DNA from: a plasmid | Reading direction: 5' to 3' (one strand) | DNA: 44,665 nucleotides | Sequence record: NZ_CP102715.1 | Shown here: piece by piece, positions 1 to 44,665 of the stretch | How positions within the stretch are numbered: position 1 is the first letter of the stretch | Layout: each line of letters begins with the position of its first letter | Translations under genes and position numbers: made by a program | The notes under the pieces: generated by a model | The model's database searches: none | What the model was told of the DNA's origin: nothing | Seen by the model: the letters and a program-made list of their open reading frames with translations, nothing else

Positions 1-164
1 CTCTTTGTCCTCATCGGAGATTCCACCCTCAGTGAAAAACCGGGCATCCATCCATTTCCATGTACCAATAATTGAATCCCCTTCAACAGCAACTTTCCAA
101 GGATTGTTATCAGAATTTAGAACCTTTGGTGCATCGCTTAAAACTTTTTCTTTCTCAATCATAA
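1..164 (-). CDS. Hypothetical protein, partial. The start codon is at 164 and the 3' end runs off the window.
   Basis: Reverse complement of 1-164 reads MIEKEKVLSDAPKVLNSDNNPWKVAVEGDSIIGTWKWMDARFFTEGGISDEDKE with no stop before the window edge. A GGAG RBS-like motif (AAGAAGGAGATGATTTCTTATG on the minus strand) precedes the ATG. It is absent from the ORF track only because no stop is reached. Confidence 0.35.
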
Positions 165-394
165 GAAATCATCTCCTTCTTTTGATAATCATTACTGAAC
201 ATAACTAACCTTATAATACCAAGACTAGTCATATCGCCAGTAGTAAACTTGATCATACTATAACCATAGTATACAATATAACTGACACATTAAATAATAA
301 AAACTAGTTGGCCTTGCCGAAGCGATATTCCGCTGCGGTAAGGTCATTTCTTTTGCCTGAAATAAAGGAACGCGTAAAGTAATCGATACCTTCT

Positions 395-498
395 GTCATC
401 AGCTGGGCAGGTATGGGTGACGTCGATGTTGCCCGTAATACTGGGATTAAGCGAACAACCTTTATTCGATATCGTAAGAAACTTAACATCAAGAGATA
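395..498 (+). pseudogene. Serine recombinase (resolvase) 3' fragment, HTH domain only
   Basis: Translates to ..AGMGDVDVARNTGIKRTTFIRYRKKLNIKR*. This is near-identical to the C-termini of the full resolvase at 32007-32612 and the fragment at 39325-39714. No N-terminal catalytic domain lies upstream. Confidence 0.6.
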
Positions 499-633
499 GG
501 GCACTTAGCTAGTGTATACTAATAATTCATGAATATAATGTATATGTATCATTTGCAAGCGTACGTGTTATGTGTTATTATGCATGTAATGATGTTTATT
601 AAACTTACTTAGTATGTATGAGGAGGGTCACTA

Positions 634-1425
634 ATGAAAATCATTACATTTTCAGCTATAAAAGGCGGCGTTGGTAAAACTACCCTAGCTTTTAATTATG
701 GTGAATGGTTAGCAAAAAATGGCAAGCATGTTTTATTTATTGACTTAGACCACCAAAGTAATTTAACCCAGACTTACAACATTTACGACAATCAAGACAC
801 CGTTGGCAACATTTTCTTAGATCGAGGGAAAGTCAAAATACATGAAATAAGTGCTTATATTAGTCTAATTGCCGGAGACATGCACCTTGACGATATTGAG
901 CGTACCATTGAAAATAAGACTAACAAAAACATGTTCCTCTATATGTGGTTGTCAGATAATTATGAACGTTTAAATTTAGGAAAATTTGAGTATATTATTT
1001 TGGATTGTCACCCAGATTTTTCTACTGCTACCAAGAATGCAGTAATCATTAGTAATGCTATCCTTAGTCCAATCACACCTAGCGAGCATGGGTATAATGC
1101 AAAATTTAACCTAGAAGAAAGAATTAACGAATTACGCAAAGAAGCCATTGATTACTCTACTAGAGAATCTTATGTCACGACCAAATTATTTTTTATCGCC
1201 AACATGATTAAACACAACACAAGATCATCTCGCGAGTTATTAAAAGCCTTAAAAGGCGATCCCAGTGTATTGGCTATAGTCCCAGAAAAGGAGCTATTCA
1301 ATCGTTCAACGTTGGATAAAAAATCTCTTTCAAAAATGGCTGAAGACCACAAAACATATATTGATCAACATGAATTTTTTGATAGTATGGACAAAACATT
1401 TAATGAAATTACGGAAAAACTATAA
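634..1425 (+). CDS. parA: ParA/Soj-family plasmid partition ATPase
   Basis: Deviant Walker A motif KGGVGKTT near the N-terminus (MKIITFSAIKGGVGKTTLAFNYG..). Length 263 aa. A GAGGAGGG RBS precedes the start. Confidence 0.9.
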   Translation: MKIITFSAIKGGVGKTTLAFNYGEWLAKNGKHVLFIDLDHQSNLTQTYNIYDNQDTVGNIFLDRGKVKIHEISAYISLIAGDMHLDDIERTIENKTNKNMFLYMWLSDNYERLNLGKFEYIILDCHPDFSTATKNAVIISNAILSPITPSEHGYNAKFNLEERINELRKEAIDYSTRESYVTTKLFFIANMIKHNTRSSRELLKALKGDPSVLAIVPEKELFNRSTLDKKSLSKMAEDHKTYIDQHEFFDSMDKTFNEITEKL

Positions 1426-1496
1426 ATGTTTTGTACACGTATTAATCACATGTATACTTAACGTGTGTGCATATGAATTATAAAGGAGGACTACCT

Positions 1497-1736
1497 ATGG
1501 CATTCGATCCAGAAAACAAAAACATAAAAAAGGCACTACAAAAAAATGAAACAGAACAGCCAACTGATACTAAAGATCAACTTGTTATTCCTGTTTTTAA
1601 AGATGAAGAGGAACGTACTAAGAATTATACCTTTTCACTTCAACCTAGCGCACGCAAAAGACTTGACGGTCTAGCCAAAGAACATAATTTTAAGTCTGCC
1701 TCCAAATTTTTAAATGAGCTTATAAAAAATATGTGA
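1497..1736 (+). CDS. Small ribbon-helix-helix (CopG/ParG-like) partition adaptor protein
   Basis: Immediately downstream of parA. Strong RBS AAAGGAGGACTACCTATG; the track ORF starts earlier at a weaker ATG. C-terminal YTFSLQPSARKRLDGLAKEHNFKSASKFLNELI is RHH-like. Confidence 0.55.
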   Translation: MAFDPENKNIKKALQKNETEQPTDTKDQLVIPVFKDEEERTKNYTFSLQPSARKRLDGLAKEHNFKSASKFLNELIKNM

Positions 1737-1756
1737 TGTCACTTTAAGGGGGGGTT

Positions 1757-1912
1757 ATGGGAATTTCGATAAATATTATATTTTTGCTTGCCAGCCTTAT
1801 CGTCTTTTGGATGATCCCAGCCATTGGAATTGCAAAAAATTATCGTAAGAATTTTTCAAATAATGTCCCTGTTTATCACGTATTTTTGCGGTTGCTATAC
1901 AAGACCAAATAA
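1757..1912 (+). CDS. Small (51-aa) single-TM hydrophobic peptide. Could be a type I-like toxin or a small membrane protein.
   Basis: ATG at 1757 preceded by TAAGGGGGGG. Peptide MGISINIIFLLASLIVFWMIPAIGIAKNYRKNFSNNVPVYHVFLRLLYKTK. Below the 60-aa track cutoff. Lies 20 nt after the RHH gene stop. Confidence 0.3.
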   Translation: MGISINIIFLLASLIVFWMIPAIGIAKNYRKNFSNNVPVYHVFLRLLYKTK

Positions 1913-2415
1913 AGTTGCCGGTTAGAAAGCACTATGCTAAACTAACACTAATTTAACAACCGAATAAAGAGATCAAGCTAAACAGAAAAAATCCCCAATT
2001 CACGAAGAATCAGGGATTTTAGGTTTAGCAAGTAGCTATCAGCCAGCTACTTAAATTCAGTCGATTTTAACTTGGCGGTGAAAATCGACTGAACATTGTT
2101 CTTAATTTGTAGGTTAATTATACCGCAAACCAGTCCGAAAGGACAAGTTAAGGATAGTTAAAAACAAATTAAAGTCAATGGACTAAGTAGCTAACTGGAG
2201 CTATTTAGTCCATTTTTGTTGTTAGAAATTAAAAAAAGTTGCCGACTGGGCAACTCACAGACAGACACATGCTGGTAAATTACAAAGCCTCAAGGCTAAA
2301 TGAACGCTTTGTAATTCAGTTAGAGCATATCAGATTTGTATTTTAAAGCAAATCAAATGTTTTAGCAACTCTCTTTTGAGACAGCGTGTGTCAGTCAAGA
2401 AAGGGAGTTTTTATT

Positions 2416-3525
2416 ATGACAAAATCAACAGATTTTAATTACTATGAAGCAGATAACGTATATGGAGCCTTATTTTTCCAGTTTCCTAAGGTATTAATGT
2501 ATGGCGAGCAATACAAGCATTTAAGCAGTGACGCTAAATTGGCTTATATGGTACTGAAAGACCGGCTCGAGTATTCTTTGCGCAACAATTGGGTTGATGA
2601 AAAAGGACACGTCTACTTTATTTTTACCGTTAAAGAACTACAAGACTTATTTAACTGCGCTACTGAAAAAGCCGTTAAAATCAAAAAAGAATTGCAAACA
2701 GCTAATCTATTAAAACAAATTCAAATGGGATTTAATCCTAAAACGAAAAAGAATGAACCGAATCGTCTATACCTTTCTAAACTCGATGTGAAAGCTACTG
2801 ATGTCTATTTAAGGGGCGAATATGGGCAAAAAAAGCCTGAATCCCTTGCTACAAGCGGAATTTCGAAAATCGAAAGTCCGCATGACTTCGTTGAATCCCT
2901 TGCTACGAGCGGAATTTCGAAAATCGAAAGTCCGCATGACTTCGTTGACGACCCACCGCAAACCCTTGCTACGAGCGGAATTTCGAAAATCGAAAGCAAT
3001 CTATATAAAGACTATAAAAATATAGATACTAATAGATACGATATAGATACTCAAAAGTTGGACTTTCCCACAGCCAATTTTTCACCAGCTGAAATTGAAG
3101 CCCAAAATCGGGATTTAGTAAAACATGCTGATGAGTTCTTAACTGACGAAGATAATGGCTTACCAGTCTTCTTAGAACCAGAAGCCGTGCAACTACTTAG
3201 CTTTTGGTGCCGGACCCCACAACAAATGCGGCGCTTTATTGGCATTATCTTAAACGCCAAATATGCTGTTGAAAAAGAACATAAAGATTTAGGCGTATGG
3301 ATTCTATTAGATGACCCTGATTTGAAAAAAATGATGACCAAAACATTAAGACGCTATTTTAATGTCCTAAGGAGCGACGAGAAACATATCAAGAATATTG
3401 AGAACTACCTGTACGGCACCATGCAAAACCTATTTGGTGTTTGGTGGAACCAACAAGCAGCTAGAGAATATGCGGCCAAACACCCCGAAGAACAAAATAT
3501 TGATAACGAGCATACTTGGGATTAA
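2416..3525 (+). CDS. repA: RepA_N-family plasmid replication initiator
   Basis: N-terminal motif FQFPKVLMYGEQYKHLSSDAKLAYMVLKDRLEYSLRNNWVDEKGHVYFIFTVKELQDLFNC is typical of RepA_N initiators of Firmicutes plasmids (pSK41/pAD1 type). ATG at 2416 with AAGAAAGGGAG RBS; the track start at 2386 is a GTG. Confidence 0.85.
   Translation: MTKSTDFNYYEADNVYGALFFQFPKVLMYGEQYKHLSSDAKLAYMVLKDRLEYSLRNNWVDEKGHVYFIFTVKELQDLFNCATEKAVKIKKELQTANLLKQIQMGFNPKTKKNEPNRLYLSKLDVKATDVYLRGEYGQKKPESLATSGISKIESPHDFVESLATSGISKIESPHDFVDDPPQTLATSGISKIESNLYKDYKNIDTNRYDIDTQKLDFPTANFSPAEIEAQNRDLVKHADEFLTDEDNGLPVFLEPEAVQLLSFWCRTPQQMRRFIGIILNAKYAVEKEHKDLGVWILLDDPDLKKMMTKTLRRYFNVLRSDEKHIKNIENYLYGTMQNLFGVWWNQQAAREYAAKHPEEQNIDNEHTWD
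2835..2998. repeat. In-frame 54-bp tandem repeats (about 3 copies) inside repA. Candidate iterons / internal origin.
   Basis: The DNA unit cccttgctacRagcggaatttcgaaaatcgaaagtccgcatgacttcgttga is repeated head-to-tail. It encodes SLATSGISKIESPHDFVE x3. Confidence 0.7.
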
Positions 3526-3708
3526 AACGCCGTATAAGCTCATTTAAGCCGTTTTAAGTGCTACATGCATAATTATATTAAAATCGCTTTAAAATTGCTT
3601 AGACAGAAGAATAGGGGCTTTTAAATGAGCGTCAGAGCTAACCAGCTCAAAAGTTCAGCCTTTAGATCAACGCCAAGCTCAAGTGATTTGAGGCCAAGGC
3701 TTTATCTA

Positions 3709-3747
3709 TTAATAAGGTACTCAAAAGGTAGTATAATGGTAGTAGTA
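3709..3747 (+). promoter_or_regulatory. Promoter with GGTAGTA direct-repeat operator for the RHH/zeta-like TA operon
   Basis: TATAAT at 3732-3737. GGTAGTA at 3727-3733 and 3738-3744, followed by GTA. This is typical of an RHH repressor site overlapping the -10. Confidence 0.35.
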
Positions 3748-3767
3748 AAAAAGGAGATGAGACAATC

Positions 3768-4049
3768 ATGGCAGTTAAGGAAAAGAAACGGGTCCAAGTC
3801 AAGATTGATAAAGATTTGGCCGATGATACCGAAGCAATTTTAAGCGAATTGGGCTTAAATCCAACCACGGCCATTAACATGTTTTACAAGCGGATTGTTG
3901 CTAATGGTGCTTTGCCTTTTAATGTGTCTTTAAGCGAAGAAGAAAGAGCTAATTTACGCTTTTTAAAGGCGACCGAAGGGACACCAGTCACCGAGTTCAA
4001 GGACGCTAAAGGAGTCACTGATTGGCTCAATGATCCAGATGAGGACTAA
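3768..4049 (+). CDS. DinJ/RelB-family RHH antitoxin or regulator (omega-like)
   Basis: VQVKIDKDLADDTEAILSELGLNPTTAINMFYKRIVANGALPF matches the DinJ-type RHH antitoxin signature. AAGGAG RBS. Confidence 0.7.
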   Translation: MAVKEKKRVQVKIDKDLADDTEAILSELGLNPTTAINMFYKRIVANGALPFNVSLSEEERANLRFLKATEGTPVTEFKDAKGVTDWLNDPDED

Positions 4050-4095
4050 TGGCTTATCAGATTAAATAAATTAATAACTTGGGAGTGTGATTAAC

Positions 4096-4281
4096 ATGAA
4101 AGACACAATTACAATCAATGACTTTTTTGAAATTGCCAAAGAAACTGATTTAAAAGATTTACTTGATAAGTCATTACATGAGCCAGATCCAGAAAAGCGC
4201 AAAGTATATGACGCTTTATATACCTACTTTTTAGATAAAAGGCAAGATGAGGTTATTAAGCGAAAGGACTTTGTCCGTTGA
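4096..4281 (+). CDS. Small helical protein, epsilon-like antitoxin candidate
   Basis: 61 aa. GGGAG RBS. Its stop overlaps the start of the zeta-like gene (ATGA overlap at 4278-4281). Confidence 0.4.
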   Translation: MKDTITINDFFEIAKETDLKDLLDKSLHEPDPEKRKVYDALYTYFLDKRQDEVIKRKDFVR

Positions 4282-4958
4282 TAGATAAACCCCAATATAT
4301 AATTGTTGCTGGTATTAACGGAGCAGGGAAAAGTACGCTATACGATACATTTCCCTGCTTGTTTGACAAAACAAAACGGATTAACGCTGATGAACTTTTA
4401 AGACAAATGGGTGGCGATTGGCATAAAGATAGTGACAACTTAAAAGCCATGAAAGAAGAAAGCAAACAACTACACTATGCTTTAGATCACCAGCAAAGTA
4501 TTCACGTAGAAACAACACTAGCAGGTAGAGGCAAAGCTCAACTCAATTTGATTGACAAAGCTCACAAAAATGGCTTTGAAGTGACTTTATTGTATGTTGC
4601 TTTGCGAGATGAAAATTTAGCTATCCAAAGGGTCAACGAACGGGTACAAAAAGGTGGGCACGGTGTTCCGGTAGTAACGATCAAGAAACGTTATCAGCAA
4701 TCCAAACATAATTTGCCATTAGTGGCCTTTAAATCTGATAAGGTCATGATTTATGATAATAGCGAAAAGTTTACCCCTGTTTATGCAAGAGAGAAGGGAC
4801 AAGTTTTTAAGAACGATTTGAGGCATTTTCCTTGGATAAACCAAAATATTACTTATCCAGAAAATATGCAAAAACAGTTAAAAAATTTTGTAGATCATAA
4901 CTTAGAAGTTAAGCTAAAAAATAATCCTGAAAATAAAAACGATCGGCCTAGTTATTAG
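4278..4958 (+). CDS. Zeta-toxin family P-loop kinase (Zeta_toxin/AAA_33-like)
   Basis: Walker A AGINGAGKST. The downstream INADELLRQ resembles the zeta DxxR catalytic motif. 226 aa. Translationally coupled to the upstream small ORF. Confidence 0.65.
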   Translation: MIDKPQYIIVAGINGAGKSTLYDTFPCLFDKTKRINADELLRQMGGDWHKDSDNLKAMKEESKQLHYALDHQQSIHVETTLAGRGKAQLNLIDKAHKNGFEVTLLYVALRDENLAIQRVNERVQKGGHGVPVVTIKKRYQQSKHNLPLVAFKSDKVMIYDNSEKFTPVYAREKGQVFKNDLRHFPWINQNITYPENMQKQLKNFVDHNLEVKLKNNPENKNDRPSY

Positions 4959-5226
4959 GTTGATCGTTTTTGAATTTGTTCGGTTTATGCGCATTAACGT
5001 AATTAGCAAATATTTTTAAAAGTTCTTCGGTTTGTTCGACCGAGAGGTTATTAGCTTGGAAGTACTTTTCTAATAAAGCCCCTTTTTGAATTAATCGGCG
5101 AGAACGGTCTTTGCGTGCTTGCCGATTTTCATAGTATTTAGATTGCCGTAATTTAAAATCTTCCCGCTCAATTTTTTGTTTTAAACGCGCTTGTTGTTTA
5201 ACTAATTTTTCATATTGATTAGGCAT
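4948..5226 (-). CDS. DUF3847-like coiled-coil protein, a family frequently adjacent to Firmicutes relaxases
   Basis: The pattern KQQARLKQKIEREDFKLRQSKYYENRQARKDRSRRLIQKGALLEKYF fits DUF3847. AGGAAATTCTATG RBS. Confidence 0.45.
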   Translation of the reverse strand: MPNQYEKLVKQQARLKQKIEREDFKLRQSKYYENRQARKDRSRRLIQKGALLEKYFQANNLSVEQTEELLKIFANYVNAHKPNKFKNDQPNN

Positions 5227-5248
5227 AGAATTTCCTCATCTCGTATGG

Positions 5249-5458
5249 CTAATGATCTACGGACTTTTTCTTTAAAAATTCAGAAAATTGCTGGGCTAAA
5301 AGCTTAATCTGATCGTTAGACAAATTAGTATATTCTAAATTGGCTTGATTGATGATTTGTTTACCTAGCCGTTGTTCAATTCTATTTTTTTCGTCCTTAA
5401 TTTTTTGATTAAGGGCTTTTAATTTAGCTTCTTGTTTTTCTAAGTTACTTTGAGACAT
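5249..5458 (-). CDS. Small coiled-coil hypothetical protein
   Basis: Likely starts at MSQSNLEKQ (GGAGGG RBS), not the longer track ORF. Charged coiled-coil composition. Confidence 0.35.
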   Translation of the reverse strand: MSQSNLEKQEAKLKALNQKIKDEKNRIEQRLGKQIINQANLEYTNLSNDQIKLLAQQFSEFLKKKSVDH

Positions 5459-5594
5459 AACGATCCCTCCAATCATATTAGAAATAATCACCGAAACTAT
5501 ATCATATAGGAAACGTTAAGTCAAAGGATAAAAGTTGAAATAGCGAAGCGGAGGGCATACACTAAAAGTGGAGTTAAGGGAATCAGCAGACCGA

Positions 5595-5650
5595 GTGAAA
5601 CGAGGTCAATGCGCACTTACACACAACAACTAAGTTGGTTGTGTTATTGT
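5595..5650 (-). promoter_or_regulatory. Candidate oriT (MOBQ type). The nick core GTAAGTGCGC is on the minus strand, with an adjacent inverted repeat.
   Basis: Minus strand reads 5'-AACACAACCAACTTAGTTGTTGTGT-GTAAGTGCGC-ATTGACC. The 10-mer TAAGTGCGC is identical to the RSF1010/R1162 and pIP501 nick-region cores (..TAAGTGCGCCCT..). An imperfect IR immediately 5' of it matches the organisation of those oriTs. Confidence 0.55.
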
Positions 5651-5716
5651 GCTAAACCCTTGTATCAGAAGTCGCCGTTGGCAACAACAAAAGCAAACCC
5701 ATAGACCCAAAGAAAG

Positions 5717-7792
5717 ATGGTGACCGACATGGCAATTTTTCACATGAGTTTTAGTAATATTAGTGCTGGTAAAGGACGAAGTGCGATTGCCAGTGCCGCT
5801 TATCGAAGTGGTAAAAAGCTATTCGATCAAAAAGAAGGGCGAAGCTATTTTTATGCCCGCTCGGTTTTGCCAGAAAGCTTTATTTTAACCCCCAAAAATG
5901 CACCAGAATGGGCCAGTGATCGAGAGCGGTTGTGGAATGAAGTCGAAAGAAAAGATCGTAGAGCAAATTCACGCTATGCAAAAGAGTTTAACGTGGCTTT
6001 ACCAGTTGAATTAAGTGAAGATGAACAGAAAGAATTATTGACAAAATATGTACAAGAAAATTTTGTTGATGAGGGTATGGTTGCCGACGTAGCAATTCAT
6101 AGAGATCACCCAGATAATCCGCACGCTCATGTTATGTTAACTAATCGTCCATTTAATCCAGACGGAACATGGGGATTGAAAAGTAAAAGGGAAAATATAT
6201 TAGATGAAAATGGGAACAAGACTTATACAGGAAATAGTCGTTTTCCAAGATCAAGAAAGGTGTGGCTAGTTGATTGGGATAAAAAAGAAAAAATCACTGA
6301 ATGGCGGCACAATTGGGCGGTTAGTGTAAATCAAGTTTTAGCACAAAAAAATATTCCGGATCGGATCAGTGAAAAATCCTTTATCGAGCAGGGAATAGAT
6401 GATACCCCAATGCAACATGAGGGAATCAATAGCAAGCGGTATGAAAGAAAAGAATTTAACCAACAAGTAAAGAACTATCGCAAGGCCAAAGCCAGTTATA
6501 AAAACAACCAAGAAAAAGTAATTAATCGAGGTCATTTAGATAGTCTAAGCAAACACTTCTCGTTTAATGAAAAACGGGTGGTCAATGAGTTAAGTCATGA
6601 ACTAAAAACTTATATTAGTTTGGAAAGTTTAGATGATAAGCGGCGCATGCTATTTAATTGGAAAAACAGCACCTTAATTAAACATGCGGTTGGTGAAGAT
6701 GTGACTAAACAATTATTGACAATTAACCAACAAGAAAGCTCACTCAAAAAAGCAGATGAGCTCTTAAATAAAGTGGTTGATCGCACGACTAAAAAACTTT
6801 ATCCAGAGCTTAATTTTGAACAGACCACGCAAGCTGAAAGACGAGAATTAATTAAGGAAACCGATAGCGAACAAACGATTTTCAAAGGCAGTGAATTAAA
6901 CGAACGTTTAATGAACATTCGTGATGATTTGTTGACCCAACAATTATTGACCTTTACCAAACGGCCATACGTTGGCTGGAAGTTATTAATGCAACAAGAA
7001 AAGGAAGTCAAAATCGAGCTTAAATATACGCTGATGATTCATGACGATAGCTTAGAAAGTCTAGAACACGCTGATCAAGGTCTACTAGAAAAGTATTCAC
7101 CAACCGAGCAGCAAAAGATTACTCGCGCAGTCAAAGATTTGCGAACAATCATGGCTGTGAAGCAAGTTATTCAAACCCAATACCAGGAAGTTTTAAAAAG
7201 AGCCTTTCCTAACGGCGATTTTAATGAATTACCAATGATTAAACAGGAACAGGCCTATACAGCAGTGATGTACTATAATCCAGCTTTAAAACCATGTAAG
7301 GTTGAAACAATCGCACAGTGGCAAGCAAAACCACCACAGGTGTTCAGTCCCCAAGAACATCAACAAGGACTAGCTTATTTATCGGGACAGCTCAGCTTAG
7401 ACCAGTTAGAAAATCATCACCTACAACGGGTTTTAAAGCATGATGGCACTAAACAACTCTTTTTGGGTGAATGCAAAGTCGATCCAACGATTAAGAACAG
7501 TCAGATCGAGAAAATCCAAAAGCAGTTAAAAGAGCAACAAGCCAAGGACGATCAGTACCGAAAAGCAAATATGGGGCATTATCAACCGCTAAATTATAAG
7601 CCAGTTAGTCCAGACTATTACTTAAAGACAGCCTTTAGTGATGCGATTATGACTGTTCTATATGCTCGTGATGAAGATTACCAACGGCAAAAGCAAGAAC
7701 GTGGACTGAAAGAAACCGAGTGGGCAATGACGAAAAAGCAGCGGCAACACCAAACCCGGAACCGGCATGAAGATGGGGGTATGCACTTGTAA
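5717..7792 (+). CDS. traA: MobA/MobL-family conjugative relaxase (MOBQ, TraA-like)
   Basis: N-terminal relaxase domain with the HxDxxNxHxH motif ([13 protein letters not shown]) and [17 protein letters not shown].. start. 691 aa. The actual start may be ATG 5729 (MAIFH). Confidence 0.9.
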
Positions 7793-7811
7793 TTTAAATG
7801 TAAAATAAAAA

Positions 7812-7843
7812 GTGCACTAACGTGCTCATTTAATGGTATAATG
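7812..7843 (+). promoter_or_regulatory. Candidate tra operon promoter (extended -10 TGgTATAAT)
   Basis: TATAAT at 7837-7842 preceded by TGG. The upstream palindrome GTGCACTAACGTGC overlaps the -35 region. Confidence 0.35.
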
Positions 7844-7875
7844 AATCCATAATATAGGGAAAGGAGTATTCACAT

Positions 7876-8187
7876 GTGACAAAGAAGCAAGAATGGTTTA
7901 GCTTAGCTCAAGCTAGTCTCAAACTAGAACGAGGTAGTACGTATGTGAGTGTTTGGTTAAGACGGCACCCTAACGAGTTACCAAGTGAAATGCTCATGGA
8001 AACGGGCAAAGTTAAATTAATATCTGAAGATGGTATTGAATGGATTAAAAACCACATAAAAAAAGAGGGCGTCCTCGTCAGCAGTAGAGTTGCTAACGGG
8101 GATCAGCACCTAGAACCGCAACTTCTAGGTGTCACCCTCCTAACAATCCATTTTACCGGGCGGGTTAGGGGAAAGCTAGTTGTTTAG
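7876..8187 (+). CDS. Hypothetical protein, first gene of the T4SS operon. GTG start.
   Basis: GTG preceded by GGAAAGGAG RBS. The C-terminal third overlaps the terminator stem, so the true end is uncertain. Confidence 0.4.
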   Translation: MTKKQEWFSLAQASLKLERGSTYVSVWLRRHPNELPSEMLMETGKVKLISEDGIEWIKNHIKKEGVLVSSRVANGDQHLEPQLLGVTLLTIHFTGRVRGKLVV

Positions 8188-8209
8188 CGTCCCTAACGCG
8201 CTTTTTTTT
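8160..8209 (+). terminator. Rho-independent terminator
   Basis: GCGGGTTAGGG ... CCCTAACGCGC stem (10/11 bp) followed by T8. Confidence 0.55.
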
Positions 8210-8223
8210 GAGGAGGTGATCCA

Positions 8224-8838
8224 ATGAAAGTGGAAAGCTGGCAAGGCATTAATGGCAAGTTAGTTCATGATGAGCAACAGGCAATTGTGGTTGATAATGA
8301 CCAAGCATTAACTGATCAAAAGCAGCTACAAGCGATTTTGGATCAAGATGGTCAGCCAGTTGACGAAGTCCGACAAGCAATGATTAAGAAGACCGTTAAA
8401 CGTCAGCTAAAAACGCCACCATTAAAGCTTAGGGGCTGGTTTAATCGTCATCAAGACAGTCAAAGTGCTAAAAAGGCCGAAAAGTTGGTGAGTGACAAAC
8501 CGACCCATCAATATAAGCAGATCAAAAATGAAATGACCTTTTTTGGTGAGAGTTTCCTGGAAGGCTTCTTAGGCTTCTATGGCTTAGAAGTTGATAACGC
8601 CTTAGGCCGTTACGAACATAATTTGCATGTCTTAGAGACCCAAGAATTAGGCCAGTCAGAAAAAGAGTATTACTTAGCCACGAGTGAAAACGGCCGCGTC
8701 AAATTAGCCACCGATCCATTACCAAGCCAGCAAATTGCCGAGGAACAATTGAACAAGTTCTATCAGCGTGAGCCAGAAGAAACGCAGGCAGAACAAATTC
8801 AATTACGAACATCAGAAGACGATGGGAAGGAGGAATAA
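8224..8838 (+). CDS. Hypothetical conjugation-cluster protein
   Basis: GAGGAGG RBS. 204 aa, acidic. No recognisable motif. Confidence 0.45.
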   Translation: MKVESWQGINGKLVHDEQQAIVVDNDQALTDQKQLQAILDQDGQPVDEVRQAMIKKTVKRQLKTPPLKLRGWFNRHQDSQSAKKAEKLVSDKPTHQYKQIKNEMTFFGESFLEGFLGFYGLEVDNALGRYEHNLHVLETQELGQSEKEYYLATSENGRVKLATDPLPSQQIAEEQLNKFYQREPEETQAEQIQLRTSEDDGKEE

Positions 8839-8839
8839 C

Positions 8840-9175
8840 ATGAAGTTCAGCAAAGTAAAAGCGTTAGCAACAACTGGAGCTACTGCGATTTACTTGGGCC
8901 TGATGAATACTCAGGTTGTTTTGGCAGCGGACGGTGGTGAAGTTCAAAGCAAACTAACTCAAGCTGGTAAGACGATTCAAGGTATTTTAACTGGCTTGGT
9001 CGTTTTAGTTGGGATTTGTGTCGCACTATTTATTATTATCAAAAGAATGCCTGACGCAGACGATCCGCGAGAGAAATCCGAAGTTTATCACGCAGTTGGT
9101 CGGGTAGCTGGTTTAGTGGCCCTAGCGGCAGCGGTTATCTGGCTATTGCCTTGGGTCTACAGCCTATTCACTTAA
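8840..9175 (+). CDS. Small T4SS membrane protein (signal peptide plus 2 TM; TrsC/VirB2-like topology)
   Basis: Start MKFSKVKALATTGATAIYLGLMNTQVVLAADGG.. with AGGAGGAATAAC RBS. Two hydrophobic helices. Confidence 0.5.
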   Translation: MKFSKVKALATTGATAIYLGLMNTQVVLAADGGEVQSKLTQAGKTIQGILTGLVVLVGICVALFIIIKRMPDADDPREKSEVYHAVGRVAGLVALAAAVIWLLPWVYSLFT

Positions 9176-9195
9176 TTTAAAAAGGAGCTTGCCAA

Positions 9196-9558
9196 ATGAA
9201 GAAAGGGAAAGAATTTATCTTCCCAGAGAACGTAGATAAAGATTACGGGATTTGGAAAGACTACACCTTGAAGGATTTTGGCTATGCGGCACTGGCAGGA
9301 CTAGTGGGCTTAATTTTTATTGCGATTCCACCCTATGGTCTGATTTTAGTCCTGATAAAAATAGTGATTGTTGTCTTAGCCATGACGATTGTCATGGCTA
9401 TTTTAACAATTAGGCCAGTTGCGGCGCGGAAGAACATTAAGGTGCGGGATAACTTTAAGTTGAAACGCCGTTATGCCAATAGTCAGAAATTGTTTTACTT
9501 AAAACCGAAGAAGCGAGGTGAACTAAATGCGTTTGAAGAAGAGCAAAACCGCCAATAA
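9196..9558 (+). CDS. VirB3-like small membrane protein (TrsD-like)
   Basis: 120 aa, two adjacent TM helices, positioned directly upstream of VirB4. AAAGGAG RBS. Confidence 0.5.
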   Translation: MKKGKEFIFPENVDKDYGIWKDYTLKDFGYAALAGLVGLIFIAIPPYGLILVLIKIVIVVLAMTIVMAILTIRPVAARKNIKVRDNFKLKRRYANSQKLFYLKPKKRGELNAFEEEQNRQ

Positions 9559-10186
9559 ATCAGTGAAGCTCGATTGGGATTACCAACCGCCTAAAATCAA
9601 TGGTGGCAAAGAAACCATTGATGACATGAGCTTGGTAGTGGGTATGTATGGTAATTACGAAGTTACCAAAACGGGTAATCTCGTTGGCATTTTGGAAGTT
9701 AGCGGGATCAACCTTGATCTACTTAATGAAACCGAACAACAGGACGTCTTTGAGGACTATGGCGCGTTTCTCATGAGTACCTTAGGTGAAGGCGTTGATG
9801 ACACGTTACAGTTCTTAGAACCGACGATTCCTGTCAATATGACGACTTATCTCAATGGTCTCAAACGGCGGTATCTCGCCTTACAAAAAGACCACCCGGA
9901 GCAACAGTTCAAAATCCAACTCATAGCCAGTTACTTGGATCATTTTACTAAAGTCCAAGAATCCAAAAACATGACGACTAAACAACATCTGCTAATCGTT
10001 AAAGTGCCAATTAAGGACAAAAGCGTTAAAAGCTTAAACTTAGCGGTCGCTCATTTAGACGAAAAGATCGAACAGGTTAAACGGGATATTGAAAATGCGT
10101 TAACAGACTTTGATGTGACGGCCAAAATTTTGACTAGTCAGGAAGTCCAAGAAATTTTAAAGAACTTAATTAATTTTAATGGATAG
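9527..10186 (+). CDS. VirB4 N-terminal domain encoded as a separate ORF
   Basis: VGMYGNYEVTKTGNLVGILEVSGINLDLLNETEQQDVFEDYGAFL resembles the CagE/TrbE/VirB4 N-terminal region. It stops 11 nt before the ATPase ORF and is in a different frame. Confidence 0.55.
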   Translation: MRLKKSKTANKSVKLDWDYQPPKINGGKETIDDMSLVVGMYGNYEVTKTGNLVGILEVSGINLDLLNETEQQDVFEDYGAFLMSTLGEGVDDTLQFLEPTIPVNMTTYLNGLKRRYLALQKDHPEQQFKIQLIASYLDHFTKVQESKNMTTKQHLLIVKVPIKDKSVKSLNLAVAHLDEKIEQVKRDIENALTDFDVTAKILTSQEVQEILKNLINFNG

Positions 10187-10197
10187 GGGGAAATAGT

Positions 10198-12216
10198 ATG
10201 GGTTTTGGTGATAAGATCATTGATTTGTTTATGCCAACTAAAAAAGAAAGACAGCCAAGTAATCATGAACTAGCGGTTAGCGAGCCCAAACCGGAGATTG
10301 AGGATTTTACCAAGTTGATTGATCGCGACAGCTTGCATTCACTATTTCCGTTTAGCTGGGAACAGTACCCTACCTATGTCCAGTCGGGCGAGAATTTTAT
10401 TCGAGTGTTAGCGATCGCTGACTATCCCAAGCGGGTGTATGGCAACTGGCTATCAGAGCTAAAGCGCAAAAAAGGCGTTATCGATATTGTGCAATATATC
10501 GACAGCGCCAGTAACAATTCAATGATTACCTATTACAAGAAGACGATTCAAAATAAGGAAGCACAGAAGCTCAATACGTTCGACCCGTATAAAAAGAAGA
10601 TTCTGCAAAATTATATTGATTCAGCCAACATGCAACTAGATAAATACCTTGATAATTCTACCACATTTGTGTACCAACATATGCTCATTTATCTGCGGGC
10701 CAACAGTTTAGTAGAACTAGACGACTTAACCGAAAACGTTAAGAATACGTTGATTAAGCTACAGATGAAACCGCTAGTACCCGTTAAAGCAACCTTTCAA
10801 GCATTTTGGTCAACCATGCCAATTAACGAGAACCTCATGGGGGATTACACGTACAAAGAAAGTAATACCGAAGTTGCCAGCAGCATGTTTCCCTTTGACG
10901 ACGCGGAAATTTTGGACTTGAAGCCGAGAAGCGATATTGAAGGGGTTAACAAAGATACTAACAGCTTAATTGCCGTGGATATGTTGGATCGCAACAAGAC
11001 CCTGAACCAGAATATGGTTGTTATTGGTACTTCCGGTGTGGGTAAAACAACCTACATGATCCAGAAGATTCTAAGATATGCCATTCAAGACTATCAGCTC
11101 TACATTATTGATCCAGAAAATGAATATACCAAAATTGTCGAAGCTTTAGGTGGCGCAGTCTTGCACTTAACTTCTAATGCGAAGTACAAAATTAACCCGC
11201 TACAAATTTTTTCTGAAGAAATCCTAAGCGCTGATGAAGCGGTCATGAATCTTGATTTACTAGTTAAAGATAAAATTCAGCGATTAAAAGGGTTCTTTGA
11301 AGTCCTTAAAACCGGGATTACCCAAGTTGAGCTGGCAATTCTTGATGATGTGGTTAAACAGGCCTACGTCAACAGTGGTGTTTTGAAATACAGCCGCTTA
11401 AAAGAGATTAAAGACGATCAGTGGCCGACCCTATCCAACGTTTATGACGAATTGGAAAAACTAGCTGACAAGGACGCCGACAAATTCAGTCGGGTTAAAG
11501 ACTTCTACTATATCTTAGGCAGCTATACCCATGGTTCTAACAGCCTGTTTGACGGGCACACCAACGTCAACCTAAAAGGAAAGATCATTTCTTTTGATCT
11601 AAAACCCCTACAAAGTGAACAGGAAGTCCAATCAGCGGCTTATCTGAATACCTTCCAGTATTTGTGGGACGAAATCACCAAGGATCGGCATAGCCGCAAG
11701 AAATTGTTTGTCGATGAATTTCACTTTTTGACCTTGCACAAAGCAGCCGCCACCTTTTTCCACCAGGCCTACAAGCGGTTTAGAAAGTATAATGCTGGGG
11801 CGATTGCCGGAACACAGCAAATTCAAGATGTGATCGAAGGAACAACTGATACCGGTCAAAATATAGGTGAAGCCATTATTGGGAACTCCTATACCAAAGT
11901 GTTCTTTGGTCTTGACGGTAAAGGTGTCGATGATGTCATTACGAAACTACGCATGACGTTCTCGGATAAAGAAAAGAAGCTACTAGAACGTCGTAGACAA
12001 GGTGAAGCCCTGATGATCTATGGTAGCCAACGCGCCTTTATGCGTGTCGAGTTGACCGAAGAAGAACTACGGCTAATTGACCCAGAAGCTTACCAAGAAA
12101 AATACAACCGTGAGACAGCCGGGCAACCGGACTATCAAAAGCGCGTGGTCTTAACTCCCAGTGAAATTGACGCCTTGACCACCACCGAGGAGGAAGGAGG
12201 GGCTTTAAATGAGTAA
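10198..12216 (+). CDS. VirB4-family T4SS ATPase (TrsE/TraE-like), middle and C-terminal domains
   Basis: Walker A VIGTSGVGKTT, Walker B LFVDEFH. Length 672 aa. Own RBS TAGGGGGA. Confidence 0.85.
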   Translation: MGFGDKIIDLFMPTKKERQPSNHELAVSEPKPEIEDFTKLIDRDSLHSLFPFSWEQYPTYVQSGENFIRVLAIADYPKRVYGNWLSELKRKKGVIDIVQYIDSASNNSMITYYKKTIQNKEAQKLNTFDPYKKKILQNYIDSANMQLDKYLDNSTTFVYQHMLIYLRANSLVELDDLTENVKNTLIKLQMKPLVPVKATFQAFWSTMPINENLMGDYTYKESNTEVASSMFPFDDAEILDLKPRSDIEGVNKDTNSLIAVDMLDRNKTLNQNMVVIGTSGVGKTTYMIQKILRYAIQDYQLYIIDPENEYTKIVEALGGAVLHLTSNAKYKINPLQIFSEEILSADEAVMNLDLLVKDKIQRLKGFFEVLKTGITQVELAILDDVVKQAYVNSGVLKYSRLKEIKDDQWPTLSNVYDELEKLADKDADKFSRVKDFYYILGSYTHGSNSLFDGHTNVNLKGKIISFDLKPLQSEQEVQSAAYLNTFQYLWDEITKDRHSRKKLFVDEFHFLTLHKAAATFFHQAYKRFRKYNAGAIAGTQQIQDVIEGTTDTGQNIGEAIIGNSYTKVFFGLDGKGVDDVITKLRMTFSDKEKKLLERRRQGEALMIYGSQRAFMRVELTEEELRLIDPEAYQEKYNRETAGQPDYQKRVVLTPSEIDALTTTEEEGGALNE

Positions 12217-13627
12217 ACTAAACCAGCTATTAAATATCGAGGTCGGCACGTTCAAGCGACAGGGGAACAAGTTAATTCTCGAACTCAATCACAATCAGTT
12301 TCGATACGACCAGTTGAGTGAGCTAAACGAATTAAAACAAGCTGATTCCAAGTTCTTGCAGTTGGTTAACGTGGTTGAGCAAGACCAGAAGGTCGTTCTA
12401 ACTTATACCTTGCCGGATAAGGTCAGATCATTAAAGGACTTGCCACATGAAAATAAGGCGATCCGGGCAGCCATTGCGAAAGAAATTATGGCGCAAAATG
12501 TGGTTAACGATAGCCAGTATCACATTGCGTTGAACCCTGCCAACCTATGGTATTACCCCATGCAGCATGTTTGGTACGCTTACCGGGCCAATGAACTTAT
12601 GCCTTATGATGACAAACATAGCAATTTAGCTAAATACAAAGCGCTGATTCTATTTTGTTTGACGGGGACGCCCTATGAACGGCTACTAAGCAATCCTCAA
12701 GAAGCCCTAGCTAAACACCCTGATGACTATTTACAACAAGTAGCTAAAGCCGCGTCGTTAAATGAGTTAACGGAAGTGGTTAACGGCATTGAGGACTTCG
12801 TGAGCTATCACGAATGGCAGGAAGTTGAAACCGCCCAACAGAAAACCAAACAACGATTATGGTTGAGCGTGGCCGTGGTGGTGGTTATGGCCGTTTTGGC
12901 TGTCGGCTTAGTTCATAAAAGTGACGAACGGCAATATCAAAGCTTAGCTAACCAGAACCAAGCCCAAGTTACTCGTTTAAAGTACAATAACCAAATTCAG
13001 ACAGCTTTAAACAATCACCAATGGTCGAAAGCAAAAAAGACCATGCAGAAAGCTGGTTATAGCAAAAACAGTCAAGTTCAAACATTCTTAAAACATAAAC
13101 AGTATCAGCAAGCCTTAAACGTTGACCCAGGTCAGTTGAACAAGGTTGTTAATGCGGCTTATGCCAAAAAAGATAGCGGTCAAGTGGCCGATTGGCAGTT
13201 ACCCACTAAGGCGACAAGTAAGCAAAAAGACCAATTGAAACTCGAAAAAGCGATTGTTAACTATAACACCAATACGCTCAATAACCAATTATCCTTTACG
13301 ACGAACGCTGATGTTTTATTGAGAATGGGACAAGCCTTCCTCGCCCATAACGATACGCAAGACGCCCAGATCGTCCAAACCAAGTTAGCCGGCGTGAACA
13401 GTCCTAAAGCTAAGTACCTCAAAGCGCTATTAAGTCTCAACTCTGCTAAGAAAGAAGTTAGCGACGCCCAAAAGAAGTTAGATGACGCCAACAAAATTGA
13501 TGATAGTAAAGATAAGGATAAAGACAAGAAGGTGGATTCAGCCAAGTCTGATTTAACGAATGCCCAAAACGATCAGCAGGCGGCCCAAAAAAAGGTCGAT
13601 CAGGCCAAGCACAAAGTGGGTGATTAA
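12209..13627 (+). CDS. T4SS membrane protein with central TM and C-terminal coiled-coil/KD-rich tail (TrsF-like)
   Basis: 472 aa. Single TM LWLSVAVVVVMAVLAVGLV. GGAGG RBS. Position matches TrsF/TraF. Confidence 0.45.
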   Translation: MSKLNQLLNIEVGTFKRQGNKLILELNHNQFRYDQLSELNELKQADSKFLQLVNVVEQDQKVVLTYTLPDKVRSLKDLPHENKAIRAAIAKEIMAQNVVNDSQYHIALNPANLWYYPMQHVWYAYRANELMPYDDKHSNLAKYKALILFCLTGTPYERLLSNPQEALAKHPDDYLQQVAKAASLNELTEVVNGIEDFVSYHEWQEVETAQQKTKQRLWLSVAVVVVMAVLAVGLVHKSDERQYQSLANQNQAQVTRLKYNNQIQTALNNHQWSKAKKTMQKAGYSKNSQVQTFLKHKQYQQALNVDPGQLNKVVNAAYAKKDSGQVADWQLPTKATSKQKDQLKLEKAIVNYNTNTLNNQLSFTTNADVLLRMGQAFLAHNDTQDAQIVQTKLAGVNSPKAKYLKALLSLNSAKKEVSDAQKKLDDANKIDDSKDKDKDKKVDSAKSDLTNAQNDQQAAQKKVDQAKHKVGD

Positions 13628-14782
13628 ATGCAGGTATTGTCATTTGAATATAAGAAAAAGAAGTGGAAATTGATTGCTTATATTGTGGGTGGCGCCCTTC
13701 TGCTAATCATCTTGTTAATCGCCGCGCTTACTGGTCAATTGCAAGAAAACAGTTGTGATAACTCAACCACCACAGAGACGCAATTAGATAGTAAGAGCAT
13801 GACAGAAAATGCCAAAAATATCTATGCGCACTGGAAACAAAAATATGGTGCGACCCCACAAGCGGCCGCCGGTATCTTGGGGGTCTTACAACTGGAAAGT
13901 CGGCTTGATCCCAAGTCCGTTAATTCAAGTTCCGGGGCCACGGGATTAGCCCAGTGGTTAGGAGGTCGAAAGGATAAGCTGGAAGACTTAGCCCACAAAG
14001 AAAACAAACCAGCGACGAACCTTGGCGTGCAGTTGGACTATCTCGATCAAGAATTGAACAGTAGTTACTATGCGTCAAACAAGCAGATATTTAAATATAC
14101 AGATGTGCATAAAGCGACCAAAGAATGGTTAATGGATTATGAGGGTATGAGTAAGAACCCGGAACAGTGGTATTTAAGCCAAAGATACGGTTATGCCGAT
14201 CATTGGTATTCCGTGTTGGGTGCAAGTGATCCCGTGGCCGGTAATACGTTAGATAATGCAAGTTCCGGCGATCTGACCGAGTTAGGTTGTGATAGTGACC
14301 CGAGCTATTCCGGTGGCAGCATTGTTAAAAACGCGGAAAGTATGAAGGGCGACTTCTATTATGTTCAAACCCACCCTAGCCCCGATTTAGGTAGCGATTT
14401 AAAGAATCCTAACAAAACCGGTGGGACAGATTGTTCAGGCTTTGTCTGGTTAGCCTTGAATAAGGCTGGTTACAAGGTACCGGCCAACATGGGCTGGTTT
14501 ACCGGATCAATGGCCAGTGACGCCAAAGGCAGCCATCAATATCTGAAACAGATCAGTGAAAATGACGCAAAGGCCGGCGATATTGTCATCGTCAATCAAG
14601 GTGCGGGAGCCGGAAACAACGGTCACACTGCCATTCTGCTAGATAAATGGCAAGGTAAAGCCACTAAGATCATTGAACAAGGTGGCGTCGGTGATAAGGT
14701 TAACGAAAGCACTTTTGGCACCGCCTTTTATAGCTTACTAAGTGGTAGCGATGTAACGTTAGCCCGGCCAATCAAGAAGTAA
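13628..14782 (+). CDS. VirB1-like peptidoglycan hydrolase (lytic transglycosylase plus CHAP domain; TrsG/TraG-like)
   Basis: N-terminal TM. Lysozyme-like region YAHWKQKYGATPQAAAGILGVLQLESRLDP..GATGLAQW. C-terminal CHAP motif with Cys (GGTDCSGFVW) and His (NNGHTAILL). Confidence 0.8.
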   Translation: MQVLSFEYKKKKWKLIAYIVGGALLLIILLIAALTGQLQENSCDNSTTTETQLDSKSMTENAKNIYAHWKQKYGATPQAAAGILGVLQLESRLDPKSVNSSSGATGLAQWLGGRKDKLEDLAHKENKPATNLGVQLDYLDQELNSSYYASNKQIFKYTDVHKATKEWLMDYEGMSKNPEQWYLSQRYGYADHWYSVLGASDPVAGNTLDNASSGDLTELGCDSDPSYSGGSIVKNAESMKGDFYYVQTHPSPDLGSDLKNPNKTGGTDCSGFVWLALNKAGYKVPANMGWFTGSMASDAKGSHQYLKQISENDAKAGDIVIVNQGAGAGNNGHTAILLDKWQGKATKIIEQGGVGDKVNESTFGTAFYSLLSGSDVTLARPIKK

Positions 14783-14796
14783 GGAGGAACCAGCAA

Positions 14797-15414
14797 ATGA
14801 AGCGTAGCGTGGTTTTAAGTATTGCGATTGGTAGTTTGATCTTAATCATGTCATTAGGGGCGAATGCCTATCAACATAGCCAAGTTAAACAGGCACAACA
14901 GCAGATCAGTCGCTTACAACAGCAGAAGCGACAAGTTAACCAGCAATTGACTAAAGCCAACCAACAAAAGCAGTTATTGAGCACCCAAATTGACAGTTAT
15001 AAGACCTACCAAAATAATAAAGATAAAAGTCCGGCTGAAATTAGCTTCAATACAGTGGTCACAAAGTTCTTTAAGGTCATGAATAACTTTAAGCCCAAGA
15101 CCTACGGCCAGCGTAAAGATGGCGTGAAAGACTTGATTTCCGACAAGCTATATCAGCAATACTTTTCAAATAAGGGCACGTATGGTGACAGCAATAGTGT
15201 TTCAGCCAAATTAGATCAGCTGAACCTGTATACACAAAGTAAGCAGGGCCCAAATATGAAGGGCTTGGCCGTTGTCAGTTACGAAAGTAAGAGTGGCGAC
15301 AACGACTGGCAAAAGGCGACGGTACTTTATCAGGTGACCTTCGATACCACCACGGATCGAATCACCGCAGTCCAAAATTTAGGTAGTAGCTTTAAAGCCA
15401 GTGACCTTAATTAA
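14797..15414 (+). CDS. Secreted/membrane-anchored T4SS protein (TrsH-like, coiled-coil plus NTF2-like C-domain; possibly VirB8-like)
   Basis: N-terminal TM/signal, Q-rich coiled coil. GGAGG RBS. Confidence 0.4.
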   Translation: MKRSVVLSIAIGSLILIMSLGANAYQHSQVKQAQQQISRLQQQKRQVNQQLTKANQQKQLLSTQIDSYKTYQNNKDKSPAEISFNTVVTKFFKVMNNFKPKTYGQRKDGVKDLISDKLYQQYFSNKGTYGDSNSVSAKLDQLNLYTQSKQGPNMKGLAVVSYESKSGDNDWQKATVLYQVTFDTTTDRITAVQNLGSSFKASDLN

Positions 15415-15769
15415 GCGGGTTGGTAAGGCCCTAGCGGTAATCGTGGTGGTTTTAGCCGTTAGCGGGTTTGCTGGTCATCAATACGTCAATCACGTGGAAA
15501 AACAGCGGCCAGTTGTGACGCTGGCTAAGCACCCTGAAAAAGTGTTGTTCTTCTATCGTGATGATTGCCCGGACTGCCAAGCTATTTTTCACCGAATCTA
15601 TTGGCACAACGTCATTAGCCATAACGTTGTTTTTATTAACATGAATCAATCGCAGAATCGGCACTACATTCAGCAATATCAATTAACGTCAGTCCCAACC
15701 TTGATCCATGGCAAGCAACGGTACACCGGCACTAACCAAAAAAGGATTAAACAGATAGTAGGTGATTAG
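15401..15769 (+). CDS. Membrane-anchored thioredoxin-like CxxC protein (thiol:disulfide oxidoreductase)
   Basis: N-terminal TM then FFYRDDCPDCQAIF, a CPDC active-site motif in thioredoxin-fold context. Confidence 0.55.
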   Translation: MTLIKRVGKALAVIVVVLAVSGFAGHQYVNHVEKQRPVVTLAKHPEKVLFFYRDDCPDCQAIFHRIYWHNVISHNVVFINMNQSQNRHYIQQYQLTSVPTLIHGKQRYTGTNQKRIKQIVGD

Positions 15770-16240
15770 ATGAAAGACAAATTATTAAACAGCATTAAAG
15801 CTAGTTGGCCGTATTTACTAACACTAATCATTGGCTTGTATTTAGCGGAGATTTTAGCTGGCGCTGTCATGGCCTTGTCCCGTTATAAGCTAACCTTTGC
15901 GGATCATATGCCAACCGTATTAAAACAATTAGCTTTACACCCTTGGCACTATTACAACTTGTATTTGGGCCAAAAGAACCCAGTACTAATTATTGTCAGT
16001 GTCGCCGTGGTCCTATACACCATCTATTTTGCCTTGAAACGAAATAGCAAACATAAATCGTGGGAAACTGCGGACACTGAAACCCACGGAAGTGCGACCT
16101 GGGGCAATCTAAAAGAATTGAGCGACCATTACTTTAGTATCACTGCTAAAGACCTCACCACAGCGTTTAACAGGAGCACTACAACAGAAATATTAGAGGC
16201 ATTAACAAAACAAGAAACACAATCCAAGACAGACAAGTGA
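15770..16240 (+). CDS. N-terminal membrane domain of the type IV coupling protein, encoded separately
   Basis: Two TM helices followed by ETHGSATWGNLKEL, the HGSArW motif that follows the TM region in VirD4/TraG-family T4CPs. Confidence 0.5.
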   Translation: MKDKLLNSIKASWPYLLTLIIGLYLAEILAGAVMALSRYKLTFADHMPTVLKQLALHPWHYYNLYLGQKNPVLIIVSVAVVLYTIYFALKRNSKHKSWETADTETHGSATWGNLKELSDHYFSITAKDLTTAFNRSTTTEILEALTKQETQSKTDK

Positions 16241-16255
16241 AAGGAAGTAAGAAGC

Positions 16256-16426
16256 ATGAACAGACCAGATTTATTAGTACGAATAGTTACGATCATCACG
16301 TCGTTAATTGCGATAGTTTTGTTTCTATTTCAGGGTTGGAACACACCTACTTTTGTATTTACAGTTATCACAGTCATTTTATCTTTCATTTATCAGTTAA
16401 TCAGAATACAGATGAAAAAGAAGTAA
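16256..16426 (+). CDS. Small (56-aa) two-TM hydrophobic peptide in the gap between the T4CP halves
   Basis: ATG 16256 with AAGGAAG RBS. Peptide MNRPDLLVRIVTIITSLIAIVLFLFQGWNTPTFVFTVITVILSFIYQLIRIQMKKK. Not in the track (<60 aa). Confidence 0.3.
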   Translation: MNRPDLLVRIVTIITSLIAIVLFLFQGWNTPTFVFTVITVILSFIYQLIRIQMKKK

Positions 16427-16469
16427 ATCAGAAAAGTCATCTAAAGCTAACCACATTGGAGGTAAACGC

Positions 16470-18020
16470 ATGAATGGGACAATTTTAGGGATCGTGGATA
16501 AACGGATTGTTTACCAGAATAATAGCACCAAACCAAATCGGAATATCTTTGTGGTTGGGGGCCCAGGATCGTATAAGACCCAATCAGTCGTGATTACCAA
16601 CCTGTTTAATGAAACGGAGAACAGTATTGTCGTAACCGACCCGAAAGGTGAATTATACGAAAAGACGGCCGGTATCAAACTAGCCCAGGGTTATCAAGTG
16701 CATGTCGTCAACTTTGCCAACATGGCGCATAGTGATCGCTACAATCCTTTTGATTATATTCAACGGGATATTCAAGCTGAAACCGTGGCAACAAAGATCG
16801 TGCAAAGTGAAAATGCCGAAGGTAAAAAAGACGTGTGGTTCAGTACCCAACGCCAACTTTTGAAGGCACTAATCCTGTTTGTCATGAACCACCGGTCACC
16901 AGAACAACGAAATTTGGCGGGTGTGACCCAAGTGTTGCAAGAAAACGATGTGGAAGCCGAGGAAAAGGGTGCGGATAGTCCGCTAGATACCTTGTTTCTT
17001 GATCTAACTATGACTGATCCAGCAAGACGCGCTTATGAGTTAGGGTTCAAAAAGTCCAAGGGGGAAATGAAAGCCAGCATTATTGAAAGCCTGTTGGCGA
17101 CCATTTCGAAGTTCGTCGATCAAGAAGTGGCTGATTTTACCAGCTTTTCAGACTTTGATTTAAAAGATATTGGCAAAGCCAAAGTTGTGCTATATGTGAT
17201 TATTCCGGTGATGGATAATACCTACGAAAGCTTCATCAATCTGTTTTTCTCACAATTATTTGATGAATTATACAAATTAGCCGCCGATCATCACGCTAAA
17301 TTGCCCCACCAAGTCGACTTTATCCTTGATGAATTTGTCAATTTAGGGAAGTTTCCCAAGTACGAAGAATTTCTAGCAACGTGCCGGGGGTACGGTATTG
17401 GCGTGACGACCATTTGTCAGACCTTAACCCAGCTACAAGCCTTGTATGGCAAGGAAAAGGCTGAGAGTATCTTAGGTAATCATGCGGTTAAAATTTGCTT
17501 GAATGCCGCTAATGATGTGACCGCTAAATACTTTAGTGATCTGTTAGGAAAATCAACCGTGAAAGTGGAAACTGGTAGTGAGAGTACCAGTCATAGCAAG
17601 GAAGAAAGCCATAGTAAGAGCGATAGTTACAGCTATACGAGCCGTTCGCTGATGACACCTGATGAAATCATGCGTATGCCTGAAGATCAGAGCTTATTAA
17701 TCTTTAGTAATGCCCGACCAGTCAAAGCGATAAAAGCGTTCCAATTTAAACTATTTCCAGGAGCCGATCATTTGGTTAACTTGTCACAAAACGATTATCA
17801 AGGCCAACCAGAAGCCAGTCAAGAAACCAACTTTAAGAAAAAAGTAGAAAAATGGAAAGCAAAATTAAAGGAGACTGCTCAAAAAGAAGCCGCAAACGAG
17901 ATGTCTCAAACAGATGAGGAGCAACAACAGGACAACCTAGATAGCGACTTAGAGAGAGTTTCAAATAAAGATAGTCAAACAGAGGCGCCAGAAGAAGACG
18001 ACAACAACTTATTTGGATAA
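16470..18020 (+). CDS. VirD4/TraG-family type IV coupling protein, ATPase domain (TrsK-like)
   Basis: GTILGIVDK..NIFVVGGPGSYKTQSVV Walker A. Walker B VDFILDEFVNLG. GGAGG RBS. Confidence 0.85.
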   Translation: MNGTILGIVDKRIVYQNNSTKPNRNIFVVGGPGSYKTQSVVITNLFNETENSIVVTDPKGELYEKTAGIKLAQGYQVHVVNFANMAHSDRYNPFDYIQRDIQAETVATKIVQSENAEGKKDVWFSTQRQLLKALILFVMNHRSPEQRNLAGVTQVLQENDVEAEEKGADSPLDTLFLDLTMTDPARRAYELGFKKSKGEMKASIIESLLATISKFVDQEVADFTSFSDFDLKDIGKAKVVLYVIIPVMDNTYESFINLFFSQLFDELYKLAADHHAKLPHQVDFILDEFVNLGKFPKYEEFLATCRGYGIGVTTICQTLTQLQALYGKEKAESILGNHAVKICLNAANDVTAKYFSDLLGKSTVKVETGSESTSHSKEESHSKSDSYSYTSRSLMTPDEIMRMPEDQSLLIFSNARPVKAIKAFQFKLFPGADHLVNLSQNDYQGQPEASQETNFKKKVEKWKAKLKETAQKEAANEMSQTDEEQQQDNLDSDLERVSNKDSQTEAPEEDDNNLFG

Positions 18021-18424
18021 TGGAGGGCATATTAATGAAAAAATATCGCAAATATATAATCGCCGTGATGACAGTGTTACTGATTGCTGTTGGTCTAACC
18101 GCTTGTGGGAAGTCGACAGCACAAGATTTGCAAAGTCACCAGTGGACGTTTGCTTCTAGCAAAGATAATGGTATGGCCGCTACTGCAAAGTTTTCGAAAA
18201 GCAACTTAACACTTACCCAAGCGGGCTTTAGCGAAGTTTATACTTACAAGTTGATTGAAAACAAGGGCAATGAACAAATTAAGTTCATTGGTAAGAACAG
18301 TGTTTCAGGTGGTGCAGAAACACGACTATTTAAGATTAAAAAGCAGTCAGACAAATATAAACTAACACCAATTAACACACTAGCTAAAAGTGATACTGGT
18401 ACGGTCACACTCATTCCCAAATAG
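18020..18424 (+). CDS. Lipoprotein of the T4SS cluster
   Basis: Signal peptide with lipobox LTAC (MKKYRKYIIAVMTVLLIAVGLTACGKS). Confidence 0.6.
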   Translation: MEGILMKKYRKYIIAVMTVLLIAVGLTACGKSTAQDLQSHQWTFASSKDNGMAATAKFSKSNLTLTQAGFSEVYTYKLIENKGNEQIKFIGKNSVSGGAETRLFKIKKQSDKYKLTPINTLAKSDTGTVTLIPK

Positions 18425-18443
18425 ACGAAGGAGGGGGTTTAAA

Positions 18444-19283
18444 ATGACAGAAATTATTCAATCAGCTATTTCACACTTTTTCGAATGGCTCCTGTCTGGT
18501 TTGTTAGATGGTTTATTCAACATCTGTAAGGCAATCATTGACCAAGCCAATCAAAGCTTGCCGATTGTTAAAACGTGGTATGCTATCTTCCTATCCTTTG
18601 CGACATCGTTAGTCGTTGTGGTCGTCCTTGGCCGCATTGTGATGACAATTCTAAAAGAGGCAGACGAAAGTACCGACGTCACTTGGGCTAATATCATCAT
18701 GGACGGGATTAAATCAGCGGCCGTGATTCCAGTTTTCGTGTTCTTACAGGGATTCATTCAAGGTTCAATTACCTTGCCCCTGCTAAAGTATATGTTTAGT
18801 TCTGATCAGAAATTCACTGCTAAATCAATTACCGGCATGAATAAAGTTCCTGGGCTAAAAGATGTTGGCATTTCGCTACCCTTACAGATTTTGTTTCTGC
18901 TAATCTTCACTGTCGTAACCGTCGTGTTCTTTATCAAAATGTGTGTGTTTGTGGCTGATATGGCTTGGTACAACCTGACGATTCCTTTAGCTGCAATGAG
19001 CATGGCGACCGAAAGCTTTGATTACAGTGGCACGTGGTGGAAGAAGTACATTTATTACAATGCTTCTATTATTAGCCAGGTGCTTTGTATGTCACTATCA
19101 GTATGGTGTTTCACTAATATGGCTAAATATGGGTTCATTGCCTTTATTGGTTCAATTGGATTCGGCTTTCTGGTGGTCAAAACACCTGACGCCGTTAAAG
19201 ACTTTTGGGCTTCAACTGGTGTGACTAAAAGTGCTGGTATGGGTGTCATGAGAATGTTTCAAAATTATTTCCGTAATCACTAG
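18444..19283 (+). CDS. VirB6-like polytopic membrane protein (TrsL/TraL-like)
   Basis: At least 5 TM segments. Start MTEIIQSAI with GAAGGAGGGGG RBS; the track start at 18390 is earlier. Confidence 0.55.
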   Translation: MTEIIQSAISHFFEWLLSGLLDGLFNICKAIIDQANQSLPIVKTWYAIFLSFATSLVVVVVLGRIVMTILKEADESTDVTWANIIMDGIKSAAVIPVFVFLQGFIQGSITLPLLKYMFSSDQKFTAKSITGMNKVPGLKDVGISLPLQILFLLIFTVVTVVFFIKMCVFVADMAWYNLTIPLAAMSMATESFDYSGTWWKKYIYYNASIISQVLCMSLSVWCFTNMAKYGFIAFIGSIGFGFLVVKTPDAVKDFWASTGVTKSAGMGVMRMFQNYFRNH

Positions 19284-19297
19284 GAGGAAAAATAGTT

Positions 19298-19708
19298 ATG
19301 AAGAAAATCGCACACTGGTTATTAGAAAAAGCCAAAAAAGATATGCGAACCGACCCTTTTGCAACACCTTCACGGCGGATTAAGCTGTCTTACTATTTTG
19401 ATAACTTAGTTAGCATGGTCTTCTATATAATGGGAATTTACCTCCTATTAATGGATTTATACCAAGAGCTTTTCACGGCGAACCATACCGGTTTTTTAGG
19501 AACTGCACTAATGGCCTTAGTTTTACTGCTGGGTGGCTTATTATTCCGTTGGTCAGCCTATGCAGATCTCAAAGCCATCAACCGGTATCAACAATATTTA
19601 AAGCAACAATCGATAGAGCAGCAACAAAAATTGCGCCGTGAAACTTGGTTAAAAGCGGTCGAACAAGGCAAAACAGAATTAGAACAGAAATTGAATTATA
19701 AGGAGTGA
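19298..19708 (+). CDS. Membrane protein (TrsM-like)
   Basis: GGAGG RBS. Two TM helices plus a C-terminal coiled coil. Confidence 0.4.
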   Translation: MKKIAHWLLEKAKKDMRTDPFATPSRRIKLSYYFDNLVSMVFYIMGIYLLLMDLYQELFTANHTGFLGTALMALVLLLGGLLFRWSAYADLKAINRYQQYLKQQSIEQQQKLRRETWLKAVEQGKTELEQKLNYKE

Positions 19709-19714
19709 ACGAAC

Positions 19715-21850
19715 ATGACTACTGTTATCTTAGCTGAAAAACCTAGTCAAGCCCGTTCATACGTCCAAGCCTTTCAAAAGAGCACAAAAAAACAGGGTTA
19801 CTATACGGTTAGCGACCCTGTTTTGCCCGCAAATACGCTTGTGACGTATGGTCTCGGACATTTAGTTGAATTAGCCACACCGGATAAATATGATCAGAAA
19901 TATCAGCAATGGGCCTTATCTAATTTACCGATTTTCCCCGACAAATACAAGTTTGAAGTGTCAGCTAGTAAAAAAGCCCAATTCAAGGTCGTTAAAGACC
20001 TGTTAACGAAGGCCGATACCATTATTGTGGCCACCGATAGTGGTCGGGAAGGGTCAAGTATCGCGTGGTCGATCATGAACCAAGCGCATATTGATGTTAA
20101 GTCGAAAACGATTAAGCGCCTTTGGTTGAATAGCCTAGAAAAAGACGCGATTATTACCGGCTTCAAAAATCTTGGTGATTGGCACAAAGACTATTTGGCT
20201 TATAAAGAAGCTCAAACTCGTCAAATTAGCGATTGGTTGATCGGCATGAATGGTAGTCCATTATATACTTTGTTATTAAGACAAAAAGGGGTACGCGGGG
20301 TGTACTCAATTGGTCGCGTGCAGACGCCAACCTTGTATATGGTCTATCAAAGAGACCAGGCAATCAAAAACTTTAAGCCGGAACCCTATTTTGAACTAAA
20401 TACGGAAATTTTAGCCAATCAGCAAAAATTCGTCGCAAAATTAGACCCCTATCAGCGGTTTAAAGATGAAACAGGGCTAATAACATTCATGCAAGCTAAA
20501 CACGTTCAGAAAGGCTCACAGGGTGGTTTAATCAAGGACGTGCAAAAACAGGCTAAAAAGAGTGCTAGTCCACAGTTGTTTTCGCTATCCAGTCTGCAAA
20601 GTGCCATGAATAAACGGTATCATGCCAGTGCCAGCCAAACCTTAGCGGCTATTCAAAGTTTATATGAAGCCAAGTTGTTGAGTTATCCCCGAACTGATTG
20701 TGCTTATATCACTGATGAAGAATTTGAGTATTTAGTGGCTAATCTGACGAAGTATCTGGGGTTAGTCTCTAAGCAAGTCGCTTTAACCAATACCACGCCA
20801 AATAAGCGTTATGTTAATGGAAAAAAAGTTGAAGAACACTACGCCATTATCATGACTAAAGTCGTGCCGACGAAAGAGAAACTAGCCAGCTTGCCTAAAT
20901 TACAGCAACAAGTCTATGACTTGGTTTTAAGGACGACGTTAGCGATGTTTGCTGATCCGTACGAGTACGAGGAAACAACCATTATTACCCAAGTTGGTGA
21001 CGCCAATTTTAAAGCAACCGGTAAGGTCCCAACTAAGCAAGGTTGGCAAGCTTTATTTGATGATCACAAAGCCGAACAGCAAGAGGCAGCCACCTTACCG
21101 CTCGTTCACCAAGGCGATCAAGTCCAAGCAAACCTGCAAACGCCGCAAAAAGAAACGACCCCACCCGTGCCATTTACCGAAGGTACCCTGATTACGGCCA
21201 TGAAAACCGCCGGTAAAACGCTTGATGATGAAGAAGCCCAGGCGATTCTCAAAGACGTGCAAGGTATTGGGACAAGTGCAACCCGGGCAAATGTGCTGGA
21301 AGTGTTAAAGAAGCGCGGCTATCTCGTCACTGAAAAGAACAAGTTACACATCAGTGAAGCAGGGATTACTTTATGTAAAGCGGTTGAACTCGAACCCTTG
21401 CTAACTAGCCCAGAAATGACGGCTAAATGGGAGCAAGCGTTACAACAAATCAGTACCGAAGAACGCACCCCGGATAACTTTTTGAGCCAAATCAAAAAGT
21501 TCGTGGCAAAATTGATTGCTGATGTTCCCACGCAATTGACTGGCAGTGCAGCCATTAAGCAACAAATCGATCACCAACAGCAAGCGCAAAAAGCCGCCGA
21601 AGTTTTCTTAGAAACACCGCAAGCGATCGTTTTAAATAAACAGAAGTTTTACATTGTGAAGCCTAAGCAAGGCGAAGACTTTACCTTACCTAAGAAATGG
21701 AGTAGCAAGACGCTCGGGAAGACCGCAATTAAAGCGTTAGTTACCAAGGGTGAAACCAGCAAACTAAAGGGATTCAAGAGCAAAAAGGGAAAGCCGTTTG
21801 ACGCCAAGTTAAAGCTTGACGGCCATAAATTAAGTTTTGATTTTGATTAG
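19715..21850 (+). CDS. topB: Type IA DNA topoisomerase (topoisomerase III, TraI/TopB-like)
   Basis: N-terminal Toprim (MTTVILAEKPSQARSY), DxD region (VATDSGREG), catalytic-Tyr region (YPRTD). 711 aa. Confidence 0.85.
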   Translation: MTTVILAEKPSQARSYVQAFQKSTKKQGYYTVSDPVLPANTLVTYGLGHLVELATPDKYDQKYQQWALSNLPIFPDKYKFEVSASKKAQFKVVKDLLTKADTIIVATDSGREGSSIAWSIMNQAHIDVKSKTIKRLWLNSLEKDAIITGFKNLGDWHKDYLAYKEAQTRQISDWLIGMNGSPLYTLLLRQKGVRGVYSIGRVQTPTLYMVYQRDQAIKNFKPEPYFELNTEILANQQKFVAKLDPYQRFKDETGLITFMQAKHVQKGSQGGLIKDVQKQAKKSASPQLFSLSSLQSAMNKRYHASASQTLAAIQSLYEAKLLSYPRTDCAYITDEEFEYLVANLTKYLGLVSKQVALTNTTPNKRYVNGKKVEEHYAIIMTKVVPTKEKLASLPKLQQQVYDLVLRTTLAMFADPYEYEETTIITQVGDANFKATGKVPTKQGWQALFDDHKAEQQEAATLPLVHQGDQVQANLQTPQKETTPPVPFTEGTLITAMKTAGKTLDDEEAQAILKDVQGIGTSATRANVLEVLKKRGYLVTEKNKLHISEAGITLCKAVELEPLLTSPEMTAKWEQALQQISTEERTPDNFLSQIKKFVAKLIADVPTQLTGSAAIKQQIDHQQQAQKAAEVFLETPQAIVLNKQKFYIVKPKQGEDFTLPKKWSSKTLGKTAIKALVTKGETSKLKGFKSKKGKPFDAKLKLDGHKLSFDFD

Positions 21851-21970
21851 AACCTGCCTACCGCCCTTCACGTTGTTCCGGTTGGTGAACCCGTCATTTA
21901 GGTTTACTTTTCAAAAACCAAAAAGTGAACCTAACCAACGAGTGTAATTGTAAAAGAAGGAGGATATATC

Positions 21971-22186
21971 ATGAAAAATGAACTGGAAGCATTAGCAAGC
22001 GAATTACCTATTTTGACGGATAAAAGCAGTTATAAGTACCTATCAGAAGTTGCGGGTAATGGCAAATATATTCAAGTTGCGTGGCAAAAAAAGAATACCG
22101 AATATTTAGCACTTTACGGCACACAATCCATCAAGTTACCCCAAATTGATAATTCTGTAGAGTTTGTAAACGCCGAGGAGGGTTAA
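21971..22186 (+). CDS. Hypothetical small protein
   Basis: AGAAGGAGG RBS. 71 aa. Confidence 0.4.
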   Translation: MKNELEALASELPILTDKSSYKYLSEVAGNGKYIQVAWQKKNTEYLALYGTQSIKLPQIDNSVEFVNAEEG

Positions 22187-22188
22187 TC

Positions 22189-23313
22189 ATGCCAAGTAAA
22201 GTTGAAACTGAAAAATGGAAAAGGCAGCTTGTCGAAAATGCCGAAAAAGAAATTTTAAAACTAACTGATAGTGAAAAATTTAAAAGTTATCTTAATACCG
22301 TAGCAAAGTTTCACCGGTATAGCCAACGTAATATTGACCTTATCTATTCTCAAAATCCAAGTGCCAGCCAAGTTGCAGGCTTTAAAAAATGGCAGAATGA
22401 TTTTAAACGATCAGTAAATAAAGGAGAAAAAGGGATCAGGATTGCGGCCCCTATTATTAAAAAACTAACGCCAGAGGATCAGAAAAGGCTTGATACGACC
22501 GAAGAAAAAGCCATAGTTGGTTATCGCTATATTCCAGTATTTGACATATCACAGACAAGCGGCGAACCAGTCCTAAGTGCTAAGGATTTTGTCAAAGAAA
22601 ATTTAGCCGATCATCAGAATGTAACGAGCTTGTATAACGCGTTCAAAGATTATTTAAACCAACAAACCGATCTTCAAGTCAGTGAAGTGCCTTTAGCAAC
22701 GCTAAATGGGGCTAAGGGGTATTTTCAACCCAGCACTAATGAAATCGTCATTGGTGGCGATGAGTCCGACAATGCTTTGAAACTAAAAACGTTATATCAC
22801 GAATATGCACATAGTCAGTTACATGGGTTAAAATCAGCCTTTAAAGATCGGCCACGAGCCTATCAAGAAACGCAAGCCGAAGCGGTCGCATATGTTGCCA
22901 TGCAAAATATTGGCGTTGATACAGGCAATTACTCCCTCGGTTATGTGGCTACCTGGGCGAAAGATAAAGCCGTGATCCATAGCGCTTTAAGTGAAATTCA
23001 GCAGGTTAGTAACAAGGTGATTGAGCTTAGTGACGGGTTAACCAAACAATTAGGCTTACAAGAAGCCCAAAAAGAGCCTGAGCATGATCTAAAAAAGCTA
23101 TCAGCCCATGATCTTAATAAGTCCTATCAAGGCTTGCAACAACAAGTTCAGCAAGCAAGGAACCCACAACAAAAATCAGAACTACAAAATAAATTAAATA
23201 ATGTACACCATGAAATCAGTAAGCGAACACAAAAACAGCTGCAAGCATTTGCTGAACAGAATCCGGAAATCAAACAACCCGAATCCGAACTTGATCAAAG
23301 TTTAAAGCGTTAG
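22189..23313 (+). CDS. ArdC-like antirestriction / ssDNA-binding protein (ArdC-N/DUF1738 plus zincin-like HExxH domain; LtrC-like)
   Basis: FHRYSQRNIDLIYSQNPSASQVAGFKKWQNDFKRSVNKGEKGIRIAAP matches the ArdC-N signature. A downstream HEYAH motif is present. Confidence 0.7.
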   Translation: MPSKVETEKWKRQLVENAEKEILKLTDSEKFKSYLNTVAKFHRYSQRNIDLIYSQNPSASQVAGFKKWQNDFKRSVNKGEKGIRIAAPIIKKLTPEDQKRLDTTEEKAIVGYRYIPVFDISQTSGEPVLSAKDFVKENLADHQNVTSLYNAFKDYLNQQTDLQVSEVPLATLNGAKGYFQPSTNEIVIGGDESDNALKLKTLYHEYAHSQLHGLKSAFKDRPRAYQETQAEAVAYVAMQNIGVDTGNYSLGYVATWAKDKAVIHSALSEIQQVSNKVIELSDGLTKQLGLQEAQKEPEHDLKKLSAHDLNKSYQGLQQQVQQARNPQQKSELQNKLNNVHHEISKRTQKQLQAFAEQNPEIKQPESELDQSLKR

Positions 23314-23341
23314 CCAGATTTTAAAGGTCATGCTATAATAT

Positions 23342-23470
23342 AAACAGAAAAAGGAAGTCCCGCCGAAAACAGGACTTCCCGTGCAAGCCGCTTCAAAGGC
23401 GGTGGCATTAACATTAGACTAAATACTAGTCGTCCTGTAACCTGCCAAAGTTACACAGGGCGGCTTTTTT
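23342..23470 (+). ncRNA. Candidate small structured RNA (type I antitoxin-like), copy A. Runs from an extended -10 promoter (TGCTATAAT at 23326-23334) to a bidirectional terminator.
   Basis: Perfect 8-bp hairpin GGAAGTCC..GGACTTCC. Second hairpin CCGC..GCGG. Terminal stem plus GGCTTTTTTATTT. Convergent with the peptide ORF at 23469-23558. Confidence 0.35.
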
Positions 23471-23558
23471 ATTTGTGGTGCTTGTCGATATAGCTGAGGA
23501 GCGCGATTAAAAACGTGCCAAACAGCAACATCAACGAGAGTGTCTGGAAGACGCTCAT
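23469..23558 (-). CDS. Fst/Ldr-like type I toxin peptide (29 aa), copy A
   Basis: Minus-strand ORF ATGAGCGTCTTCCAG..AAATAA encodes MSVFQTLSLMLLFGTFLIALLSYIDKHHK (TM helix plus charged tail). GGAAGG RBS-like motif lies upstream. Extended -10 TGTATAAT on the minus strand near 23657-23664. Confidence 0.45.
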   Translation of the reverse strand: MSVFQTLSLMLLFGTFLIALLSYIDKHHK

Positions 23559-24024
23559 TGACTGTGAAACCTTCCTGAAGATTATTCCATGGTCCCATGG
23601 GCCTCACCTCACAAGGGAAAAGACAGCCACTGCCCTTAAACCTTCTTGCTCAATCCATTATACAGGGAAATTAAAAATCAACCAAGAACAATAAAACTGC
23701 TCTTGACAGCAAAGGAAAGCTACAACCCTAGCAAGGTCAGCAAGCAAGGCTAATAATACTGCTGCAATGGGAAATAACAAGTGTCCAGTAGGGCGGTCCA
23801 AGAGCGGGCACAAATCCTACCAGACAGTACGATTATAAAAGTAAAGAAGGTCATAAAATCAGCTACTAGAGGGAAAACTGTGGTAAAAGACAAATAAGAT
23901 GGTGAAATGATGACTATAAAGCCAAGTCAGATAAACAGGTGATTGAGCATACAAATTGCTTTTGACACTTTACTTACTTATAATAAGTACAATAATAAAT
24001 GACTAGTAAAAGGCGGGTAAAACA

Positions 24025-25374
24025 ATGGATAAATTTAAAAATATTATTATTGGATTTGGTAAGGCGGGTAAGACATTAGCTAAGTACTTAGCGCAGCATG
24101 ATGAGACCGTGCTTCTGATCGAACGGTCTAAACAAATGTACGGAGGAACTTGCATCAATGTTGGCTGCCTACCATCTAAAAATTTAATTTTAAATGGTCA
24201 ACGTGGCGTGGACTTCACTACAGCAGTTAATAAGCGTGGTAAGATGACTAGACAGTTGCGAAACAAAAACTATCACATGGTGGCTGATGAGCCACTAGCA
24301 ACGGTTTGGGATGGGTCAGCCCGGTTTATCGACAATTATGTTTTGGCAGTCGTAATGAGTGATGGAACGACTAAGAAGGTGAGAGGTGAACGCATCTTCA
24401 TTAATACTGGAGCGGTTCCAAATTGGCCATCAATCCCAGGGCTAGAATTCGGTCAGCGGATTTTTACGTCTAAAGAAGCTATGGAATTGAAGAAACAACC
24501 GAAACGACTAGCAATTATTGGCGGCGGTTATATTGGCCTTGAATTTGCTGGAATGTTTAATTCCTTTGGTACACATGTAACGATTTTCGACCAACATACC
24601 AGATTGTTAGAGCGCGAAGATCCTGATATTGCGACCGAGGTCGTAACAGATCTGACTAACGCAGGGATCGAGATTAAACTGGAGACTCAACTAACGCAAG
24701 TAAAAGATAATGGTGAGAAGGTTACATTATATTATCAACAAGGTGATCAAACTAGCACTGCGGAATTTGATGCGGTATTAGTTGCAGTCGGTCGGCGGCC
24801 TAATGTAAGTAGTTTAGGACTAGAAAATACTGATATTGCTTTAACCAATCGCGGTGCTATTCAGGTCGATGATCATTTAAGAACTACAGTACAAAACATT
24901 TGGGCTTTAGGTGACGTTAATGGTGGTCCTATGTTCACTTATGTCTCATTGGATGATTTTCGTATTATCATAGATCAATTGTTTGGTAAGGGGGATCGCT
25001 CAACGGCTGATCGAATGGTGATACCGACTGCTTCGTTCCTAAATCCACCACTGGCCAACGTTGGCTTAAATGAACGTCAGGCCAAGAGTGCAGGTTATAA
25101 CTTTCAAACTTTTAAGCTATCAGTTAAGGCGATTCCAAAGGCCCGGGTCTTGGAGGATCAACGCGGGCTTTATAAGGTAATCGTTGATCAAAAAACACAC
25201 CTTATTTTAGGGGCAACATTGTATGCCGCTGAGGCTCATGAAACCATCAATCTAATTGCATTGGCAATGAAGGCCAAATTACCTTACGAAAGATTACGCG
25301 ACATGATCTATACTCATCCAACAATGTCTGAAGCCTTGAATGATCTTTTTAAGACCCCGGTCGTGAAAAGCTAA
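24025..25374 (+). CDS. Class I pyridine nucleotide-disulfide oxidoreductase (glutathione reductase / dihydrolipoamide dehydrogenase family)
   Basis: FAD-binding IIGFGKAGKT. Redox-active disulfide motif GGTCINVGCLPSK. C-terminal HPTMSEAL dimerisation/active-site His motif. Confidence 0.8.
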   Translation: MDKFKNIIIGFGKAGKTLAKYLAQHDETVLLIERSKQMYGGTCINVGCLPSKNLILNGQRGVDFTTAVNKRGKMTRQLRNKNYHMVADEPLATVWDGSARFIDNYVLAVVMSDGTTKKVRGERIFINTGAVPNWPSIPGLEFGQRIFTSKEAMELKKQPKRLAIIGGGYIGLEFAGMFNSFGTHVTIFDQHTRLLEREDPDIATEVVTDLTNAGIEIKLETQLTQVKDNGEKVTLYYQQGDQTSTAEFDAVLVAVGRRPNVSSLGLENTDIALTNRGAIQVDDHLRTTVQNIWALGDVNGGPMFTYVSLDDFRIIIDQLFGKGDRSTADRMVIPTASFLNPPLANVGLNERQAKSAGYNFQTFKLSVKAIPKARVLEDQRGLYKVIVDQKTHLILGATLYAAEAHETINLIALAMKAKLPYERLRDMIYTHPTMSEALNDLFKTPVVKS

Positions 25375-25657
25375 CGCCCTAGAAACACAAAGCCGACTAG
25401 TTAATCGAGGAAACAATCAAGAAATCACCGTTAAAATTATTGCGCAATGTGATTAACAATGCCCTTAATCTAAAGGACCGGGGTTACCAGATCTTCGAGC
25501 ATTGTGATCTACCTTTACACAATAACCACGATGAGCAACGGATCCACTCTACCACGCTGGTGCGAAAGAATAAGTCTGTTCACAAAACCAACGGCAAGCG
25601 CAAAGGCTAATACGATCTGGTTTGGGATTGTACAAATGGTAAAATTAAATAAACTGG

Positions 25658-26023
25658 ATGTCTTTAAAGTCTACTTCGGGGAATGTTGCTTTTTATTCCA
25701 TAACTCAAGGACCTATTGAATTACAAAATAAATTAGCCCAGAATTTCCCAGAATATGTTGATCCAGTCTCGCATAAAGATGCAGAGTCTCCGCTTAGAAC
25801 AGATTGGACTCGGCTAGGTCAGTCTCCTAGTTGGAATGGACGCCAAGCTTTTATTAATCAATTTAATGCTACTTATGGTACTCAATCTGCTGATTGGTGG
25901 TCTGCTCGACAAATTCATCATATTCGTCCAAGAATTTATGGTGGTACAGATGATTTTAATAATTTACTCCCTGTTCCCAATGCAAATCATTATTTAATAA
26001 CAAGTTGGTTTAGAAACTATTAA
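25658..26023 (+). CDS. Orphan polymorphic-toxin C-terminal domain (HNH/EndoVII-fold xHH nuclease-like), lacking an N-terminal trafficking domain
   Basis: The motif ARQIHHIRPRIYGGTDDFNNLLPVPNANH has the HH..P..GG..N..H arrangement of HNH-fold toxin tips. An in-frame stop lies 4 codons upstream of the ATG. Confidence 0.5.
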   Translation: MSLKSTSGNVAFYSITQGPIELQNKLAQNFPEYVDPVSHKDAESPLRTDWTRLGQSPSWNGRQAFINQFNATYGTQSADWWSARQIHHIRPRIYGGTDDFNNLLPVPNANHYLITSWFRNY

Positions 26024-26035
26024 GGTGCTAAATAT

Positions 26036-26539
26036 ATGGAAATAGATTCAATTGTAAATTCTCTCAAAACAATGTCTCAAGTTAGTAACTATAAAATTTA
26101 TGTTTCTGGATCTTTACCAATGAATGTTGGTTTTCGATTAAAAGCTAAAGCAACTCAGGCTGATTTAAAAAAGTTTGATAAAATTAATTACTCTCTTCCC
26201 AACGATTATTTAGCCTTTATAAGTCAAATAAATGGTGCAGAGTTATTTACTGATGGAAAGTATATCCAAAAATGTAAAATCTATTCGATTCAAGAAGTAT
26301 TACATTGGCGAGAATTTTTAAGAAGCTCAGGATTTTACCCGGAGTGGGATAAACTTCTCCCAATTCTAGAACTACAAGATATCGGTCAACTAATACTTAA
26401 TTTGGAACGATATGAAAACCAAGAAGATTATTTATTATATCCTGATGAATCAAATAAATATTTCCACATTGGCTTTACTGAATGGTTGAATAATTATTTA
26501 CTAACAAACGGTAGCGAATTTTGGTATATGAACTCATAA
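26036..26539 (+). CDS. SUKH (SMI1/KNR4)-family immunity protein
   Basis: LPNDYLAFISQINGAELF matches the SUKH-1 core (LPxDYxxFLxxxNGGxF). 167 aa. Directly downstream of the toxin tip. Confidence 0.6.
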   Translation: MEIDSIVNSLKTMSQVSNYKIYVSGSLPMNVGFRLKAKATQADLKKFDKINYSLPNDYLAFISQINGAELFTDGKYIQKCKIYSIQEVLHWREFLRSSGFYPEWDKLLPILELQDIGQLILNLERYENQEDYLLYPDESNKYFHIGFTEWLNNYLLTNGSEFWYMNS

Positions 26540-26830
26540 GAAATGAAATAAGTAGCAAGCCCTCTCGTACAATACCCCTTATGTTTTAGAATTGCCAATT
26601 CATGCGGGTGAAGTTTCCTTTTTTACACAACATTCTTGACACTCTCGTTCCCAACACCACCAATCGTTAATTCTAATTTATTTTTCATCGAACATTGATA
26701 TTTATAATTGTGTGTGCTATCACTAACTACCAATAGGGGAATCACTTTATTCCCCTATTCTTCGTGGGTTGCATCCGAAATACTTCAGCTCGAAGTAACG
26801 CCACGTTAAAAACAAAAGGAGGTAACTTTT

Positions 26831-27574
26831 ATGTTACAGAAGATTGCGAAGTCGAAGAGTTTTGATTTGCTTGGGGTCCTGATTGTCGTTGCCATCTCAA
26901 TTGCTTCTGGTTACCTAACCGAAACCCTCGCTGACGTCACGCATTGGGGCCACTGGACGGTCTTCGTTCCCTTTGGAATTATCTCGATTATCAATTCGAT
27001 TCTCTCGATTTATTCAACCCGGCTGACCGGCCGGATGAATAACCTGGGGAACGTGGTTGGGATCGCGAACGTGGTGCTTTCCGGGACGATTGATTACATT
27101 CTGGGAAACCAGGCAGCCGTCATCACTTACCCAGTGACCTTCATCATCTACACGGTGGCGATCGAACACTGGAAGCGGACTGAGAAGTACAAGAGCTCCA
27201 AGCCAATGACGGGCGCTAAAGGGGTGCTCACCATCATCGGCATGTTCATCCTATCCTTGCTCTTCTCGTTTGGAACCAACTACATTGGCTGGACGAACAG
27301 CCTTACTGATCCCCTCTTCTGGATCACCGTTATCGCCTTTGGCTTGAGCCTGGGTGCTAACGTCCTCAACGCCATGAAGTTTGAAATGCAGTGGAAGTTC
27401 TGGGTTCTTTACGACTTTATTCAGTTAGCGAAGGCCGGAATTCAGGGCAACTTCGCTAACATTGGTAAGTACGTTTACTACATCATCAACGCCATCGCGG
27501 CCCTTGCCTTCTGGCGGGACCCGCTCGAAGTCACCCCTGCCTCCAAGGTGAACCAGAAGGTTAACCGCGTCTAA
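26831..27574 (+). CDS. pnuC: PnuC-family nicotinamide riboside transporter
   Basis: 247 aa, 7-8 TM. W-rich conserved helices (HWGHWTVF, IEHWKRT, GWTNSLTDPLFWI). AAAGGAGG RBS. Markedly G+C-richer than its flanks. Confidence 0.7.
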   Translation: MLQKIAKSKSFDLLGVLIVVAISIASGYLTETLADVTHWGHWTVFVPFGIISIINSILSIYSTRLTGRMNNLGNVVGIANVVLSGTIDYILGNQAAVITYPVTFIIYTVAIEHWKRTEKYKSSKPMTGAKGVLTIIGMFILSLLFSFGTNYIGWTNSLTDPLFWITVIAFGLSLGANVLNAMKFEMQWKFWVLYDFIQLAKAGIQGNFANIGKYVYYIINAIAALAFWRDPLEVTPASKVNQKVNRV

Positions 27575-27702
27575 CTAAAAAGCACCCAACTATATCTTCA
27601 AGCTTAACGGTCCACACGCAACGTAACACGCCAGATATTGAGGCTTATTTACCGGGGGCTCCAGAAATTCAGGCCATGTGTCGTGTTTAATAGAGAAACT
27701 AA

Positions 27703-27750
27703 AGCGGGCGACTAACGCAGAAAATTGCGTTGGTCGCCCGCTATTTTTGT
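27703..27750 (+). terminator. Rho-independent terminator downstream of pnuC
   Basis: AGCGGGCGACTAACGCAG / TGCGTTGGTCGCCCGCT stem followed by ATTTTTGTTT. Confidence 0.6.
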
Positions 27751-27846
27751 TTGAACCCAGGGATCTGAGATACCATCATGAGATACCATCAATGGTTAAG
27801 ATTCAACCCGGTTCGTTGTGGAGTGCTTACGATCATTCAATCATGA

Positions 27847-30747
27847 TCAAATAGTAAATCTATTTATAACTACTAAACCCAAGCTTAGCAATAACGTCAC
27901 TAGTCCAATTAACATCATACCCATTGATGATTCATTACCTGTTTGAGGTAATTTACCTGTTTTTTCGTAGGTTTTACCTTGAGTGTAAGCCTTTGGTGTT
28001 ACCTTATTCCCATTATTAGGAACTTGAGGCTTCTTAGGCGTTGTCGGGTTATTAGGAACCTGGGGCTTCTTAGGTGTTGTCGGATTATGGGTATTAGTAA
28101 TATTGTAACCATCAACAGTACTGGTGTACCCGGCAACTGCATCTTCCGTTACCGTGTAGGTGATCTTCTGACCATTAGCGTAAGCAGCTAAGTTGTCGAA
28201 ACTGTATTGCCAGTTATCACTAGCACTAACCGTCTTACTTGCGACTTGTTGACCATTGGCCAATAAGTTCACGGTGATTGAACTTGGGCGGATTCCATCT
28301 TGATTGTTGTTATCGTTCCAAGTCTTGGTTCCAGATACCTTGACGGTGGCAGGAGTGTGGTTGTTAGTTACGTTGTAACCATCAACAGTACTTGTGTACC
28401 CAGCAACTGCATCTTCCGTTACCGTGTAGGTGATCTTCTGACCATTAGCGTAAGCAGCTAAGTTGTCGAAACTGTATTGCCAGTTATCACTAGCACTAAC
28501 CGTCTTACTTGCGACTTGTTGACCATTGGCCAATAAGTTCACGGTGATTGAACTTGGGCGGATTCCATCTTGATTGTTGTTATCGTTCCAAGTCTTGGTT
28601 CCAGATACCTTGACGGTGGCAGGAGTGTGGTTGTTAGTTACGTTGTAACCATCAACAGTACTTGTGTACCCAGCAACTGCATCTTCCGTTACCGTGTAGG
28701 TGATCTTCTGACCATTAGCGTAAGCAGCTAAGTTGTCGAAACTGTATTGCCAGTTATCACTAGCACTAACCGTCTTACTTGCGACTTGTTGACCATTGGC
28801 CAATAAGTTCACGGTGATTGAACTTGGGCGGATTCCATCTTGATTGTTGTTATCGTTCCAAGTCTTGGTTCCAGATACCTTGACGGTGGCAGGAGTGTGG
28901 TTGTTAGTTACGTTGTAACCATCAACAGTACTTGTGTACCCAGCAACTGCATCTTCCGTTACTGTGTAGGTAATCTTCTTATCATTTTCAAATTCAGGTA
29001 AGTTAGTGAAGCTGTACTTCCAGTTGTCTGATGCCTTCACTGTCTTACTCTGAACAACCTTACCATTAGCTAATAAGTTAACCTTGATTGAATCAGGGCG
29101 CTTGCCGTCTTGATCATCATTATCTTTCCAAGTCTTTGTACCTGAAACGGTAGTAACAGCTTTCTTATCTGTGATCGTTGCTGTTGCTCCCTTAGAGTCA
29201 AAACTATCAGCTGAAACAGTAACATCTTTAGCCAATGTATATCCCGATGGAGCCGAAGTTTCACGTATAATATAATCATCTTTTAGAAGACCATAAATTG
29301 TTCCTTTACCATCAGGACCAGTAGTTATGGTTCCAACAACCCCATTAGTTGACTTGCGAATAACAGAAAAAACAGCATTTGCAAGTGGGGCTCCAGATTC
29401 ATCCTCTTTATTTATAGTTAAACTATAATTATATCCATTAGCTTTGCCATTAGCCTCTTGGTAAAGAACTCTATTTATAGAACTGTTTATTACCTTCTTA
29501 TTAGATTTATAGCTAACATCATTCTCGACCAGTTCGCCATTAAGTAATGGATGGTTTGACTTAACCCGGTAGACAATTGCATAACCCTCAGATATATTGC
29601 CCAATTTCACTGTATAAGCACTATTGCTTGAATTAATATCAATGTTATATTGGCTTGTCACATCTTGTGGATTGCTCAATGTCCAATAGTTCTCAGAATT
29701 TCTTTCCCAATTCCCTTTAGAAATAGAAAAACTTCCGGGCACATAAGAAAAACCATCTGAAGCCAAACTATCAGAGATAACTACATTACTGACACTTTGC
29801 ATAGAGGCGTTAATGTTGACGTGATAGATAATTTCATTCTTGTTATTGTCATAATCAACATATCCGTACTTCCAAAAGTCTGTTGCTGTATCACCCTTGG
29901 AAGGTATGTGTTTTATACCAGATCTATCAATCGTAACGGTGTGCCCATTAATCTTGATTTCCGCTGGTATGGTCTCTTCTTTATTGATTTCACTTGTAGC
30001 GGCCGTTACTTGCATATCAATATGGCCACTTATTGAGTCATGTGAATCAACGTAATCGGTGTAGGTTAGAACAAGTGATTTGCTGGGCTTATCGATAACT
30101 GCTGTAGCTACAACAGTTTTGCCATCAGGTGCATAAATATTAAACTTCTGAGATCGTTGGAAATCTAACTGATCCGGTAATGAAATAGTTGTTGTATCCC
30201 CAGATTTGGCTGAATCTGGAACTGAGAAATCAAAAGAGAATTCTGTAGTTCCTCCACCTGAGATCTCCTTAGTTGATGATCTCTGATTGGTAATTGTAAT
30301 ATCAACGCTAGTTCCTTTATTATATGCAGATGGGGAACTATTATTCTTAGAAATACTATTAACTGATGGACCCTGATTAGTATTAGCCCCACTATTAGAA
30401 GTCGAGTATTGACTATTACTTATATAATTACGGTCCTCCTGAACTGGCTGATTATTGTCAGTTGGTGCTCTCGGTTGTGCTTCTGTATTAGTAACTTGTT
30501 TCTGAGACGTCTGATCGTCCGAAGAACTAGTATTATCTGTGGTATTACTATTAACGGTACTTATCTGCGGTTCTTCCTGTTGATTAATAACAGTCCCGGA
30601 CCCCGTACCGTTCTGAGTAATATTTGTCTTGCTATCAGCATATACGGTCATACCATTATTAGATGATATCCATATTGACCCTAATAACGAAAATAAGACT
30701 AGTCCCATCATAAATAAAAGTCGACGATGCCTAGATTTATTACTCAT
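27847..30747 (-). CDS. LPxTG-anchored surface adhesin with four tandem CnaB-type (isopeptide/B-repeat) domains
   Basis: Signal peptide (MSNKSRHRRLLFMMGLVLFSLLG; GAAGGAGG RBS before ATG 30747). S/T/N-rich stalk. 4x 90-aa repeats. C-terminal LPQTG plus TM plus basic tail. Confidence 0.85.
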   Translation of the reverse strand: MSNKSRHRRLLFMMGLVLFSLLGSIWISSNNGMTVYADSKTNITQNGTGSGTVINQQEEPQISTVNSNTTDNTSSSDDQTSQKQVTNTEAQPRAPTDNNQPVQEDRNYISNSQYSTSNSGANTNQGPSVNSISKNNSSPSAYNKGTSVDITITNQRSSTKEISGGGTTEFSFDFSVPDSAKSGDTTTISLPDQLDFQRSQKFNIYAPDGKTVVATAVIDKPSKSLVLTYTDYVDSHDSISGHIDMQVTAATSEINKEETIPAEIKINGHTVTIDRSGIKHIPSKGDTATDFWKYGYVDYDNNKNEIIYHVNINASMQSVSNVVISDSLASDGFSYVPGSFSISKGNWERNSENYWTLSNPQDVTSQYNIDINSSNSAYTVKLGNISEGYAIVYRVKSNHPLLNGELVENDVSYKSNKKVINSSINRVLYQEANGKANGYNYSLTINKEDESGAPLANAVFSVIRKSTNGVVGTITTGPDGKGTIYGLLKDDYIIRETSAPSGYTLAKDVTVSADSFDSKGATATITDKKAVTTVSGTKTWKDNDDQDGKRPDSIKVNLLANGKVVQSKTVKASDNWKYSFTNLPEFENDKKITYTVTEDAVAGYTSTVDGYNVTNNHTPATVKVSGTKTWNDNNNQDGIRPSSITVNLLANGQQVASKTVSASDNWQYSFDNLAAYANGQKITYTVTEDAVAGYTSTVDGYNVTNNHTPATVKVSGTKTWNDNNNQDGIRPSSITVNLLANGQQVASKTVSASDNWQYSFDNLAAYANGQKITYTVTEDAVAGYTSTVDGYNVTNNHTPATVKVSGTKTWNDNNNQDGIRPSSITVNLLANGQQVASKTVSASDNWQYSFDNLAAYANGQKITYTVTEDAVAGYTSTVDGYNITNTHNPTTPKKPQVPNNPTTPKKPQVPNNGNKVTPKAYTQGKTYEKTGKLPQTGNESSMGMMLIGLVTLLLSLGLVVINRFTI
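28060..29140. repeat. Four 270-bp tandem repeats (three near-identical, one diverged) inside the adhesin gene
   Basis: accgtgtaggtgatcttctg recurs at 28151, 28421 and 28691, and diverged at 28961. Exact 270-bp period. Confidence 0.85.
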
Positions 30748-30961
30748 ACTGTTGCCTCCTTCTTTGTTTTCTATGCGCAATACTAAAGATTATCACATAC
30801 CCTTATATTACCATATTCTTATAGGAAATTTCACACTAACTTCACCAACCGTCAACAGTGATATCACTAGTGTTAGCGTAGCTATCAAACGTATGTTTCC
30901 TTAAGCTGCTAGGAAGCTGATTAAAAATAGTCGAAAATCAGTTATAGTCATGCTATAATAT

Positions 30962-31095
30962 AGACAGAAAAAGGGAAGCCCTGCTAGAACAGGACTTCCC
31001 ATGCAAGCCGCTTCAAAGGCGGTGGCAGAAATTTAATAAACGATTTTAGCTCGTCCTGTGATCTCTACCAAAGTTACACAGGGCGGCTTTTTTAT
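30962..31095 (+). ncRNA. Candidate small structured RNA (type I antitoxin-like), copy B
   Basis: Same promoter (TGCTATAAT), hairpins and terminator as copy A, with substitutions that largely preserve the first stem (GGGAAGCCCTG..CAGGACTTCCC). Confidence 0.35.
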
Positions 31096-31181
31096 TTGTG
31101 GTGCTTGTCGATATAGCTGAGGAGCGCGATTAAAAACGTGCCAAACAGCAACATCAACGAGAGTGTCTGGAAGACGCTCAT
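31092..31181 (-). CDS. Fst/Ldr-like type I toxin peptide (29 aa), copy B
   Basis: Identical ORF to 23469-23558, within the 346-bp direct repeat. Confidence 0.45.
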   Translation of the reverse strand: MSVFQTLSLMLLFGTFLIALLSYIDKHHK

Positions 31182-31358
31182 TGACTGTGAAACCTTCCTG
31201 AAGATTATTCCATGGTCCCATGGGCCTCACCTCACAAGGGAAAAGACAGCCATCGCCCTTAAAACTTCTTGCTTAATCTATTATACAGGTAATTTACTGT
31301 ATGACCAAGCGCTCAACAACTATTAGAGTAATTATCAATGATGGAGGGGATTTTTTAA

Positions 31359-31885
31359 TGAATGCAATCATTTTTCATGGGTCAGCACCGCATGCTACAG
31401 CAGACAAGTTTTGGTATAAAAACATTGCTCATAGTTTAAACTCTTTAGGAATATCAACAATTGTGGCAGATTTACCAAAGCTTGATCAAGAATCGCTAAC
31501 AGATACACTCGTTAAAATTAGAGAAATGAACTTAGGCATTAATCAAAACACAATTTTAATCGGCCATTCTGCCGGGACAAATATTATCTTAGCTTTACTT
31601 GAACAACTAACAAAACCAGTTAAAGCTGTCTATTTGATTGCTGGCTATTGTCAACCTAATGGCATGCGTCACACAACCTTAAAAAAATCCTATGATTGGA
31701 AGACAATCAAGAAGAACTCAAATGAGTTTTATATATTCAATTCATTTAACGATCCTTTCAATTGTAATGAAAAGCAAGGAAGAAGTTTATTTAACCATTT
31801 GGGTGGAACACTTATTTTAAGAAATGATGGTCATTTTACCCAAAAAGAGCTGCCATTATTAATGACGCTACTGCAACAATACTAA
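31359..31885 (+). CDS. Alpha/beta hydrolase (YdeN/RBBP9-like serine hydrolase)
   Basis: Start MNAIIFHGS with GGAGGGG RBS; the track start at 31301 lies within the repeat. Nucleophile elbow GHSAG. Confidence 0.6.
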
Positions 31886-32006
31886 TCCCCCCTTTAGAAA
31901 AGTATATTAAATGGCCACTAGGGTATACCCTATTGGTCTTTTTTATTTCTGTGCTATACTAGGAATTACAAATGTTCATTAGAACTGTCCAAAAGGAGAA
32001 TTAGAA

Positions 32007-32612
32007 ATGGCTAAAATCGGTTATGCGCGTGTGAGTTCCAAGGAGCAACATTTAGATCGACAGTTAGCGGCTTTAAAAGACGTCGATAAATTATTTACGG
32101 ATAAATTAAGTGGGGCTAACACTAATCGGCCAGAACTGCAAAAAATGCTGGCCTATATTCGTGAGGGTGATATTGTCCTGGTTACTGAATTAGATCGCTT
32201 AGGCAGAAACAACCAGGATTTAACTAAGATCATGAACACCATTCAAAATAAGGGTGCTACCCTAGATGTGTTAAATTTGCCGTCCATGACAGGGATTGCT
32301 GACTCAAATTTACGTCAACTGATGACCAACTTGATTATTGAACTCTATAAGTATCAGGCCGAAAGTGAACGTAAACGAATCATTGAGCGCCAGCAGCAAG
32401 GGATTGCCTTAGCTAAGCAGCAGGGCAAATATCATGGACGCAAACCCCAATATGCCAAAGATGATCCCCGCTTGCAACATGCTTTTAAACTTTATCAGGC
32501 GGGCATGAGTGATGTAGATGTGGCTCGTAATACCGGGATTAAGCGAACAACTTTTATTCGATATCGTAAAAAATACGGGATCAGGGGAAACAGGGAACGC
32601 CCTTTCAGTTAG
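32007..32612 (+). CDS. Serine recombinase, resolvase family (full length)
   Basis: MAKIGYARVSSKEQHLDRQ catalytic-Ser N-terminus. C-terminal HTH. 201 aa. Confidence 0.9.
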   Translation: MAKIGYARVSSKEQHLDRQLAALKDVDKLFTDKLSGANTNRPELQKMLAYIREGDIVLVTELDRLGRNNQDLTKIMNTIQNKGATLDVLNLPSMTGIADSNLRQLMTNLIIELYKYQAESERKRIIERQQQGIALAKQQGKYHGRKPQYAKDDPRLQHAFKLYQAGMSDVDVARNTGIKRTTFIRYRKKYGIRGNRERPFS

Positions 32613-32681
32613 GCAGTGCTAACTAAAAAAGACGTTCCCTGTTTGTCTACTCAATAATCTTAACTAGATTAGTAAATCCAT

Positions 32682-34046
32682 TTAAATGTTTTTGGAATAT
32701 AAAAAATTTATTAAAATGTCAGCAATGACAATGATGACTACTACGAATAAAGCCAAATACCAATTTACTTGAATCCCGAGGAAGAGATTAGGGGAGGTTA
32801 AATTAATCAAGGTTGATCCTATAGCTGTACCACTTGCAATGGCAATGTTTTGCACCATTCGTTGTAGTGAACCGATTGTACCTTGGCTGTTAGCGGAACC
32901 TGATTGCATGATATTGCCAATATTAGCTGGCTGAAAATAACCTCCACCGACACCAAATAGGAACAGGCAACTAGTTACAACAATTGGCGGCCATTGAACA
33001 CCAACTAAAAGCAAACCAGCAAAGGCTAGTGCAATAACCACGAGACCCCAACGGCTAAACTTCTGATTTTTGGAACCGCCATTTTGACTACCAGAAACCC
33101 GTGAGAAAATGACTAATCCAACCGGTGCACCTAGGACTAATAGTCCCGTTACTCCAACGTCAATATGCATAACCTTTTCGAAAAGAAAGGGCGGAATTAA
33201 AAAGACAATTGCCGATGCAAACCCAAAGACTGCGGTTTGTAGCAGATATAGCCAGATCTTGGGGGCTTTAGAAAGAGTTCGGAAGTCTACTAGAGGCTCA
33301 TTTAGTCTAAATTCAAATGTATAGAAGCATACCCCTAAAACTAATCCACAAATAATTAGTGGAACAGCCAGCTTGAAACTAGTTGCCTTACTGAGAAGCG
33401 AAAAACCAGCCAATAAACAAATAATCATTGTGGCATTAATAATGCTACCCGATAAATCAAATCTTTGCTTCGCAGTATTTTCATGAATTTGGTGAATCAA
33501 TAAGTAATTACAAATCAATCCTAATATTGCGAAAGGCACATTGATCCAGAAAATTAATCGCCATACATTTAAAGCTAAAAAGAAACCGCCAATTGTTGGT
33601 CCTAGAATAGGACCCAAGCCAATCATGATTCCTAGTACCCCCAGAGCCTTGGAGACACGGTCGTGATCCATAAGCGTGGTGATTAGAGCAGCTGATGTTG
33701 CTTGTAAAGCAGCTGCGCCAATCCCTTGAATAATCCGAAAGATAATCAGACCCGAAATATTAGTCGCTAACCCACATAAAATCGATCCGAAACCAAATAT
33801 TAGTAATCCGATCAAAGAAACTTTGAGCTTACCAATTTGATCGCTTAGATAACCGAAGGGCAAAATCAACACTGCTAAGCTAGTTGTATAGCCAACTACA
33901 CTTAGAGCAGCAATACTGGTAGTCGAGTGAAACTGATGCTGCAAAAAAGGTAACGCAACATTAATAATTCCAGTATCTAATGTCGAAAGTAACATTCCCA
34001 TGCCAGCAATAAGAATGATTAAGTGATTCTTAGTTTGCTTAGTCAT
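32682..34046 (-). CDS. MFS transporter, DHA2 (14-TMS drug:H+ antiporter) family
   Basis: 14 predicted TM. N-terminal LLSTLDTGIINVALPFL. Motif A region GYLSDQIGK. Confidence 0.8.
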   Translation of the reverse strand: MTKQTKNHLIILIAGMGMLLSTLDTGIINVALPFLQHQFHSTTSIAALSVVGYTTSLAVLILPFGYLSDQIGKLKVSLIGLLIFGFGSILCGLATNISGLIIFRIIQGIGAAALQATSAALITTLMDHDRVSKALGVLGIMIGLGPILGPTIGGFFLALNVWRLIFWINVPFAILGLICNYLLIHQIHENTAKQRFDLSGSIINATMIICLLAGFSLLSKATSFKLAVPLIICGLVLGVCFYTFEFRLNEPLVDFRTLSKAPKIWLYLLQTAVFGFASAIVFLIPPFLFEKVMHIDVGVTGLLVLGAPVGLVIFSRVSGSQNGGSKNQKFSRWGLVVIALAFAGLLLVGVQWPPIVVTSCLFLFGVGGGYFQPANIGNIMQSGSANSQGTIGSLQRMVQNIAIASGTAIGSTLINLTSPNLFLGIQVNWYLALFVVVIIVIADILINFLYSKNI

Positions 34047-34171
34047 TATACATACACCTACTATCATTAATCATAAAAAGGACCTCCCTTGAATTACTGT
34101 AATTTCATGATAGAATTGTTTTTAAGTACAATCAAACGATTCTACAATTTTGAAATTGAAAGGCAACATTT

Positions 34172-35272
34172 ATGACTATTAAAATTAAGTTCGGCAACTA
34201 TGCCTGTCAAACCAATGAAACCCTTACTCAACGAATTCAGTTTGTATATTCTCCGCTAAATGAATTGTTTAGAAGCCTACATGTGCTATTGAACCCCCGT
34301 CACCATGGTATGAACATCGATTGGGCACTGGAAGCACAACGATCCTTAACCGACGATTTTTTTAATCAACTCCACTATTTTGAATTAATTTATGAATTAG
34401 GAACGCCGCCAATATTTTTTAATAACTTTGAACAGCTAACCGCGAACTTAGATGATGAAATCGACAATTTAAAACAATTTTTATCTCACGAGGATCCACA
34501 AGTTGTCGTCAAAAGCTTGGTACAGGTTGCTCAGCAGCGCGAAAATCAATTTATTCCTAAAATGGCTAAAAGCTTGGAGTGGCGAGATTATCAACCAACT
34601 AATCCACACCAACTCTTAAAAGACTTGCGCGTTAATCCTGCCAAGGTTTATGAGCAGCTATTTGCATTTATTGCAGATTATCGAAACCGAGTTTTTGATC
34701 AAACTTGGGTAGACCGTTCTCTTAGCCAATTTCTGGTTAATGAAATTAAAGATCAGTCAAAATATTTACGAGATAATGGCTTTGTCAAGCTTGTTAATCA
34801 TCTGGAGGTTGATCGATTGCATTGGCAACAAGATCAACTAATCGTCACTAAACCATTTGACCAGCAAATTGATTTAGGAAACCACGATGTCATTTTATTG
34901 GTACCAAGTTATTTTGTTTGGCCGCATCTTTTTGTTGATCGTTTTGCCGGCGGAGTAACCATTACTTATGATGCTCTTAATAAAATAAAAACTAAGGTGA
35001 ATCCAGATGAGTTAGTCAGTGTATTTAAGGCTTTAAGTGATCCGGTTCGATTGCGAATGCTGAAGTATTTAGCTGATGAACCCCTAACAACTCAATCATT
35101 AGGTCAGATTATGACCATGAGTGCATCAACGGTGTCCCATCATTTAAAGCTTCTAAAACAAGCTAGGTTAGTCAAAACTCAAAAGGACCGTAAATTTGTA
35201 TTGTACTCCCCGACCAGCTTAATTGCCGATCTCATTCCCGGGTTCTATTCATATTTAAATCAAGAAAATTAA
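34172..35272 (+). CDS. ArsR-family transcriptional regulator with large N-terminal domain of unknown function
   Basis: C-terminal FKALSDPVRLRMLKYLADEPLTTQSLGQIMTMSASTVSHHLKLLKQARLV is the ArsR/SmtB HTH. Confidence 0.55.
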   Translation: MTIKIKFGNYACQTNETLTQRIQFVYSPLNELFRSLHVLLNPRHHGMNIDWALEAQRSLTDDFFNQLHYFELIYELGTPPIFFNNFEQLTANLDDEIDNLKQFLSHEDPQVVVKSLVQVAQQRENQFIPKMAKSLEWRDYQPTNPHQLLKDLRVNPAKVYEQLFAFIADYRNRVFDQTWVDRSLSQFLVNEIKDQSKYLRDNGFVKLVNHLEVDRLHWQQDQLIVTKPFDQQIDLGNHDVILLVPSYFVWPHLFVDRFAGGVTITYDALNKIKTKVNPDELVSVFKALSDPVRLRMLKYLADEPLTTQSLGQIMTMSASTVSHHLKLLKQARLVKTQKDRKFVLYSPTSLIADLIPGFYSYLNQEN

Positions 35273-35292
35273 TTTAAAGGAGGATTTTAAAC

Positions 35293-35919
35293 ATGTTAAC
35301 TGAAAAAATACTATCAACATTGAGTTGCCAGAGATTTTTGACTCTCAATGAGATTTGCAAAGCGACTAATATTGACCATCTGATTGGCCAACAACAGCTA
35401 AAAAAATTAGAGAAGGATCGATTAATAGAGCGACGTTTCTTCGCCGGCAGAAGTTACTTCAAATTAACTGACGTAACCAAACCGACATCTGATCTGGGGA
35501 AAAAAACGTGGGATAAGCTGTCTCAGCGGAAATTAGCTATTCAAATTGGTCAGGCCAGAACTTGTTATCATCATTTAGCTGGACAGGCGGGGGTGCAACT
35601 ATTCCAATGGTTAAACCAAAACCACTTAGTTGAGAAACTATCTTTGGATCACTATGTTTTAACTGCTCAAGGGAAACGTCAATTTAGTCATTTTCTAGTG
35701 GAATCAGTCCAACAAACGCGTTTGCAGACGTGTATTGATTTTTCGGAACGCCTACCCCACTTATCGGGAGCGTTGGGAACCAGACTACTATCGCAATTGG
35801 TTAAAAACGATGTGGTTGCATTAACTAGTAAGCGTCAGATAAGAATTAATATTCCTTTGGCACGTTGGTTTAAGGAGGATTTTCTTGAAGACAAATCTAA
35901 CCAGATGTTCATGGGCTAA
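35293..35919 (+). CDS. Winged-helix DNA-binding protein (hypothetical)
   Basis: AAAGGAGG RBS. N-terminal wHTH-like LTLNEICKATNIDHLIGQQQLKKLEKDRLIERR. Confidence 0.35.
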   Translation: MLTEKILSTLSCQRFLTLNEICKATNIDHLIGQQQLKKLEKDRLIERRFFAGRSYFKLTDVTKPTSDLGKKTWDKLSQRKLAIQIGQARTCYHHLAGQAGVQLFQWLNQNHLVEKLSLDHYVLTAQGKRQFSHFLVESVQQTRLQTCIDFSERLPHLSGALGTRLLSQLVKNDVVALTSKRQIRINIPLARWFKEDFLEDKSNQMFMG

Positions 35920-36469
35920 TACGGATAATGCTCTTCTAAGAGACTATCACGATCATGAGTGGGGTCGGCCCTGCCATAATAACCGAATGCTATTCGAACT
36001 ATTGTCTTTAGAAATTATGCAAGCCGGATTAAGTTGGCAGACGGTGCTCAATAAGCGGCAGGCTTTGAAGGCTGCATTTGAAAATTTTGATTATCGAACA
36101 GTTCAAATGCTAGACTCCCAACTCCCCCAATTGTTGACTAATGACAAGATTATTCGAAACCGACGGAAAATCTTAGCAATTATTTCTAATGCAAGGATTA
36201 TTGATTCACTCGAAACTCAAAATAAATCATTCAATCAGTACCTCTGGGACTTCATCAAGTGGACACCAATTCAACATCATTATCAATCACATAAAGATCT
36301 ACCCAGGACCGATCAAACTGCTAGGCGAATTAGTAAGCAAATGAAGTCAGACGGTTTTAAGTTTACGGGTCCGGTCGTTATATATTCTTTTATGCAAGCT
36401 GCTGGGCTGGTCAACGATCACGAAATTTCCTGTTACCGCTATAAGGAAATTACCCAAACGCACGAATAA
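35885..36469 (+). CDS. tag: DNA-3-methyladenine glycosylase I (Tag)
   Basis: RCSWANTDNALLRDYHDHEWGRP..LFELLSLEIMQAGLSWQTVLNKRQ..IIRNRRKILAIISNAR..GPVVIYSFMQAAGLVNDHEISCYRY matches Tag throughout, including the Zn-ligand Cys/His. TTG start with AAGGAGG RBS. Confidence 0.8.
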   Translation: MKTNLTRCSWANTDNALLRDYHDHEWGRPCHNNRMLFELLSLEIMQAGLSWQTVLNKRQALKAAFENFDYRTVQMLDSQLPQLLTNDKIIRNRRKILAIISNARIIDSLETQNKSFNQYLWDFIKWTPIQHHYQSHKDLPRTDQTARRISKQMKSDGFKFTGPVVIYSFMQAAGLVNDHEISCYRYKEITQTHE

Positions 36470-36473
36470 TAAC

Positions 36474-36640
36474 TGCCCTGGCTAAACAACAAGGCAAATA
36501 TCATGGTCGGAAGCCTCAATATGCCAAAGATGATCCCCGGTTGCAACATGCTTTTAAACTTTATCAGGCGGGCATGAGTGATGTAGATGTGGCTCGTAAT
36601 ACCGGGATTAAGCGGACGACCTTTATCATGATGGGAATTA
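36474..36640 (+). pseudogene. Resolvase 3' fragment
   Basis: LAKQQGKYHGRKPQYAKDDPRLQHAFKLYQAGMSDVDVARNTGIKRTTFI.. This matches 32007-32612 residues ~135-190, then diverges or is deleted. Confidence 0.6.
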
Positions 36641-36730
36641 AGTTAGAGTGATATCATTTATTAATCAGAATGCAAACAACTGTGCTTCTTACCATGGTTT
36701 TTTAGGAATAGCGGTTTTACTAATTGTTGA
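36631..36730. repeat. ~100-bp direct repeat (copy 1), also found at 39790-39889
   Basis: atgatgggaatYaWgttagagtgRtatcatttattaatYRgaatgcaaacaactgtgcttcttaccatRgttttttaggaatagcggttttactaattg is shared. It is downstream of a resolvase fragment in both copies. Confidence 0.8.
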
Positions 36731-36815
36731 AATTAAAATGATACTGATAAAGTAAAAAAGAGCTAAGAAACCACCTAAAAAAGGTACCTCATATCCCCGA
36801 GGTACCTTTTTAAAT

Positions 36816-38576
36816 TCAACTTTTTAATGACTTACGATCTGTCAACAAAGCAATCGGCGACAGAATCAATACAATCACCGCGCCTACTAAGTGGGTATGA
36901 CTGAAGGCCTGGCTGATTTGTTGATTCTTAGTATGCTTAATTTTTCTCAAAGCTGTCGTTAAAGCTTCTTTTTGTGCCAATTGTTTGAGACCTACTAACA
37001 ATTTTTTCTGACCTTGGCTTATTTTCTGAAGTTGCTGGTTACCCGCCTTTAAGTTGTCAGTAGCTAGTGCTAACTTCTTCTGGGCTTGGTAGACCTGGTA
37101 AAGATCGGTTCCCTTTTGGGGCTGTGGTAAATCAACTTGAGATTTGGCCGCTTGTTTAAGGGCACGTCTTAGGTTCGTCTGTTTGTTTTTAGTTATTAAT
37201 TTGGCTGATCCAGTAGTGGAAAATAGGCTGTTCAATTGTTGATGAGCCACTTTCTTTACTTTGGGTGATAATTGCTGTCGATCAACAATTTGAATGGCAT
37301 CTTGATGAATATGCTGCTTAGCTGTATTGACATTATTATCAAGGACTGTTACTAGAATTGCAATTCCTAAACAAGTGCCAATTTGACGCGCTGCGTTAAC
37401 AATTCCCGAACCAATCCCACTTTTATTTTTTGGCAAATGCTTAACCGAGGCCACTAACGAAACCGAAGAGAACCCAAAACCAACACCATGAATCACCAGG
37501 AAAGTAATGATAACAGCTTTAGGCGTTGTGGTGGTGATAAACGACAAGAGGAGTAAACTAGCTGCCATGACTAAGAGGCCAATCAAAGTAACCAGAACTG
37601 CGCCAACTTGATCAAATAACTTAGTTCCCAAAGGCATCGCTACCATGATTGTTAAGGAAACTGGAACAATAATTAGGGCCGCATGTAACGCTGTATCGTT
37701 CAGAACGTCTTGTAAAAAATAATTTAAAATCAGGGTGGGACTAACTAACGCAAAGCCAGTTAAAAAGTAAACTAAACTAGAAGCAGTTAAGGTTTTTTCA
37801 CGGAACAAATCTAATTCAAGTAGTGGGTGTTTGACTTTGCTTTCGATAAAGATGAACAATCCAATAACTAATACGCCGCCAATGAGGGTTCCTAAGATGA
37901 TGCCCGATTGCCAACCATATTGGCGGCCTTCTAGTAGGCCAAAGGTTAAACCACCCAAGCCTAGTGTTAAAAGAATCGTTCCTGGTAAATCAATTCTCCC
38001 CGCCAAAGATTCGTCATATGATTCCCTCACCCCCATAGCCATAATTAGAAAGGCTGCAATGGTTAAGGGGACATTAATGCCGAATACCCAGCGCCAGGAA
38101 GCATATTTAATAATCACGCCACCAATCGGTGGCCCCCCGGCAGCGGCTAAAGCCGTTACCGCGCCCACAACGCTAGCAATTTTGGACATATGCGCTTTGC
38201 CAAATATTTCAATTCCCATTGGTAAGACAATCGGGGTGATAATGGCACCGCCTAATCCTTGAAAAAATCGAAAAGCAATCAATTCTGGTAACGACGTTGC
38301 CAGCATACAAGCCGCTGAAAAGCCGCCAAATAAGGCTAATCCTAATAACATAATTTTTTTACGACCATAACGATCAGCAATCTTTGAACCCGTGATCATA
38401 AACACGGCTAAGGCTAACGTATAGATGGTGGCAACCCAACTCGTATCAGTTAGACTAGCATCGAAATGGGTCATAATTTGGGGTAAAGCAATGTTGACGA
38501 TGGTACTGTCTAAGGTACCCATAAACATCGCAATGGTTAACCCGATGAAACTGATAATTTTAGTAGCTTTTGACAT
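36816..38576 (-). CDS. MFS transporter, DHA2/EmrB-QacA family, with ~150-aa hydrophilic insertion/extension
   Basis: N-terminal MFMGTLDSTIVNIALPQI. 14 TM. Long coiled-coil-like hydrophilic segment before the last TM. Confidence 0.8.
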   Translation of the reverse strand: MSKATKIISFIGLTIAMFMGTLDSTIVNIALPQIMTHFDASLTDTSWVATIYTLALAVFMITGSKIADRYGRKKIMLLGLALFGGFSAACMLATSLPELIAFRFFQGLGGAIITPIVLPMGIEIFGKAHMSKIASVVGAVTALAAAGGPPIGGVIIKYASWRWVFGINVPLTIAAFLIMAMGVRESYDESLAGRIDLPGTILLTLGLGGLTFGLLEGRQYGWQSGIILGTLIGGVLVIGLFIFIESKVKHPLLELDLFREKTLTASSLVYFLTGFALVSPTLILNYFLQDVLNDTALHAALIIVPVSLTIMVAMPLGTKLFDQVGAVLVTLIGLLVMAASLLLLSFITTTTPKAVIITFLVIHGVGFGFSSVSLVASVKHLPKNKSGIGSGIVNAARQIGTCLGIAILVTVLDNNVNTAKQHIHQDAIQIVDRQQLSPKVKKVAHQQLNSLFSTTGSAKLITKNKQTNLRRALKQAAKSQVDLPQPQKGTDLYQVYQAQKKLALATDNLKAGNQQLQKISQGQKKLLVGLKQLAQKEALTTALRKIKHTKNQQISQAFSHTHLVGAVIVLILSPIALLTDRKSLKS

Positions 38577-38589
38577 CTATCAAGCGCTC

Positions 38590-38740
38590 CTTTCGGTAAC
38601 AGATGAATATAAAGGAAACATTTGTTACCTTTATTTGCAGTCTTTAGTATAATTAGCCCTAAGCATTAAAACAATCCTTATTGGCTAAGTGCTACAGATT
38701 GCTATAATTTGTTACCGATAGTAGAGGAGATGTTAATAAA
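38590..38740. promoter_or_regulatory. Divergent promoter/operator region between MFS and tetR, with TTTGTTACC repeats
   Basis: Palindrome GGTAACAGATG..CATTTGTTACC and a third copy AATTTGTTACCG. TATAAT-like boxes on both strands. Confidence 0.35.
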
Positions 38741-39325
38741 ATGAACGGCAAGCAGCGTATGGTTGAACAGTCTAAGCAATGGTTATGTGACGCCCTTATA
38801 AATTTAATGACGAAAGAGAACTTTCAGGATATTTCGATTACTGAAATTGCCCAAACCGCTGAATTATCGCGAAAAACATTCTATCATTCTTTTAAAAATA
38901 AAGAAGCGGTCATTAATTACCTGTGTGATCAGTTGTTCGATCAGTACTTTGAACAATTACTCCAGCAGAAACCGCAGGTAGGGGAACCGATGTTAAAAAC
39001 TACTTTTGATATTTTTTTTAATTTTTGGTGGCGAAAACGGGATTTAATTCAATTATTGATCCGCCAAGGCTTATTTGATCACGTGAATGAAATTTGGCAG
39101 CAAAAAGCAATCCCTCGTTATCAACAATTTGCAGCTCCCTGGCATGTTCATGGTACTCCTACCCAAGTGAATTATGTGATGGCTTTGCAAATAGGTGGTT
39201 TAACTAATATTCTACGTGTCTGGTTAGGACAAGATCAGCCTGAGCCACCAGAACAAATTAAGGATCTAATGTTGTTGGCTGCTCAGCAATTAGCCGATAG
39301 TTTAAATACAAATCAGATTAGTTAG
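38741..39325 (+). CDS. TetR/AcrR-family transcriptional repressor
   Basis: N-terminal HTH FQDISITEIAQTAELSRKTFYHSFKNKE. Divergent from the efflux gene. Confidence 0.8.
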   Translation: MNGKQRMVEQSKQWLCDALINLMTKENFQDISITEIAQTAELSRKTFYHSFKNKEAVINYLCDQLFDQYFEQLLQQKPQVGEPMLKTTFDIFFNFWWRKRDLIQLLIRQGLFDHVNEIWQQKAIPRYQQFAAPWHVHGTPTQVNYVMALQIGGLTNILRVWLGQDQPEPPEQIKDLMLLAAQQLADSLNTNQIS

Positions 39326-39714
39326 ACAGAAACAATCAGGATTTAACTAAGATTATGAACACCATTCAAAATAAGGGTGCCACCCTAGATGTGTTGAATT
39401 TACCGTCCATGACAGGGATTGCTGACCCTAACTTGCGTCAACTGATGACCAACTTGATTATTGAACTCTATAAGTATCAGGCCGAAAGTGAACGTAAGCG
39501 AATTATTGAGCGCCAGCAGCAAGGGATTGCCTTAGCTAAGCGACAGGGTAAATATCATGGACGCAAACCCCAATACACCCAAGACGATCCCCACTTGCAA
39601 CATGCTTTTAAGCTCTATCAAGGTGGTATGAGTGATGTCGATGTTGCCCGTAATACCGGCATTAAACGGACGACCTTTATCAGGTATCGCAAAAAGTTTA
39701 ATATAAAAAGATGA
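39325..39714 (+). pseudogene. Resolvase gene lacking the 5' catalytic region
   Basis: Homology to 32007-32612 begins mid-gene (..RNNQDLTKIMNTIQNKGATLDVLNL..) with no catalytic Ser region. Ends QGGMSDVDVARNTGIKRTTFIRYRKKFNIKR*. Confidence 0.65.
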
Positions 39715-39789
39715 GACTTATATGTCAGTGACGTGTACCCCCAAAATTAAAAACCGTTTTTTATAAGCAGCAAAACTATTTTGAGAAAA

Positions 39790-39889
39790 TGATGGGAATC
39801 ATGTTAGAGTGGTATCATTTATTAATTGGAATGCAAACAACTGTGCTTCTTACCATAGTTTTTTAGGAATAGCGGTTTTACTAATTGAT
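39790..39889. repeat. ~100-bp direct repeat (copy 2)
   Basis: See 36631-36730. Confidence 0.8.
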
Positions 39890-40033
39890 GACTTAATTCG
39901 AAGTAAGGACCTGCCGATAAATCAACATCCTACTATTTCATTTGGTGTTAATTTCTTTCTCTCGAATATAACCTATGCGTCAATTATAAAGTCTGGTCTA
40001 CTGCAACGAGCTTTCTTGGCCCCTAAATCTAAA

Positions 40034-40083
40034 GAGAGCGTGTATTGAAATCCAAGGATTTCGATACACGCTCTCGCTTTTTA
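40034..40083 (+). terminator. Rho-independent terminator (near-perfect 20-bp stem)
   Basis: GAGAGCGTGTATTGAAATCC aa GGATTTCGATACACGCTCTC followed by GCTTTTTA. Confidence 0.6.
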
Positions 40084-40307
40084 CTACGTCTCCTTCTAGC
40101 AGAGATTAGAAATGAAAACAAAAATCCACCCGGCGCGACGAAGACGGCGGGTGAAAGTGGAAGGCCGGATTGGGCCTATCCCAGGGAAAGCAAGGCTTTG
40201 TAAAGGTCGTTGACCTTCGTGGGCATGTAGTCGTTCATCATCATGATCTGGTGGACGTCCCCTGGGAGTAGGTAGAGCCAGTGGCGAAAATCATGGAAGC
40301 CCTCCTT

Positions 40308-40892
40308 TCATTCTTGCGTATCTTCGGAAAGCCGGAAGGTATCGACGAACTGCTTGTATTCCGAGCTGGAAGTTCCAAAGGATTCGAGGCCATAGAGGCC
40401 AGCGGACGAGTAAACGACCTCTCGACGCATGATCACCGAGGAGTCCTCGCTATCGTGACCGGTGTAGGAAATGGCCATATGCCCGTCCACGGTGGTGAAG
40501 GAATACTTGTCAATCTGCAGAAGACGAGCGACATTGGTCAAGACCTTACGTTTCTGCGCGTCATTGAACCCCTTGGAGTCCTCGACTTGCTTCCGAGTGA
40601 ATTTGGTGACGGACACAGCGTAGTTGATGTGATCCTTGTCATTGACCGTCGAATAGCGGGCATAAGCGCCGGTGGGATCCTTATAGGTGTCCTTCTCCGG
40701 AACGCCCGGGAAATAGACGGAATAGCCCAGATCCTTGGACGTGAACTTCTTCCAGCCCTGGGGGGCAGTGACGGAGGAAGTGGCTTTGTTCGCCGATGGG
40801 GCAGTCGACTGGGAGGAACCGCAGGCGGCCAGACCTATCGTGAAAGCCATCGTTGCTATGACAGCGGAAATTCGCCTGAAAGACCTTTTCAT
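40308..40892 (-). CDS. Lipoprotein of G+C-rich (foreign) origin
   Basis: MKRSFRRISAVIATMAFTIGLAACGSSQS signal peptide plus lipobox. The surrounding ~800 bp is conspicuously GC-rich compared with the rest of the window. The track ORF (278 aa) is an in-frame fusion with the truncated yafQ remnant upstream. Confidence 0.55.
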   Translation of the reverse strand: MKRSFRRISAVIATMAFTIGLAACGSSQSTAPSANKATSSVTAPQGWKKFTSKDLGYSVYFPGVPEKDTYKDPTGAYARYSTVNDKDHINYAVSVTKFTRKQVEDSKGFNDAQKRKVLTNVARLLQIDKYSFTTVDGHMAISYTGHDSEDSSVIMRREVVYSSAGLYGLESFGTSSSEYKQFVDTFRLSEDTQE

Positions 40893-40939
40893 ATCAAACC
40901 TTTTTTTCTTTCTTGTCGTTTCTTGTTTTTCCATTGTAA

Positions 40940-41144
40940 CACCTTCTAAAGCATGCGGATAAAAATAATCTGGAATGGTTTTATCTTCAATTAAACACTG
41001 AATAATATATTTCCAAGGACTCCGCTTTTGATCATCAAACTCTTGAGGTAGTGAACTTTTAAATATTGAACGCCACTTGGGGTCTTGGCGCCGCTTTTTG
41101 AACTGTTTTTTAAAAGCTTTGGCATATTTAATTACTTTCGCCAT
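40940..41144 (-). pseudogene. yafQ: YafQ/RelE-family toxin gene, 3'-truncated by insertion
   Basis: MAKVIKYAKAFKKQFKKRRQDPKWRSIFKSSLPQEFDDQKRSPWKYIIQCLIEDKTIPDYFYPHALEG resembles YafQ up to about residue 68. It then runs into the junction and the GC-rich lipoprotein gene. Confidence 0.5.
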
Positions 41145-41438
41145 TTATTTTGAAGACTCCAATGCGTCATCAGAGCTAAGCAATTGATCTAATTCTTTAA
41201 GGTTACGGGCTTCGGGTAGCTTTTCTTTTCCAGATAGATCATCAACAACTTCTTGAATCGAATTTTTTAACTGCCGATTAGGGATTGAATAATATTTAGG
41301 TAAACCATCATGAGCAACTGTTGTTAATGTCATGCGCATAAAATCAGAAATTGTTAGACCATGATTAGCCAATACGTCTTTGGCTTTACTTTTAATAGTT
41401 CCGTCAATTCGAGCTTCAATTCTTGCCATTCTCATCAC
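41145..41438 (-). CDS. dinJ: DinJ/RelB-family antitoxin
   Basis: ARIEARIDGTIKSKAKDVLANHGLTISDFMRMTLTTVAHDGLP matches the DinJ signature. Its stop abuts the yafQ start (41144/41145). Confidence 0.75.
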   Translation of the reverse strand: MMRMARIEARIDGTIKSKAKDVLANHGLTISDFMRMTLTTVAHDGLPKYYSIPNRQLKNSIQEVVDDLSGKEKLPEARNLKELDQLLSSDDALESSK

Positions 41439-41449
41439 CTCAGTAATAT

Positions 41450-41476
41450 TGTACGTTATCTGGCGTACAAATCCAA
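41450..41476. promoter_or_regulatory. Palindromic operator TTGTACG-N8-CGTACAA upstream of dinJ
   Basis: Perfect 7-bp inverted repeat between the putative promoter and the dinJ start, as expected for DinJ-YafQ autoregulation. Confidence 0.35.
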
Positions 41477-41919
41477 CCGTATTTAACTAGGTTAAACTCC
41501 TTACAGAACGAGCAAAGATTCTTACATTAAAGACAACCATACAGTCAGAAAGCCGGGCGCAAGCTGCTTTTTAAGTATTTCTTATGATATACTTAAATTA
41601 AAAGTCGAGGTGGCCTTTATGTTTTTATTAAAACTACATGATTTAATCAAGCATAATTATGAAATTGGCTTGTATTCCAAAGATTACAGCTATAGGTCTA
41701 ATAATTCTAATAGCCTATCAGACTTTGATAAAGGAAAGTTTCAAGCTCAGACTGATTATCAAAGTGGAAAAGCGTTCAAACACTATCCTAAATTACTATT
41801 TGAATTTTTAAATTTTGTTTTTTTACGAAAGATGCAGGAAATCGTAAATTTCATAAATGGATATAACTATGAAATGAGAAGACTGCAAAAAATGGATAAA
41901 AATTAGATTAGCTAATTAT

Positions 41920-42090
41920 TGTTGTCGGCCTTTGAACCACTGGTCGCCACAACCTTAGCGGTGGCTTTCTTGGGGGCCAAGTTGACGGCGGCGAGCGTCT
42001 TGGGTTCATTACTGATCATCCTGTGCACCCTGATTCAGTCGCTGTCACTCAAACGAATCTTGGATCTTTTGCACCTTGCCAAGCACTAAC
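41920..42090 (+). pseudogene. G+C-rich 3' remnant of a membrane-protein gene
   Basis: Reads ..LLSAFEPLVATTLAVAFLGAKLTAASVLGSLLIILCTLIQSLSLKRILDLLHLAKH* with no start or upstream gene body. GC-rich, unlike the flank. Confidence 0.3.
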
Positions 42091-42162
42091 CATAACCTTT
42101 GATAATGAAAGTTGCCCTTACATTAGTCCATTTAAGTAGTGATCGATAAGGAGAGATGCCCA

Positions 42163-42525
42163 ATGTACAACCAAATTACCATTACGCCAACCGAACTGGT
42201 CGTTTCCCCGGCCGGCTTCGACCGCCTCTGGGCGCTGAAGGGAGCCATTCGGGTGCCTTGGAGGCACGTGACCGGTATCTTTCGTGATCAGGGGGCCTTT
42301 GAGGAGGACAAAGGTTTGCGCTTGCCCGGAACCGCAATTCCTGGTTTATACTACGCCGGTAGCTTTTTTTTTGGCGGTCAACGCCGCTTCTATAACGTGC
42401 GCCGTAATACCCCGATCGTTGTTATAACGCTGATAAACGAAGGCTACGACCGGCTTATTTTGAGTGTTGAAAACCCCGCCACCGTTATCGAACGGGTGAC
42501 AGGTCACCTGTTAAACAAGGCGTAA
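42163..42525 (+). CDS. Bacterial PH-domain (bPH_2/YdbS-like) protein, G+C-rich
   Basis: ATG 42163 with AAGGAGAG RBS. ..GAFEEDKGLRLPGTAIPGLYYAGSFFFGGQRRFYNV.. resembles the bPH_2 fold family. GC-rich. Confidence 0.4.
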   Translation: MYNQITITPTELVVSPAGFDRLWALKGAIRVPWRHVTGIFRDQGAFEEDKGLRLPGTAIPGLYYAGSFFFGGQRRFYNVRRNTPIVVITLINEGYDRLILSVENPATVIERVTGHLLNKA

Positions 42526-42807
42526 AATAAAATCAAAATTTTCGTTACTCAACCGACTTTTTACCCGGCAACGGCGCGAAAAGCCGGTTTTTGTGCGCTT
42601 ATAAATAAACGAATTTTCCATATTAAAAAATGATTTTAAGTATCCGTACAACACCCCCTAGGATTCACACTTTTATTATTTAAAGTGTCAACCCTAAGGG
42701 GTATTATACGTATTGATTAGCATGGCTTTTCTTCTGCCTGTTCTCAAAAAGCCCGCTACCTTCCCCACGAGTGAAGTGCAACAAAAAAGTTAGACAAAAT
42801 TGATTAT

Positions 42808-43548
42808 TTAAGCTACCAAGGTATGATTTCGGTATTCAACCGGAGTCATACCTTTTGTTTTTAAGGAGATACGTTGGTAATTAAAGTAATGAATGTATTG
42901 AGCTGAGAGTGATTTTAATTCAGCTAAGTCTTTACATGGTGGGAAACCATCTAATAACTCTGTCTTAAACAGGTGAAAGAAACTCTCCATTGGTGCGTTA
43001 TCATGACAATTTCCCTTACGGGACATACTTTGAATAAAGTGATTATCAGCTAACTTTTGGGTATAGTACCCCAGTTGATAGTGCCACCCCTGATCAGAAT
43101 GAATAATTGGTTGAGCATTATCAGGTAGCTTTGTACATAGCTCGTTGAGAGTAGCGGTAATCAACTGTCGATCAGGATGTTGACTCAATTGGAAGGCTAA
43201 AACTTCCTTACTGGCTTCATCGATAATTGAGGAAATATAAGCCCAACTGTGATTAGCTAAGCGAACTTGAGAAACATCTGTGTGGAGGACTTGATAAGGA
43301 ATGGTGGCCTGAAATTGTTGTTTTAGTAGATTATCCGCAACTGTGCCCACATTACCTTCATAAGATGAGTATTTACCACTACGGTGGCGATTATACAGTG
43401 CCACTTGAACATCTAATTTCGCCATCAACTTGTTCACCGTCATGTCCGCCAAATGAATGCCCATTGCCCGCAGTTTTTGGTTCACGCGACGATAACCGTA
43501 GGTCCATCGTCCGCGGACTTGCCCTTCTTTAGCCACGCTAAGAATCAC
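42808..43548 (-). CDS. IS3-family transposase OrfB (DDE integrase core). The frame stays open upstream to ~43755, consistent with OrfAB fusion by -1 frameshift.
   Basis: ..HTDVSQV..HSDQGWHYQ..NCHDNAPMESFF.. DDE motifs. Upstream in-frame sequence (..KKIVGPVRTLQGKEKTQIVDQIR..) joins orfA at the A AAA AAA heptamer (~43749-43757). Confidence 0.8.
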   Translation of the reverse strand: MILSVAKEGQVRGRWTYGYRRVNQKLRAMGIHLADMTVNKLMAKLDVQVALYNRHRSGKYSSYEGNVGTVADNLLKQQFQATIPYQVLHTDVSQVRLANHSWAYISSIIDEASKEVLAFQLSQHPDRQLITATLNELCTKLPDNAQPIIHSDQGWHYQLGYYTQKLADNHFIQSMSRKGNCHDNAPMESFFHLFKTELLDGFPPCKDLAELKSLSAQYIHYFNYQRISLKTKGMTPVEYRNHTLVA

Positions 43549-43703
43549 TTGCTTAACACTCGCATATTTATCATGATGGTTAGCGATGCGCTTGCGCTCA
43601 TCATGGTAAGTAGCCTTAGGAAGGTTGATTTTATGGAGAATGTCACCAATCTTATAGCGATATTTCTTCGGTAGCGATGCTTGATCTGCCCTGATCTGAT
43701 CAA

Positions 43704-44276
43704 CTATTTGCGTTTTCTCTTTGCCTTGGAGGGTCCGAACAGGGCCAACGATTTTTTTAAGATGTCACGTTCCAATTTTGTGTCATAGAGTTCTTGGCTT
43801 TTCTTGGCAAGTTCTTCTTTTAAACGTTCCACTTCAGTCTTATTAGTAAGACGACGAAGTCGTTTCTTAGTATGTTTCACCTTTGACGGCCTACCTTTCG
43901 GGTGAGGTTTCAAGGCTTCAATACCATCTCGCTTGAACTGTGACCGCCAAAGTGAAATTTGGCACACTTGCACGTCAAATCGAGCCGCTACTTTAACCAT
44001 CGATTCCTCATGAGTTTGGTAGTAGTCTATCACACTCAACTTAAAATCTGCGGTAAGGGTTCGTGGATGACGACGCCGTTTCAAGGCGTCTATCCCACTT
44101 AAGCGATATCTTTGAATCCATTTCCTGATCAGTCGGCTACTGATACTGTATTTGCGCCCCAAGGCTCGAGAACTTTGTGGAGTAGTCAGATATTCGTGGA
44201 CAATTTTAGCTTTAAAGTCAGGTTTGTATTTAGTCATAAAAAGTGCCTCACAATCGTTAGAACTTTTGTCTAACAA
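43704..44276 (-). CDS. IS3-family transposase OrfA (HTH plus leucine zipper)
   Basis: MTKYKPDFKAKIVHEYLTTPQSSRALGRKYSISSRLIRKWIQRYR.. Typical IS3/IS150 OrfA. Confidence 0.8.
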   Translation of the reverse strand: MLDKSSNDCEALFMTKYKPDFKAKIVHEYLTTPQSSRALGRKYSISSRLIRKWIQRYRLSGIDALKRRRHPRTLTADFKLSVIDYYQTHEESMVKVAARFDVQVCQISLWRSQFKRDGIEALKPHPKGRPSKVKHTKKRLRRLTNKTEVERLKEELAKKSQELYDTKLERDILKKSLALFGPSKAKRKRK

Positions 44277-44374
44277 TTATGAGGCACTTCAAGGTAACGG
44301 GCCTTTTGATATTATGCAATAGTAACTTTAGTCCTGTTGCTAACAGTATTACATCACGTGAACCATATAATTTC

Positions 44375-44665
44375 CTATCCAAATAGTCCAGCTTTCTTCC
44401 AGCCACATTGTTTCAAATAATCTCGAATCGACTTTTTAATGATTGAAGTATCTAACTTAGATTCAACAATTCCAACTTTACCGCTCTTCTTGTCCTGTCC
44501 AATACCAAAAGAAATACTTTTCTGATAGGTCTTTCCCTTAGAAAAGGAGATGTCTTTACTGAAAGATAGTTTACCGTTATGCATCCTAATACTTGATGTC
44601 TTACTAGAAGTGCTATCAACTTCCTTCCATTTCCCGTTATCTTTCAAAGTGACTGTAAAAGTAAA
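44375..44665 (-). CDS. Hypothetical protein, C-terminal part. The 5' end lies beyond the window.
   Basis: Open to the window end on the minus strand (..TFTVTLKDNGKWKEVDSTSSK..GWKKAGLFG*). Confidence 0.35.
   Translation of the reverse strand, partial: FTFTVTLKDNGKWKEVDSTSSKTSSIRMHNGKLSFSKDISFSKGKTYQKSISFGIGQDKKSGKVGIVESKLDTSIIKKSIRDYLKQCGWKKAGLFG

What the first reader, a model, noticed from the sequence alone, without database searches (positions are those of the whole stretch)
5595..5650. MOBQ-type oriT with an RSF1010/pIP501-like nick core on the strand opposite the relaxase gene
On the minus strand the sequence reads IR(ACACAACCAAC-TTA-GTTGTTGTGT)-GTAAGTGCGC-ATTGACC. The core TAAGTGCGC is shared with the nick regions of RSF1010/R1162 (..GGTAAGTGCGCCCT..) and pIP501 (..CATAAGTGCGCCCTT..). 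Both are processed by MobA/MobL-family relaxases, the family of the adjacent 691-aa relaxase. The IR immediately 5' of the core reproduces the hairpin-plus-nick layout. This predicts the nicked strand and hence the polarity of transfer: the T4SS genes enter the recipient last.
Basis: partly seen in the sequence, partly recalled or inferred. Interest (0 to 1): 0.55.

Follow-up and report, generated by a model that had tools for sequence, protein, structure and literature searches.

The report
Transfer origin of a Lactobacillus conjugative plasmid
This short hairpin-plus-nick-site sequence is very probably the point where the plasmid is cut to start transfer into another bacterium; it is an ordinary member of a well-known type, but related plasmids show it comes in many hairpin "address" versions that also sit on plasmids wrongly typed as non-transferable.

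Summary
The minus strand at 5644-5604 reads ACACAACCAAC-TTA-GTTGTTGTGT-GTAAGTGCGC-ATTGACC, 117 nt upstream of a MobA/MobL + NES_C relaxase gene.

The 9-mer alone is not significant: 0.34 are expected per window. The context is decisive.
- Position, strand and stem-to-nic spacing (9 nt) match the experimentally defined pSK41 oriT and a pIP501-type Inc18 plasmid. Strand and position also match IncQ1/RSF1010.
- In 71 related loci the 17-nt core is about invariant. The hairpin occurs in at least 6 fully compensated sequence classes, and in at least 12 with orphan copies.
- Chance 14-mer hits in metagenomes lack the hairpin.
- Seven relaxase-less plasmids carry 1-5 orphan copies.

"Opposite strand to the relaxase" is the canonical MOBQ layout, not an oddity. 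The polarity inference (relaxase and T4SS genes enter last) follows from it.

Verdict: a predicted MOBQ oriT, nicked at G5612|C5611. It is a new member of a known kind.

Beyond the finding, hairpin class co-varies with a 30-aa relaxase cassette (aa 150-180), while the 525 nt between them does not. This suggests orthogonal oriT-relaxase specificity classes. No experiment was possible.

The parts
5634..5644 (-). 5' arm of the oriT inverted repeat (ACACAACCAAC): outer 7 nt ACACAAC 5644-5638, bulged C5637, inner AAC 5636-5634
   Evidence: (I7). The position is homologous to the IR next to nic in pSK41. Five of the 7 outer pairs show compensatory changes across relatives.
5631..5633 (-). Hairpin loop TTA (TTTA in most class-A relatives)
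5621..5630 (-). 3' arm of the inverted repeat (GTTGTTGTGT). Its last base, T5621, lies 9 nt 5' of the predicted nic.
   Evidence: The stem-to-nic spacing is the same in pSK41, an Inc18 plasmid and all Lactobacillaceae classes.
5611..5620 (-). Nick core GTAAGTGCG|C. The predicted nic lies between G5612 and C5611.
   Evidence: Identical to the RSF1010/pSK41 core TAAGTGCG|C. At least 95% invariant in 71 unique related upstream regions. The nic position is placed by analogy only.
5575..5610 (-). Conserved block 3' of nic (ATTGACCTCGTTTCACTCGGTCTGCTGATTC...). It replaces the canonical CCCTTA. It is possibly a binding site for an accessory protein or the relaxase, and possibly part of the leader of the tra transcript.
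   Evidence: Conservation profile. Retained in L. garvieae at 69% relaxase identity. Only about 8 nt of it are kept in the shortest orphan copies.
5729..7792 (+). Cognate MOBQ relaxase gene (687 aa from ATG 5729; the ORF is open from 5717). It has catalytic Tyr25 and an HxH motif (NPHAHV).
   Evidence: Pfam MobA_MobL and NES_C_h. PDB 4HT4 and 2NS6. pLF3872 annotation.
6176..6268 (+). Relaxase cassette aa 150-180 ([31 protein letters not shown]), a candidate hairpin-specificity determinant
   Evidence: 21 of 23 class-diagnostic residues fall here. The cassette is class-specific and this was replicated in 10 further loci. Association with hairpin class forms two islands.
5249..5458 (-). First small divergent ORF (69 aa, coiled-coil-like, no Pfam match), the first gene to enter the recipient. 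It is a candidate relaxosome accessory protein.
   Evidence: Synteny with small divergent ORFs in pSK41, Inc18 and lactococcal plasmids.
4948..5226 (-). Second small divergent ORF (92 aa, weak DUF3847 match below the Pfam cut-off)
   Evidence: The same weak DUF3847 match is found at the equivalent Inc18 ORF.
5496..5524 (-). Promoter-like site TTGACT-17-TG-TATAGT for the divergent small ORFs
   Evidence: 10 of 12 matches, with an extended -10.
5535..5563 (+). Promoter-like site TTGAAA-17-TACACT, a candidate tra promoter whose transcript would read through oriT
   Evidence: 9 of 12 matches. The region is conserved. Its function is inferred.
7876..21850 (+). tra/T4SS operon downstream of the relaxase gene: CagC/VirB2-like, VirB4-like ATPase, peptidoglycan hydrolase, coupling protein, TrbL/VirB6-like protein, topoisomerase
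   Evidence: Pfam. Co-linear annotation in pLF3872.

Best explanation
The sequence 5650-5595 on the minus strand is the origin of transfer (oriT) of a pIP501/pSK41/pMRC01-type conjugative plasmid of Lactobacillaceae.

Proposed mechanism (inferred):
1. The adjacent relaxase (N-terminal MobA/MobL HUH domain, catalytic Tyr25) binds the hairpin formed by 5644-5621.
2. The 9-nt single-stranded tail GTAAGTGCG is threaded into the active site.
3. The relaxase cleaves between G5612 and C5611 and becomes covalently linked to the 5' phosphate of C5611.
4. The coupling protein and T4SS (encoded at 7876-21850) pilot the relaxase with the minus strand, 5'->3', into the recipient.
5. The small divergent ORFs, the toxin-antitoxin genes and the replication genes enter first. 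The T4SS genes, the relaxase gene and finally the hairpin enter last.
6. The trailing hairpin plus core is then the substrate for the rejoining reaction.

The hairpin sequence probably serves as the address that matches this oriT to its own relaxase. The site probably also acts as an operator for relaxase autoregulation of the tra operon, as reported for pIP501 and pUC11B.

Shown here: sequence, layout, homology, conservation, covariation and orphan copies. Inferred: nicking, the exact nic position, polarity, address specificity and autoregulation.
For: 1. Relaxase family and catalytic motifs.

2. The architecture matches experimentally characterised systems.
- The pSK41 oriT 45-mer lies on the strand opposite nes, with nic about 107 nt upstream of nes and a small divergent ORF beyond it.
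- A pIP501-type Inc18 plasmid has the same layout.
- In an IncQ1 plasmid the RSF1010 oriT lies on the mobC strand, opposite mobA/mobB.
- The pUC11B oriT was mapped by mobilisation to a 39-nt IR plus nick region upstream of its relaxase gene (PMC11097999).

3. The core AAGTGCG sits on the opposite strand about 100 nt upstream of the relaxase gene in 68 of 71 unique related loci. Positions 5604-5620 are at least 95% invariant, while the IR is the most variable stretch.

4. The IR exists in sequence classes with fully compensated arms. 98.3% of cells are paired, 5 of 7 pairs have changes on both sides, and the covariation score is 0.607 against 0.19 in shuffles (0 of 500 reach it). Slid registers fall to 24-70% paired.

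5. Natural control: the 14-mer GTAAGTGCGCATTG was found at 123 sites in metagenome contigs. 100 have no anchored stem. 14 have a stem of at least 6 bp, and 7 of these sit 116-117 nt from a relaxase gene on the other strand.

6. Seven small plasmids without any relaxase homologue carry 1-5 copies of hairpin plus core, in some cases only about 45 nt of homology. This is what is expected of a cis-acting transfer site used in trans.

7. Hairpin class is tied to the relaxase cassette aa 150-180 in 85 of 86 loci. The 525 nt between the two show almost no class association: 2 of 152 informative sites, against 34 of 64 in the cassette.
Against: - No experiment was done. Nicking, the nic position and mobilisation are all placed by analogy.
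- Downstream of nic the sequence is CATTGACC rather than the consensus CCCTTA. One of the seven upper-case consensus positions is not met.
- The window's stem is modest (7 bp, a bulge, then 3 bp) and its folding energy is not exceptional.
- The covariation count used an alignment that I fitted to the structure. Loops were padded with N and the left arm was chosen as the best complement, which inflates pairing.
- The hairpin-cassette association could partly reflect physical linkage. One locus (L082) breaks it.
- Whether this particular plasmid is transfer-proficient is unknown.
Confidence: 0.85

Rival explanations
1. The element is mainly a transcriptional control site for the divergent promoters: an operator, or a leader structure of the tra mRNA. 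Its resemblance to nick regions would then be inherited but no longer used for transfer.
For: - The site lies between two promoter-like sites and would be part of the relaxase leader.
- In pIP501 the relaxase binds the tra promoter, which overlaps oriT (PMC10877727).
- A second conserved IR (5671-5685) lies in the same leader.
Against: - Orphan copies on relaxase-less plasmids sit in unrelated contexts and in both orientations, without the promoters or the relaxase gene.
- The invariant part is exactly the nick core of experimentally nicked oriTs.
- No Rfam family matches.
- An operator role is compatible with oriT function and is not an alternative to it.
Confidence: 0.07
2. It is a decayed or silent oriT relic. 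The plasmid is no longer self-transmissible, or it uses another, unrecognised origin.
For: - Relatives with damaged cores exist. L003, with a 99% identical relaxase, has a 1-nt deletion at the nick G plus arm mutations. L045 and L053 have G->A at the nick.
- Many family members are typed only 'mobilizable'.
Against: - The window's core and arms equal the class-A consensus shared by 28 loci.
- The relaxase ORF is intact and a full T4SS gene set is present.
- No second core-like site exists in the window.
Confidence: 0.06
3. It is a chance co-occurrence of a 9-mer and a short inverted repeat, with no function.
For: The 9-mer alone is expected 0.34 times per window, and the hairpin energy is not exceptional.
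Against: - Position, strand and spacing agree with reference oriTs.
- The core is invariant while the stem shows compensatory turnover across about 100 loci.
- Chance 14-mer hits lack the stem.
Confidence: 0.01

Closest known systems
oriT of staphylococcal pSK41/pGO1/pLW1043, processed by the NES relaxase
   Same: - The relaxase has the same domain architecture (MobA_MobL + NES_C_h).
- The core is TAAGTGCG|C.
- The hairpin ends 9 nt before nic.
- The nick strand is opposite to the relaxase gene.
- Nic lies about 107-117 nt upstream of the start codon.
- A small divergent ORF lies beyond oriT.
   Different: - The hairpin sequence differs (GCGAACG/CGTTCGC against ACACAAC/GTTGTGT).
- The base before the core is A rather than G.
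- The sequence 3' of nic is CCCTTACGGG rather than CATTGACCTCG.
- The relaxase N-terminal domain is only about 32% identical.
- The window relaxase has about 20 extra residues where the class-specific cassette lies.
oriT of pIP501 (Inc18) and of lactococcal pMRC01/pUC11B
   Same: - The tra region is co-linear (PMC3609814; Pfam).
[quoted passage not shown]
- pUC11B: a 39-nt minimal oriT was mapped by mobilisation (PMC11097999).
- The relaxase is autoregulatory (PMC10877727; highlights of PMC10873654).
   Different: - Those oriTs keep the canonical ...GCG|CCCTTA.
- The Lactobacillaceae group and L. garvieae have ...GCG|CATTG(A/T)CC.
- Relaxase identity is 43-47%.
oriT of IncQ plasmids RSF1010/R1162, processed by MobA
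   Same: - The core is GGTAAGTGCG|CCC with an IR immediately 5' of it.
- The nick strand is opposite mobA and the same as the divergent small gene mobC.
- MobA is the founding member of the relaxase family (2NS6).
   Different: - The stem ends 8 nt rather than 9 nt from nic.
- The plasmid is mobilisable only and has no T4SS.
- The relaxase is fused to a primase.
- The host is Gram-negative.
pWBG749-family oriT subfamilies and oriT mimics in Staphylococcus aureus (O'Brien et al. 2015, PMC4652767)
   Same: This is the same kind of population structure.
- The core is conserved while one inverted repeat comes in distinct variants that define specificity.
- Relaxase-less plasmids carry 1-3 different oriT variants and are mobilised in trans.
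- Here, orphan copies of several classes sit on single small plasmids.
   Different: - The relaxase family and the core (CTTATGCTCTT) are unrelated.
- Specificity there is conferred by a separate RHH protein, SmpO. Here the candidate determinant is a cassette inside the relaxase.
- Function was shown experimentally there, not here.

Membership tests
RSF1010-type (MOBQ) oriT | Nick-region consensus NcgtNtaAgtGCGC, the part up to and including the base after nic (Grohmann 2003, as quoted in PMC10333310 and PMC6008420) | tested here: met
   The window reads GTGTGTAAGTGCGC. The 9-mer taAgtGCGC matches exactly, and all five upper-case positions are met. The string is identical to the RSF1010 and pSK41 cores as verified in PLSDB.
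RSF1010-type (MOBQ) oriT | 3' part of the consensus, cCTta | tested here: not met
   The window has ATTGA, so only 2 of 5 positions match and the upper-case C is T. The variant CATTGACC is itself at least 95% conserved in the Lactobacillaceae group. One relative has CCTTGACC (L080).
RSF1010-type (MOBQ) oriT | Inverted repeat immediately 5' of the nick region, ending 8-9 nt from nic | tested here: met
   The stem ends at T5621, 9 nt before the predicted nic. pSK41 and Inc18 also have 9 nt, and RSF1010 has 8. Covariation supports pairing.
RSF1010-type (MOBQ) oriT | Adjacent cognate MobA/MobL relaxase with a catalytic Tyr and an HxH metal-binding motif | tested here: met
   PF03389 E = 4e-89. Tyr25 aligns with NES residue 25, and NPHAHV aligns with NES NPHAHL.
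RSF1010-type (MOBQ) oriT | Nick strand opposite to the relaxase coding strand, so that the relaxase gene is transferred last | tested here: met
   The orientation is the same in pSK41, Inc18, IncQ1, 68 Lactobacillaceae loci and 7 metagenome contigs.
RSF1010-type (MOBQ) oriT | Site- and strand-specific cleavage by the relaxase, and cis-acting mobilisation | not testable with these tools
   This needs an in vitro nicking assay and a mating assay. Orphan copies on relaxase-less plasmids are only indirect support.
pWBG749-type oriT (MOB-MG) | Core CTTATGCTCTT with a branched IR1-IR3 hairpin, and SmpP/SmpO proteins | tested here: not met
   The core and the relaxase family are different. This system is an analogue in population structure only.

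The most novel reading that the evidence does not exclude
The window's oriT may be one 'address' in a system of at least 12 orthogonal oriT classes spread through Lactobacillales plasmids.
- All classes share the invariant nick core GTAAGTGCG|C.
- They differ in a fully compensated hairpin.
- Each hairpin would be read by a matching 30-residue basic cassette (aa 150-180) inside the relaxase, rather than by a separate accessory protein.
- Relaxase-less plasmids typed 'non-mobilizable' collect several addresses so as to hitch-hike on different conjugative helpers. One of them is a tet(M)/erm(B) plasmid with five sites.
Probability: 0.4. Interest if true: 0.6.

Novelty: new member of a known kind. 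Interest (0 to 1): 0.4.

Why it matters
**For this plasmid.** The result fixes the cis-acting transfer site, the transferred strand and the gene order of entry. A fragment of about 45-60 bp could be used to make vectors mobilisable among lactobacilli.

**More broadly.** The core region is present in 1198 of 72,556 PLSDB plasmids, and 345 of those are typed non-mobilizable. Orphan copies sit on small plasmids, including one carrying tet(M) and erm(B).

Published probiotic safety assessments rely on oriTfinder and conclude that there is 'no oriT, limited transfer potential' (PMC12483243). oriTfinder also missed the experimentally proven pUC11B oriT (PMC11097999). Recognising this oriT family would change such assessments.

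The hairpin-cassette co-variation offers a testable code for relaxase-oriT specificity in MOBQ systems.

Tried and rejected
- **Motif enrichment.** TAAGTGCGC is not enriched in the window, either exact or with one mismatch. The 9-mer alone proves nothing.
- **Single-sequence folding.** It is not significant on either strand.
- **RNAalifold on a plain MAFFT alignment.** It missed the hairpin because loop-length differences put the left arms out of register. I replaced it with an N-padded alignment and explicit pair counts, with the stated bias.
- **Rfam.** No family matches in 5100-5900.
- **RSF1010.** Accession NC_001740 is not in the plasmid collection. An IncQ1 plasmid found with the recalled oriT sequence was used instead.
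- **Papers not held.** The pWCFS103 paper and the NES structure paper are not in the library. I therefore could not check whether this exact oriT was already annotated, or which NES loops touch the hairpin.
- **Exact-string literature searches** for the window's variant found nothing relevant.
- **AlphaFold on relaxase residues 1-230 without an alignment.** It gave an unusable model (pLDDT 40), so no structural placement of the cassette was possible.
- **Co-resident plasmids.** I counted by hand, whether plasmids in one genome avoid sharing a hairpin class. About 6 same-class against 14 different-class pairs were found, where about 32% same-class is expected at random. There is no signal.
- **The 70-aa ORF next to orphan oriTs.** It is not homologous to the window's small divergent ORF and has no Pfam match.
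- **Rolling-circle replication origin.** Not pursued. The plasmid has a theta-type RepA, and the core matches conjugative nick sites.

Full report
**1. What is in the sequence**

Read on the minus strand, 5650->5595 is ACAATAACACAACCAACTTAGTTGTTGTGTGTAAGTGCGCATTGACCTCGTTTCAC. The parts are as follows.
- The inverted repeat (IR) has a perfect outer stem ACACAAC (5644-5638) / GTTGTGT (5627-5621). A bulged C5637 follows, then an inner AAC/GTT and a TTA loop.
- Directly 3' of the stem come G5620, TAAGTGCG (5619-5612), C5611 and ATTGACC (5610-5604).
- The relaxase ORF lies on the + strand. It is open from 5717, but the likely start is ATG 5729 (MAIFHM..., preceded by GGTGA). This matches the 687-aa annotation in the 98.8% identical plasmid pLF3872.
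- On the other side, a strong promoter-like site on the minus strand (TTGACT-17-TGnTATAGT) precedes two small divergent ORFs (5458->5249 and 5226->4948).

**2. Is it more than chance?**

The pieces alone are weak.
- The exact 9-mer is expected 0.34 times in a window of this size and composition.
- With one mismatch allowed there is no enrichment.
- The hairpin's free energy is ordinary (z = -1.1).

The combination is not weak.
- A perfect stem of at least 7 bp anchored at one fixed position occurs at 0.13-0.19% of positions.
- The 17-mer GTAAGTGCGCATTGACC is unique in the window even with 3 mismatches.
- The site sits in the single intergenic region next to the relaxase gene.

The decisive evidence is comparative (sections 4-6).

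**3. The neighbouring genes**

The relaxase has Pfam MobA_MobL (E = 4e-89) and the NES C-terminal helical domain (E = 5e-41). It aligns to the NES relaxase domain solved with oriT DNA (4HT4, E = 2e-23) and to R1162 MobA (2NS6, E = 5e-10). Tyr25 and the NPHAHV histidine motif are in place.

Downstream, all on the + strand up to 21850, lie the transfer genes:
- a CagC/VirB2-like protein;
- a VirB4-like ATPase;
- a peptidoglycan hydrolase;
- a VirD4-type coupling protein;
- a TrbL/VirB6-like protein;
- a type IA topoisomerase.

This is the pIP501/pMRC01 gene order, which the literature also reports for pWCFS103 and pKB290-1 (PMC3609814).

**4. Comparison with experimentally defined origins**

- **pSK41.** I recalled the pSK41/pGO1 oriT 45-mer and confirmed it at 100% identity in pSK41 and pLW1043. 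In pSK41 it lies on the strand opposite nes. Nic is about 107 nt upstream of the nes start, and a small divergent ORF lies beyond it.
- **Inc18.** A pIP501-type Inc18 plasmid, with a 661-aa relaxase like TraA, reads ACGAAGTAACGAAGTTACTGCGTATAAGTGCG|CCCTTAG. This is also on the strand opposite the relaxase gene.
- **IncQ1.** The RSF1010 oriT (again recalled, then confirmed at 100%) lies on the mobC strand, opposite mobB/mobA.

Spacing also agrees. The stem ends 9 nt before nic in pSK41, in Inc18 and in the window, and 8 nt before nic in RSF1010. Nic lies 107-117 nt upstream of the relaxase start in pSK41, a lactococcal plasmid and the Lactobacillaceae loci.

The difference lies 3' of nic: CATTGACC here against the consensus CCCTTA.

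**5. Conservation and covariation**

The region is extremely common. The stretch 5200-6300 matches 997 PLSDB plasmids. The 81-nt oriT region matches 1198 plasmids, almost all from Lactobacillales.

Eighty loci from different species, with relaxases 84-99% identical, were fetched.
- In 68 of 71 unique upstream regions the core AAGTGCG sits on the opposite strand about 100 nt upstream.
- The three exceptions carry single lesions at or next to the nick base.
- Column conservation shows 5604-5620 at 95% or more, while the IR (5621-5650) is the most variable part of the whole intergenic region.
- Nevertheless every variant is still an inverted repeat ending at the same position.

The hairpin arms by class:

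| Class | Arms | Note |
|---|---|---|
| A | ACACAAC / GTTGTGT | the window |
| B | ACCCCAC / GTGGGGT | |
| C | ACATAGAA / TTCTATGT | |
| D | ACGTCATC / GATGACGT | |
| E | ACTCCAA / TTGGAGT | |
| F | ACACCAC / GTGGTGT | L. garvieae |

On an alignment of 34 distinct sequences the pair counts were as follows.
- 98.3% of cells are paired.
- 5 of 7 pairs have changes on both sides.
- The covariation score is 0.607 against 0.19 +/- 0.02 in shuffles (0 of 500 reach it).
- Sliding the partner by 1-3 columns drops pairing to 24-70%.

Caveat: I built that alignment to fit the structure. Loops were padded with N and the left arm was chosen as the best complement, so the percentage paired is biased upward. 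The number of compensated pair types is less affected.

**6. A natural control, and orphan copies**

A scan of metagenome contigs for the 14-mer GTAAGTGCGCATTG returned 120 contigs with 123 sites.
- 100 sites have no stem at the anchored position. These are chance hits, largely soil and marine.
- 14 sites have a stem of at least 6 bp, and 13 of them look like the Lactobacillales element.
- 7 of these lie 116-117 nt from a relaxase gene on the other strand.

The hairpin is thus a property of the element, not of the 14-mer.

Seven small plasmids that hit the oriT region have no relaxase homologue by tblastn, yet carry 1-5 hairpin-plus-core sites.
- A 6.3-kb L. sakei plasmid has one class-A site.
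- An 8.7-kb L. plantarum plasmid has three sites within about 200 nt, in both orientations.
- L. lactis p223D has three sites of three classes, one with the canonical CCCTTAGG.
- C. farciminis pK68-8-A carries tet(M) and erm(B) and is typed non-mobilizable. It has five sites of four classes.

In the shortest orphans, homology to the window shrinks to about 45 nt: hairpin, core and about 8 nt beyond nic. That size is close to the pUC11B minimal oriT.

This mirrors the oriT mimics of S. aureus pWBG749-family plasmids. There a conserved core is combined with IR2 variants, and plasmids carry 2-3 variants (PMC4652767). With the orphans and metagenome hits I count at least 12 hairpin classes. In almost all of them the stem opens with A-C (A-T in a lactococcal class) and closes with G-T (A-T in that class).

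**7. A link between hairpin class and the relaxase**

In a neighbour-joining tree of 76 relaxase N-terminal domains the hairpin classes form clades, with one exception, L082.

Of 23 class-diagnostic amino-acid positions in the first 250 residues, 21 fall in residues 150-180. That basic segment is nearly invariant within a class and different between classes. In the phmmer alignment to NES it coincides with an insertion of about 20 residues relative to NES.

| Class | Cassette aa 150-180 |
|---|---|
| A | [31 protein letters not shown] |
| B | IKSKKQYILDxNGNKxYTGTSKYPKSRKILM |
| C | [30 protein letters not shown] |
| D | QKTKTEYILDSHGNKTKTPAG-NVRNRKIWL |

The pairing held in all 10 further loci checked, from PLSDB and metagenomes.

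At the DNA level, the informative sites with normalised mutual information above 0.5 with hairpin class were distributed as follows:

| Region | Sites above 0.5 / informative sites |
|---|---|
| Hairpin | 15 / 26 |
| The 525 nt between hairpin and cassette | 2 / 152 |
| Cassette | 34 / 64 |
| Downstream 860 nt | 0 / 199 |
| Upstream | 0 / 83 |

Two associated islands separated by unassociated sequence argue for co-adaptation rather than plain linkage. This is still an inference from 66 loci that share ancestry, and L082 shows that the two can be separated.

I could not place the cassette on a structure. A single-sequence AlphaFold model was unusable (pLDDT 40), and the NES structure paper is not held. 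From memory only, NES clamps its hairpin with two loops. Whether the cassette corresponds to one of them is untested.

**8. Mechanism proposed**

By homology with NES, MobA and TraA:
1. The relaxase binds the extruded hairpin.
2. It positions the 9-nt tail GTAAGTGCG in the HUH active site and cuts G5612|C5611.
3. It stays attached to C5611 through Tyr25.
4. The minus strand is transferred 5'->3', that is, towards lower coordinates. The small ORFs, the toxin-antitoxin genes and the replication genes lead. The T4SS genes, the relaxase gene and the hairpin trail.
5. The trailing hairpin plus core is the rejoining substrate.

The relaxase is likely to repress tra transcription from the same site. 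A candidate + strand promoter at 5535-5563 would read through it, and autoregulation is reported for pIP501 and pUC11B.

Only sequence, layout, homology and evolutionary pattern are shown here. The chemistry is inferred.

**9. Rivals**

- A purely regulatory element is contradicted by the orphan copies in unrelated contexts.
- A decayed relic is unlikely, because the window equals the class-A consensus and has intact transfer genes. Relics do exist among relatives, however (L003).
- Chance is excluded by the comparative data.

**10. Novelty and score**

This is a predicted oriT of a well-known type, homologous in position and orientation to characterised oriTs. I rate it a new member of a known kind.

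I could not check whether papers on pWCFS103, pLgLA39 or plca36 had already marked this sequence. They are not in the library. Searches for the exact variant string found nothing relevant.

The extension is more interesting and of practical weight for safety assessment of food and probiotic strains. It consists of many compensated hairpin classes on an invariant core, a matching relaxase cassette, and multi-oriT plasmids that lack a relaxase and are typed non-mobilizable. It remains analogous to known staphylococcal biology and is untested.

Interest 0.4.

Noticed in passing
L087 5110-5187; L089 (three sites within about 200 nt near the record start); L090 4805, 4904(-), 9459, 15871, 24259; L091 12555(-); L092 1111; L093 5002(-), 7479(-), 13256: Small plasmids with no relaxase homologue carry 1-5 orphan hairpin-plus-core sites, often of different hairpin classes. 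One of them is the tet(M)/erm(B) plasmid pK68-8-A, which MOB-suite types as non-mobilizable. 345 of the 1198 PLSDB plasmids that hit the oriT region are typed non-mobilizable.
   Followed up: partly
window 6176-6268 (relaxase aa 150-180): This is a hypervariable basic 30-residue cassette. It holds 21 of the 23 class-diagnostic residues of the N-terminal domain. It co-varies with hairpin class in 85 of 86 loci, while the 525 nt between cassette and hairpin do not. It is a candidate specificity determinant.
   Followed up: partly
window 5671-5685: A second conserved inverted repeat lies in the relaxase leader: GTCGCC-GTT-GGCAAC here, with one mismatch. The majority form is GTCGCCGATGGCGAC. It is GTTGCCAAAGGCAAC in L. 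garvieae and GTTGCCGAAGGCAAC next to an orphan oriT in L087, so the arms co-vary. Its function is unknown.
   Followed up: no
L003 (Limosilactobacillus oris, relaxase 99% identical), upstream region equivalent to window 5604-5644: The core has a 1-nt deletion at the nick G (TAAGTGC-CATTG), and both arms are mutated. This looks like a natural oriT knock-out next to an intact-looking relaxase N-terminus. L045 (chromosomal) and L053 have G->A at the nick base.
   Followed up: partly
L087 4467-5054 and 5412-5624; the same pair in L089, L090 (twice) and L091; the recombinase alone in L088 and L093, and the 70-aa ORF alone in L092: Orphan oriTs are repeatedly flanked by a 195-aa tyrosine recombinase (Phage_integrase, E = 5e-18) on one side and a 70-aa ORF with no Pfam match on the other, often next to a toxin-antitoxin pair. 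The 70-aa ORF is not homologous to the window's small divergent ORF.
   Followed up: partly
window 5717-5731: The ORF opens at ATG 5717. The conserved N-terminus MAIFHM starts at ATG 5729, behind a GGTGA ribosome-binding site. The relaxase is therefore probably 687 aa, not 691 aa.
   Followed up: yes
window 4948-5458 (-); L083 1659-2218 (-): Two small divergent ORFs are syntenic across the Lactobacillaceae, lactococcal and Inc18 plasmids. The second ORF gives a weak DUF3847 match below the Pfam cut-off. They are the first genes to enter the recipient and have a strong extended -10 promoter at 5524-5496. They are possible relaxosome accessory or establishment proteins.
   Followed up: partly
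L082 (Levilactobacillus cerevisiae): This is the only locus that combines a class-B hairpin with a class-D relaxase cassette. It is a natural recombinant that could show whether mismatched pairs still work.
   Followed up: no
window 20000-44665: The cargo half of the window is a mosaic. No PLSDB plasmid covers more than 45% of it, and the best partial matches are plca36-like and L. plantarum plasmids at 94-97% identity. It includes a Cna B-type adhesin gene. The window is therefore not an already deposited plasmid in that collection.
   Followed up: no

What the first reader, a model, noticed from the sequence alone, without database searches (positions are those of the whole stretch)
15770..18020. 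Type IV coupling protein encoded in two pieces with a small two-TM ORF in the gap
The 156-aa ORF contains the two N-terminal TM helices and the HGSATW motif that in VirD4/TraG-family proteins directly precedes the NTPase domain. The Walker-A-containing ATPase ORF starts 230 bp later at MNGTILGIVDK..VVGGPGSYKT. The gap contains a well-formed 56-aa double-TM ORF (16256-16426, AAGGAAG RBS). Either the T4CP is naturally split here, with the membrane anchor as a separate subunit as proposed for some Gram-positive systems, or a small gene/element has inserted into it. The latter would predict a transfer-deficient plasmid unless the halves reassociate.
Basis: partly seen in the sequence, partly recalled or inferred. 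Interest (0 to 1): 0.55.

Follow-up and report, generated by a model that had tools for sequence, protein, structure and literature searches.

The report
Split coupling protein hosting orphan bacteriocin-immunity gene
The conjugation motor protein of this Lactobacillaceae plasmid is normally made as two separate proteins (a known arrangement), and the small gene between them is an optional add-on related to peptides that protect bacteria from circular bacteriocins.

Summary
A (15770-16240, 156 aa, two TM helices, HGSATW) and C (16470-18020, 516 aa, VirD4-type ATPase without a TM helix) are the two halves of a naturally split type IV coupling protein. All but one of 52 species-representative loci and about 175-227 plasmids keep them as two ORFs. 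One Weissella locus encodes them fused (695 aa). A is homologous to the small gene before the staphylococcal T4CP (trsJ position). This is the known pIP501 TraI/TraJ-type arrangement, not a disruption.

The 56-aa gap ORF B (16256-16426) is not part of that system. It is present in only 21 of 175 related plasmids and absent from outgroups, whose A and C genes overlap (ATGA). It lies in a hypervariable cassette (about 16165-16469) that recombines between backbones. Its only detectable relatives are small circular-bacteriocin immunity peptides: PlcI (56% identity) and GaaI (34%; hhalign 95%). The window has no bacteriocin, PlcD or ABC transporter gene.

B is therefore best read as an orphan immunity gene carried in the tra operon. 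Homology is solid; the immunity function is inferred. Purifying selection on B is modest (dN/dS about 0.4).

The parts
15770..16240 (+). Gene A: 156-aa two-TM membrane-anchor half of the split type IV coupling protein (TrsJ/TraI-type), with the invariant HGSATWG motif at nt 16085-16105
   Evidence: ORF. Hydropathy. Family alignment with invariant ADT.THGSATWG. hhalign to the S. aureus pV605 small protein upstream of its T4CP: 95.3%, E 2e-8. Colinear with the NCBIfam TraG model PRK13880 when artificially fused to C. Colinear with the N-terminus of the fused Weissella T4CP. dN/dS 0.10.
16165..16469 (+). Hypervariable junction cassette: the last ~23 codons of A, its TGA stop, B and both spacers. 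This is the segment that differs between plasmid lineages.
   Evidence: Sliding identity between the window and short-form loci falls from >=0.9 to ~0.5 after ~16160 and returns to ~1.0 exactly at C's ATG. Other lineages carry nothing here (ATGA overlap or TAA-C-ATG) or an unrelated 129/136-aa ORF.
16241..16247 (+). Shine-Dalgarno-like AAGGAAG for B, 8 nt before its ATG
   Evidence: Read from the sequence. Retained with minor variants in the long-form loci.
16256..16426 (+). Gene B: 56-aa, two-TM, cationic (pI 11.1) peptide; an orphan homolog of the circular-bacteriocin immunity peptides PlcI/GaaI
   Evidence: BLASTP to PlcI of pB21AG01: 56% identity, 74% positives, ungapped, E 3e-18. To GaaI: 34%, E 9e-6; hhalign 95%, E 3.7e-8. 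A profile search of 5.8e9 proteins returns only B orthologs and PlcI-type 'immunity protein'. Intact in 19/19 loci with 15 alleles. dN/dS ~0.40.
16458..16462 (+). GGAGG ribosome-binding site for C within the 43-nt B-C spacer
   Evidence: Read from the sequence. GGAGG or GGGGG in the long-form loci examined.
16470..18020 (+). Gene C: 516-aa TM-less VirD4-type T4CP ATPase (CD1115 family), Walker A at nt 16557-16580
   Evidence: PF02534 3.9e-138, PF12696 1.5e-39, PF10412 5.3e-32. NF045973 459 bits vs cutoff 250, model positions 2-439 of 442. No TM. dN/dS 0.024. PDB hit Cag5/Cag-beta in the nucleotide-binding domain only.

Best explanation
Two separate things are superimposed here.

(i) The coupling protein of this Lactobacillaceae MOBQ/MPF_T conjugative plasmid family is made as two polypeptides. 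A is a 156-aa two-TM membrane protein carrying the conserved cytoplasmic HGSATWG motif and a variable tail. C is a soluble VirD4-type ATPase. A is inferred to tether C to the membrane and the T4SS, as proposed for TraI/TraJ of pIP501. Ancestrally the two genes overlap (ATGA) or sit 1 nt apart, which suggests translational coupling.

(ii) In a minority of these plasmids, this window included, the A/C junction carries a 229-bp cassette encoding B, a 56-aa cationic two-TM peptide of the GaaI/PlcI family of circular-bacteriocin immunity peptides. The cassette supplies its own ribosome-binding sites for B and for C. There is no terminator between the genes, so B is probably co-transcribed with the tra operon.

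B is inferred to insert in the membrane and give the plasmid's host at least partial protection against gassericin A/plantaricyclin-type circular bacteriocins. This would be 'immune mimicry' by an orphan immunity gene, since none of the production genes are present. The cassette spreads among related backbones by homologous recombination through the conserved A core and the start of C.

Shown: the gene layout, the homologies, the distribution, the polarity of the insertion and the recombination. Inferred: the A-C interaction, expression of B, and its immunity function and specificity.
For: Split is family-wide:
- Long and short forms both have two ORFs.
- Survey of 52 informative loci: about 39 with TAA-C-ATG, about 8 outgroups (Leuconostoc, Lactococcus, Apilactobacillus, some Companilactobacillus/Levilactobacillus) with ATGA overlap, 4 with B, 1 with a different insert, 1 fused.
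- The exhaustive A-profile search found only 52-218-aa proteins.
- A-like small genes lie next to a VirD4-like gene on 227 plasmids, including Enterococcus, Lactococcus and S. aureus.
- A is homologous to the staphylococcal small protein.
- The fused Weissella protein shows that A plus C equals one T4CP.
- The literature recognises TMD-less T4CPs with small membrane partners (PMC7434980, PMC13037476).

B is optional and derived:
- Present in 21 of 175 plasmids, once each, and absent in outgroups.
- B-carrying loci are polyphyletic, with some <1% diverged in A or C from B-less loci.
- B's synonymous divergence is lower than that of its flanks (dS 0.15 vs 0.41 and 0.50; Fisher p = 0.003).

B belongs to the immunity-peptide family:
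- Homology.
- PlcI is a 54-aa two-TM immunity protein, and plcD plus plcI are needed for full immunity (PMC7452424, PMC7423119).
- Immunity proteins of circular bacteriocins are 'small, cationic and hydrophobic' (PMC6131525). B has pI 11.1 and GRAVY 1.05.

Orphan status: tblastn of PlcA, PlcD, PlcT and PlcE against the window finds nothing, and the cargo annotation shows no bacteriocin genes.

Ecological plausibility:
- The gassericin A producer plasmid pLgLA39 has the same conjugation backbone.
- Orphan immunity ('immune mimicry') is an established resistance route (PMC7912925, PMC10598978).

Some constraint on B: intact in 19/19 loci, dN<dS (p = 0.03), and more conserved than the adjacent spacer (p = 0.002).
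Against: - No experiment links B to immunity.
- At 56% identity to PlcI, the specificity could differ.
- The PlcD partner reported as needed for full immunity is absent.
- Constraint on B is weak. dN/dS is about 0.4, and variable sites are spread almost evenly over codon positions (12/11/15). Preservation of the ORF is not significant under neutrality (P = 0.12).
- The database-wide tblastn E-value for B vs PlcI was only 0.04, although pairwise and profile statistics are strong.
- B is unannotated in all 21 PLSDB gene tables.
- No evidence of expression was available.
- The A-C physical interaction is inferred by analogy only.
Confidence: 0.6

Rival explanations
1. B is an evolutionarily decaying or neutral hitchhiker. 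It would be a former immunity gene captured once at a permissive intergenic site and carried along by recombination, with no current function.
For: dN/dS about 0.4 with near-equal variation at the three codon positions. ORF preservation is not significant versus neutrality (P = 0.12). B is present in only about 12% of related plasmids. The PlcD/ABC partners are absent.
Against: 19/19 copies are intact, with 15 alleles and no indel. The ribosome-binding site is retained. The ORF is significantly more conserved than the adjacent 43-nt spacer, and dN<dS in the deepest comparison. The residues shared with PlcI/GaaI (LVR..TII, FQG, ITVILSF.YQLI) are the conserved ones.
Confidence: 0.17
2. B has been co-opted as a membrane accessory of the coupling protein or T4SS. 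It might pack its two helices against A's two helices, or act in entry exclusion, so that it modulates conjugation rather than bacteriocin sensitivity.
For: B sits exactly between the two T4CP halves, inside the tra operon, without its own promoter or terminator. It is co-inherited with a particular variant of A's C-terminal tail. It is in frame with A in all copies.
Against: It is absent from about 88% of close relatives typed as conjugative and from all outgroups. It has no homolog in any other T4SS context. Its only relatives are bacteriocin immunity peptides. An unrelated soluble 129-aa ORF occupies the same site in other plasmids, which argues for a cargo slot rather than a functional partner position.
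Confidence: 0.12
3. B is a small membrane toxin or addiction module (type I toxin-antitoxin-like, or holin-like) that stabilises the plasmid.
For: It is small, very hydrophobic and cationic. There are weak sub-threshold Pfam matches to Holin_9 and Cpta_toxin (E 0.1-0.2). A 56-aa antisense ORF overlaps its 5' end (16129-16299).
Against: The matches are far below cutoffs. There is no Rfam antisense RNA or other RNA family. Promoter-like sites are not enriched. The clear homology is to immunity peptides that are expressed harmlessly in producers. Two TM helices are atypical for type I toxins (own knowledge).
Confidence: 0.04
4. One reading: a once-intact T4CP gene was split by insertion of B, leaving a crippled or transfer-deficient plasmid. 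A related variant is that TGA read-through fuses A and B into a 218-aa four-TM anchor.
For: B is in frame with A behind a TGA stop. 218-aa 'proteins' exist in databases.
Against: Plasmids without B are split at the same place. The 218-aa entries are TGA-to-W gene-calling artefacts, because the DNA has TGA. A and C are under strong purifying selection in B-carrying plasmids.
Confidence: 0.03

Closest known systems
TMD-less T4CP plus separate small membrane partner: TraJ/TraI of pIP501 and the trsJ-trsK-position pair of staphylococcal pSK41/pGO1-type plasmids
   Same: A soluble VirD4-type ATPase is encoded immediately after a ~150-aa two-TM protein, with gene overlap or near-abutment. A is homologous to the S. 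aureus pV605 small protein, including the HGSA motif. The literature calls TraI the putative membrane anchor of TraJ (PMC7434980, PMC13037476).
   Different: Identity to the staphylococcal protein is only about 27%. Direct comparison with pIP501 TraI itself was not run. In this window the two genes are separated by an extra gene, which has not, to my knowledge, been described for pIP501 or pSK41.
PlcI (plantaricyclin A / plantacyclin B21AG) and GaaI (gassericin A) small immunity peptides of subgroup-ii circular bacteriocins
   Same: Same length class (53-56 aa), two TM helices, cationic. Clear sequence homology: 56% to PlcI and 34% to GaaI, with shared LVR..TII / F.F / T.T / FIYQ positions.
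   Different: B is not in a bacteriocin cluster. There is no precursor, no DUF95/SpoIIM (PlcD/GaaD) gene and no ABC transporter in the window. B lies inside a conjugation operon. It carries a more basic C-terminus (QMKKK). Its function is untested.
Orphan bacteriocin immunity genes / 'immune mimicry' (lacticin 3147 LtnI homologs, class II immunity orphans, orphan Mr10EFGH ABC transporters for circular enterocins)
   Same: An immunity homolog is carried without the cognate bacteriocin genes, on mobile DNA, and is more widespread than the producer cluster. In PLSDB, B is on 21 plasmids; a plcI-type ORF was found on 2 and PlcD-containing plc or gaa clusters on 5.
   Different: Orphans described for circular bacteriocins in the papers read are ABC transporters (PMC10598978). 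Here it is the small dedicated peptide, embedded between the halves of a split T4CP.
Single-polypeptide VirD4/TraG T4CPs (e.g. the NCBIfam TraG/VirD4 models; the Weissella confusa FS54 ortholog, L072:2974-5061)
   Same: A plus C are colinear with a full-length T4CP: TM1, TM2, the HGSA motif, a linker, Walker A, then the TraG-D_C domain.
   Different: Here the polypeptide chain is broken about 30-45 residues after HGSATW and about 29 residues before Walker A.

Membership tests
VirD4-type T4CP, NCBIfam NF045973 'conju_CD1115' (gene C) | Score above the curated cutoff across the full model, with the Pfam T4SS-DNA_transf and TraG-D_C domains and a Walker A motif | tested here: met
   459.2 bits vs cutoff 250, model positions 2-439 of 442. 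PF02534 3.9e-138 and PF12696 1.5e-39. GGPGSYKT at residues 30-37.
TMD-less T4CP with separate membrane anchor (TraJ/TraI, TrsK/TrsJ type) | The ATPase polypeptide lacks any transmembrane segment | tested here: met
   Maximum 19-residue Kyte-Doolittle hydropathy over all 516 residues is 1.08.
TMD-less T4CP with separate membrane anchor (TraJ/TraI, TrsK/TrsJ type) | A small membrane protein is encoded immediately upstream, and this is conserved across relatives | tested here: met
   A has two TM segments. A two-ORF layout is seen in 51/52 loci, and annotated plasmids show A as a small gene separate from the VirD4-like gene. All 50 A-profile hits are <=218 aa.
TMD-less T4CP with separate membrane anchor (TraJ/TraI, TrsK/TrsJ type) | Sequence homology of the anchor to a recognised member's anchor | tested here: met
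   hhalign of the A family vs the S. aureus pV605 154-aa protein (the trsJ position, between topoisomerase III and the T4CP): 95.3%, E 2.1e-8, 123 columns. pIP501 TraI itself was not compared.
TMD-less T4CP with separate membrane anchor (TraJ/TraI, TrsK/TrsJ type) | Physical interaction of the anchor with the ATPase, and requirement of both for transfer | not testable with these tools
   Needs a two-hybrid or pull-down assay and deletion/conjugation assays.
GaaI/PlcI-type circular-bacteriocin immunity peptide (gene B) | Small (~50-60 aa), hydrophobic, cationic, two TM helices | tested here: met
   56 aa, GRAVY 1.05, pI 11.1, K+R 6 vs D+E 1, two hydrophobic segments. Descriptions in PMC6131525 and PMC7423119.
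GaaI/PlcI-type circular-bacteriocin immunity peptide (gene B) | Sequence homology to characterised members | tested here: met
   PlcI (pB21AG01 ORF-C): 56% identity, E 3e-18 pairwise. GaaI (pLgLA39): 34%, E 9e-6; hhalign 95.0%, E 3.7e-8. The profile search retrieves only PlcI-type proteins besides B orthologs. There is no Pfam or NCBIfam model for this family.
GaaI/PlcI-type circular-bacteriocin immunity peptide (gene B) | Located in a circular-bacteriocin cluster (precursor, DUF95/SpoIIM protein, ABC transporter) | tested here: not met
   No PlcA, PlcD, PlcT or PlcE homolog in the window. The neighbours are tra genes. B is therefore called an orphan homolog, not a cluster member.
GaaI/PlcI-type circular-bacteriocin immunity peptide (gene B) | Confers protection against the cognate bacteriocin | not testable with these tools
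   Requires heterologous expression and bacteriocin sensitivity assays.
Type I toxin-antitoxin / small membrane toxin | Antisense or adjacent regulatory RNA, own promoter, toxicity | tested here: inconclusive
   No Rfam match. Promoter-like sites are not above the shuffled expectation. Toxicity cannot be tested here.

The most novel reading that the evidence does not exclude
The A/C junction of this widespread Lactobacillaceae conjugation operon is a dedicated, recombination-exchangeable cargo slot. Plasmids would use it to carry small fitness genes, such as an orphan GaaI/PlcI-type immunity peptide here and an unrelated 129/136-aa protein elsewhere. These genes would be expressed from the transfer operon, so plasmid acquisition would immunise the recipient against circular bacteriocins made by sibling plasmids of the same backbone family (for example pLgLA39). 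That would couple conjugation to bacteriocin warfare.
Probability: 0.3. Interest if true: 0.6.

Novelty: new member of a known kind. Interest (0 to 1): 0.4.

Why it matters
The split T4CP itself is ordinary. Its value here is a clean comparative data set: the break point, a natural fused ortholog, the conserved HGSATWG motif and a fast-evolving linker tail. That could guide experiments on how TMD-less coupling proteins are anchored.

The more useful result concerns the unannotated 56-aa ORF. It is a homolog of dedicated circular-bacteriocin immunity peptides and sits on conjugative plasmids that lack the bacteriocin genes.

If it is functional, it is a transmissible resistance determinant against gassericin A/plantaricyclin-type bacteriocins, which are being promoted as food preservatives and probiotic traits. 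In the plasmid database it is about ten times more frequent than plcI itself (21 plasmids against 2). It also illustrates that small cargo genes can hide inside 'backbone' operons and escape annotation.

Tried and rejected
- **Family scans of B.** Pfam and NCBIfam gave only sub-threshold noise (UbiA, Holin_9, TrbI_Ftype and others). PlcI itself also has no model.
- **218-aa database proteins.** They looked like natural A-B fusions but are TGA-to-W gene-calling artefacts.
- **DNA similarity between the B cassette and the plc cluster.** It is confined to 72 nt inside the ORF (71%). No flank homology was found, so no recent transfer event could be traced.
- **Weak tblastn hits of PlcI/PlcA near window 39571-39779 (minus strand).** There is no ORF there, so they were treated as spurious.
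- **Mobile-element model for the 229-bp segment.** It occurs once per plasmid and always at this locus. Repeats at the cassette ends were not specifically searched.
- **Promoter/terminator scan and Rfam scan of the gap.** Neither found anything above background.
- **PDB sequence search with the fused Weissella T4CP.** Only the nucleotide-binding domain of Cag5 matched, which says nothing about the N-terminal motif.
- **Pfam on an artificial A+C fusion.** This did not extend PF02534 over HGSATW. Only the NCBIfam TraG model PRK13880 gave a colinear alignment (+10 bits).
- **Neutral-evolution test of ORF preservation in B.** Not significant (P = 0.12).
- **The 129/136-aa alternative cargo ORF.** No Pfam or NCBIfam match.
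- **Kawai et al. 2009 on GaaI.** The paper could not be read. It is cited only through its title in the reference list of PMC7423119.
Full report
**Observation.** The window holds three consecutive same-strand ORFs exactly as described.
- A is 15770-16240 (156 aa).
- B is 16256-16426 (56 aa), preceded by AAGGAAG.
- C is 16470-18020 (516 aa).

A has two hydrophobic helices and the HGSATW motif. C is a full VirD4-type ATPase: PF02534 at 3.9e-138, TraG-D_C, TrwB_AAD_bind, and NCBIfam conju_CD1115 at 459 bits against a cutoff of 250. C has no TM segment anywhere. The CD1115 model (442 positions) starts at C's own N-terminus, which was a first hint that the family is defined without a membrane domain.

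**Is the T4CP really in two pieces, and is that unusual?** A megablast of 15400-18400 found 175 Lactobacillaceae plasmids, 170 of them typed conjugative; the relatives fetched were typed MOBQ/MPF_T. Annotated relatives fall into two forms.
- A long form like the window, with 229 nt between A and C.
- A short form in which A's TAA stop is followed by a single C and then C's ATG.

Both forms have two ORFs in different frames.

A scan of one genome per species gave 53 loci, of which 52 were informative:

| Junction | Loci |
|---|---|
| 1-nt spacer (TAA-C-ATG) | about 39 |
| 4-nt ATGA overlap, A = 152-157 aa (more distant relatives: Leuconostoc, Lactococcus, Apilactobacillus, some Companilactobacillus/Levilactobacillus) | about 8 |
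| B insert | 4 |
| Different 401-nt insert | 1 |
| A and C fused in one 695-aa ORF (Weissella confusa FS54) | 1 |

In the fused Weissella protein, HGSATWG is followed about 25 residues later by NGTILGIV...GGPGSYKT.

An exhaustive HMMER search of 1.84 billion representative proteins with an A-family profile returned 50 hits, all 52-218 aa. The 218-aa entries are artefacts. Their 'W' is the TGA stop of A read with the wrong genetic code, joined to the in-frame B.

A-like small genes next to a VirD4-like gene occur on 227 plasmids, including Enterococcus, Lactococcus, Leuconostoc and S. aureus. In S. aureus pV605 the order is topoisomerase III, a 154-aa protein, then a 548-aa T4CP overlapping it by 4 nt. 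I recognise this from my own knowledge as the trsI-trsJ-trsK arrangement of pSK41/pGO1. hhalign links the A family to that protein at 95.3% probability, E = 2e-8, with HGSA aligned.

Fusing A to C in silico gives a single colinear alignment to the NCBIfam TraG model PRK13880 (residues 39-561 to model positions 49-563), worth 10 more bits than C alone.

The literature lists 'T4CP lacking TMD' that work with small membrane proteins as a recognised subfamily, with TraJ/TraI of pIP501 as the type (PMC7434980). It calls TraI the putative membrane anchor of TraJ (PMC13037476).

So the split is real, ancient and already known in kind. Both halves are under strong purifying selection in B-carrying plasmids (dN/dS 0.10 for A and 0.024 for C). 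Nothing suggests a defective system.

**What is the gap ORF?** The 229-bp segment is present in only 21 of the 175 plasmids. It occurs once per plasmid, and in every locus fetched (19) it lies at this site. It is unannotated in every PLSDB gene table.

Outgroups lack it, so it is a derived insertion.

Nucleotide-level comparison shows that the difference between forms is a cassette. It starts about 70 nt before A's stop, after the conserved ...AFN codons at about 16165, and ends exactly at C's ATG (16470). The cassette therefore includes a lineage-specific version of A's C-terminal tail, the TGA stop, a ribosome-binding site, B, and a 43-nt spacer with a GGAGG site for C.

Other lineages carry an unrelated soluble 129-aa ORF in the same slot (L059). 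That ORF is on five PLSDB plasmids at 96-100% identity, and a sixth carries a 45%-identical 136-aa homolog at the same junction (L074). The junction therefore behaves as a cargo slot.

B-carrying loci are polyphyletic in both A and C trees. For example, L010 and L021 (with B) are 0.4-1.2% from L033 and L034 (without B) in C. L011 (with B) is 0.9% from L037 and L038. L010's A core is identical to that of the B-less L024 and L027.

B's synonymous divergence (0.15) is about a third of that of A (0.41) and C (0.50). The difference is significant in the deepest pair (p = 0.003). The cassette is therefore exchanged between backbones by recombination, or lost repeatedly. It does not mark one clade.

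**Homology of B.** Protein searches find only B orthologs. However, tblastn against all plasmids gave two weak extra hits (56% identity, E = 0.04; 48%, E = 0.6) in L. plantarum plasmids pB21AG01 and NZ_CP150085. Both fall on a 54-aa ORF between the SpoIIM/DUF95 gene and the ABC-transporter ATPase of the plantacyclin B21AG and plantaricyclin A clusters.

That ORF is PlcI / ORF-C. The published work describes it as the 54-aa, two-TM immunity protein, with plcD and plcI both needed for full immunity (PMC7452424, PMC7423119).

- Pairwise BLASTP of B against it gives 56% identity and 74% positives, ungapped over 50 residues, E = 3e-18 with composition adjustment.
- A profile of B plus PlcI searched against 5.8 billion proteins retrieves only B orthologs and PlcI-type proteins. 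NCBI names one of these 'immunity protein (plasmid)'.
- GaaI, the 53-aa peptide of the gassericin A cluster, was read from pLgLA39. It matches B at 34% identity (E = 9e-6) and the B/PlcI profile at 95% probability (E = 3.7e-8).
- PlcI against GaaI gives 38%, as published.

B is small, very hydrophobic and cationic (pI 11.1). This fits the general description of circular-bacteriocin immunity proteins (PMC6131525).

The window contains no homolog of the precursor, PlcD, PlcT or PlcE. Its accessory region encodes MFS efflux pumps, regulators, a glycosylase and a resolvase. B is therefore an orphan.

pLgLA39, which makes gassericin A, has the same conjugation backbone in its short form. Producers and orphan carriers thus belong to one plasmid family.

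**How strongly is B maintained?**
- All 19 copies examined are intact (56 aa, ATG, TAA, no indel), with 15 DNA alleles.
- dN/dS is about 0.40, and variable sites are spread nearly evenly over codon positions.
- In the deepest comparison dN<dS (p = 0.03), and the ORF is more conserved than the neighbouring spacer (p = 0.002).
- Absence of stop codons alone is not significant under neutrality (P = 0.12).
- Variation concentrates in the inter-helix loop (residues 27-31) and in a few TM positions.

I read this as moderate constraint, compatible with a functional small membrane peptide but not proof of one.

**Expression signals.** No terminator-like site separates A, B and C on the + strand. Promoter-like matches are below the shuffled expectation. 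No Rfam family matches. B is most simply co-transcribed with the tra operon and translated from its own Shine-Dalgarno sequence. The ancestral tight coupling of A and C (overlap or 1-nt spacer) is replaced by an independent ribosome-binding site for C.

**Conclusion.** The reported 'split T4CP' is a correct observation of a normal and already recognised architecture. The gap ORF is an optional cassette gene, homologous to GaaI/PlcI immunity peptides. It is most likely an orphan bacteriocin-immunity determinant ('immune mimicry', PMC7912925; compare the orphan ABC immunity transporters for circular enterocins, PMC10598978). My literature searches found no prior description of such an orphan gaaI/plcI-type gene or of this location. 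This is absence of evidence in the held library only. The function remains to be tested.

Noticed in passing
L072:2974-5061 (Weissella confusa FS54, JACSZT010000023.1): A natural single-polypeptide (695-aa) ortholog in which the A-like N-terminus is fused to the C-like ATPase through a shortened tail. It is the only fused form among 52 loci. It could be a secondary fusion, the ancestral state, or an assembly error.
   Followed up: partly
L059:3483-3872 (Loigolactobacillus backii) and L074:1980-2390 (L. plantarum BK-021 plasmid): An unrelated soluble 129/136-aa ORF family (45% identity between the two) occupies the same A/C junction. It is found on 6 PLSDB plasmids and has no Pfam or NCBIfam match. 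Function unknown.
   Followed up: partly
Database proteins P0002, P0003, P0007, P0011, P0024 and others (218 aa); P0031 (167 aa): Many metagenome/Logan/ENA gene calls read A's TGA stop as Trp, apparently by using genetic code 4 on low-GC contigs. This creates spurious A-B fusion proteins. The DNA (L005:3001-3660) has TGA.
   Followed up: yes
L075 (pLgLA39, NC_011839.1) and one search hit H17: The gassericin A producer plasmid of L. gasseri LA39 carries the same conjugation backbone (short-form A-C junction) as this window. Circular-bacteriocin clusters and the orphan immunity gene therefore circulate on one plasmid family.
   Followed up: partly
window 16256-16426 and its orthologs in 21 PLSDB records: B is missing from every PLSDB gene table. 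Locus-tag numbering skips one tag between A and C in several RefSeq records, so it may be annotated there. One source names it 'CHASE2 domain-containing sensor protein', which is clearly spurious for a 56-aa peptide.
   Followed up: no
window 15401-15769 (+): A 122-aa thioredoxin-family gene with an N-terminal hydrophobic segment ends at 15769, directly abutting A's start at 15770. It is conserved at this position in the relatives fetched, including the Weissella locus. Its role in this T4SS is unclear.
   Followed up: no
window 17800-18020 (C-terminal tail of C): The acidic, low-complexity C-terminal tail of C varies in length between plasmids (C = 489-517 aa), while the ATPase core is nearly invariant.
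   Followed up: no
P0059 (169 aa, NCBI genome contig of 61.5 kb): A fragment in which a 1-nt deletion near the short-form junction joins A's tail to C in frame (…KSSKGQINMNGTILG…). The gene also carries other frameshifts and truncations. It is probably a pseudogene or a sequencing error.
   Followed up: no
window 16129-16299 (-): A 56-aa antisense ORF overlaps the end of A and the start of B. Its conservation and expression were not examined.
   Followed up: no
window 32682-39325: The accessory region carries two DHA2-type MFS efflux transporters (32682-34067 and 36816-38576, both minus strand), a protein with an ArsR/SdpR-type domain, a Tag DNA glycosylase, a TetR regulator and a serine recombinase. 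Annotation of a related plasmid mentions a 'lantibiotic protection ABC transporter', but that match was not located in the window.
   Followed up: partly

Follow-up and report, generated by a model that had tools for sequence, protein, structure and literature searches.

Among the Bacillus type I toxin-antitoxin systems whose two RNAs overlap at their 3' ends, such as txpA/RatA and bsrG/SR4, the overlap extends over 100-140 bp (PMC6562991). In bsrG/SR4 and bsrE/SR5, the loop of the antitoxin terminator is the recognition loop, and the Shine-Dalgarno sequence of the toxin mRNA is partly buried (PMC6562991). Fozo et al. 2010 (PMC2887945) reported members of the TxpA toxin family from Lactobacillus casei, Leuconostoc and E. 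faecalis, with four L. casei matches given for the TxpA-family loci of L. casei ATCC 334; the E. faecalis toxin EF3263 was validated together with its antisense RNA, which is ~110 nt long and covers the 3' UTR of the toxin. A further relative, the plasmid-encoded peptide ComI, belongs to the 'small toxic BsrE-like' family of InterPro, in which those members that have been characterised are type I toxins.

We analyzed a 44,665-nucleotide stretch (hereafter the window) of a conjugative Lactobacillaceae plasmid (sequence record NZ_CP102715.1), in which the initial annotation had described two direct copies of a ~346-bp unit and read them as par/Fst-like type I toxin-antitoxin loci. The duplication is borne out by pairwise matching, as copy 1 (23327-23673) and copy 2 (30947-31296) are 89-97% identical outside a linker of ~20 nt, with 97% identity between 23442-23673 and 31065-31296 and 89% identity between 23327-23407 and 30947-31027; the differences between the copies are concentrated in the linker and in the terminator loop. 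As for the par/Fst reading, the class was right (a membrane toxin with a convergent antisense sRNA, borne on a plasmid), but the family and the mechanism were not. Each unit is very probably a TxpA/RatA-type (BsrE-like, Pfam Hol_Tox) type I toxin-antitoxin module with a nested 3' overlap and a proposed post-segregational killing scheme, the family being assigned from Hol_Tox and RatA matches, the convergent arrangement of the genes and an overlap of 125-128 nt.

The toxin open reading frame lies on the minus strand at 23469-23558 in copy 1 and at 31092-31181 in copy 2, and encodes the 29-residue peptide MSVFQTLSLMLLFGTFLIALLSYIDKHHK in both, an identity that had been noted at the peptide level and that holds for the DNA of the reading frame as well. 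Residues 1-27 match Pfam PF16935 (Hol_Tox) with 50.3 bits (E = 2e-13; cut-off 23.3), and no Fst_toxin match was obtained at E<=10, so that the Fst family membership suggested earlier gives way to Hol_Tox. An Fst control scored 22.8 bits with Fst_toxin, below the cut-off of 36, and had no Hol_Tox match, and a TxpA query fell into the same Pfam family as the peptide, as did ComI-like peptides from Bacillus. The match to PepG1/SprG1 (NCBIfam NF041589) reached 25.2 bits, below the cut-off of 70. In PLSDB the peptide is labeled "putative holin-like toxin"; a true phage holin was rejected because no lysis genes lie nearby. No published transcript, toxicity or stability data on this 29-residue peptide were found in the searchable literature.

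Homologues were gathered by a degenerate DNA-pattern scan, from which 120 loci were fetched. All 127 motif matches in these loci encode peptides with one hydrophobic helix, nearly all of them 23-38 residues long with a basic tail. Variant codons in the 29-residue frame comprise 14 synonymous and 9 nonsynonymous cases with an excess at third positions, counts that are biased toward this frame in codons 1-14 because the homologue set was seeded with the peptide motif; codons 15-29 alone give 10 synonymous versus 6 nonsynonymous. This pattern of substitution shows purifying selection acting on the predicted peptide. The 62- and 65-residue reading frames that cross the same region were suspected of being spurious, and the substitution patterns reject them while supporting the 29-residue frame: the 62-residue frame has 0 synonymous versus 23 nonsynonymous variant codons, the 62/65-residue frame is broken by length changes in an A-run, and Pfam and NCBIfam profile searches returned no family match for either product.

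The antitoxin gene is read from the plus strand. In copy 1, a predicted promoter at 23311-23339 consists of a -35 element TAGCCA, a 17-nt spacer and the extended -10 element TGCTATAAT, amounting to 10 of 12 consensus matches with an upstream TG, and its -10 sequence TATAAT is conserved across homologues; in copy 2, a consensus scan identified TCGAAA and TATAAT, again separated by 17 nt and with a TG, at 30931-30959. The extended -10 promoter described initially is thus present in both copies. The sRNA predicted to follow spans 23346-23471 (~126 nt, with predicted ends) in copy 1 and 30966-31094 in copy 2, and was located from Rfam, folding and a covariance model of the family (model R1, 138 bits for copy 2). 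Rfam RF01776 (RatA; gathering score 49) is matched by both copies, with 54.4 bits for copy 1 and 62.9 bits for copy 2, across the full model (positions 1-91 of 91) and on the strand opposite the toxin. A covariance search for a par-type antitoxin, as proposed with the original reading, gave no match to any par/Fst antitoxin family in Rfam for either copy even at E<=10, and RatA alone passed.

Folding of the predicted plus-strand RNA (~129-132 nt) agrees with the earlier description of two hairpins followed by a terminator hairpin and a T-run, ending in a U6 run, with z scores of -3.8 for copy 1 and -4.7 for copy 2. In copy 1, hairpin 1 is found at 23352-23380 and hairpin 2, with the stem GCCGCUU/AGGCGGU and an invariant loop, at 23387-23403. 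A single-stranded linker at 23409-23427, with different sequences in the two window copies and discrete types among homologues, separates hairpin 2 from an intrinsic terminator at 23428-23470 (hairpin 23428-23465, T-run 23465-23470) whose T-run overlaps the toxin stop codon. The corresponding parts of copy 2 are hairpin 1 at 30973-31000, the linker at ~31027-31050 and a T-run at 31088-31093 that closes the terminator.

Covariation in the sRNA was assessed with an explicit structure, a covariance model and realignment, as a plain MAFFT alignment had placed staggered gaps in the hairpin arms. In the resulting alignment, which is biased toward its own structure, 93% of the cells are paired compared with 73% in shuffles, compensatory changes occur at 28 of 29 pairs, and slid controls attain no more than 50%. 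The compensatory changes are seen at all 10 pairs of hairpin 1, at 6 of 7 pairs of hairpin 2, and in the terminator stem, where changes between UA and CG are found in 11-19 sequences. The comparison of homologues therefore shows that the three predicted hairpins are conserved and covary, the kind of evidence that the initial annotation had hoped to see in an alignment of related plasmids. The wobble pairs further indicate the strand on which each hairpin is selected. Hairpin 1 contains 52 C.A cells, equivalent to G.U on the toxin strand, versus 6 G.U cells, while hairpin 2 contains 80 G.U versus 3 C.A cells and the terminator hairpin 63 G.U versus 10 C.A cells. This asymmetry places hairpin 1 on the toxin strand, and both hairpin 2 and the terminator on the sRNA strand. 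The substitutions in hairpin 1 between the copies had been thought mostly to preserve pairing; they do so on the toxin-mRNA strand, but on the sRNA strand each copy has one C.A mismatch, at different positions.

This strand assignment bears directly on how the toxin mRNA ends. The only intrinsic terminator on the minus strand of each copy is the complement of hairpin 1 (23380 to 23352, followed by TTTTCTGTTT from 23351 to 23342, in copy 1; 31000 to 30973, followed by TTTTTCTGTC, in copy 2), as reported by a terminator scan, and it lies ~90 nt beyond the sRNA terminator. The two RNAs therefore have separate terminators rather than the single bidirectional one initially proposed, and selection on the hairpin at the stop codon acts through the sRNA strand alone. 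The toxin mRNA would read through this hairpin to hairpin 1, which makes the whole sRNA antisense to the toxin 3' UTR; with the predicted transcript ends, the perfect complement between cognate RNAs is 125 or 128 nt. By comparison, the sRNA pairs no better than shuffled sequences do with the 5' UTR and start region of the toxin, where a par-style antitoxin was expected to pair (duplex z scores of -0.66 and -0.77).

At the other end of the toxin mRNA, the copy 1 promoter was read from the sequence at 23657-23685 on the minus strand, with a -35 element TTGGTT (23685 to 23680), a 17-nt spacer and a -10 element TATAAT (23662 to 23657). The consensus scan did not flag it, because only 3 of 6 positions of the -35 element match, although the -10 element is nearly invariant and most homologues have CTTGGTY at -35. 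In copy 2 the scan reported TGGTCA and TATAAT with a 16-nt spacer at 31280-31307. An extended -10 had been proposed for this promoter; the TATAAT is indeed perfect, but the TG directly abuts it instead of forming the canonical TGnTATAAT, and the scan reports no TG. In total, the comparisons show both predicted genes, their promoters, separate terminators and an antisense overlap of 125-128 nt.

Within the predicted toxin mRNA, two internal pairings are candidates for translational control. The Shine-Dalgarno sequence AGGAAGG (23570-23576, minus strand) is predicted by the RNAalifold consensus to be buried in a 5'-UTR stem, in which CCUU and YGAGG pair with the Shine-Dalgarno region in columns that are invariant and hence carry no covariation signal. 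In addition, single-sequence folding and the alignment consensus both pair a 5' arm, GCAAGAAGGUUUAAGGGCAGUGGC (23626-23649, minus strand), with a 3' arm in the toxin 3' UTR, GCCACCGCCUUUGAAGCGGCUUGC (23383-23406, minus strand), that is antisense to hairpin 2 of the sRNA. This long-range pairing contains 59 G.U versus 8 A.C cells, and an ungapped-helix test showed own-locus enrichment in distant loci within restricted windows, since the -10 boxes of the convergent promoters are palindromic and confound wide windows. The pairing is degraded in three homologues (L018, L114 and L088). For the toxin-mRNA fold, 98.5% of cells are paired versus 97.6% in shuffles, the 5' UTR and the reading frame being nearly invariant.

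Taken together, these features suggest the following scheme. A minus-strand toxin mRNA of ~310 nt, running from ~23650 to 23342-23351 in copy 1, would comprise a 5' UTR of ~90 nt, the reading frame for the 29-residue single-helix membrane peptide and a 3' UTR of ~125 nt, ending in a hairpin and U-run that are the reverse complement of sRNA hairpin 1. An sRNA of ~128 nt, transcribed from the strong extended -10 promoter on the plus strand, would lie wholly within this 3' UTR, with its terminator abutting the toxin stop codon. In the full-length toxin mRNA, translation is predicted to be prevented by the 5'-UTR stem that buries the Shine-Dalgarno sequence, and also by a pairing between the 5' end and the stretch of the 3' UTR that is antisense to hairpin 2. 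On the model of txpA/RatA, bsrG/SR4 and bsrE/SR5, the sRNA would meet the 3' UTR through loops or single-stranded segments, and the long duplex would be subject to decay initiated by RNase III, an antitoxin mechanism that we infer from one source (PMC6562991). On plasmid loss the short-lived sRNA would disappear first, the toxin would be made and damage the membrane, and plasmid-free cells would be killed or arrested. As TxpA is non-toxic in E. coli, and as ComI acts only on competent cells, the role of the peptide as a toxin for post-segregational killing is put forward by analogy.

The unit was detected at 744 places in 521 PLSDB plasmids, 93% of which are conjugative or mobilizable, so the cassette is already widespread and annotated on Lactobacillaceae plasmids, although the RatA-like sRNA and the transcript architecture are without annotation in the PLSDB gene tables examined. 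In a covariance-model search, a convergent sRNA was found just 3' of the reading frame even in Paenibacillus, Bacillus, Virgibacillus and Cohnella. The best plasmid matches carry the window's own backbone and so do not count as independent events for the linker comparison given below.

These distributional data help to weigh the possibility that the peptide is mainly a physiological modulator of the ComI type, causing state-specific permeabilization or blocking DNA uptake or entry, with the sRNA tuning its level. ComI (NF052249) is the best NCBIfam match of the peptide, ComI-like Bacillus peptides of the same Pfam family are ~65% identical to the window peptide (by eye), ComI itself is plasmid-encoded and kills competent cells only, and TxpA toxicity likewise depends on the host. 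The ComI match reaches 28.7 bits, however, well under the equivalog cut-off of 55, so that the peptide is related to ComI without being a ComI equivalog. The locus also has the full conserved architecture of a type I toxin-antitoxin module, an addiction or selfish role fits its tandem arrays and its presence on hundreds of mobile plasmids, and some copies, such as L097, in which the toxin start codon is dead but the sRNA is kept, show typical toxin-antitoxin decay. We therefore consider a mainly ComI-like role unlikely.

Less likely still is that the unit serves mainly as direct repeats for gain and loss of cargo by homologous recombination, or as an IS/MITE-like end, with any toxin-antitoxin function secondary or absent. 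Copy 1 follows the ArdC-N gene and copy 2 lies upstream of the Cna_B adhesin gene, as initially placed, and together they bracket a 7.3-kb block of oxidoreductase, SMI1, PnuC and Cna_B cargo, a two-copy layout with the same block that is also found in plca36. The homology edges of the unit are sharp, and at least three flank contexts occur among homologues. These observations make it plausible from sequence comparison that the unit is a portable cassette at joints between backbone and cargo. An IS/MITE end is a different matter: the ends of the two copies have no terminal inverted repeats in common, only weak inverted matches (71-83%), no transposase is associated with the unit, and the peptide, whose lack of conservation the initial annotation had considered would point to an IS/MITE end, is kept in 120 loci. 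Selection on the peptide and on the RNA structures across very distant taxa, together with the position of copy 1 after the ArdC-like gene, which homologue comparison identifies as a conserved backbone location, also speaks against a role as repeats. A par/Fst-type locus, in which RNA I and RNA II have a common bidirectional terminator and direct repeats (DRa/DRb) mediate pairing of the antitoxin with the 5' region of the toxin, fits the layout in that the small transcripts converge, the peptide is short and hydrophobic with a charged tail, and the locus is on a plasmid, and a separate Fst-like toxin of 29 residues, Lpt, does exist on Lactobacillus plasmids, but with separate and nested terminators, matches to neither the Fst_toxin nor the par/Fst RNA families, chance-level complementarity at the toxin 5' region and an Lpt core, AIIAPLLVGVFLLL, unrelated to the peptide, this reading is the least credible of all.

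Accepting the TxpA/RatA-type module, its less ordinary features are the conserved pairing between the 5' and 3' parts of the toxin mRNA and the hypervariability of the linker and of the terminator loop, both of which differ between copies on one plasmid. The linker has an entropy of 1.16 bits with 0 of 22 columns invariant, and the two window copies match at 7 of 22 positions. Its mean pairwise difference is 0.52 versus 0.11 at third codon positions, or about five times as high, and still averages 0.44 in pairs with identical third positions throughout the reading frame. Linkers fall into discrete types that are shuffled relative to the hairpin-1 loop types among homologues, and between co-resident copies the stems are 0.83-0.87 identical, compared with 0.43 for the linker and 0.32 for the terminator loop. 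Perfect complements between non-cognate sRNA and toxin mRNA are at most 26 nt long.

One tentative interpretation, which we hold to be possible but rather less than probable, is that linker and terminator loop together are an exchangeable module for recognition, subject to diversifying selection, making the copies mutually orthogonal, and that the 5'/3' pairing acts as a lock on the toxin mRNA. If so, each sRNA would neutralize only its own toxin mRNA, creating an incompatibility code for addiction modules, and the family as a whole would use a lock in which the toxin mRNA's 5' end pairs with a 3'-UTR site that the hairpin-2 region of the sRNA must invade. The same linker picture could also arise from relaxed constraint and recombination, and since hairpin 2 and both stems are complementary across copies, cross-neutralization between the copies may occur. 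For those who study type I systems, the hypervariable segment bears on how multiple copies avoid or exploit cross-talk, though neither it nor the 5'/3' pairing makes this anything other than a known system. In practice, the peptide and sRNA on hundreds of Lactobacillaceae plasmids can be better annotated, with a warning that the 62-65-residue frames should not be called as genes. By analogy, a complete TxpA/RatA-type module may explain why plasmids from food, probiotics and the gut with adhesin or metabolic cargo are stable, and the compact unit of ~350 bp is a candidate stabilization part for Lactobacillus engineering.

Finally, the locus can be set against the individual systems it resembles. 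Lpt/RNAII of Lacticaseibacillus plasmids (Folli et al. 2017) likewise combines a 29-residue type I toxin, encoded on plasmids of the same host group, with a convergent antitoxin RNA, but it is Fst-like and its RNAs meet through complementary direct repeats at the toxin 5' region, a complementarity that is absent here; identity with Lpt was rejected because its core (PMC11352940) is not contained in the window peptide. In Fozo et al. 2010, EF3263 is a Lactobacillales toxin described as a distant member of the TxpA family, and its antisense RNA has the size and position predicted here. With bsrG/SR4 and bsrE/SR5 the locus has in common an antisense pairing of ~100-140 bp at the 3' ends and a Shine-Dalgarno sequence that is here predicted to lie in a stem; no sequence-level match of the sRNA to SR4 or SR5 was seen, and it is possible, given this likeness, that sRNA binding acts at long range on the Shine-Dalgarno sequence, as SR4 binding does. 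Where those systems use the terminator loop for recognition, the terminator loop and the adjoining linker are the variable and accessible parts here. ComI of the B. subtilis plasmid pBS32 is also a plasmid-encoded single-helix peptide of ~30 residues in the same Pfam and InterPro family, with a very similar N-terminal motif (MS.FQ.L.LML.FG), and differs in that its phenotype is specific to competent cells and the preprint describing it mentions no antisense RNA. The closest counterpart is txpA/RatA of the B. subtilis skin element (RF01776; PF16935, InterPro IPR031616 BsrE-like), with which the window modules share the RatA model matched by both copies, the N-terminal motif and Pfam family of the toxin, a convergent gene order that puts the antitoxin on the 3' side, and a long overlap at the 3' ends, whose 125-128 nt in the window lie within 100-140 bp. 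The toxin here has 29 residues and the sRNA ~128 nt, compared with 59 residues for TxpA and 222 nt for RatA, and the sRNA, unlike RatA, lies entirely inside the toxin 3' UTR. Whereas txpA/RatA resides on a chromosomal prophage-like element, the module described here, with its putative toxin, is plasmid-borne and duplicated.

Comparison of the window with itself confirmed two direct copies of a ~350-bp unit, which match at 97% identity between 23442-23673 and 31065-31296 and at 89% identity between 23327-23407 and 30947-31027, with ~20-30 nt between the two matching segments that are unalignable between copies. This two-copy direct repeat is far beyond chance expectation, and the unit coordinates in the initial annotation were right to within a few bases. 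The 29-aa peptide proposed there (MSVFQTLSLMLLFGTFLIALLSYIDKHHK) is encoded on the minus strand of both copies, at 23469..23558 in copy 1 and 31092..31181 in copy 2, and is the same in each. Among 29 homologues of the unit with 80-94% identity, variant codons in the 29-aa ORF were synonymous in 14 cases and nonsynonymous in 9 (10 and 6 in codons 15-29, outside the search motif), variable columns numbered 6, 4, and 11 at codon positions 1, 2, and 3, and the third position of one leucine codon was occupied by each of the four bases. By this codon comparison, the 29-aa peptide is shown to be under purifying selection. The 62- and 65-aa ORFs, already suspected of being spurious, were rejected as genes: the portion of the 62-aa ORF overlapping the 29-aa ORF had 0 synonymous and 23 nonsynonymous variant codons, neither ORF had a match in Pfam or NCBIfam profile searches, and the A-run 3' of the toxin stop codon is 5 to 7 nt long depending on the homologue, which puts the long ORF out of register and leaves it with unrelated C-termini.

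On the plus strand, the promoter scan placed an extended -10 promoter for the sRNA in both copies. The predicted fold of the ~129-132-nt sRNA begins with hairpins 1 and 2 (23352-23380 and 23387-23403 in copy 1), continues through a single-stranded linker (23409-23427), and closes with the terminator hairpin and its U6 run (23428-23470). When 49 matches to a covariance model built from unit homologues were realigned to it, 93% of cells were paired compared to 73% in shuffles, and compensatory changes were present in 28 of 29 pairs, in an alignment that is fitted to its own model and somewhat inflates pairing; slid controls reached at most 50%. The two convergent transcripts had been expected to share a bidirectional terminator, but the terminator scan and wobble asymmetry show separate ones. 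In each copy, the scan placed just one intrinsic terminator on the minus strand, made up of hairpin 1 in reverse complement and a trailing U-run (23380->23352 in copy 1, 31000->30973 in copy 2). As a C.A mismatch on the sRNA is a G.U pair on the toxin strand, whereas a G.U cell is paired on the sRNA strand alone, the 52 C.A versus 6 G.U cells of hairpin 1 indicate its retention as the toxin-mRNA terminator, and the 63 G.U versus 10 C.A cells of the stop-codon hairpin mark it as the terminator of the sRNA itself; hairpin 2 has 80 G.U and 3 C.A cells. As judged from sequence, the toxin mRNA passes through the sRNA terminator, and the sRNA, along its entire length, is antisense to the 3' UTR of that mRNA.

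For the toxin mRNA, folding of the single sequence and the RNAalifold consensus agree in predicting a 5'-UTR stem that buries the AGGAAGG Shine-Dalgarno sequence, together with long-range pairing of the mRNA 5' end (23626-23649) to 3'-UTR positions 23383-23406, the antisense of hairpin 2. Covariation for this fold is weak because the region is almost invariant in the close family. One long-range pair runs through C-G, U.G, and U-A among homologues, and the long-range helices contain 59 G.U versus 8 A.C cells, the signature of RNA structure on the toxin strand. Across 93 distant loci, in which the sequences involved are unrelated to one another, 5' UTRs paired better with their own 3' UTRs than with those of other loci (score of at least 10 in 18% of own-locus versus 3.9% of other-locus pairings; p<=0.05 in 26% of own-locus pairings versus 5% expected). 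On these three lines of evidence, long-range 5'/3' pairing of the toxin mRNA is likely. At two homologous loci (L088:4019-4415 and L008:4971-5367), the sRNA -10 region is swapped for unrelated sequence and the long-range pairing is degraded with the toxin ORF intact; such a locus may be decaying or under different regulation. Minus-strand positions 23488-23671, covering the toxin promoter, 5' UTR, and most of the ORF, gave a full-length, sub-threshold match to the Listeria “sRNA” rli28 (RF01492; 37.1 bits versus a gathering score of 45, E = 0.003), a hint that rli28 may itself be the mRNA of a homologous toxin and not a non-coding RNA.

Among unit homologues, linker variability equals that of the non-homologous flanks, with an entropy of 1.16 bits and 0 of 22 columns invariant (ORF, 0.10; 5' UTR, 0.19; hairpin regions, 0.38-0.45). 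The two window copies, with identical ORFs, have the same base at just 7 of the 22 positions of the linker, and co-resident copies in other loci show the same pattern of linker divergence. Mean pairwise difference was 0.52 in the linker versus 0.11 at third codon positions, and the linker difference averaged 0.44 in pairs with identical third codon positions. Linker sequences sort into distinct types, which stay associated with variants of the terminator loop and are reassorted against the loops of hairpin 1. Because the recognition loop of bsrG/SR4 is its terminator loop (PMC6562991), a specificity role for this variable module is conceivable by analogy; relaxed constraint plus recombination would account for the variability equally well. 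In distant Firmicutes (Cohnella, L028:3084-3909; also L007, L039, and L031), two or three toxin/sRNA units stand in tandem, and the Cohnella copies have 100% identical hairpins 1 and 2 with unrelated linkers and terminators. Another locus (L097:4928-6316) carries three tandem units with three different linkers; two of these have an ACG in place of the toxin ATG start and keep a high-scoring sRNA, and look like toxin-dead copies with the antitoxin retained.

Searches with a degenerate back-translated DNA motif for the first 14 residues of the peptide yielded at least 120 loci in Bacilli, Negativicutes, and Clostridia; each of the 127 motif matches listed encodes a peptide with a single hydrophobic helix, almost always 23-38 aa long and with a basic tail. 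The unit is present in 521 PLSDB plasmids (at least 80% of its length covered in 439) from Lactiplantibacillus, Levilactobacillus, Lacticaseibacillus, Pediococcus, and other genera, 93% of them conjugative or mobilizable, where the peptide is annotated as “putative holin-like toxin”. Copy 1 comes after an ArdC-N gene that closes a conjugation block (including VirD4, TrbL, and topoisomerase), a post-ArdC position seen again in many species, and is followed in order by a pyridine-nucleotide-disulphide oxidoreductase, an SMI1/KNR4 protein, a PnuC-like transporter, a minus-strand Cna_B adhesin, and copy 2, with a serine hydrolase and then a resolvase downstream. As the L. paracasei plasmid plca36 (NC_011352.1, L121) has two direct copies (8960-9049 and 16035-16124) around the same oxidoreductase/SMI1/PnuC/Cna_B block, both encoding WP_021353390.1, identical to the window peptide, the duplication is inherited with the backbone and not window-specific. 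Unit homologues had at least 3 flank contexts on the sRNA-promoter side, and no terminal inverted repeats were found at the unit ends. Within the 977-aa adhesin ORF (27847..30780, minus), four tandem 270-bp repeats at 28082-29191 correspond to repeated Cna_B domains. An 88-nt repeat, present four times at 63-81% identity (410-497, 32502-32589, 36571-36658, and 39625-39712), codes the C-terminal helix-turn-helix of serine recombinase/resolvase genes; the domain search assigned Resolvase and HTH_7 to ORF 32007-32612, and on its right-hand side the window has the look of several cargo modules bounded by resolvases.

In total, these comparisons show, at the sequence level, genes, promoters, nested terminators, a long antisense overlap, and a structured, conserved sRNA. 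The initial annotation correctly spotted the type I toxin-antitoxin class but placed it in the wrong family, par/Fst. A whole-window Rfam scan at gathering thresholds returned exactly two matches, neither to a par-type antitoxin but both full-model matches to RF01776 RatA on the plus strand, one per unit (23336-23425 in copy 1, 54.4 bits; 30956-31047 in copy 2, 62.9 bits; gathering score 49). The 29-aa peptide, for which Fst families had been proposed, matches Pfam PF16935 Hol_Tox (50.3 bits versus a cut-off of 23.3); in NCBIfam, the matches it gave, to ComI and PepG1, were all below threshold. TxpA and the ComI-like peptides of Bacillus found in this analysis belong to this Pfam family and Fst does not, and duplex comparison of both copies revealed no par-style complementarity of the sRNA to the 5' UTR and start region of the toxin. 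According to a ComI preprint, the corresponding InterPro entry is the “small toxic BsrE-like” family, the characterised members of which are type I toxins. Members of the TxpA toxin family in Lactobacillus casei, Leuconostoc, and Enterococcus were described by Fozo et al. 2010 (PMC2887945), who validated EF3263 with a ~110-nt antisense RNA over its own 3' UTR. Lpt, a type I toxin known from Lactobacillus plasmids (core AIIAPLLVGVFLLL; PMC11352940), is likewise 29 aa and plasmid-borne, but is a different, Fst-like peptide. From the Bacillus systems we infer that pairing of the sRNA with the toxin mRNA would start at a loop or the linker, that the resulting duplex would enter RNase III-initiated decay, and that loss of the plasmid and the short-lived sRNA would lead to toxin synthesis and membrane damage. 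The sRNA and toxin mRNA are perfectly complementary over 125 nt (copy 1) or 128 nt (copy 2), in agreement with 3' overlaps of 100-140 bp in txpA/RatA, bsrG/SR4, and bsrE/SR5 (PMC6562991). The cassette adds a new and so far uncharacterised member to a known, widely annotated kind of type I toxin-antitoxin system.

Follow-up and report, generated by a model that had tools for sequence, protein, structure and literature searches.

A truncated HNH toxin gene beside an intact SUKH-1 immunity gene on a conjugative plasmid of lactobacilli: a probable case of toxin loss and immunity retention

Genes and start signals at the locus

The locus lies within a window of 44,665 nucleotides from plasmid record NZ_CP102715.1, to which all coordinates refer. 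A 121-aa open reading frame (25658–26023, + strand) is followed after a 12-nt spacer by an intact gene of 167 aa (26036–26539, + strand), and an in-frame TAA stop (25646–25648) is the fourth codon 5' of the ATG of the 121-aa ORF, in agreement with the coordinates and spacing given in an earlier note on this DNA. The 121-aa translation is an exact match to WP_252772986.1. Its residues 1–3 (M-S-L) are encoded by plasmid backbone DNA, and residues 4–121 correspond to residues 188–305 of a 305-aa parent protein, with 98% agreement over that span. A complete toxin domain occupies residues ~22–121 (25721–26020, + strand), as judged from conservation across polymorphic-toxin relatives, which starts at about profile position 17–20. 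Only ~17 codons of toxin-derived sequence precede this domain, and they represent the last beta-strand and the linker of the parent.

The downstream gene has its own Shine-Dalgarno sequence, AAGGTG (26022–26027, + strand; read from the sequence), which overlaps the toxin stop codon and ends 8 nt upstream of the ATG. No Shine-Dalgarno sequence can be read before the ATG of the 121-aa ORF at 25658. A promoter scan of the cassette yielded no more sites than shuffled sequence, and an internal promoter candidate at 25906–25935 matched at only 9 of 12 positions. On the + strand, no terminator-like site was found from the upstream flavoprotein gene to position 27703, save a weak one within pnuC; the first strong one is a hairpin of 18 pairs followed by a T-run (27703–27742, + strand), which is likely the end of any read-through transcript. 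The product of the 121-aa ORF is probably poorly translated, its start appearing to be an accidental ATG. As had been observed before, the ORF carries no export domain; lacking promoter, ribosome binding site, signal peptide and beta-sandwich alike, it would encode a protein whose export is impossible. The window's own remnant is undamaged past its truncation, catalytic residues included, and it cannot be called dead from its sequence.

Domain assignments

The 167-aa protein matches the SMI1_KNR4/SUKH-1 family (PF09346) at 38.0 bits against a gathering score of 25.4 (E 3e-9), over residues 39–152 of 167 and profile positions 2–124 of 125, and the SUKH assignment of the earlier note is upheld by this Pfam check. 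For the 121-aa ORF, the same check gave a divided answer. The ORF alone scores 18.8 bits against the generic HNH model PF01844, below the Pfam gathering score of 21.4, and this model is matched by 50 of 141 relatives of the toxin domain themselves. The specialised toxin-HNH families of Pfam (such as the Tox-HNH variants, which the earlier note had proposed for the check, and Colicin-DNase) gave no match even at an E-value of 1 or 10, and only PF01844 and HNH_5 appear in Pfam at loose E-values. NCBIfam returned one meaningless IscB fragment match and nothing else, and a single-sequence search of PDB sequences with the ORF found no match, a family profile being needed.

That family profile matches solved HNH domains at E-values of 8e-4 to 0.04, including those of a group II intron maturase, Cas8f-HNH, an Rhs toxin and pyocin AP41. 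An AlphaFold model of the ORF contains a beta-beta-alpha core (E84-88, E103-107, H108-120), and the best Foldseek matches to the model are exclusively HNH domains: Cas8f-HNH (probability up to 0.97), Rhs2-CT toxin and ColE7. All six family-invariant residues are kept in the window copy, namely H87 and H88 (25916–25921), G95 and G96, N102 (25961–25963) and H111 (25988–25990), all on the + strand. The HNH-type motif noted earlier at the C terminus is thus borne out by invariant residues as well as by profile and fold matches. On sequence and model grounds, the 121-aa ORF is assigned as an HNH/EndoVII-fold domain with predicted nuclease activity.

The toxin-domain profile detects 424 proteins of 62-2660 aa at E<1e-10 among 1.84 billion representatives, and in 150 of the 150 best listed of these the matched region is at the extreme C terminus or very close to it. 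The proteins that carry the C-terminal domain of these relatives include RHS_repeat, PT-HINT, PT-TG, WXG100_2/T7SS_signal, TPS+Fil_haemagg_2 (CdiA-like) and eCIS_core architectures, and the reading of the ORF as a C-terminal HNH domain of the polymorphic-toxin type is supported by these sequence relationships. A role in anti-phage defence was rejected, as PADLOC gave nothing credible.

Junction and plasmid context

The toxin and immunity sequences are contained in an L. salivarius-derived segment of 914 bp (25668–26581, + strand) with 99.8% identity to plasmid pHN1 over exactly these coordinates. It comprises the final 118 toxin codons, the spacer, the SUKH gene and 42 bp downstream. At its left junction, at 25668, ...GTCTTTAA runs directly into AGTCTACTTCGGGG, and its right end, CCCCTTAGG, is in pHN1 the start of an IS256-family inverted repeat. 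The DNA upstream of 25668 has no relation to the parent gene. It belongs to a plasmid backbone spacer that follows the flavoprotein gene (25375–25667, + strand) and supplies both the stop codon at 25646–25648 and the ATG at 25658. This spacer is 97% identical to that of cassette-free plasmids such as L. rhamnosus pLC1, in which it runs directly into the sequence found from window position 27605 onwards. The earlier suggestion that the sequence just upstream of 25658 is a recombination handle is accordingly contradicted: it is backbone, present with or without the cassette. A 1.4-kb query matched 91 plasmid records, of which only 18 carry the cassette. The identical junction was found in 8 sequenced plasmids whose hosts count as five genera, among them Limosilactobacillus, Lactobacillus, Lacticaseibacillus and Lactiplantibacillus, and the uninterrupted site in 5 sampled plasmids. 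At the uninterrupted site the start position reads ACG in all five, and the in-frame ATG is exclusive to cassette-bearing plasmids. By sequence comparison, these data demonstrate a single-junction origin for the window copy.

A 68-bp remnant of an IS256-family element end (26582–26649, + strand; 94–98% identity to the ends of annotated IS256-family transposase elements in many plasmids) lies between the cassette and the pnuC segment, and the right border of the cassette coincides with this family's end. Transposition of the cassette as a unit was considered and rejected, as there is neither a target-site duplication nor inverted repeats at its borders.

The flanking genes are those named in the earlier note: upstream, a flavoprotein gene encoding a pyridine-nucleotide-disulphide oxidoreductase (24025–25374; Pyr_redox_2, 1e-63), and downstream pnuC, encoding a nicotinamide riboside/NMN transporter (26831–27574, + strand; PF04973 NMN_transporter, 4.4e-15). 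No riboswitch 5' of pnuC was matched in Rfam. Plasmid pSNU175-2 lacks the segment 26588–27613 and holds the toxin-immunity piece only; by this comparison, pnuC is on a separately acquired segment and outside the toxin-immunity pair. Derivation of either the pSNU175-2 or the window arrangement from the other by one deletion fails in both directions. It is possible that the pnuC arrangement arose by homologous exchange within the SUKH gene with a plasmid like L029, described below. The plasmid encodes RepA_N, a MobA/MobL relaxase, a VirB4-like ATPase, a VirD4 coupling protein, TrbL, TopB and ArdC, and from this gene set it is conjugative, as proposed before. A RatA-like type I toxin-antitoxin system is present in the window, and YafQ/RelB or Phd/YefM systems are found in related plasmids.

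The parent toxin-immunity module

Sequence comparison traces the remnant to a parent of 305 aa that begins with a Sec-type signal peptide, continues with a helix and a beta-sandwich, and ends in an HNH domain; its gene is followed by a SUKH-1 gene. In the structural model the signal-peptide helix is followed by a beta-sandwich (residues 65–203) and the HNH domain (residues 246–304), and 10 family members share both the signal peptide and this architecture. L. salivarius plasmids such as pHN1 and pSF118-44 carry the gene at its full length of 305 codons, as does L. reuteri LL7; in L. salivarius UCC118, pSF118-44 encodes the toxin as WP_011241749.1 and the SUKH protein as WP_011241750.1. On the L. 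salivarius plasmids a degenerate IS256-family copy flanks the pair on either side; all full-length toxin copies there are intact (6/6), and no amino acid differs among their SUKH proteins; the SUKH protein of the window is identical to the copy beside a full-length L. salivarius toxin. The IS256-flanked module occurs in at least two different left-hand contexts. Parent-type genes were found in L. salivarius, Streptococcus agalactiae, Latilactobacillus and vaginal or gut Lactobacillus.

The earlier note had related the ORF to LXG (T7SS) toxins, a relationship that did not withstand analysis. By Pfam, the parent contains no LXG or WXG100 domain, and WXG100-like N termini are confined to distant relatives (P0018, at 36% identity, and P0040) that are actinobacterial-looking by composition. 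All 12 representatives detected at E<1e-30 (of 1.84 billion) are at most 301 aa long and, where the N terminus is visible, have the parent architecture or are fragments thereof; the closest relatives by word-index search likewise have the Sec-signal/beta-sandwich architecture. A close relative was found in only 3 of 185,579 species-representative genomes, and the single one looked at shares this small architecture. The beta-sandwich itself gives only generic Ig-like, ApaG or cohesin-like matches. No polymorphism of the toxin tip was seen on this body, every match that covers the N-terminal part having the same toxin domain.

A SUKH-like gene of 159–168 aa lies downstream of the toxin gene in L. 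reuteri LL7, in Latilactobacillus sakei (L006, protein P0013) and in L007 and L035, the latter a Lactobacillus mulieris metagenome-assembled genome. The pairing is conserved even in relatives with only 57–59% identity to the window in the toxin domain and 31–36% in the immunity protein. From this pattern the SUKH gene is assigned as the cognate immunity gene, varying with the toxin, and neutralisation of the toxin is predicted.

Decay of the toxin remnant and probable retention of the SUKH gene

The remnant and the SUKH gene were compared among the PLSDB plasmids that carry the truncated lineage. The remnant bears K40* plus H88Y in plca36, W50* in pLPCDM001A, R68* in pMWLp-12A, and A83V and G95D in pSNU175-2; codons 1–68 are gone in pLBF347, as are codons 1–98 in pLTR1318, where an IS256 end lies at the break. 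The SUKH gene is intact in all of these sister plasmids but pLPCDM001A, in which it is split by an IS256 insertion with an 8-bp target duplication. Over the same time, five disruptions are thus seen in the shorter toxin remnant against one in the SUKH gene, and 3 of the 12 point mutations in the sister copies are nonsense, compared to ~5% expected by chance (P ~0.02).

At least three further independent losses or disruptions of the toxin spare the SUKH gene, down to its exact ribosome binding site. In L029, toxin codons 46–305 are deleted, the native upstream region is present and SUKH is kept; L025, a 2.16-Mb chromosome, has only the last 20 toxin codons with SUKH, beside an IS256-family transposase; and in L024 a full-length toxin gene is disrupted and SUKH kept. 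The exact SUKH protein has entries in 5328 collection blocks and was seen on more than 1000 contigs, from several genera. Across the truncated-lineage plasmids the SUKH point mutations number 6 missense and 3 synonymous, too few changes for purifying selection to be argued from a substitution ratio. This 6:3 ratio does not point to purifying selection, and the argument for retention therefore comes from SUKH staying intact through independent toxin losses, which are small in number. All cassette copies are ~99% identical, indicating recent spread, and part of the intactness of SUKH could reflect too little time for decay.

A proposed loss of the toxin with the immunity gene kept

These sequence data are probably best explained by a decaying toxin remnant and a retained orphan immunity gene, both descended from a two-gene antibacterial module. 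One illegitimate joining placed the last 118 toxin codons and the whole immunity gene 3' of the flavoprotein gene on a RepA_N/MobQ backbone. The SUKH gene, with its own Shine-Dalgarno sequence, would probably be transcribed by read-through from the flavoprotein gene, and the protein it encodes would neutralise the secreted toxin of the L. salivarius type by binding to its HNH domain. Where hosts of the conjugative plasmid live alongside producer strains, they would thereby be protected. The remnant, for its part, may be under neutral decay or may have been actively inactivated because a leaky cytoplasmic nuclease is harmful. With an intact SUKH gene, a toxin deprived of its export signal and an intact toxin elsewhere, on L. 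salivarius plasmids, the locus corresponds to the description of an orphan immunity gene, and its presumed function would be protection. Of the two origins offered in the earlier note, that of a displaced immunity island fits the evidence best.

The other origin, a classical orphan CT-immunity cassette serving as a silent tip reservoir that recombines into a full-length LXG/Rhs/CdiA-type gene of the host, appears very improbable. The domain clade is indeed fused to many trafficking modules, ~17 residues homologous to the parent remain before the toxin domain, and the absence of export and initiation signals with an immunity gene directly next is as described for orphan cassettes (PMC3482391); to this extent the earlier description holds. 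The remainder of it does not, as there is no full-length toxin gene upstream and no other toxin fragment on the plasmid, and what lies 5' of the junction is backbone DNA in place of a conserved pre-toxin region that could act as a handle. The small size of the 12 closest representatives, the Sec-signal/beta-sandwich form of the closest word-index relatives and the rarity and small architecture of close relatives among species-representative genomes also speak against this origin, and the idea of a reservoir for tip exchange is further weakened because many sister remnants are broken.

An exapted addiction module, in which the signal-less 121-aa HNH protein is toxic in the cytoplasm and SUKH acts as its antitoxin, stabilising the plasmid in the manner of a type II toxin-antitoxin system, is also unlikely, though several observations are in its favour. 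The window copy has lost no part of the toxin domain and none of the invariant HNH residues, the in-frame ATG is found only where the cassette is, the sole SUKH-disrupted plasmid already has W50* in its remnant, and the nonsense excess together with changes at invariant residues (H88Y, G95D) suggests a product that is made and harmful. Such harm, however, is equally expected of a useless, leaky remnant. The remnant ATG lacks a Shine-Dalgarno sequence and a promoter of its own, dedicated toxin-antitoxin systems are already present on this plasmid and on related ones, and a stabilising toxin should be kept by plasmid-level selection, yet it is disrupted or deleted in five sequenced sister plasmids. 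It is similarly doubtful, if a little less so, that both genes are neutral debris of IS256 rearrangements carried along with pnuC or the backbone, with SUKH intact for want of time. The near identity of all copies, the near-neutral 6:3 ratio and the IS256-family ends at several joints are what such hitch-hiking would leave, but the imbalance of five disruptions to one in equal time, the additional independent toxin losses in which SUKH and its ribosome binding site are precisely retained, and the occurrence of the exact SUKH protein across several genera are not.

Comparison with known systems

Truncated bacteriocin genes beside maintained orphan immunity genes have been described on E. coli plasmids (PMC12546727). 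As in those colicin and microcin plasmids, the present locus has a plasmid-borne immunity gene without a working toxin, the same heavy toxin truncation is common to several distinct plasmids, and the arrangement is read as protection from the toxins of other strains, not as addiction. It differs from the E. coli colicin plasmids in its Gram-positive Lactobacillaceae hosts, in a SUKH-1 protein in place of an Im-type colicin immunity protein, in a parent toxin that has a Sec signal peptide and lacks a lysis gene, and in its cross-genus spread via conjugative or mobilisable RepA_N/MobQ plasmids. By this analogy, the locus is a Gram-positive parallel to the E. coli orphan-immunity plasmids, and so of a kind already known.

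[quoted passage not shown] The locus shares with SUKH-linked polymorphic toxin systems its C-terminal HNH domain, its toxin-then-immunity order, its SUKH-1 immunity protein and the fusion of its HNH relatives to RHS, HINT, WXG100, TPS/haemagglutinin and eCIS modules. In a 2011 survey 99.25% of SUKH-linked systems were chromosomal (PMC3113570), whereas this locus is borne by plasmids and insertion sequences. It also differs in that Pfam offers no model specific to its HNH clade, which is matched by the generic PF01844 alone. Orphan cdiA-CT/cdiI and rhs-CT/rhsI cassettes resemble it in having a tip without export region or translation signals directly next to an immunity gene; the present locus, in contrast, does not stand behind a full-length toxin gene, has no pre-toxin recombination handle, and arose from one illegitimate junction with the backbone. 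The core motif HH-x-x-P ... GG ... N ... H is similar to that of the DNases ColE7/E9 and pyocin S/AP41, and pyocin AP41 and ColE7 give weak profile and fold matches to the window HNH domain, but outside the HNH core there is no significant sequence relationship. Those toxins are released by lysis, whereas the parent is predicted to be Sec-exported, and its immunity protein belongs to another fold family.

Implications

The protein annotated on these plasmids as "HNH endonuclease signature motif containing protein" is most simply understood as a beheaded toxin remnant, and as neither a restriction or homing enzyme nor an LXG cassette. The parent toxin family is more interesting as a lead than the plasmid remnant itself: it is a small, tractable and uncharacterised family of predicted secreted nuclease toxins in probiotic and commensal lactobacilli. 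It may tentatively be suggested, as a view somewhat short of even odds, that the parent represents an uncharacterised class of Gram-positive, Sec-exported, IS256-borne nuclease bacteriocins, in which the beta-sandwich would serve for targeting and the HNH domain as a DNase, that its SUKH gene is spreading as a resistance determinant across Lactobacillaceae genera on conjugative plasmids, and that the knock-outs of the remnant show the signal-less nuclease to be active in cells. One junction event has reached at least four named genera and an additional Lactobacillus isolate; the isolates are of human, food and animal origin, with gut, oral, vaginal and fermented-food sources represented. The repeated loss of the toxin with SUKH kept argues for a natural importance of the L. 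salivarius toxin, and for the dissemination of protection against it by conjugative plasmids.

Gene content and domain assignments

The two ORFs lie as described in the earlier note: the 121-aa ORF (25658-26023, + strand), with a TAA stop four codons 5' of its ATG, is separated by 12 nt from the 167-aa SUKH ORF (26036-26539, + strand), with the flavoprotein gene and pnuC as flanks. The plasmid's description as conjugative is borne out by its encoded RepA_N, MobA/MobL relaxase, VirB4-like ATPase, VirD4, TrbL, TopB and ArdC proteins. Within the conjugation (T4SS) gene cluster, 12209-13627 encodes a YukC/EssB-like protein (PF10140, 6.6e-11); its relatives carry the annotation "type VII secretion protein", a label that could mislead by implying that the plasmid has a T7SS.

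The 167-aa protein was assigned to SUKH-1/SMI1_KNR4 with 38.0 bits (Pfam curated threshold 25.4), as proposed. The 121-aa protein, identical to WP_252772986.1 from a Limosilactobacillus fermentum record, scores just under the generic Pfam HNH threshold when taken alone (18.8 vs 21.4 bits). A family profile built from 11 of its relatives and searched against 1.84 billion representatives matched 707 proteins at E<1e-3 and 424 at E<1e-10; in the 150 best hits listed the matched region is at the C-terminus or very close to it. PF01844 is matched by 50 of 141 family proteins themselves, and the family profile also matches solved HNH domains. The AlphaFold model of the 121-aa ORF contains the beta-beta-alpha core, and its top structural matches are all HNH domains, including Cas8f-HNH, an Rhs C-terminal endonuclease toxin and ColE7. 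Because this family evidence settles the sub-threshold single score, the ORF is assigned as an HNH domain, and the earlier identification of a toxin-type HNH stands.

Two further loci were observed. A likely type I toxin-antitoxin pair occupies 23336-23558, consisting of a RatA-like antitoxin RNA (Rfam RF01776; 23336-23425, + strand; 54.4 bits vs a gathering score of 49) and a convergent 29-aa hydrophobic ORF (MSVFQTLSLMLLFGTFLIALLSYIDKHHK; 23469-23558, - strand), at the matching position of which related plasmids carry an annotated "putative holin-like toxin". A 977-aa surface protein (27847-30780, - strand), with relatives annotated as Cna B-type or collagen-binding, has a C-terminal LPQTG anchor motif in translation; within its gene a 270-bp unit is tandemly repeated 3.3 times (99% identity, 28103-28986), and its length varies among sister plasmids.

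The parent toxin

By megablast against plasmids, the remnant-SUKH cassette is common to 18 Lactobacillaceae plasmids at ~99% identity. In seven L. salivarius plasmids (pHN1, pSF118-44, pR2 and others) the HNH gene is 918 bp long and encodes 305 aa, as does that of L. reuteri LL7, at 91% identity. This parent gene has a Shine-Dalgarno sequence (AGGAGG), and its product begins with a typical Sec signal peptide (MKNKRYLNKILLTAILVLFGSCISVKA/D), followed in the structural model by a helix, a beta-sandwich (residues 65-203) and the HNH domain (246-304). The architecture is kept in about a dozen subfamilies, with sources including L. salivarius, Streptococcus agalactiae, Clostridium sp., Latilactobacillus sakei and, at one locus, a Lactobacillus mulieris MAG. 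The closest relatives are all of this small Sec-signal architecture, and the locus has no LXG ancestry; a close relative was found in only 3 of 185,579 species-representative genomes, the one inspected having the same architecture. The parent is probably a secreted antibacterial DNase. Comparison of six full-length copies from L. salivarius plasmids showed every one to be intact, next to SUKH genes whose products share one amino-acid sequence.

In L. salivarius plasmids the parent pair lies between two degenerate copies of an IS256-family (Transposase_mut) element in direct orientation (locus L001, ~2500-3440 and 4998-5900; L020-L028), and the whole looks like a composite-transposon-like unit. 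At least two left flanks occur at these loci, an ABC transporter or NAPRTase/NrtR-NUDIX/TetR. NAD-salvage genes recur beside the module: nicotinate phosphoribosyltransferase and an NrtR-type NUDIX regulator in L. salivarius (L017/L018, 1-1686), and pnuC (26831-27574) in the window and in the metagenomic locus L029. Another chimeric truncation of the parent gene was seen in an 87-aa protein of the representative library (P0051), in which a P-loop-like N-terminus (MIDKPQYIIVAGINGAGKST...) is joined in frame at NATYGTQSADWWSARQIHHIRPRIY.

Truncation and spread

Homology to the parent starts at 25668 (...GTCTTTAA joined to AGTCTACTTCGGGG), and the window ORF therefore represents parent residues 188-305, while its ATG and first three residues derive from unrelated DNA. 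No Shine-Dalgarno sequence precedes this ATG, and no other pieces of the parent gene were found elsewhere on the plasmid. The DNA just upstream of 25658, which the earlier note took for a recombination handle, is the spacer 3' of the flavoprotein gene, present in many plasmids that lack the cassette. The site is uninterrupted in 5/5 sampled plasmids (L. rhamnosus pLC1 and four others), where TTTAAG runs directly into TATTTTTAACC..., the sequence resumed at window 27605. At the same site L. fermentum pSNU175-2 and L. reuteri pLU4 carry exactly the 914-bp remnant-SUKH piece (25668-26581) and nothing more. In the window, as in several further plasmids, a pnuC segment is also present, preceded by a 68-bp IS256-family end remnant (26582-26649); annotated IS256-family elements of many plasmids have ends that match this remnant at 94-98%. 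On its right the 914-bp piece stops (CCCCTTAGG, 26581) at the nucleotide where, in L. salivarius, an IS256-family inverted repeat starts. No target-site duplication was found at the borders of the piece, and we infer that the joining event was illegitimate recombination tied to IS256 activity.

The left junction is identical in 8/8 cassette-bearing plasmids examined, which indicates a single event followed by spread over Limosilactobacillus, Lactobacillus, Lacticaseibacillus and Lactiplantibacillus. Codon 25658-25660 is ACG in all five uninterrupted-site plasmids (L004, L030-L033) and ATG in all eight cassette-bearing ones; the ATG could reflect chance variation in the recipient, or C could have mutated to T afterwards.

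Decay of the remnant and persistence of SUKH

Within this truncated lineage the remnant carries nonsense changes at K40 (with H88Y) in L. paracasei plca36, at W50 in L. paracasei pLPCDM001A and at R68 in L. plantarum pMWLp-12A. Codons 1-68 are deleted in L. fermentum pLBF347, codons 1-98 are gone in L. reuteri pLTR1318, where an IS256-family end marks the breakpoint, and the pSNU175-2/pLU4 lineage has A83V plus G95D, the latter altering an invariant glycine. G95D, H88Y and W50Q recur among 15 intact 121-aa variants from metagenomes. Nonsense changes make up 3 of 12 point mutations in the remnant, vs a chance expectation of ~5% (P about 0.02). SUKH is intact in all of these plasmids except pLPCDM001A, where it is interrupted by an IS256 that is flanked by an 8-bp target duplication and where the remnant already has its W50 stop. 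The SUKH substitutions (6 missense, 3 synonymous) by themselves give no sign of purifying selection, and all compared copies are very young.

Toxin loss also occurred independently outside the lineage. In L029, a metagenome contig from a MobL plasmid, toxin codons 46-305 are deleted (3330-3505), such that the SUKH ribosome-binding site directly follows a stub of the signal peptide, itself still behind its native upstream region, with pnuC downstream as in the window. A 2.16-Mb chromosome (L025, CP110798.1, 2073-5320) carries an orphan SUKH gene encoding an identical protein, with only the last 20 toxin codons remaining; an intact IS256-family transposase gene lies on one side and an IS3-type element on the other. 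At a further locus (L024) the full-length toxin copy is disrupted. The protein collection lists the exact SUKH protein in 5328 blocks, and it is seen on >1000 contigs.

Function of the locus and relation to known systems

The window locus is likely an orphan immunity gene beside a decaying toxin remnant that is non-exportable and poorly translatable. The remnant is truncated, the origin of the piece is traced, signal peptide and ribosome-binding site are lost and decay is asymmetric, with SUKH intact behind its own AAGGTG. SUKH would neutralise the parent toxin, and its transcription probably comes from the flavoprotein gene by read-through; before 27703-27742 no terminator-like site was found, except a weak one within pnuC. 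Its carriage would protect hosts against producer strains. That the locus is instead neutral debris appears unlikely. An exapted addiction module is improbable: catalytic residues that are still intact and an excess of knock-outs speak for it, whereas the lack of initiation signals and the toxin's frequent loss speak against it.

The earlier reading holds for a toxin tip with SUKH immunity and fails for an LXG-type orphan cassette. Two hallmarks of orphan CT-immunity cassettes are absent, there being neither a full-length toxin gene upstream nor a pre-toxin recombination handle; a reservoir for toxin-tip exchange by recombination is very doubtful. The domain itself is an HNH tip of the polymorphic-toxin type, and relatives are fused to RHS repeats, PT-HINT, PT-TG, a WXG100-like/T7SS signal, TPS plus haemagglutinin (CdiA-like) or an eCIS core. 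Canonically, the toxin gene comes first and SUKH follows (PMC3113570, PMC3482391). In kind, the window locus is best matched by the orphan-immunity plasmids of E. coli, in which the same truncated bacteriocin gene persists in distinct plasmids beside a maintained immunity gene (PMC12546727). More novel than the window locus itself are an uncharacterised family of predicted Sec-exported, IS256-flanked HNH toxins of L. salivarius and relatives, found outside the window, and the cross-genus spread of its immunity gene.
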